DNA of 20,000 nt from Chiloscyllium plagiosum. Lineage: Eukaryota. How positions within the stretch are numbered: the stretch's first letter is position 1; every line of letters starts with the position of its first letter. The DNA lies in the NCBI RefSeq assembly GCF_004010195.1, contig NC_057717.1:103918177-103938176 (forward strand), written 5' to 3'. Under the pieces are notes generated by a model. The model was not told the origin of the DNA, made no database searches, and worked only from the letters and a program-made list of their open reading frames with translations. A program made the position numbers and the translations under genes. This document shows positions 1 to 20,000 of this stretch, in pieces.

Positions 1-29
1 AGAGTTATGACGGAAAAGGCAGGAAATTC

Positions 30-140
30 TTTCTAATTTCAAAAATATACTTTATTCATAAAAATATCTTTATGTAGATACATAGTCACCAAAGCAGTTC
101 AGTTCTGTACAGTAGCATAGGATGAAACAAACAAACATTG
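30..140 (-). mobile_element. Probable 3' UTR end of a Tx1/L1-clade LINE (alternatively a transcript 3' end)
   Basis: Minus strand reads ...GATATTTTTATGAATAAAGTATATTTTTGAAATTAGAAAGAA, with AATAAA at 51-56 followed by an A-rich remnant. It resembles shark Tx1-type 3' ends as I recall them; not checked against a library. Confidence 0.4.
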
Positions 141-159
141 TCAGTTCTGAGGTAGGGTC

Positions 160-414
160 CATAAGACATAGGAGCAGAAATGAGGCCATTCAATCATGGC
201 TGATACGTTTCTCAACCCTATTCTCCTGCTTTCTCCCTGTAACTCTTGATTCATTTGATATTCAAGAACATATCTATCTCAGTCTTAAACATACTCAATG
301 ACCTGGCCTCCACAGCCTTTTGTGGTGATGATTTCGATAAATTCACCACTCTCTGGCTGAAGACACTTCTCCTTATCTCCATTCTAAAAGGTGTTCCATT
401 TACTCTGAGGCTGT
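160..414 (-). mobile_element. CR1 LINE 3' end remnant
   Basis: Begins cataagacataggagcagaaatgaggccattc and continues aatgacctggcctccacagcc...ttcaccactctctggctgaag, which is homologous to the RT C-terminal part of the CR1 at 6040-6110. Confidence 0.7.
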
Positions 415-503
415 CATGGAACCTGAAACACTAACTTTGATTTCTCTTCACAAATGCTGCCAGACCTGCACAGTTTTTCCAGTGACTTCTGATTTTTCTT
501 TCA
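411..503 (+). mobile_element. Degraded Penelope-like terminal fragment (same family as 11030-11260)
   Basis: gtcatggaacctgaaacactaactttgatttctcttcacaaatgctgccagacctgcacagtttttccag aligns by eye with 11131-11222 (ggtcaccggactcgaaatgtgaatgttgtttctctttccacagatgctaacagacctgcagagtttctccag). Confidence 0.55.
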
Positions 504-891
504 AACAAACGTTGGAGTTTGACTGTATCCAGCAAGCAAACCAAAGGACATTCTTAAGTGTACAAGATTATATTTATATATATTTGAGGCACCAGGAGGG
601 TCCAATGCATTAAAGCCCCACCAATTTATCTTTGGCCACTTTCCTTATGTGGGTGGCTTGCTATCAACTCTTGCTCAATAGCATTTTGCTAAAGCATCTT
701 ACGACTTTAAAGTTGTTACATAAATACAAAAAAAAGTAATTTTATTTTATATCCCAGGAGCGTAGACGTGTGTTTAAATTGATTAAATAATATCAGTTGT
801 ACCCTATGGAGTTCCCGATTGCAGTGGGACTGAAACACACACCTAAATGAATTGCAGGTACCCTGCTCCAGGTGTGCTATCTGGAAGCGCC

Positions 892-1086
892 CTGGGGGTT
901 GTAGTCCGGAGCAGTCCACAGACTACATTTCCCGGCGTGCAAGGGGGAGGAGCTCACTGGGAGTTGTAGGCCGGAGTGTACCTGAGACTACATTTCCCGG
1001 CATGCAAGGGGAAGGTGCCCACTGGGTGTTGTAGGCCTGAGTATCCCGGAGACTACATTTCCCGGCGTGCAACGGGGGCGGCGGTC
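892..1086. repeat. Three tandem diverged 65-bp units
   Basis: The GACTACATTT anchor recurs at exactly 65-bp spacing (921, 986, 1051). Each unit starts CTGGGnGTTGTAG and ends ...CA. Confidence 0.9.
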
Positions 1087-1262
1087 ACGAACGAGCCTGT
1101 GAATGGCTAGTGGTTCGCCTGCGCCAATGGGTGACCGCGGGAGACGCATGCGCGGGACGGGGTGCGTGAAGGGGAGGCGGCGGGCGGGAGTCTTGGAAAC
1201 GGAGCGAGAGGGCGGCCTCGGGTTCAGGCTCAGGCCGGGACCAGGACCTGGGGCTGGGGAGG
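892..1262 (+). promoter_or_regulatory. CpG-rich housekeeping-type promoter with six ZNF143/THAP11 (ACTACAnnTCCC) motifs, GC boxes, a CCAAT box and an NRF1-like site
   Basis: GACTACATTTCCCGGC(G/A)TGC at 921, 986 and 1051. Reverse TGGG(G/A/T)GTTGTAG at 893, 958 and 1023. GGGGGCGG at 1074-1081, CCAAT at 1124-1128, ACGCATGCGC at 1144-1153. CpG density is far higher than in the rest of the window. Confidence 0.85.
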
Positions 1263-1268
1263 GTGAGT
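1180..1268 (+). other. Putative non-coding first exon ending at a consensus splice donor (start approximate)
   Basis: GC-rich stretch downstream of the motif cluster, ending GG|GTGAGT with GT at 1263-1264. No ATG in the stretch; the gene identity cannot be determined. Confidence 0.5.
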
Positions 1269-1287
1269 GACACTACCCACACACACC

Positions 1288-1787
1288 NNNNNNNNNNNNN
1301 NNNNNNNNNNNNNNNNNNNNNNNNNNNNNNNNNNNNNNNNNNNNNNNNNNNNNNNNNNNNNNNNNNNNNNNNNNNNNNNNNNNNNNNNNNNNNNNNNNNN
1401 NNNNNNNNNNNNNNNNNNNNNNNNNNNNNNNNNNNNNNNNNNNNNNNNNNNNNNNNNNNNNNNNNNNNNNNNNNNNNNNNNNNNNNNNNNNNNNNNNNNN
1501 NNNNNNNNNNNNNNNNNNNNNNNNNNNNNNNNNNNNNNNNNNNNNNNNNNNNNNNNNNNNNNNNNNNNNNNNNNNNNNNNNNNNNNNNNNNNNNNNNNNN
1601 NNNNNNNNNNNNNNNNNNNNNNNNNNNNNNNNNNNNNNNNNNNNNNNNNNNNNNNNNNNNNNNNNNNNNNNNNNNNNNNNNNNNNNNNNNNNNNNNNNNN
1701 NNNNNNNNNNNNNNNNNNNNNNNNNNNNNNNNNNNNNNNNNNNNNNNNNNNNNNNNNNNNNNNNNNNNNNNNNNNNNNNNNNNNNNN
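1288..1787. other. Assembly gap (500 N, probably a placeholder size)
   Basis: Exactly 500 N, flanked by a CA-rich stub on the left and a minisatellite on the right. Confidence 0.99.
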
Positions 1788-2031
1788 CATCCATAGGAAC
1801 AGGGGGCACCATCCATAGGAACAGGGGGCACCAGATAGGGGCAGAGGGCACCATCGATAGGGACAGAGGGCACCAGATAGGGACAGAGGGCACCATCGAT
1901 AGGAACAGACGGCACCATCGATAGGAACAGAGGGCACCATCTATAGGAACAGAGGGCACCATCGATAGGAACAGAGGGCACCATCGATAGGAACAGAGGG
2001 CACCATGTATAGGAAGAGAGTGTACCATCTA
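1788..2031. repeat. 22-bp minisatellite (CACCATCGATAGGAACAGAGGG) with two 20-bp variant units, truncated by the gap
   Basis: Period 22 (ATAGGAAC at 1921, 1943, 1965); about 11 visible units, degenerating to the right. Confidence 0.95.
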
Positions 2032-2065
2032 CAAGATACACTGGAGTAACACCCAGGCTCTTCTG

Positions 2066-2300
2066 ACTGTACCTTCCTAAATCTGCAACATCTGACATCT
2101 AAAAGGACAAGGGCCTAAGGTATATAGAACACTCCCACTTACAAGTTCCCCTCTAAGCCACTCTTCATCCTGATGTGTAAATTTATCGCTGTTATTTCAG
2201 TGTTGCTGGGTCAGAATCCTGGAACTGTCTCCCGACCACGATTGTGTTGCACCTACAATAGCAATATGATTAAGTAGCCAAGCAGCACTTCATCAAGGAT
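2066..2300 (+). mobile_element. Old LINE (CR1/L2 group) 3' remnant
   Basis: aagccactcttcatcctgatgtgtaaatttatcgctgttatttcagtgttgctgggtcagaatcctggaac is homologous to 4378-4450 within this window. Confidence 0.6.
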
Positions 2301-2339
2301 GGGTTCCAATTAACAGCGAAGTCATGTTAAGATAAACCT

Positions 2340-2835
2340 AAGTAGTATGAGCAAGAGCAGATCTTTGAGCCTGCTCTGTATTCAAATGTGATTATGTCTG
2401 ATCTTCTCATTCCCCCTTTTACCCGCACTATCCCTCTATCCCTTCATGTTTTAACAATCTCAGCCTTGAACATTGCCTCAATCAAGGACAGGAAATGACA
2501 CCACCACAGGAAATGACATCGTCAACCCAAGGAAACCTAAACACAAATAGAAAGCGGGCCATGCCACCATTCGGAGGCCCAGTGAAGATGTTACCTAGAG
2601 TGGTGACCAAACGTCTGAAAACGAACCTTCCAGCTCAGCGAACAAACCTATATCCAGAACCTCAACCTGAAGTATAAATCTTTTCAAAACTCGCTAATAA
2701 CTTTCTGCAGCTGATCTTTCCCCAGATTCGCCACTCTGAGTGAAGATATTCATCCTCAGTTCAATCCCAAATAGCTATCCCCTCATCCAGCGACCGTGTC
2801 CCTTGGTTCTCGAAACAGCCTTTCTGCAATCTATG
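2340..2835 (-). mobile_element. Old CR1 3' remnant interrupted by the 2485-2697 insertion
   Basis: 2340-2482 and 2698-2835 resemble consecutive parts of the CR1 end at 160-414 (atctcagccttgaaca; agattcgccactctgagtgaaga). Confidence 0.55.
2485..2697 (+). mobile_element. Penelope-like terminal fragment with a degenerate hammerhead motif at 2580-2617
   Basis: CA-GTGAAGA-T-GTTACC-TAGAGT-GGTGAC-CAAA-CG-TC-TG: stem II, the ACGT palindrome and the short stem I are preserved; two core positions are substituted. Confidence 0.55.
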
Positions 2836-2950
2836 AGAGAAATACGGAGTTGCCTGGCCTACTGTGGCAGAGTTTCCACGCTCTGCCCAACAGTGCTTGA
2901 GGAGTATTGAACCCAGGGTTGAAGTGAGGAGATCAGAAGAGGCTGCTTAC

Positions 2951-3115
2951 CTGGCACTTCCACCCCGTACACTGCCACATCAGTCATGTTCAGGAGCTGA
3001 CTCAGGCAGCCCTCCACCTCAGTGGTTGAGACATTCTCCCCTCGCCAGCGGAAAGTGTCGCCGCTCCGGTCCTTGAAATACATGTAGCCGAGCTCGTCCA
3101 TAACCAGCACGTCAC
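2951..3115 (-). CDS. slc27a1: Long-chain fatty acid transport protein, internal exon (165 nt; equivalent to coding exon 10): [55 protein letters not shown]
   Basis: FATP signature (YFxDRxGDTFRWxGENVSTxEVE). Acceptor AG at 3117-3116, donor GTAAGC starting at 2950; phase 1-1. Confidence 0.95.
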
Positions 3116-3689
3116 CTGCAAGCCGCAGACAACGCACAGAGAGAATTACAAGGCACTCCGGAATTACGCCAGAACATCCCACTCAAGAAACACGTTGCTT
3201 CACGTTCAAGTCACTCAGCAGACAAGATCGGAAAATCAAAAAACGAACTTAAGAACTCCTGGGCAGGATTACAGGAACCTAAAAGGCAACAGAGCATAGC
3301 CACTGTCGTGTCAGCAAATGCTTACTGCAAGATCCCACCAACCCGTAAGCCAGGACCTTTGGGTGGCTTCGAACAATGCTCTGGGAGAGTAGGCATTAAG
3401 TTGAAGGTAAGTCAGGGCCAGGGTTCAATGTTTCATTGATACCACATTGGAGCGTCACCGTAACTTCTGCGATTGTGATGCCCTCGAATGAATGAGCTTC
3501 GGACAGAGGGGAGAGTACCACCCACTGAAACAAACAATCTCGTGCAGGATGGCATTTAGCAGGCAATGAAGGCTTTGTCAAGTGTTGCAAGCACTCATGG
3601 GACACATTCCAACCATTTGGGCACAGCAAAAGCTACCATATCTAACAAGGAGATAATGACTACAATCACTTTTAACCAACGTTGGTTAC

Positions 3690-3935
3690 AGGATAAATAT
3701 TGACCTGAACACCAGGGAGGTCACTCCTCACCCAACTCATTCCAAGTGGGACTGCGGGATCTTTCATGTCACTTGAAGTGGGGTGGGCGGGTTGGTGAAT
3801 TAGACCTTGGTTTCACATCTCACCTGAAAGAGAGCACTGTTACAGCAAGGCAGCAGGGGGTTTGTTTGGATTTGGTGCTCACATCTTAAGGATGGAACTT
3901 AGACTTTCTGACTCCGAGGCAAATGTGTCAATGAG
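3690..3935 (-). mobile_element. Degraded DeuSINE-type (SacSINE1/AmnSINE1-like) SINE
   Basis: ggataaatattgacc...gggatctttcatgtcac...ccttggtttcacatctcacctgaaagagagcac...ttctgactccgaggc matches the reverse Deu-core layout as recalled, and is a reverse-complement homologue of 10690-10750. Confidence 0.55.
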
Positions 3936-4027
3936 TTATGGATGAAACGGGTAGCAAGACAGAACATATGTAAAACCTCTGCGCTCACCCTGTGTGCCAT
4001 TAGTTGTATTTTTACCGCAGTTTGTAC

Positions 4028-4165
4028 CTGACAGGTAGGCGCTGTCTCCTTTCTTAAAGACGTTGTATGCAATCTTTTTGCTTGTGGCAGACTCGTTGGC
4101 GTAGCCATCAAACCGGCGAAGGGGGTCCTGCTGGTTAATGCGGCCTACCAACTGCCCCGGCTCAC
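4028..4165 (-). CDS. slc27a1: FATP internal exon (138 nt; exon 9): [46 protein letters not shown]
   Basis: AG at 4167-4166, GT at 4027-4026; phase 1-1. INQQDP and ESATSKKIA are FATP1-like. Confidence 0.95.
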
Positions 4166-4374
4166 CTGGCTCAAGAGAAGGAGAAAAAGGTCAAAGGTTG
4201 GAGAAATTCACTGGAGATTCCACTTAGTGTAGGCCCATGGGCTGGAACTGCCGGGAGCTGGTGAACCAAGACTGACTGAATAAGTGCATTCACACACAGA
4301 GAGGAAGGACTTTTGAGTACCTCTGTCATACCTTTCGGGCTTTTGAGGTGTTCCAAAAGGCACCACAGTCAATT

Positions 4375-4730
4375 GACAAGCCGCACTCCATCCTGACTTG
4401 GGAATATAATTGATGTTCCTTTACTGTCACTGGGTCAAAATCCTGGATCCCTCTTCCTAACAGCTCTGTGGCTGTCCATACACAGGTTTCATCTCTCTCA
4501 GCACCCCCGGCCCACAAGCCCCATTTCTGATGAAGGGCTTATGCCCGAAATGTTGATTCTCTTGCTCCTTGGATGCTGCCTGACCTGCTGTGCTTTTCCA
4601 GCACCACACTCTCGATGGCAGTCCACACACCCCAAGGACTGCACAAAGGCACTGTCCTCTTAAGGGAAATTAAGGAGAGCCAATGAATGCTGGCCCAGCC
4701 AGCAACGCTCTGAATAAATTAGAAAAAAAA
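4375..4730 (+). mobile_element. LINE (CR1/L2 group) 3' end with A-rich tail, interrupted by the 4484-4615 insertion
   Basis: Homologous to 2155-2255; ends caatgaatgctggcccagccagcaacgc...gaataaattagaaaaaaaa. The same tail occurs in reverse at 15512-15580. Confidence 0.65.
4484..4615 (+). mobile_element. 5'-truncated Penelope-like terminal repeat with a hammerhead core and a 15-bp target-site duplication
   Basis: CTGATGA(4527-4533)-A-GGGC-TTAT-GCCC-GAAA(4547-4550)-TG-TT. Flanks TGGCTGTCCATACAC (4469-4483) and TGGCAGTCCACACAC (4616-4630) match at 13/15. Same family as 6952-7080 and 10783-10984. Confidence 0.8.
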
Positions 4731-5131
4731 CACTTTTGGAAATCTAGTCAGATTCTTTCAAGATCCCTTTCTCTCGTTGCACCTGTCAGTATTCTATAAT
4801 TCCTGACGCAGACTGAAGAAGGTGAAACAAGAACATTGTGTCCTAGTTTCAGGGGAAGGTTGGCTGCAACAATGATATCTGGGATACAAACAGGAGACAA
4901 ACACTTCCGATTGCAGAAAACCACCGCACTGATAGCAAAACACCACGGCTTCTTTACACGTGCCTTACGTATCGATCTAAGCAGTGAAAGCCTGCAAGGA
5001 GGTTGGGAGGGGGCCAAAAAATACAAGAAGCCTGGCATTTGCAACAGAGCGATGTGGGATTGGTTTACTTACAAACACTTCCAATTAAGTGCCTTCATAA
5101 TGTAATAAACATCAGGCACAATTCTGCTCAA

Positions 5132-5148
5132 CGCCACTAGATGGTGAC
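5132..5148 (+). promoter_or_regulatory. Candidate CTCF site
   Basis: CGCCACTAGATGGTGAC is close to the CCACYAGRKGGCR core, with one C>T; motif match only. Confidence 0.4.
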
Positions 5149-5167
5149 AACTTCACACAATAGCAGG

Positions 5168-5403
5168 TGAAATACCTCCACAAAGGCCAGTATCCCATCA
5201 CCAAGTCACCCATTATTTACAGGCTCAAAGTGCGTGACACTGACCCAGCTCGCTCAGAGCTGGCACCGAGAGTGAGCAGTACCCCTGGCCCTCCTGTTTA
5301 TATCTGTCAGCCAGGGCTCCCCGATTGGACTCAGGTAACAGCCGCAATCAGGGAACATCATTCCAATCAGTACAGCAGGTACATCGCGCTAGTCTTTCTA
5401 ACA
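5168..5403 (-). mobile_element. Solo LTR (probably Gypsy-type), 236 bp
   Basis: Minus strand runs TGTTAG...TTTCA (TG...CA termini) with CCAAT, GATATAAA and a poly(A)-signal-like AAATAAT in LTR order. No PBS, PPT or clear TSD. Confidence 0.65.
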
Positions 5404-5674
5404 GTTGAGTCCCTGTTTTGAGTTCATCTCAGAAATGGAAAGCGCTCCCACTCTGTTCTGGCCCTCAGAATTCCCAGAAGTGTGAGGTCGGGCAAGCTGA
5501 GTTAGTTTCCATGAAAGCTGCAGGGCCGACCTGAACTGTGTGCTGCTTTTGCAGTGAATGGGGCTGGGTTGGGGGCACTGGTGGCTAATGACCTGGAAAC
5601 ACCAGCACAGACTCATCTAGAAAATCCATCTGGGATGGATTAGCTCTTTGGCAACTGCAAATCCTGATGATTAC

Positions 5675-5801
5675 CTGGTTTGCAGGGGATACACAGCCCA
5701 TTGGGACCTCGGATAAGCTCGAGAGTATCTTCATTAACCTTCAGCAGACGGATAGGATAGACCTGGGGCAAGATGCGGCTGTTAAACCCACAGGCGCCTA
5801 C
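5675..5801 (-). CDS. slc27a1: FATP internal exon (127 nt; exon 8): [42 protein letters not shown]
   Basis: Translated by hand (absent from the ORF track). Polypyrimidine tract plus CAG acceptor at 5803-5802; donor GTAATC starting at 5674; phase 0-1. Confidence 0.95.
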
Positions 5802-5912
5802 CTGTAGAAAAAAACAGAAGAAGAACAGTGATTCTGTACTGAATAACTAACATAAATAAGAGAGCTAAGTGTGCATCTTAGGAGCATATGTGGCCAAACT
5901 GATACCTTAATT

Positions 5913-6951
5913 ACATAGAACAGTACAGCACAGAACAGGCCCTTCAGCCCACGGTGTTGTGCCGATCATTGATCCTCGTATATGCACCCTCAAATATCTG
6001 TGACCATATGCATGTCCAGCAGTCTCTTAAATGTCCCCAATGACCCTGCCTCCACAACTGCTGCTGGCAACGCATTCCATGCTCTCACAACTCTCTGTGT
6101 AAAGAACCCACCTCTGACATCCCCTCTATACTTTCCTCCAACCAGCTTAAAACTATGACCCCTCGTGTTAGTCATTTCTGCCCTGGGAAATAGTCTCTGG
6201 CTATCGACTCTATCTATGCCTCTCATTACCTTGTATACCTCAATTAGGTCCCCTCTCCTCCTCCTTTTCTCCAATGAAAAAAGTCCGAGCTCAGTCAACC
6301 TCTCTTCATAAGATAAGCCCTCCAGTCCAGGCAGCATCCTGGTAAACCTCTTCTGAACCCTCTCCAAAGCATCCACATCTTTCCTATAATAGGGCGACCA
6401 GAACTGGACGCGGTATTCCAAGTGCGGTCTAACCAAAGTTTTATAAAGCTCCAACAAGATCTCACGACTCTTAAACTCAACCTCCTGTTAATGAAAGCCA
6501 AAACACCATATGCTTTCTTTACAAACCTGTCCACTTGGGTGGCTATTTTAAGGGATCTATGTACCTGCACACCAAGATCCCTCTGTTCCTCCACACTGCC
6601 AAGAATCCTACTCTCAGCCCATCTCTGCATCCTGTCAATGTCCTGCTGCAGCCTACAACAGCCCTCTATACGGTCACCGACACCTCCAACCTTTGTGTCG
6701 TCTGCAAACTTGCTGACCCATCGTCCAATCCCCTCATCCAAGTCATTAATAAAATTACAAACAGTAGAGGCCCAAGGACAGAGCCCTGTGGAACATCACT
6801 CACCACTGACTTCCAGACAGAATATTTTCCTTCTACTACCACTCGCTGTCTTCTGTTGGCCAGCCAATTCTGTATCCAGACAGCTAAGTTCCCCTGTATC
6901 CCATTCCTCCTGACCTTCTAAATGAGCCTACCATGGGGAACCTTATCAAAT
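5913..6951 (-). mobile_element. 5'-truncated CR1 LINE, RT C-terminal region with a frameshift and an internal deletion
   Basis: ORF-track peptides SKFADDTK and LYKTLVRPHLEYRVQFWSP...LERVQKRFTRMLPGL...FFTQRVVRAWNALP. 3' tail at 5913; internal deletion near 6610. Confidence 0.95.
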
Positions 6952-7080
6952 GGAAAAATGAGGACTGCAGATGCTGGAGGGCAGAGTCGAGAGTGTGGTG
7001 CTGGAAAAGCACAGCAGGGTCAGGCAGCATCCGAGGAGCAGGAGAATCGACGTTTCAGGCAGGAGCCCTTCTTTAGGAAT
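6952..7080 (-). mobile_element. Penelope-like terminal repeat including the tail, with a degenerate hammerhead at 7044-7080
   Basis: Minus strand ATTC-CTAAAGA-A-GGGC-TCCT-GCCT-GAAA-CG-TC-GATT; reverse-complement homologue of 4523-4615. Confidence 0.8.
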
Positions 7081-7230
7081 CCTTAATTGCAATGGCAATC
7101 CCTATCCCAAAATGGTCAGTGGAATCTTTCTTCTCAAGTCATTCCTAATGCCCATTCTCTCATTCACTGCCGACCCCCAAAATAAACATCCCATTGGGGA
7201 GCCTGGGTTAGTTCCAGAGTGAGTACCCAC

Positions 7231-7440
7231 CTTGCCGTCCAGGTTGGCGATGGCACAGTTGCACTCAGTTGCCCCATAGAACTCTGCCATCTGCTTGATG
7301 CGGAAGCGACTGGTGAAGGACTCCCAGACCGAGGGTCTCAGGCCGTTACCAATCGCCATACGGATGTGGTGCTGGCTTTCAGCCAGGCGGACCGGTTGGT
7401 TGAGGAGATACCGGCAAATCTCGCCAATGTACTGGACGAT
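7231..7440 (-). CDS. slc27a1: FATP internal exon (210 nt; exon 7): [16 protein letters not shown]...GNGLRPSVW...[19 protein letters not shown]
   Basis: EFYGATE adenylate-forming motif. AG at 7442-7441, GT at 7230-7229; phase 0-0. Confidence 0.95.
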
Positions 7441-7477
7441 CTGAAGAGCAACGGTCACATATTAACATCCAAGCAGA

Positions 7478-8781
7478 GAAGTGGTGTGCAGGTTGTTGGA
7501 GGGGATTCTGACAGATAACATTTACATGCATTTGGAAAAGCAAGGACTGATTAGGGATAGTCAACATGGGGCTTTGTGGGTGGGAAATCATCTCTCAAAT
7601 TTGATTGAGTTGTTTGGTGTGGTAACAAAGAGGATTGATGTGGGCAGAGTGGTGGACATCTCTATATGGTCTTAGGGAGGCGTTGGACAAGCTTATTTAT
7701 GGTAGACTGGTTAACAAGGTTACATCACATGGAATACAGGGAGAACGAGCCATTTGGATGCAACATTGGCTTGAAGGCAGGAGACAGAGGGTGGTGGTGG
7801 ACAGGGGTTTTCACACTGGAGCCCTGTAACCAGTAGTATTTGTCATTTATATAAATGATTTGGATGTGAACATAGGAGGTATAGTTAGTAAATTTGCAGA
7901 CGACACTTACATTGGAGCTTTAGTGGACAGTACACAACGGGACCTTGATCAGATGGGCCAATGGACCGAGAACTGGCAGGTGGACTTTAATTTAGATAAA
8001 TGTGGGGTGCTGCATTTTGGAAAGGCAAATCAGGGCAGGCTGTATACATTTAATGGTAAGGTCCTGGGGAATGTTGCTGAACAAAAACACCTTGGAGTGC
8101 AGGTTCATAGCTCCTTGAAAGTAGGACAGGACAGTGAAGAAAGTGTTTGTGTGCTTGCCTCTATTGTTCAGTGCTTTGAGTACAGGAGTTGGGATGTCAG
8201 ATTGCAGCTATACAGGACATTGGTTAAAACACTTTCGGAATACTGCATGCAATTCTGGTCTCTCTGTTGTAGGGAAGTTGTTGTGAAACTTGAAAGGGTT
8301 CAGAAAAGATTTCCAAGGATGTTGCCAGGGTTGGAGGGTTTGAGCTACAGGGAGAGGCTGAACAGGCTGGGGCTGTTTTCCCTGGAGCATTGGAGGCTGA
8401 GGGGTGATGTTATAGAGGTTTATAAAATCATGAGGGGCATGGATAGCGTAAATGGACAAGGTCTTTTCTCCAAGGTGGGAGGAATCTAAAACTAGAGGAC
8501 GCAAATATAAGGTGAGAGGAGAAAGATTTAAAAAGAGAACTGAAGGGCAACTTTTTCACGTAGAGAGTGGTGTGTGTGTGTGGAAAGAGCTGCCAGAGGA
8601 AGTGGTGGAGGCTGATACAATTACAACATCTGGATGGGGACATGAACAGGAAGAGTTTAGAGGGATATGGGCCAAATACTGGCAAATCAGACTAGATAAA
8701 TTTAGGATATCTGGTTGGCACGGATGAGTTGGCTCGAAGGATTTGTTTTTGTGCTATCCGCCTCTATAACTCTACGACTAA
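7478..8781 (+). mobile_element. 5'-truncated, degraded CR1 LINE (RT domain to 3' tail)
   Basis: Peptides LIRDSQHG, WLEGRRQRVVV, SKFADDT and LERVQKRFPRMLPGL; ends in a ctctataactctacgact tail. Confidence 0.95.
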
Positions 8782-9158
8782 GTGGCTGTGGTCTGGAATG
8801 AACCGCCTATGAGTGGTGTGCAGGCAGGTACAATTAATTTTCTTTGGAAAACCTCAAATGGTCATTTGAAAGGAACAAGGAGGATTATGGGGAGAAGGTG
8901 GGAGAATAGCTCTAGATGAGGTGTTCATTCAGAGAGCCAGCGCAGACGCAATGGGTTGAACGGCCTCCTTCTATATTGCAACACTTCTGCCATTGAGAGA
9001 TATTCAAGGCTGACATTTTGTAAGCATTAACGGAGTCAAGAAACATGGGGATTGGGCAAGTAAAGTGGAGTGGAGTGGAAAGGAAATAGAGCATCCTCCA
9101 CCTTATTCAATGGTCATAGGCTTGAAGGCCTGAATGGCCTACTGCGGGCTGTATTTTT
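8782..9158 (+). mobile_element. Two further old CR1 3'-end remnants in tandem
   Basis: atgggttgaacggcctccttct near 8950-8972 and gaaggcctgaatggcctact near 9124-9143 are CR1-type 3' UTR motifs. Confidence 0.6.
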
Positions 9159-9306
9159 TCTCACACAATCCTGCTCCTGAGCACTTTCAGTGCAAACGGG
9201 CAGGCAGCCAGGCCAATGTGGGTGAGGGGGAGATGTGGGTGCTGAGCTGGAAGCGAACAGAAACCCCGAGTGTGCACAGCACAGAGAGAGGCTTGTAAAC
9301 ACTCAC

Positions 9307-9416
9307 TGTGCAGTTGTACTTCACGCAGTCATCCCAGAATCGACTCGCCGAGAACTTCTTTTTGATCACAACAGTCAGGCCGTGCAGGACGCACTGTCCC
9401 ACACCAACTATGTTGC
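9307..9416 (-). CDS. slc27a1: FATP internal exon (110 nt; exon 6): [37 protein letters not shown]
   Basis: [11 protein letters not shown] motif. AG at 9418-9417; donor GTGAGT starting at 9306; phase 1-0. Confidence 0.95.
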
Positions 9417-9714
9417 CTGTTGACAGAATGGGGACACATCCTTTCAAAAACACACTCTCGCTTGCACTGAAAACTCAGTAACAGGTTGACACAGGGAAGC
9501 CTGCGGATCACGAGTGAGTGTAATCTCCAAGGCACAACATGCTTGTTTGATAAGAAGTCCAATGAGCAAGTTTTTTTCTTTTATATTGTCAATAGTTCTT
9601 ATCCCTGAAACCATAAACCCTCACTTGTGTGACCCCACACTCAGCCAGCCTTACAACCCTCCGCGGACCCGCACTCCTCAGATTATGGTCTCCCCGTTGT
9701 TTCAATATTAGTGG

Positions 9715-9918
9715 TCCCCCTCAGTTTCCAAGCTCCTAAATGCTGTGGAATTTCCCCCACAAACTTCTCCACCTCACCTTTCCTTAACATCCTCTCTGAC
9801 CTCTATTTTGGGCAGCTGTTGTTACAACACACAGGGCTTGGTGTTTGAGAATGCTCCAGTGACGTGTCTGGGACATTTTAACTACATTAAAGATGCTTTG
9901 TCAATGAAAGCTATTGTT
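9715..9918 (+). mobile_element. Old L2-like LINE 3' remnant
   Basis: Ends gtgacgtgtctgggacattttaactacattaaagatgctttgtcaatgaaagctattgtt, resembling the L2/DeuSINE-type tail as recalled. Confidence 0.45.
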
Positions 9919-10629
9919 CATTCATATAGGCCCCATGTTTTGCTATCCATTCCAGTTGGTTGTAACTGTAAGTAAATTATTTTCATGCTGGCTTTTTAAG
10001 TATGCCTCTGCCTCATAACAATTTTAATTAAAAATAGGCATTGCAAGACAATTGCACAGACGCCCAGATTCTGGATGAACAGAGTTTAAGAGTGCACCGC
10101 CTTCTGCTTTTATTTCAGTTTACAGATTCAGAGACATGTCTACTCCCAAAATGCAAGGAATTCCGAGCATGTGAGGTGTAATTACACTCAAGGCATAAAC
10201 AGATGAGGAAAGAGTTCACGGACTGAAAACTTTATTAGCTGCAACGTAGCACCTACCCTTGTTGCAACGTTTAATGGATTGTGAGGGATCTCTCGTGTGA
10301 TAATATTTCACATTGGAAGGAGGGAGACTCCAGGGAGACAAAGCTGTAATTTGGGGGAGTTAAGCATTTCACTGTAATGAACAGCACCCAGCTATATACT
10401 TGGCGAATTTACTTCAAACCCCTCCAAGATTGAAATGATTATGCAAAAGCTAAATAATATGCGAGAATTCTGAAATAAAGCAAGGCAGAATCCAAGAGAT
10501 TCTTCTGGTCTGTCCTACTAGCTGGGATATTTCAGAAGAAACACGGAACAATTTAATGCATAGGAGACTGTTCACCATTTCCATTCATTACTCTCCCACA
10601 TCACTCAGTAACATGAGCTTCCAGCCCAG

Positions 10630-10760
10630 CCTGAGCTTGAACCCCAAACCAGAGACACGAGTGATAAGGTAGGCAGCGCTCCAGTCCAGTGCTGAAGGAA
10701 TGACGCAGTGTTGGAGGTACCATCCGTTCGATGAGATGTTAAACTGAGCTCAATCCACTG
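10630..10760 (+). mobile_element. DeuSINE-type core fragment
   Basis: cagtgctgaaggaatgacgcagtgttggaggtaccatccgttcgatgagatgttaaactgag resembles the Deu-domain core. Confidence 0.55.
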
Positions 10761-10782
10761 CAACCTGACACAAGTGAGAAAC

Positions 10783-10984
10783 TGGGAGACACTGAGGTCT
10801 GCAGACGTTGGAGATCAGAGTTGAGAGTGTGCTGCTGGAAAAGCACAGCAGGTCAAGCAGCATCCGAGGAGCAGGAGAATCGACATCTCGGGCCAGAACC
10901 CTTTCCTGATGAAGGGGTCTGGTCTGATCTCCTGCTCCTCGGATGCTGCCTGACCTGCTGTGCTTTGCCAGCAACACACTCTCA
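10783..10984. mobile_element. Palindromic Penelope-derived mini-element with a perfect 13-bp TSD
   Basis: Arms at about 10820-10903 and 10906-10986 are inverted repeats; CTGATGA at 10906-10912; unpaired tail 10783-10819. ACAAGTGAGAAAC occurs at both 10770-10782 and 10985-10997. Confidence 0.85.
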
Positions 10985-11029
10985 ACAAGTGAGAAACCGT
11001 ATGGATGCGAAGCAATAATGAAGAAAAGG

Positions 11030-11260
11030 AACAAAGACAGAAATTGCTGGAGAAACTCAGCAGGTCTGGCACCATCTGTGCAGGGAAAGCAGAGTTACTG
11101 TTCGGGTCGAGCGACCCTTCATCAGAACCGGGTCACCGGACTCGAAATGTGAATGTTGTTTCTCTTTCCACAGATGCTAACAGACCTGCAGAGTTTCTCC
11201 AGCAAATTCTGTTTTTGTTTCCGATTTCCAGCATCTGCAGTTCTTTGATTTTAATCTTAA
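11030..11260. mobile_element. Palindromic Penelope-derived mini-element, second family
   Basis: Arms at about 11030-11125 and 11130-11220. Minus-strand CTGATGA(11125-11119)-A-GGGTC-GCTC-GACCC-GAAC. Unpaired tail about 11221-11256. Possible decayed TSD 11013-11029 vs 11261-11277 (12/17). Confidence 0.8.
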
Positions 11261-11576
11261 CAATAACAAATAGAACGTGTTCTCCTATCGTTAGAGTGAC
11301 TTTCTCAGAGCGGAACCTTCCACTTGGGTCAGTCAAGCTGAGAATCTGATGTGGGAATAGGGAGATGGAAGGCAATGATGTCCAGACACCAAAAGAATGG
11401 TGGACTGGGGCATGCACGTCGAGTCATCGAGCTGTACAGCATGGAAGCAGATCCATTGATCCAACTCATCCAGGCTGACCAGGTATTTGCTGCGCCACCT
11501 CATACCATAACTATCACATGAATACCACCAAATGGTCAGCACTCTGATAAGCAGGAATGATATCATGACTTCTTAC

Positions 11577-11668
11577 CTGCTGAATGATACAGGGGCAGAC
11601 AGTCATAAATAATGTCATCATGCTTCATTCGGAATCCATAATAAGCAAACACAGCCATCCTGTAGTAC
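11577..11668 (-). CDS. slc27a1: FATP internal exon (92 nt; exon 5): [31 protein letters not shown]
   Basis: LPLYHS motif. AG at 11670-11669; donor GTAAGA starting at 11576; phase 2-1. Confidence 0.95.
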
Positions 11669-12081
11669 CTACAAGCAAGCACACCCGCTGATGAGTAGGA
11701 TGGAGGGGAAAAAGCAGGGCTTTGTATCTTACAGAGCAAGCAGGTCAACTAACTGAGGTGAGAAATCCCCATCCAAGCTCTGCTGCATTGGGTCATCCTT
11801 CGTGTTGCTGGGTGCTAAAACCCAAGACAAAGATTCAACTTAACGTCTTGGTGAATAACGACTTTCCCATTGTTGAGGTGCACCAAATGATAGAGCACAA
11901 AAAAAGGGCCGTTTTGTCACTTCTGAAAGAGCTGTCAAATCTCACTCCCCCTCCCCCAGACCCCACCCACTTCAGGATTCATCCGATTCGCTTGCACAGA
12001 TGCTGCTGACTTTGTTTCTCAAGCATCGTATTTGGATCGTAATCCACCAAAAAAATACTTTTGCTGTCTCCCCTCTTGTTA

Positions 12082-12267
<186 letters not shown>

Positions 12268-12607
12268 TCAGGTGCAGCATGTTTATACAGCAACGTGCTT
12301 CTCATCTTCCAATTGTCACACAATTCCAGCTATATGTCAAGCACAGACCCCACAATGGAATGATGAACACAAGAAACATAATTGCCCCTTATCTCATAGG
12401 TCCCAGCTCTTAACTGTTATACAGAGAAATACAGAGAGTTTGAGCTGCAGTGGCTAACCACTCCAACAACGGTACAAGGTCAAAAAACACTGAGCAATCA
12501 GTGAACATTGGCCCAAACATCTACGATTTCCATAACTATAAAACGCTAACGGTTTTCACTGTTTATATAATTAAACGCTGCATTTGATTATCTCTTACCT
12601 TCAGAAT

Positions 12608-14383
12608 TAACAGCAGGGTACAGGAGGTAAAGGATATTGTATCAATAACAGCAGGGTACAGGAGGTAAAGGATGGTGTATCAGTAACAGCAGGGTACAGG
12701 AGGTAAAGGATGGTGTATCGATAACAGCAGGGAACAGGAGGTAAAGAACGGTGTATCAGTAACAGCAGGGTACAGGTGGTAAAGGAGGCTGTATCGATAA
12801 CAGCAGGGTACAGGAGGTAAACGAGGCTGTATCGATAACAGCAGGGTACAGGAAGTAAAGGAGGCTGTATCAGTAACAGCAGGGTACAGGAGGTAAAGGA
12901 TGGTGTATCGATAACAGCAGGGTACAGGTGGTAAAGGAGGCTGCATCGATAACAGCAGGGTACAGGAGGTAAAGGATGGTGTATCAGTAACAGCAGGGTA
13001 CAGGAGGTAAAGGATGGTGTATCGATAACAGCAGGGTACAATGGGTAAAGGATCGTGTATCAGTAACAGCAGGGTACAGGAGGTAAAGGATGGTGTATCA
13101 GTAAGAGCAGGGTACAATAGGTAAAGGATGGTGTATCAGTAATAGCAGGGTACAGGAGGTAAAGGAGGCTGCATCGATAACAGCAGGGTACAGGAGGTAA
13201 AGGATGGTGTATCAATAACAGCAGGGTACAGGAGGTAAAGGAGGCTGTATCAGTAACAGGAGGTAAAGGAGGCTGTATTGAAAACAGCAGAGTACAGGAG
13301 GTAAAGGATGGTGTATTGATAACAGCAGGGTACAGGAGGTAAAGGAGGCTGTATTGATAACAGCCGGGCACAGGAGGGAAAGGATGGTGTATCGATAACA
13401 GCAGGGTACATGAGGTAAAGGAGGATGTTTTGATAACAGCAGAGTACAGGAGGTAAAGGATGGTGTATTGATAACAGCAGGGTACAGGAGGTAAAGGATG
13501 GTGTATCAGTAACAGCAGGATACAGGAGGTAAAGGATGGTGTATCTGTCACAGCAGGGTACAGGAGGTAAAGGATGGTGTATCGATAGCAGCAGAGTACA
13601 GGAGGTAAAGGATAGTGTATCAGTAACAGCAGGGTACAGGAGGGTTAGGACGGTGTATCAGGAACAGCAGGGTACAGGAGGTAAAAGATTGTGTATCGAT
13701 AACAGCAGGGTACAGGAGGTAAAGGAGGCTGTATCGATAACAGCAGGGTACAGGAGGTAAAGGATTGTGTATCGATAACAGCAGGGTACAGGAGGTAAAG
13801 GAGGCTGTATCGATAACAGCAGGGTACAGGAGGTAAAGGATGGTGTATCAGTAACAGCAGGGTACAAGAGGTCAAGGAGGCTGTATCGATAACAGCAGGG
13901 TGCAGGAGGTAAAGGATGGTGTATCGATAACAGCAGGGTACAGGAGGTAAAGGATGGTGTATCAGTAACAGCAGGGTTACAATAGGTAAAGGATGGTGTA
14001 TCGATAACGGCAGGGTACAGGAGGTAAAGGATGGTGTATCAGTAACAGCAGGGTATACGAGGTAAAGGATGGTGTATCAGTAACAGCAGGGGACAGGAGG
14101 TAAAGGATATTGTATCAATAACAGCAGAGTACACGAGGTAAATGATGGTGTATCAGTAACAGCAGGGTACAGGAGGTAAAGGATGGTGTATCAGTAACAG
14201 CAGGGTACAGGAGGTAAAGGATGCTGTATCGATAACGGCAGGGTACAGGAGGTAAAGGATGGTGTATCGATAACAGCAGGGTACAGGAGGTACAGGAGGC
14301 AGTATCAATAACAGCAGAGTACACGAGGTTAAGGATGGTGTATCAGTAACAGCAGGGTACAGGAGGTAAAGAATGTTGTATCA
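12608..14383. repeat. 38-bp minisatellite, about 47 units: AACAGCAGGGTACAGGAGGTAAAGGA(TGG/GGC)TGTATC(GA/AG)T
   Basis: Period 38 (CAGCAGGGTA at 12611, 12649, 12687). No unique spacers; one shortened unit near 13255. Confidence 0.99.
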
Positions 14384-15099
14384 TGAACCAGGTGATACTT
14401 GCCCAGTGTCATTTGCAAGGAAAGTGAAAGAAGACAGATTTCCCTGACAACCAGACACATGGCCATTCGCAGTCATGTATGCATCAAACGTACAACCCCT
14501 TACACTGCTTCCTCTAATAGGAATTAACCCTCGGTCATAGCAGCCCATTAGCCAGCGTTGTTCACATGCTTATCTCATACAGTGGGGAGGAAACATACTG
14601 TCAGAGCACCAAGGATAGATGGCTGGTCTAAAATACAAGGCCTCAGAGACTGACAATTCACCCCGGGATTGGAAATTAAGAAACAATGTGTGTCACGGGG
14701 CAGTTGTTGGAAGTTCAGCCCAGTGTCCCTACTGTTTGAGAGCAGCTTGTCAGGGTTTTGGCAATCAAGCAAACCTGTGTTCGAGACAGCCCAGCCTTTT
14801 CGGTTACACTGGCTGGAAAGGACAGAACCAGTTGCAACAAGCAGCTAGAAATGAAAAGCTCACTGTACATATATAAGCTCTCGAAGATGGAAATCTAATC
14901 TGGTGACTACAGAAGTCACTACTGAAACATTAATGGAATGGAATTGAATGAATACACTACAGTGGTCCAAAGGCAGCTCACCTTAAGAGTAATTAAGGAG
15001 GGATAGCCAACCAGTGAAGCCCACATCCCAGGAGGGAAAGTTTTTAAAAATCAACTGGTCAACAGTAGGGCTGATGTTTACAGTAGAATAAGTACTCTG

Positions 15100-15292
15100 A
15101 TTTTAATTCTGGGTCAGTTCTTTGCTACAATCCAAACCGAATCCCACTGCTCTGTCTATGCTCAATAGTCCTGTATGTTCCTCTGTTTTTAAATATTTAC
15201 CTAACTTTCTCTTTTTAGATCCATCAGTCACTGACCTCAACCCCTCCCTGCAAGCCAAACCCATATTCCCAACAGTCCTCAGTGAAATGAAA
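15100..15292 (-). mobile_element. Old CR1 3' remnant
   Basis: aatcccactgctctg...aaatatttacctaac...cctcaacccctccctgcaagcc...attcccaacagtcctcagtgaaa follows the reverse CR1 end layout seen at 160-414. Confidence 0.45.
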
Positions 15293-15511
15293 TTAATTAA
15301 TTGCAATTAATTGTATTCACTAATCTTTTGGCTACAATTCTAGCGTGACATCTCCTGGACAGCCACTGCTGAACGAAAGAAAACAGTCCTTCGCCATTCA
15401 TCTTGTTAAAATTCGTCATCATTTAAAAACAAACTCAATTAAAACTTCACTTACATTCCTCTGCATATAATCCCAACATCTCAATCCTTGCCCAACAACT
15501 CAAGTTCCACT

Positions 15512-15688
15512 TCTTTTTATTCACTTATGGTCGGTGATGTCACTGGCTGAGCCCAGCATTTATTTACCCATCCCTAATTCCCAGAGGGCAGTTAAGAGCC
15601 TACCACGTTGCTGTGGGTCTGGAGTCACATGTAGGCCCGACCAGGTAAGGATGGCTGTTTTCCTTCCCTAAAGGATATTAGTCAGCCT
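15512..15688 (-). mobile_element. 3' part of a tRNA-derived SINE with a LINE-like tail
   Basis: 15596-15688 is a close homologue of 16092-16186. 15512-15580 is the reverse of the LINE tail at 4660-4730. Confidence 0.75.
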
Positions 15689-16087
15689 TAACATTAGGAC
15701 ATCCTAAGCATTAGCCTAGCGGAGGAGATGGAAATTCCAAACTCTTCCCCCCACCCTGTCAAAAGGTTCTTGGGAAGGGGGTGACAACCGAAGATTTCAA
15801 AACTCGGATTTACAAATTTGGTACCGAGGGAATAAAGGTGGTCCGACGATGTCAAATGTCCAGTCTCGGCAGGGAAGGCCAAACAGCTTTCCAATTCTAG
15901 GAAACCAACGCCAGCCCTAAAACGTGGGCAGCTTCTGACCAATTAGGGAACAAATGGCGCTTGAATTTCAAAGAAATCCTGCTCACAGCTGAGCAGAACA
16001 TGCAGGCATTAAATTTCAGGCTCACACTCATTCCACAGCTGCTGGGATTAGACCTGGAAGTTTATTTTAAACCAGCATGAAGGCATC

Positions 16088-16347
16088 ACTGAGAATCAAC
16101 CACATTGCTGTGGGTCTGGGGTCACATGTCGGCCAGGCCAGGTAAGGACGGCAGATTCCTTCCCCAAAGGACATTAAATGAGCCAGATGAGTTGTTTCAA
16201 CAATCAATAATGAACCTGTGGTCTTCATTAGATTTTTAATTCCGGATTTTTATTGGAGTCAATCTGCCGTGGTGGGATTTGAACCAGAACATTGCGTGGG
16301 CCCCTGAATTAACAGTCCTGTGATAATACCACTAGGCCACTGCCTCC
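16088..16347 (-). mobile_element. 5' part of a tRNA-derived SINE (same family as 15512-15688)
   Basis: Minus strand starts GGAGGCAGTGGCCTAGTGG. Pol III box A TGGCCTAGTGG at 16339-16329, box B GGTTCAAATCC at 16285-16275. Confidence 0.8.
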
Positions 16348-17121
16348 ATATTGTATTCCTGTTTGAGTTTTGTCTTGTCTGGTTTCTCCGTGTGACGATT
16401 ATGATGTTTGGTGATCAGAATCACGTGAAAGGTCAGTAAGAAAAACACACACTCAAATAAAAAATCATCTGCCAACAAGAATCTTGTCGCAATTTCAGAA
16501 GAGTGGCTATTTTTAAATCAGCTGACATCTGGTGTGTGATAAACGACGAGAAAACTTCCCAACTCTGCCTTGACATATTAGCTTTGGCTCAGTTTGATGA
16601 TCACAGCATGAGCAAGTCACCGTCACAACCCCTGCAAGCCACCTTAGCTCAATCAAGACAGTGTCTGTAACTGAAACGGTTACTGGCAGCGCACTGCAGC
16701 CATACTCTGTGCACTTTTCCACTTATTAAATACAAAAGGCAACAGCTGAATGGCATGAACTGAAATCAGTTAGATGCACATCAACTAATGCAGTCTCTGG
16801 TGCGGCTTTTCATTTACAAAATAAAAATGAACAATCTGACAGGGCACAGGAGTCCCATATTAATCTCCATTGTATCAGATTCACCTCTTGCAAAAAAAAC
16901 CGTCCAAGCGTTAAAGCCACAATGCTCAAGATGTGTAATTTTATTTCAAGAACATTAATTTTTTAAAAATCTAAAAGACTTCACTAATAGAATGAAACCT
17001 GTTCTACTGCAAAGAGGGAAGCATAATCCATCTTTTGTACCGTGTCGGAAACGTTGCATCACTCGGGCCTTGGAGTGGCTGCTGGAACCCCTACTGGAAT
17101 GCACTGCTTTCACTGACAGTG

Positions 17122-17320
17122 ATGTGGAGGTGTCAGCGTTGGACTGGGGTGGACAAAGTTAAAAATCACAGGACACCAAACAGGTTTATTTGGAAGCACT
17201 AGCTCTCAGAGCGCTGCTCCTTCGTCAAGTAGCTCCCTGATGAAGGAGCGGCGCTCCGAAAGCTAGTGCTTCCAAATAAACCTGTTGGACTATAACCTGG
17301 TGCAGTGTGATTTTTAACTT
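17122..17320. mobile_element. Palindromic Penelope-derived mini-element, third family, with an intact hammerhead core and a TSD
   Basis: Arms at about 17156-17228 and 17237-17320; tail 17122-17155. CTGATGA-A-GGAGC-GGC-GCTCC-GAAA-GC-TA at 17237-17265. TTCACTGACAGTG (17109-17121) vs TTCAATGACAGTG (17319-17331), 12/13. Confidence 0.85.
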
Positions 17321-17470
17321 CAATGACAGTGGAAGGTCATGTTCAACCTTCACAGAGGCAAGTAGATCGATATTTGAAAGGCAGAAATATGCCCGGCTAG
17401 GAATGGAGGAGTGGGATGAATCAGAAAGTGCAAGCCCGTTAGGTTGAATGGCCTGTACTCTATGATTCTA
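17321..17470 (+). mobile_element. Old CR1 3' remnant
   Basis: tagatcgatatttgaaaggcagaaatatg...aggttgaatggcctgtactctatgattcta, similar to 8860-8985. Confidence 0.5.
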
Positions 17471-18734
17471 CACTACTAATATAGAAAAACGGAACTTTTC
17501 CAGCACAGAATGTGACCATCCGTCCAATATGGAAGGACCATCTTGATAAAGCTGCCAACAATATTCTTGGAAAAAAACCTACAAGTAGACAGACTACTGC
17601 TCACCGAATTTCTGTGCAAATACATTTGCATGTTGTTTTTGAGGGGTTCAGGTTCGAGTGGGTGGAGGGAGTGGAAGGGATGGTGAGGCTTACTCCAAGG
17701 ATTCTTTTATGCCTCAATGACAATGCTCTGACTCACTTGGATATTCTCCCTCAAGTGGGACAAAGGTCACAATTCGCCCAGTCATGTGAAGTAGGTGAAA
17801 GGCTGAACTCGTTGCTGGCTCCTGTCACCTTAGTTTGTTGGGTGTTTATGGATGTGACTCAGGCGGAAAATACATTCAGAGAGTGAGAAGATTTGAAAAG
17901 TACACCTTCTGCTGTACAACTAATTCAAGTGGGGAAAAAGAACGCACAGAACAATTTCCTGATACCTCCGTTAAAGACTGTATAATAATTTTAGGCCAAT
18001 TCAGAAGCCAAAGTCAAAAGGACACATATGCCACCCCATTTCACACTCTGTAAGTAGTCTGCATTTCTGCTGTGACATTAGCTTTTAACCTGGCACACTA
18101 CTTCCAAGACTATTGTTCAACTGTTGGGAATCCAGGCAAAGTTAGCTGCTTGAAAATTCACCAAGTGAAGGAGAAGTCAATGAATTTGTTCAGACATTTC
18201 AGACTGCAAGCTTCAATCACAAGATCAACGTCTGGTTTGGTCTATTTTTAAAAGATTGATTTGTGTTCACAACCAATTCACACCATATGCAGCATAACAG
18301 ATTCAATGTGAGACTTCAAATTCTGTCATATCAACTTCAGTGTCATTGTTCATTGAACATGTCACTTTACACAAACGTGGAAGTTACTGGCCTGTTTTCA
18401 CGGGGAAAGCATTTCAGGAAGTAATGCAATACATTAATGCAGATCTTTAAACACTATATTATCCCTGCTCTGTTTCTGGCTGCTCCTGGTTGCAGGCTGT
18501 TGCAAAACTGTGTGGAGAACGCACACTACCCATCAGAGAGTGCGATAAAATAGTATTTCCAGACCCCCCAATGACCCGGTTTGCAGAATCATTGCTGCAG
18601 CCAATCAGGGAGATGGAAAGGAGGCAGCTCATTTACCTCTCACCCGATTGCAACATGCATAGCTGTTAGTCCAGTTTTATAATCATTGTGCTACTATCCT
18701 GTCTACCACAAGGTGCATTTTTACTGCGAGTATC

Positions 18735-18890
18735 CATGATGAATGGCAGGATCCTGGGAAGCAGTGATGGTCAAAGGGACCTTGATATGCATGTCCACTG
18801 GTCCCTTAAGGTATCCGAACAGCCACTTAAAGTGGTTGTGAATGCATTTCTTATATTTGCATTTATTAGTTGGATATAGAGTTTAAGAGC
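18735..18890 (+). mobile_element. CR1 RT fragment
   Basis: NGRILGSSDGQRDLDMHVHWSLKV...AFLIFAFIS is homologous to RILGSVEEQRDLGVQVHRSLKI...AYGVLAFIN of the 5913-6951 CR1. Confidence 0.8.
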
Positions 18891-19793
18891 TAAAGTGAGG
18901 CAGAAACCAGGCAGATGGGAGCAACGGTTGCTCTCCAACACAGGGAAAAATCCTTGTCATCAGGTGTGAGGTCCTCTCAGTGTTGTTATATGTGGTACAG
19001 GTCTGGCCTACTCCCCGAACCTGCACTGCTGCAGTCACCCGGGACATCTTCCATTTTACGTGGAGATCAAAGATGAACCATGTCCAAAGGGAAACACTGT
19101 ACACAGAACTAGCAAAAGTGGGGAGAAAAAACACCACCCAATGCCACCGTCACCCTGATGGCCACCTTTGTGTGTGGCTGCATCAAGCTGTGCATGGAAC
19201 CCACGGTACATAAACACTAAGTGTCACTAGTACTGAAGTTCTATCTTTCCCCGATAGTGCAAAGGATGGGCCTGGTCTCGTTGCCATGGAACGTGCCAAG
19301 TAGTTGGACTGTTCCTTATCAATTGTCCCTTGTGGAGAAATTTGTGAAGAAAAAGCCCTTTGACCACACCATCACACCCACTCCAGGTACTGGCTCCGAC
19401 CCCACTCCCAGCTCTACACCCGTTGCCATGGAACGTGCCAAGTAGTTGGACTGTTCCTTATCAATTGTCCCTTGTGGAGAAATTTGTGAAGAAAAACCCC
19501 TTTGACCACAAGTCCATCAGGAAGTGGTCAGCATGGAGTGTCCTTGAGACCCTTCGGGAAAAGGAGAGGGCGGATCCTGTCGAGTGGTTCCCTGGGCAGA
19601 CTGTCAAAGCCATTTGGCAGAATGCCTCATCGCCAGAACTTTCTAACATGTACCAAGACATGGCTTGGCTGGTGGTGAGAAGGGCTCTGCCTGTGAGATC
19701 CTTTATGCACGCCCGGACTCTCAGCTGCACCGCACGCTGCCCTGAAGCGGCTGCGGGGGGGACAAGACTGTCACACACCTCCTTCTGGAATGC
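18891..19793 (+). mobile_element. Tx1/L1-clade LINE ORF2 C-terminal remnant (post-RT region and zf-RVT-like zinc knuckle), frameshifted
   Basis: Peptides KVRQK.GRWEQR.LS..GK, LVIRCEVLSVLLYV.QVWP, IFHFTWRSKM, IWQNASSPELSN..QD.AWLVVRRALPVR and ARCP...TVTHLLLEC, read across frameshifts. Confidence 0.85.
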
Positions 19794-20000
19794 GCCCCCA
19801 TTCCCCCCACCATCACACCCACTCCAGGTACTGGCTCCGACCCCACTCCCAGCTCTACACCCCCACCAGCTCCCAGCCCTGCCGAGTTTTCACCATCCCC
19901 CCAGACCTCCCCCTCACTGAGGATGAACGATCAGTCCTCAGCAAAGGACTCACCTTTGTCCCCCTCCGTCCACGCACCAATGAATTTAATACACGCCGTG
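19794..20000 (+). mobile_element. Penelope-like element coding region (N-terminal to the RT core), running off the window
   Basis: The frame from 19862 translates PTSSQPCRVFTIPPDLPLTEDERSVLSKGLTFVPLRPRTNEFNTRR with no stop. LxxxExxVLxKGLxFxP is the conserved N-terminal motif of PLE reverse transcriptases. Confidence 0.75.

Follow-up and report, generated by a model that had tools for sequence, protein, structure and literature searches.

Short repeats in shark introns carry minimal hammerhead motifs resembling those of Penelope-like retrotransposons

We found that seven insertions in the introns of a shark-like gene of Chiloscyllium plagiosum are probably short non-coding units built on the Penelope-like retrotransposon (PLE) terminal module, copied in trans, with an inherited hammerhead. 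They lie in a window of 20,000 nt, the whole stretch of DNA that was analysed and to which all positions refer. The PLE reading is supported because the motif matches, feature by feature, the minimal hammerhead ribozyme (min-HHR) of PLEs as described in the available part of PMC4209133; because inverted 5′-truncated twins, a one-sided tail of 27–39 nt and target-site duplications (TSDs) of 13 and 8 bp are also present, as in the accessible accounts of PLE insertion (PMC8557442 and PMC11167929); because both the same species and a relative hold these families in very high copy; and because the window holds a fragment of a PLE open reading frame (ORF), one relative of which carries a reverse transcriptase (RT) plus GIY-YIG. 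Elements and ribozymes of these kinds have already been published; we infer that a PLE mobilised the units in trans, and what we say of the arm's role and of cleavage is likewise inferred.

Results

Seven insertions in three lineages

A preliminary description of this DNA had reported seven insertions in four sequence families. A repeat search and blastn confirmed that all seven are real and begin at or near the starts proposed for them:

411–505, plus strand: B3, family B remnant; core traces CUGAGGC ... GAAACAC, then arm
2485–2665, plus strand: family D insertion; hammerhead-like stretch 2582–2615
4520–4615, plus strand: A1, family A half-unit, in the order hammerhead motif, conserved arm, short tail-less 3′ end
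6952–7086, minus strand: A2, family A half-unit with tail; hammerhead decayed
10783–10984, unstranded: family A foldback of two inverted 5′-truncated units
11030–11246, unstranded: family B foldback; hammerhead on the minus strand
17122–17323, unstranded: family C foldback; intact hammerhead on the plus strand

Blastn aligned families A and B at 76% identity over 55 nt (E 3e-6) and at 84% over 32 nt, and found no similarity of families C and D to A/B. The common ancestry of A and B reduces the independent lineages from the four first described to three. The starts at 10783 and 17122 are exact, each lying directly 3′ of a flanking direct repeat, and around A1 the unique contigs from the same species end at 4443 and restart at 4589.

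The units contain no ORF and are therefore non-autonomous derivatives or extreme 5′ truncations. The repeat search found no head-to-tail tandem of any unit within the window; all seven insertions are single units or inverted pairs. A tRNA head had been named in advance as evidence against a PLE origin; ARAGORN, which detects near-intact tRNA structure only, found 0 genes in the whole window. A full-text literature search with six 20-mers from the repeats gave no match.

A minimal hammerhead motif shared between lineages

The layout CUGAUGA, one extra nucleotide, stem II, GAA(A), a tetramer and H occurs at 4527–4554 (plus strand), 17237–17265 (plus strand) and 11125–11096 (minus strand). A loose descriptor of this layout gave three matches in the window, compared with a mean of 0.105 in 1,000 dinucleotide shuffles of the window, none of which reached three (0/1,000). 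A stringent descriptor, which demanded exactly one extra nucleotide, G10.1/C11.1, GAA, A-NN-U with NN pairing and H17, matched at 4527 and 17237, whereas 3,000 shuffled windows gave two matches altogether. The parts of the motif are as follows:

4527–4533, plus strand: A1 core; extra A 4534; stem II 4535–4538/4543–4546; descriptor match
4547–4549, plus strand: A1 GAA; ATGT 4550–4553; N17 4554; descriptor match
7076–7070, minus strand: A2 CUAAAGA; stem II 7068–7065/7060–7057; decayed
7056–7054, minus strand: A2 GAA; ACGT 7053–7050; C17 at 7049; decayed
11125–11119, minus strand: B1 core; extra A 11118; stem II 11117–11113/11108–11104; GAA 11103–11101
17237–17243, plus strand: C1 core; extra A 17244; stem II 17245–17249/17253–17257; intact
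17258–17260, plus strand: C1 GAA; AGCU 17261–17264; A17 at 17265; intact
From 17228, minus strand: second hammerhead of family C; decayed
2582–2615, plus strand: family D hammerhead-like stretch; GUGAAGA, U, 6-bp stem II, CAA, ACGU, C

The general hammerhead core (C3-U4-G5-A6-N7-G8-A9, G12-A13-A14, A15.1-U16.1 and H17) is complete at 4527–4554 and 17237–17265, and the B1 copy at 11125 lacks only A15.1, position 15.1 being C. Two of the ten half-units, A1 and C1, retain each of the 11 core letters specified (CUGA-GA and GAAA); besides these and B1, the remaining seven have one or two core changes or lack one box. Most hammerhead copies in the window are dead, and the copy at 411 keeps only traces, as first described. 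Family C keeps the same core as A and B, and family D a near-match, with different helix II sequences. The claim of a shared layout holds at 4527, 17237 and 11125 (minus strand). Family D has two core mismatches, and when that many are allowed, 12 matches turn up in the window, of which six lie outside the elements. Because these six background matches score equally, family D is not significant on its own.

The G10.1–C11.1 pair is present in all four families, and the extra nucleotide after A9 is U in D but A in the other three. The helix II pairs quoted earlier are all present (A, GGGC/GCCC; B, GGGUC/GACCC; C, GGAGC/GCUCC; D, GUUACC/GGUGAC). Between A and B, CUGAUGAA and GAA are identical, a compensatory U-A pair has been inserted in helix II, all four loop letters differ and helix I has changed on both strands; this covariation in helix II comes from few sequences, below what a statistical test needs. 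The tetramer after GAA is self-complementary in A1 (with a G-U wobble) and C1, and reads CAGU in B1. Among the tetramers first reported, ACGT (2611–2614), AGCT (17261–17264) and ATGT (4550–4553) were recovered in place, but the ACGT of A2 lies at 7050–7053 and not at 7049–7052; at the RNA level, A2 and D share ACGU, C has AGCU and the AUGU of A1 is one transition from the ACGU of A2. Helix I, judged by inspection, has 1–4 bp overall: 2 bp, a mismatch and then 1–3 bp in A; 4 bp in B if N17 is shifted one place, as the alignment with other B copies indicates; 2 bp in D; and about 1 bp in C. The weakest helix I thus belongs to the best copy.

The Rfam hammerhead models (types I, II and III, HH9 and HH10) gave no match at E ≤ 10 in the whole window, nor on 81-nt slices around the three motifs. 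Low scores would be expected for a motif without the helix III hairpin.

Foldbacks, tails and target-site duplications

In the repeat search, three insertions out of the seven proved to be foldbacks, inverted pairs of 5′-truncated units, a feature that the preliminary description had overlooked. The arms of the family A foldback (10820–10878/10928–10986) are 95% complementary; its apex holds one CUGAUGA box (10906–10912, plus strand), its right half has lost GAAA-ACGUC-GAU by deletion, and its tail of 39 nt spans 10783–10821. The arms of the family B foldback (11030–11080/11169–11219, 88%) are followed by a tail of 27 nt (11220–11246); across this family the alternative ends fall at 11030/11037 and 11246, with loose contig ends and A/T-rich flanks. 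The family C foldback has inner arms without a spacer (17179–17232/17233–17286) and a tail of 31 nt (17122–17152). The tail is one-sided in all three foldbacks and always on the half without an intact CUGAUGA box, and half copies retain the outer end. From N17, the short end lies at 58–66 nt and the long end at 89–100 nt. TSDs of unequal length flank two of the three foldbacks:

10770–10782 (left) and 10985–10997 (right), unstranded: TSD of the family A foldback, 13 bp
17114–17121 (left) and 17324–17331 (right), unstranded: TSD of the family C foldback, 8 bp

The predicted hairpins of the foldback RNAs have energies of –100 to –144 kcal/mol (minimum for the A foldback, –144), with the motif buried.

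Abundance, conservation and a PLE ORF fragment

Two species carry the families in very high copy: the summed word depth of the elements, which is no copy number, was 3e5–3.4e6 in a run from the same species and one from a relative, compared with about 12 for unique DNA. One raw RNA run gave 0 reads, too little to bear on self-cleavage. For family D, the high summed depth falls in the bin 2400–2696. Between copies of family A, identity is 42–77% in the hammerhead segment and 91–95% in the arm, a pattern that argues against purifying selection on the putative ribozyme in these families. A variant form, present in contigs from other copies in the genome, has 7048 joined to 4571 and no core.

PLE coding sequence is found near the end of the window:

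19368–19421: second small PLE ORF fragment
19847–19999, plus strand: N-terminal part of a PLE ORF, cut off by the window end

Positions 19868–19999 share 93% identity with a shark protein that contains RVT_1, the domain that accompanies GIY-YIG in the relative mentioned above. The ORF is a candidate partner for the units. This piece is physically separate from families A–D, and no RT/GIY-YIG ORF was found in or adjoining them in the window; we therefore class the units as PLE-derived and non-autonomous, not as PLEs. Taken together, the motif, the PLE hallmarks and the summed depth support the earlier suggestion of high-copy, hammerhead-bearing PLE terminal families, with the corrections that there are three lineages and that the motif of family D is at background level.

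Discussion

The shark motifs closely resemble the PLE min-HHRs of Cervera and de la Pena (2014, PMC4209133), whose emergent features, in the available text, are an unpaired nucleotide after A9, G10.1–C11.1, a palindromic 15.2–16.2 that replaces helix III and a short helix I. Both sets have the CUGANGA and GAAA boxes, the unpaired nucleotide between A9 and 10.1, palindromic ACGU/AGCU in place of a helix III hairpin, several consensus families per genome, mostly dispersed single motifs and some dual motifs on opposite strands. By contrast, helix II has 4–6 bp here and 7–8 bp in Schistosoma, helix I shrinks to about 1 bp in family C, and cartilaginous fishes are not named among the hosts in the part of PMC4209133 available to us. 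That part reports 4,000–9,000 motifs in coelacanth and Xenopus; shark abundance appears far higher, in terms of summed depth rather than copy number.

The architecture of the insertions is likewise familiar. PLE insertions are described as having an adjacent inverted 5′-truncated copy and a 30–40-bp tail (Craig et al. 2021, PMC8557442, in the portion available). The accessible account of the anole element Poseidon PAc (PMC11167929) places its hammerhead at the junction of the pLTR and the ORF; in vitro, reverse transcription begins about 85–92 nt past the cut site, both strands are extended, hammerhead mutants insert normally and reads ending at the cut site are absent. The shark units share the inverted truncated twin beside a direct copy, the optional extension at one end (here 27–39 nt), a hammerhead about 60–100 nt before the unit's 3′ end and A/T-rich flanks, here those of other family copies. 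Unlike the PLEs in these two sources, they have no ORF and no long pLTR, and even the direct copy has been shortened to about 100 nt and begins at the hammerhead.

Each unit begins 0–8 nt 5′ of a minimal hammerhead motif and continues through a well-conserved arm of about 60 nt up to a fixed 3′ end, either short or long with 27–39 extra nt. We propose that the hammerhead descends from the parent PLE, where it would have lain at the pLTR/ORF junction. A PLE reverse transcriptase/GIY-YIG endonuclease may copy such units in trans by recognising the arm, and reverse transcription from either of two internal start sites could account for both the short and the long end. Foldbacks flanked by target duplications would arise if both DNA strands were primed, or from an inverted truncated twin. 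Multimeric source transcripts could be cleaved only slowly, by a dimer that pairs at the palindromic tetramer and is probably aided by protein. The hammerhead would decay faster than the arm because insertion, on this proposal, does not need it.

If the hammerhead were instead essential, the units might be active retrozyme-like elements, in which it cuts multimers and PLE enzymes reverse transcribe the ligated small circular RNAs. Animal circular-RNA retrozymes with type I hammerheads have been described (PMC7229834), and a 2026 preprint links retrozymes to PLE pLTRs and, in its available part, reports families in one chondrichthyan genome (10.64898/2026.07.22.740005). Like the shark units, these retrozymes of the non-LTR type are non-autonomous, non-coding, hammerhead-bearing and PLE-related, and the motif is intact in two or three copies here. 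However, retrozymes are defined by head-to-tail tandems, an arrangement seen in none of the seven insertions (0/7), which are single or inverted. The hammerhead segment is also less conserved than the arm, the unit starts just 5′ of C3 and not at the cleavage site, and the anole PLE inserts normally without a working hammerhead (PMC11167929). We consider this explanation unlikely.

Long, nearly perfect inverted arms, flanking direct repeats and very stable hairpins are also what foldback MITE-like DNA transposons would show, and the hammerhead letters in these, or in SINEs unrelated to PLEs, could be a chance or convergent by-product at a hairpin apex. The absent Rfam hammerhead match and sub-threshold matches to microRNA-precursor models fit this idea, but arms that differ by 27–39 nt, target duplications of 13 versus 8 bp and half copies that hold the outer end alone, like 5′-truncated retrocopies, do not. 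No tRNA head was found, and an 11-letter core with its spacing is common to otherwise dissimilar lineages far above chance, so that such an origin seems very unlikely. It is more improbable still that the hairpins are small-RNA genes, microRNA or siRNA precursors under selection for that function: Rfam MIR845_1 matches 17184–17281 at 44.5 bits and mir-1791 matches 10845–10962 at 44.3 bits, but these scores are far under the gathering scores of 81 and 75 and mirror nothing but long perfect stems, and very high-copy, decaying, truncated sequences are unlike conserved single genes.

More tentatively, derivation from PLEs could extend to elasmobranch genomes at large, which might hold about 1e5–1e6 copies of a distinct class of PLE-parasitic mini-elements; in their standard form, two inverted 3′ modules would make up a foldback with a single apical CUGAUGA box and a one-arm tail. 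We regard this as possible but doubtful. If true, no hammerhead-bearing repeats known from a vertebrate would be more abundant, their structure would document in nature the two-strand priming that only in vitro work on the anole PLE has shown so far, and the hairpin could be a switch that masks the ribozyme.

The seven insertions carry the published link between PLEs and minimal hammerheads over to short, very abundant repeats that occur in a cartilaginous fish and might be annotated as SINE or unknown. Such units could be recognised in annotation by a hammerhead at the 5′ end, an arm that is conserved, 3′ ends of two alternative kinds, and inverted twins flanked by target duplications. The much stronger conservation of the arm, compared with the ribozyme, is consistent with the finding that PLE insertion in vitro can dispense with the hammerhead, and suggests that the arm may be the part recognised by the enzyme.

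Seven insertions in three lineages

The preliminary description of this DNA listed seven short insertions in four families sharing a minimal hammerhead, and ascribed them to Penelope-like elements (PLEs). We recovered all seven, both in a repeat search and when each unit was searched within the window by blastn:

411–505, family B, single half-unit (B3)
2485–2665, family D
4520–4615, family A, single half-unit (A1)
6952–7086, family A, single half-unit (A2)
10783–10984, family A foldback, a pair of inverted units
11030–11246, family B foldback
17122–17323, family C foldback

The repeat search paired 4533–4613 with 10823–10903, 4523–4585 with 7018–7080 and 427–496 with 11033–11102, and it found internal inverted arms at 10820–10878/10928–10986, 11030–11080/11169–11219 and 17179–17232/17233–17286. 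Two blastn alignments, one of 55 nt with 76% identity (E 3e-6) and one of 32 nt with 84%, connect family A units to family B, so the two families have a common ancestor; families C and D matched nothing in the window except themselves. By blastn, the four supposedly independent families are three lineages, namely A/B, C and D.

In non-N sequence the window has one insertion every 2.8 kb, and none of the seven lies inside its exon-like ORFs. The window is vertebrate DNA and contains, scattered along its minus strand, exons of an AMP-binding, fatty-acid-transport-like gene, with PF00501 on 7102–7461:

2859–3182, minus strand, exon-like frame
3936–4190, minus strand, exon-like frame
7102–7461, minus strand, exon-like frame
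9187–9474, minus strand, exon-like frame

A contig from run X15, which is only guessed to be RNA, covers 7229–7440 with zero differences. An intronic tandem array at 12495–14380 has a 38-bp unit in 46 registered copies of about 85–91% identity; at 1289–2058 a 500-N gap precedes a tandem array whose unit is 20/22 bp; and upstream of these, at 886–1080, a 65-bp unit occurs three times in G+C- and CpG-rich DNA resembling the promoter island of a plus-strand gene. Two decayed, oppositely oriented LINE fragments of one family, with weak RVT_1 matches, lie at 5990–6917 (minus) and 7500–8730 (plus). Another interspersed repeat has two copies, 81% identical, at 15595–15671 and 16092–16168, and short repeats around 2200–2250, 4400–4478 and 11800 have one motif in common.

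Hammerhead motifs compared with chance

A loose hammerhead descriptor (CUGANGA, 0–2 nt, a stem of at least 4, a loop of 3–8, then GAA) matched the window at 4527 (+), 17237 (+) and 11125 (−). Shuffling the window 1000 times with dinucleotides preserved gave 0.105 matches on average; 102 shuffles had at least one match and none had three. A stringent descriptor limited the extra nucleotides to exactly one and further specified G10.1 and C11.1, A-NN-U after GAA with NN pairing, and H17, features absent from the wording of the preliminary description. It retained 4527 and 17237, as against two matches in total over 3000 shuffles. The added features are those that emerge from the PLE minimal hammerheads of Cervera and de la Peña, for which that paper gives a nucleotide separating position 9 from 10.1, a G10.1–C11.1 pair, a palindromic 15.2–16.2, a short helix I and, in each genome, several consensus families (PMC4209133).

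When up to two core mismatches were allowed, the window yielded 12 matches, six in the elements (2582+, 4527+, 17237+, 17228−, 11125− and 7076−) and six elsewhere, each of the latter with two core mismatches. Family D (GUGAAGA ... CAA) also has two, which puts it no higher than background; a helix II of 6 bp, an ACGU tetramer and C17 make it suggestive without proving anything. All eleven specified core letters are kept in two of the ten half-units, A1 and C1 (the hammerhead-bearing half of the C foldback). B1, the corresponding half of the B foldback, lacks A15.1, and the remaining half-units have core changes or a missing box. Helix I measures 4 bp in B, 2 + 1–3 bp in A, 2 bp in D and about 1 bp in C. 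Rfam returned no hammerhead match at E ≤ 10, either for the whole window or for 81-nt slices around three motifs.

Foldbacks with the anatomy of PLE insertions

The preliminary description missed that three of the seven insertions are foldbacks, each made of two inverted units whose 3′ ends form the outer ends. The single half-units A1, A2 and B3 keep the outer end and lack the rest, as in 5′-truncated retrocopies. Direct repeats bracket the A and C foldbacks, indicating that each was inserted as one event, and in all three foldbacks the longer arm, extended on one side, is on the half without an intact CUGAUGA box:

10770–10782 and 10985–10997, target-site direct repeat of the A foldback, 13 bp
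17114–17121 and 17324–17331, target-site direct repeat of the C foldback, 8 bp
10783–10821, longer-arm extension of the A foldback, 39 nt
11220–11246, longer-arm extension of the B foldback, 27 nt
17122–17152, longer-arm extension of the C foldback, 31 nt

The target duplications are thus unequal in length (13 versus 8 bp). Contigs from family B copies elsewhere in the genome show the same two types of end, at 11030/11037 and at 11246, with A/T-rich sequence beyond. Position N17 is 58–66 nt away from the short end and 89–100 nt from the long one. The starts of units and the junctions of foldbacks concentrate 0–8 nt upstream of C3, not at the cleavage site. Hairpins of −100 to −144 kcal/mol enclose the motif in the predicted folds of foldback transcripts, and the GGAGC of family C can pair either upstream, as an apex hairpin, or downstream, as helix II. 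The A and B foldbacks are only 45 bp apart (10984–11030), which may reflect chance or the preference for adjacent insertion reported for PLEs.

These foldbacks, one-sided tails and truncated halves match PLEs as described in two papers. Craig et al. report strong 5′ truncation, an inverted 5′-truncated copy beside the unit and a 30–40-bp tail that is often on one end only (PMC8557442). For anole Poseidon, the hammerhead sits at the pLTR–ORF junction with its cut site 26 nt into the ORF, reverse transcription begins 111–118 nt into the ORF, the tail is the stretch between two start sites, and both DNA strands are cut and extended (PMC11167929). The N17-to-end distances measured here are of the same order as the cut-site-to-start distances in Poseidon. 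In the same account, hammerhead mutants insert normally and cleavage requires protein.

Abundance and conservation

For each DNA run, roughly 440,000 pieces of contigs were placed on a stretch covering families A, B and D, and word depth was summed; this sum is not a copy number. It reached 3.0e5 in the family D bin, 1.5–3.4e6 in the A bins and 5.8e5 in the B bin, against about 12 in unique stretches, and values were alike in a same-species run (X1) and a run from a relative (X10). These data show that these families are very high-copy and common to two species. The two LINE fragments reached up to 4.6e6, among the highest in the stretch covered. A raw single-cell RNA run (X22) placed no reads, an outcome uninformative about transcription, and the depth of X15 over the repeats is likewise uninformative about transcription or cleavage. 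Contig joints in family A link an antisense half ending at 7056–7061 to a sense half starting at 4523–4527, so foldbacks are common in this family. Family A copies elsewhere in the genome also include a well-supported variant joining 7048 to 4571, whose two arms meet directly with no hammerhead core in between; it had a depth of 2916 in X1. Exact-pattern searches for further copies gave no match in viral_contigs, metagenome_contigs or genome_contigs.

Among family A copies, the 31-column hammerhead segment is 42–77% identical, whereas the 58-column arm 3′ of it is 91–95% identical; between the two halves of family C, 24 of 29 hammerhead letters and all of the first 22 arm letters are identical. 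Conservation is thus lower in the ribozyme than in the arm. This is explained in part by three CpG sites within the ribozyme segment, and instability of the palindrome centre may be a further cause. Between lineages, CUGAUGAA and GAA are identical letter for letter in A and B. One inserted pair sets their helices II apart (GGGC/GCCC versus GGGUC/GACCC), the loops differ at four of four letters, and both helix I strands differ as well. Family C has the same core as A and B, and D a near-match, with unrelated helix II sequences and flanks. Such a pattern is what one would expect of source elements that formerly required the motif, in a set of sequences too small for formal covariation statistics.

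PLEs in the same lineage

Over 44 residues, the frame at 19868–19999 shares 93% identity with a shark protein that has an RVT_1 domain. The relatives carry a DKG motif, which is PLE-typical according to PMC8557442, and one of them (P0004, 919 residues) combines RVT_1 with GIY-YIG; the nearest named matches are from sharks and a ray. PLEs are therefore present in this lineage. The copy here has no junction with families A–D, and five PLE proteins searched against the window by tblastn gave no significant match to them. An ESM Atlas look-up of the ORF at 19697–19999 returned no usable match. Nearby, two copies of a 90-bp stretch (19279–19368 and 19421–19510, 99% identical) flank a small fragment of a PLE ORF at 19368–19421. 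The fragment recurs at 19797–19862, ahead of the PLE ORF piece, and its two copies are separated by the C-terminal part of an ORF that is LINE-like. The region 19279–19862 is a nested or rearranged insertion.

Origin of the units

Three other identities were considered and rejected. Coding capacity fails on stops within 8–17 codons of the AUG inside CUGAUGA, a tRNA-headed SINE on the absence of any tRNA gene in the window by ARAGORN, which detects near-intact tRNA structure, and microRNA genes on Rfam microRNA matches that are all sub-threshold. The motif features and the insertion anatomy match published PLEs and support the PLE-derived interpretation. The preliminary description was correct in its observation, with some overstatement, and supported in its interpretation.

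The ribozyme type and its tie to PLEs are already published (PMC4209133), and a preprint (10.64898/2026.07.22.740005) already includes non-autonomous PLE-related hammerhead repeats of vertebrates, one cartilaginous fish among them. Retrozymes are tandem, whereas the families here are not, and full PLEs have an ORF, which these families lack. A full-text literature search with six 20-mers of families A and C gave no match; the whale shark repeat library (PMC8455134, supplementary FASTA) could contain these families under some label.

The units are non-coding and very abundant, with a PLE-type motif, ends, inverted twins and target duplications. For such units we propose movement in trans by a PLE enzyme that would bind the conserved arm and start from either of two sites; second-strand priming would give rise to the inverted twin. 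Lünse et al. have reportedly worked on dimeric cleavage. To cleave, the putative hammerhead here would have to dimerise through ACGU/AGCU and have the help of protein. It would be dispensable for insertion, a passenger from the pLTR–ORF junction of the parent PLE.

What the first reader, a model, noticed from the sequence alone, without database searches (positions are those of the whole stretch)
10770..10997. Fold-back mini-element inserted as one unit with a perfect 13-bp TSD
Seen: inverted arms of about 83 bp, a 37-nt one-sided tail and ACAAGTGAGAAAC on both sides. A long TSD together with an asymmetric end argues against a cut-and-paste MITE and for a single target-primed retro-insertion. 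Established: Penelope insertions often include an inverted terminal copy and a tail of roughly 30-40 nt. Inference: either minimal PLE integration products or self-propagating non-autonomous hairpin retroelements.
Basis: partly seen in the sequence, partly recalled or inferred. Interest (0 to 1): 0.7.

Follow-up and report, generated by a model that had tools for sequence, protein, structure and literature searches.

The report
Fold-back Penelope retroelement stub in shark
This small hairpin-shaped insertion in a shark gene's intron is real, but it is an ordinary dead stub of a Penelope-like jumping gene: two head-to-head copies of the element's ribozyme-bearing end, most likely built at the moment of insertion.

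Summary
A 13-bp direct repeat (10770-10782/10985-10997; 15 bp in another allele) brackets a hairpin (69/75 pairs, z -14.5) with a 35-37-nt one-sided tail, in an slc27a1 intron of a shark. The arms belong to a very abundant repeat family. Its majority sequence carries an intact minimal hammerhead ribozyme of the Penelope-like (PLE) type; both copies at this locus are decayed. An inverted copy, an optional 30-40-nt tail, a variable TSD and this hammerhead are all published PLE insertion features. Propagation as a hairpin unit is not supported. At most 8 RNA reads could cross this junction, against 1,673 on the arm. Other fold-backs show differing junctions, and a solo copy in the window has its own 15-bp TSD. 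One useful detail: each arm holds sequence the other lacks (tail versus hammerhead head), which simple snap-back cannot make. This suggests two separately primed cDNAs, or a later deletion. The autonomous partner ORF and an empty site were not found. The scan has reported the same pattern on other pieces of this genome. Verdict: new member of a known kind, low interest.

The parts
10770..10782 (.). Left target-site duplication (13 bp exact; probably extends to 10784, 15 bp)
   Evidence: allele with T at 10998 in run X1
10783..10819 (-). 3' 'tail' of the PLE end (family-derived from about 10785, 35 nt), present on one arm only
   Evidence: 10793-10819 matches the solo copy at 6959 (D11); paralogous contigs start at 10781-10786 (table 8)
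10820..10903 (-). Tail-bearing arm (element sense on -). Starts inside the hammerhead, after the CUGAUG core; its GAAA and cleavage triplet are mutated
10904..10911 (+). Unpaired loop: head of the inverted arm, holding most of the hammerhead CUGAUGA core; absent from the other arm
10903..10986 (+). Inverted, tail-less arm (element sense on +). Hammerhead remnant at 10906-10927, with a 9-nt deletion between 10927 and 10928 that removes the rest of GAAA, helix III and the cleavage site
   Evidence: intact majority form in loose ends at 10928
10985..10997 (.). Right target-site duplication (to 10999 if 15 bp); overlaps the arm end by 2 nt
11030..11253 (+). Second fold-back of a related subfamily: tail on the right, the tail-less arm holds the hammerhead head; no TSD found
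   Evidence: (I7); centre covered by contigs of X1 and X10
17109..17331 (-). Third fold-back of a more distant family: 34-nt tail on the left, near-intact minimal hammerhead at 17237-17261, TSD 12/13 with 2-nt overlap
   Evidence: (I6, I15)
4469..4630 (+). Solo, tail-less copy of the same family (4484-4615), running 43 nt further upstream of the hammerhead, with its own 15-bp TSD (13/15)
6955..7079 (-). Solo, tail-bearing copy of the same family ending just upstream of the hammerhead core; no TSD found
9480..11550 (-). Host intron of slc27a1 (long-chain fatty acid transport protein 1); bounds approximate
   Evidence: tblastn pieces 11694-11548 and 9483-9235; best hits are shark proteins at 94% and 93%

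Best explanation
This is a dead-on-arrival, one-step insertion of the terminal (pLTR) segment of an endonuclease-bearing Penelope-like retrotransposon, in an slc27a1 intron of a shark. Shown: two head-to-head copies of one subfamily's hammerhead-to-tail segment, tail on one copy only, bounded by a 13-15-bp duplication, with both hammerheads decayed; the insertion is older than the split of organisms A and B. Inferred mechanism: the PLE RT/GIY-YIG protein nicks both strands about 13-15 bp apart. Each 3' end primes its own cDNA from one of the two internal RT start sites (with tail and without tail). Both cDNAs run toward the RNA's 5' end just upstream of the hammerhead and are joined head to head through a 1-nt overlap. 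The hairpin is therefore made anew at insertion and not copied as a unit. Within this explanation I put twin priming at about 55%, a symmetric or snap-back product with a later central deletion at about 30%, and other routes at the rest.
For: Minimal hammerhead: loose ends before 10928 read the core CUGAUGA or CUGAAGA (first C not in the 30-nt readout), an extra A, a 4-bp stem II, GAAA and the palindrome ACGU in 810 (X1), 728 (X10), 290 (X21) and 137 (X19) records. This fits the features in PMC4209133. The three window families have different stem II sequences that all pair, and helix-III palindromes ACGT or AGCT. Optional tail: two 3' end positions among solo copies (4615 without tail, 6955 with tail), and tail-bearing loose ends at 10978 in 235 RNA reads; this matches the two RT start sites of PAc, which extends both nicked strands (PMC11167929). 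Inverted pLTR plus tail plus 8-10-bp TSD are described in PMC3846280 and PMC8557442. De novo formation: at 10902, which any junction-crossing record must cover, depth is 1,093 (X1) and 1,457 (X10) against 3.55 and 5.38 million at 10856. In raw RNA it is 25 reads (17 with another letter) against 1,673. Seven of the 15 joints shown link left to right arm, each at a different pair of places. Reciprocal asymmetry is seen in 2 of 3 window fold-backs.
Against: No PLE RT or GIY-YIG ORF was linked to the family: 0 of 132 window ORF pieces hit GIY-YIG, the protein search found none, and no genome is held. No empty site was seen; organism B carries the left junction and has no depth at 10998. TSDs were found in only 3 of 6 window copies and are longer than the 8-10 bp in PMC3846280. 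One paralogous junction (10855>10934) has depth 299 in X1, about 26 times single-copy depth, so some junctions are repeated. 1,174 joints were not shown, joints at 80% likeness can be alignment artefacts, and hairpins are probably under-represented in unitigs and short reads. No listed contig spans this locus's own centre.
Confidence: 0.83

Rival explanations
1. A self-propagating non-autonomous hairpin retroelement: the whole fold-back is transcribed and retro-inserted as a unit by PLE proteins.
For: 3 of 6 related copies in 20 kb are fold-backs. One paralogous junction has depth 299 in X1 (2 contigs) and others 84-115 in X10, against 10-12 for single-copy DNA. pLTR sequences act in trans (PMC3846280), and non-autonomous PLE derivatives exist (PMC8557442; bioRxiv 10.64898/2026.07.22.740005).
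Against: This junction is bounded at 1,093 of 3.55 million summed depth and at most 8 of 1,673 RNA reads. Majority loose ends run on through the hammerhead head and then scatter (agreement 0.52-0.58). The shown junctions all differ. A solo arm has its own TSD. No RNA reads lie on the flanks, and only 11 of 3,772 reads are 99%+ alike.
Confidence: 0.08
2. Two independent insertions of this very abundant family landed head to head, or recombination joined two copies, and the flanking repeat belongs to one of them or is chance.
For: The family is extremely abundant (127,020 contigs laid in X1). PLEs tend to insert next to PLEs (PMC6765202). The TSD core resembles the family tail's majority letters.
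Against: One 13-15-bp duplication brackets both arms (chance about 7e-6). Both arms share a minority stem II loop that differs from the solo copies. The same layout recurs at 17109-17331.
Confidence: 0.05
3. A MITE or other cut-and-paste DNA transposon with long terminal inverted repeats.
For: Long inverted arms, small size, no ORF, very high copy number.
Against: The inverted repeat stops 35-37 nt short of the left end. TSDs are 13-15 bp and differ in sequence. Solo arms have their own TSD and variable 5' ends, and the arms carry a PLE-type hammerhead.
Confidence: 0.02
4. An assembly or library fold-back artefact.
For: No listed contig spans the centre of this locus.
Against: The arms differ at 6 of 75 positions plus a 9-nt indel. 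The left junction is present in contigs of two species, and an X1 contig covers 10998.
Confidence: 0.01

Closest known systems
Complex insertions of EN+ Penelope-like elements: inverted pLTR plus tail (Pen2a_Av and relatives, PMC3846280; general scheme in PMC8557442; passages read)
   Same: Head-to-head inverted copy at the 5' side, 30-40-nt tail on one copy only, variable TSD around the whole unit, 5' truncation.
   Different: Here nothing but the two pLTR stubs is present (about 200 nt, no ORF); the TSD is 13-15 bp rather than 8-10; the family is far more abundant.
Poseidon of Anolis carolinensis (PAc; PMC11167929, main text read)
   Same: Hammerhead about 110-120 nt upstream of the tail end, two 3' end positions bounding the tail, and no read pile-up at the hammerhead cut site (table 6: none).
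   Different: PAc is autonomous and tested in vitro, prefers AT-rich ATT targets and has no described twin-primed fold-back product; the target here is not especially AT-rich; the clade of this family is untested.
Minimal hammerheads (min-HHR) of metazoan PLEs (PMC4209133, results and discussion read)
   Same: Extra nucleotide after position 9, G10.1-C11.1 pair, palindromic 15.2-16.2, no helix III loop; that paper also notes pairs on opposite strands 100-700 bp apart.
   Different: Stem II is 4-5 bp rather than 7-8; both copies at this locus are inactivated; sharks are not mentioned in the parts I read.
Non-LTR retrozymes (bioRxiv 10.64898/2026.07.22.740005, parts 1-3 of 5 read)
   Same: Short, non-coding, hammerhead-bearing, derived from PLE pLTRs, reported in one chondrichthyan.
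   Different: Retrozymes are head-to-tail tandems with intact ribozymes; this is a single head-to-head pair with dead ribozymes.

Membership tests
EN+ Penelope-like element | PLE-type RT plus GIY-YIG endonuclease ORF in the autonomous member | tested here: inconclusive
   None in the window (0 of 132 ORF pieces with GIY-YIG); protein search with one frame of the solo copy found none; no genome held.
EN+ Penelope-like element | Minimal type I hammerhead in the terminal repeat | tested here: met
   Intact in the family majority (loose ends, 4 of 4 runs); decayed in both arms here. Rfam gave no hammerhead match. Cleavage not tested.
EN+ Penelope-like element | Optional 30-40-nt 3' tail | tested here: met
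   35-37 nt here, about 34 nt in the two other fold-backs; solo copies with and without it.
EN+ Penelope-like element | Adjacent inverted copy, head to head, at the 5' side | tested here: met
   3 of 6 related copies in the window.
EN+ Penelope-like element | Variable-length TSD confirmed by an empty site | tested here: inconclusive
   13-15-bp repeats in 3 of 6 copies; no empty allele seen, since organism B carries the insertion.
EN+ Penelope-like element | Partial-tandem pLTR-ORF-pLTR arrangement of full-length copies | not testable with these tools
   No assembly of this genome is available.
Non-LTR retrozyme | Head-to-tail tandem units, each with an intact type I hammerhead | tested here: not met
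   One inverted pair, both hammerheads broken.
MITE (class II) | Inverted repeats at both termini and a fixed short TSD | tested here: not met
   One-sided 35-37-nt overhang; TSDs of 13-15 bp with unrelated sequences; solo arm with its own TSD.
Self-propagating hairpin retroelement (hypothetical) | One junction shared by many unlinked copies | tested here: not met
   Depth at 10902 is at most 1,093 against 3.55 million on the arm; 7 of 15 shown joints are arm-to-arm and all differ; 1,174 joints not shown.

The most novel reading that the evidence does not exclude
A minority of these fold-backs, made de novo by twin-primed reverse transcription, later became self-propagating hairpin units mobilised in trans by the PLE protein: a hairpin-shaped, SINE-like class of non-autonomous PLE. 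The repeated paralogous junction (depth about 26 times single copy in X1) is the only hint; this particular copy shows no sign of being such a unit.
Probability: 0.1. Interest if true: 0.6.

Novelty: new member of a known kind. Interest (0 to 1): 0.22.

Why it matters
The locus itself is an old, decayed intronic insertion with no sign of function. Its value is as one data point in a very large natural set of PLE integration products. How PLEs form inverted pLTRs and tails is described as unresolved (PMC8557442). Here each arm carries sequence the other lacks, so the snap-back and twin-priming models make different, countable predictions in shark assemblies. It also warns annotators that these hairpins can pass as MITEs or microRNA precursors: Rfam's best matches were sub-threshold miRNA models.

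Tried and rejected
Own-genome analysis was not possible: no genome held. Rfam: 12 matches up to E 5, none at gathering score and no hammerhead family; the miRNA hits reflect only the hairpin. Pattern scans of viral contigs found 0 and 0. Metagenome (5 loci) and prokaryote genome (3 loci) hits were 22-38-nt chance matches without further homology; the two I read are bacterial-type coding DNA. A protein search with one reading frame of the solo copy gave 1 candidate and none significant (weak evidence). Pfam on 132 of 140 ORF pieces (8 left out) gave no GIY-YIG; two sub-cutoff RVT_1 hits lie elsewhere. An in-silico empty site matched no other window sequence usefully, so colinearity of the flanks with an older repeat is untested. 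Expression: no RNA holder was listed; in about 2% of one RNA run no reads lay on the flanks and no start or end pile-up was seen, which says nothing firm about this locus. No TSD was found for 3 of 6 copies. Simple snap-back from either first strand was rejected as the sole mechanism, because neither arm contains all of the other. Literature: none listed a paper on shark PLE fold-backs or on twin priming in PLEs by title or abstract start; subscription papers and Repbase are not covered. Lunse et al. (PMC5785218) is not held and was seen only as a reference entry. Supplements of the cited papers were not read, and bioRxiv supplements are closed; they may list shark families.

Full report
Observation. 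The 13-bp direct repeat is exact at 10770-10782 and 10985-10997. Outside tandem or duplicated stretches it is the only exact 13-mer pair 100-400 bp apart in the window, with a chance of about 7e-6 after allowing for boundary choice. It extends to 14 of 15 positions; a contig of run X1 has T at 10998, making 15 of 15 in that allele. Which allele is ancestral is unknown, since organism B has no depth there. The arms pair at 56/59 plus 13/16 positions, with a 9-nt bulge and an 8-nt loop; the fold has z -14.5. The 37-nt tail is real, and paralogues match it from about 10785.

Context. The window holds exons of slc27a1 on the minus strand; the best hits are shark proteins (94% and 93%; next 81-86%) among 972 hits. 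The element lies in the intron between the pieces at 11694-11548 and 9483-9235. Five more related copies lie in the window: fold-backs at 11030-11253 and 17122-17320, and solo arms at 427-502, 4484-4615 and 6955-7079. TSDs were found in 3 of the 6: 13-15 bp here, 12/13 at 17109/17319, and 13/15 at 4469/4616. The last is a solo, tail-less copy that runs 43 nt further upstream, so the arm inserts without folding back.

Family. I laid 4 of the 24 listed runs on 10400-11400 at 80% likeness. 127,020, 114,218, 3,772 and 15,470 records were laid. Summed contig depth is about 10-12 on unique flanks and millions on the arms; the tool warns this is no copy number, but the family is clearly very abundant in three organisms. 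Loose ends before 10928 (810, 728, 290 and 137 records) supply what this copy has lost: the hammerhead core, an extra A, stem II GGGC/GCCC, GAAA and the palindrome ACGT. These are the min-HHR features listed in PMC4209133. The other two window families keep a paired stem II with different sequences (GGGTC/GACCC in the loose ends, GGAGC/GCTCC), and the third has AGCT in helix III. At this locus the left arm lacks the first core half and has GAGA for GAAA, and the right arm has a 9-nt deletion over the cleavage site, so neither strand encodes an intact ribozyme. Loose ends behind 10893 and 10903 continue through the hammerhead head and then scatter (agreement 0.52-0.58), so many copies seem to begin a few bases upstream of the core.

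Unit or de novo? Siblings copied from this hairpin would align straight through its centre. Depth at 10902 is 1,093 (X1) and 1,457 (X10) against 3.55 and 5.38 million at 10856; in raw RNA it is 25 reads, 17 with a different letter, against 1,673. Of 15 joints shown, 7 link left arm to right arm, each at a different pair of places; 1,174 were not shown. Against my reading: one such joint has depth 299 in X1, joints at this likeness may be artefacts, hairpins are probably under-represented in unitigs and short reads (inference), and no listed contig spans this locus's own centre.

Age and expression. An organism B contig covers 10400-10822 (16 other letters, 3 gaps), including the left TSD and tail, so the insertion predates that split and no empty site was seen. 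The centre of the neighbouring fold-back is covered in both species. RNA reads come from the family on both strands; only 11 of 3,772 are 99%+ alike, none lie on the flanks, and no start or end pile-up was found, in about 2% of one run.

Mechanism. Published: PLE insertions often have an adjacent inverted 5'-truncated copy and a 30-40-nt tail (PMC8557442, passages). They show 8-10-bp TSDs and head-to-head palindromic junctions, attributed to self-priming (PMC3846280, passages). The PAc protein nicks and extends both strands and starts reverse transcription at two sites that bound the tail (PMC11167929, main text). Shown here: the left arm has the tail and the right arm has the hammerhead head (10904-10911); the same reciprocal pattern holds at 11030-11253, while both arms have the head at 17122-17320. 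Inference: a snap-back copy can contain only what the first strand contains, so neither polarity gives both extensions. Two cDNAs primed from staggered nicks and joined head to head do; this resembles L1 twin priming (recalled, not read). A later deletion at the hairpin centre is the main alternative, and 2 of 3 cases is weak support.

Membership. It works like, and very probably is, a terminal stub of an EN+ PLE. The hammerhead, tail and inversion tests are met; the TSD lacks an empty site; the RT/GIY-YIG partner could not be shown. MITE and retrozyme tests are not met. Penelope-like elements are reported in all vertebrate lineages, with elephant shark sampled (PMC4350176, passages).

Earlier notes. 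Other windows of this genome gave the same reading. These are unchecked AI notes, read, and are not counted as evidence; a look-up by sequence returned nothing.

Verdict. Real, a new member of a known kind, interest 0.22.

Noticed in passing
window 10772-10784 versus 10790-10800: The TSD contains a 7-base exact match (11 of 13 with one gap) to the family tail's majority letters (other letters at 10790, 10792, 10798). Rough chance is 1-2% and the test is post hoc; it could reflect target preference for tail-like DNA.
   Followed up: partly
window 10985-10986 and 17319-17320: In both TSD-bounded fold-backs the tail-less arm overlaps the TSD by exactly 2 nt, a possible priming microhomology.
   Followed up: partly
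window 10672-10773: The left flank draws paralogous contigs (depth 58-342), so the target is itself an old repeat; it looks like a Deu-domain SINE remnant (label recalled, untested).
   Followed up: no
window about 12500-14400: G- and A-skewed 38-bp minisatellite of about 46 units inside the slc27a1 gene.
   Followed up: no
window 886-1080 and 1770-2058: Three 65-bp repeats and a 20-22-bp array on either side of a run of N.
   Followed up: no
window 5990-6917 (-) and 7830-8489 (+): Decayed LINE reverse-transcriptase pieces (RVT_1 below cutoff); CR1-like by recall.
   Followed up: no
window 10668 and 10998: The window differs from run X1 at these sites; at 10668 X1 and organism B agree against the window.
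   Followed up: no
window 19279-19510 and 18899-19920: A 90-bp duplication at 142-bp spacing within ORF-like sequence that resembles a decayed LINE end (label recalled).
   Followed up: no
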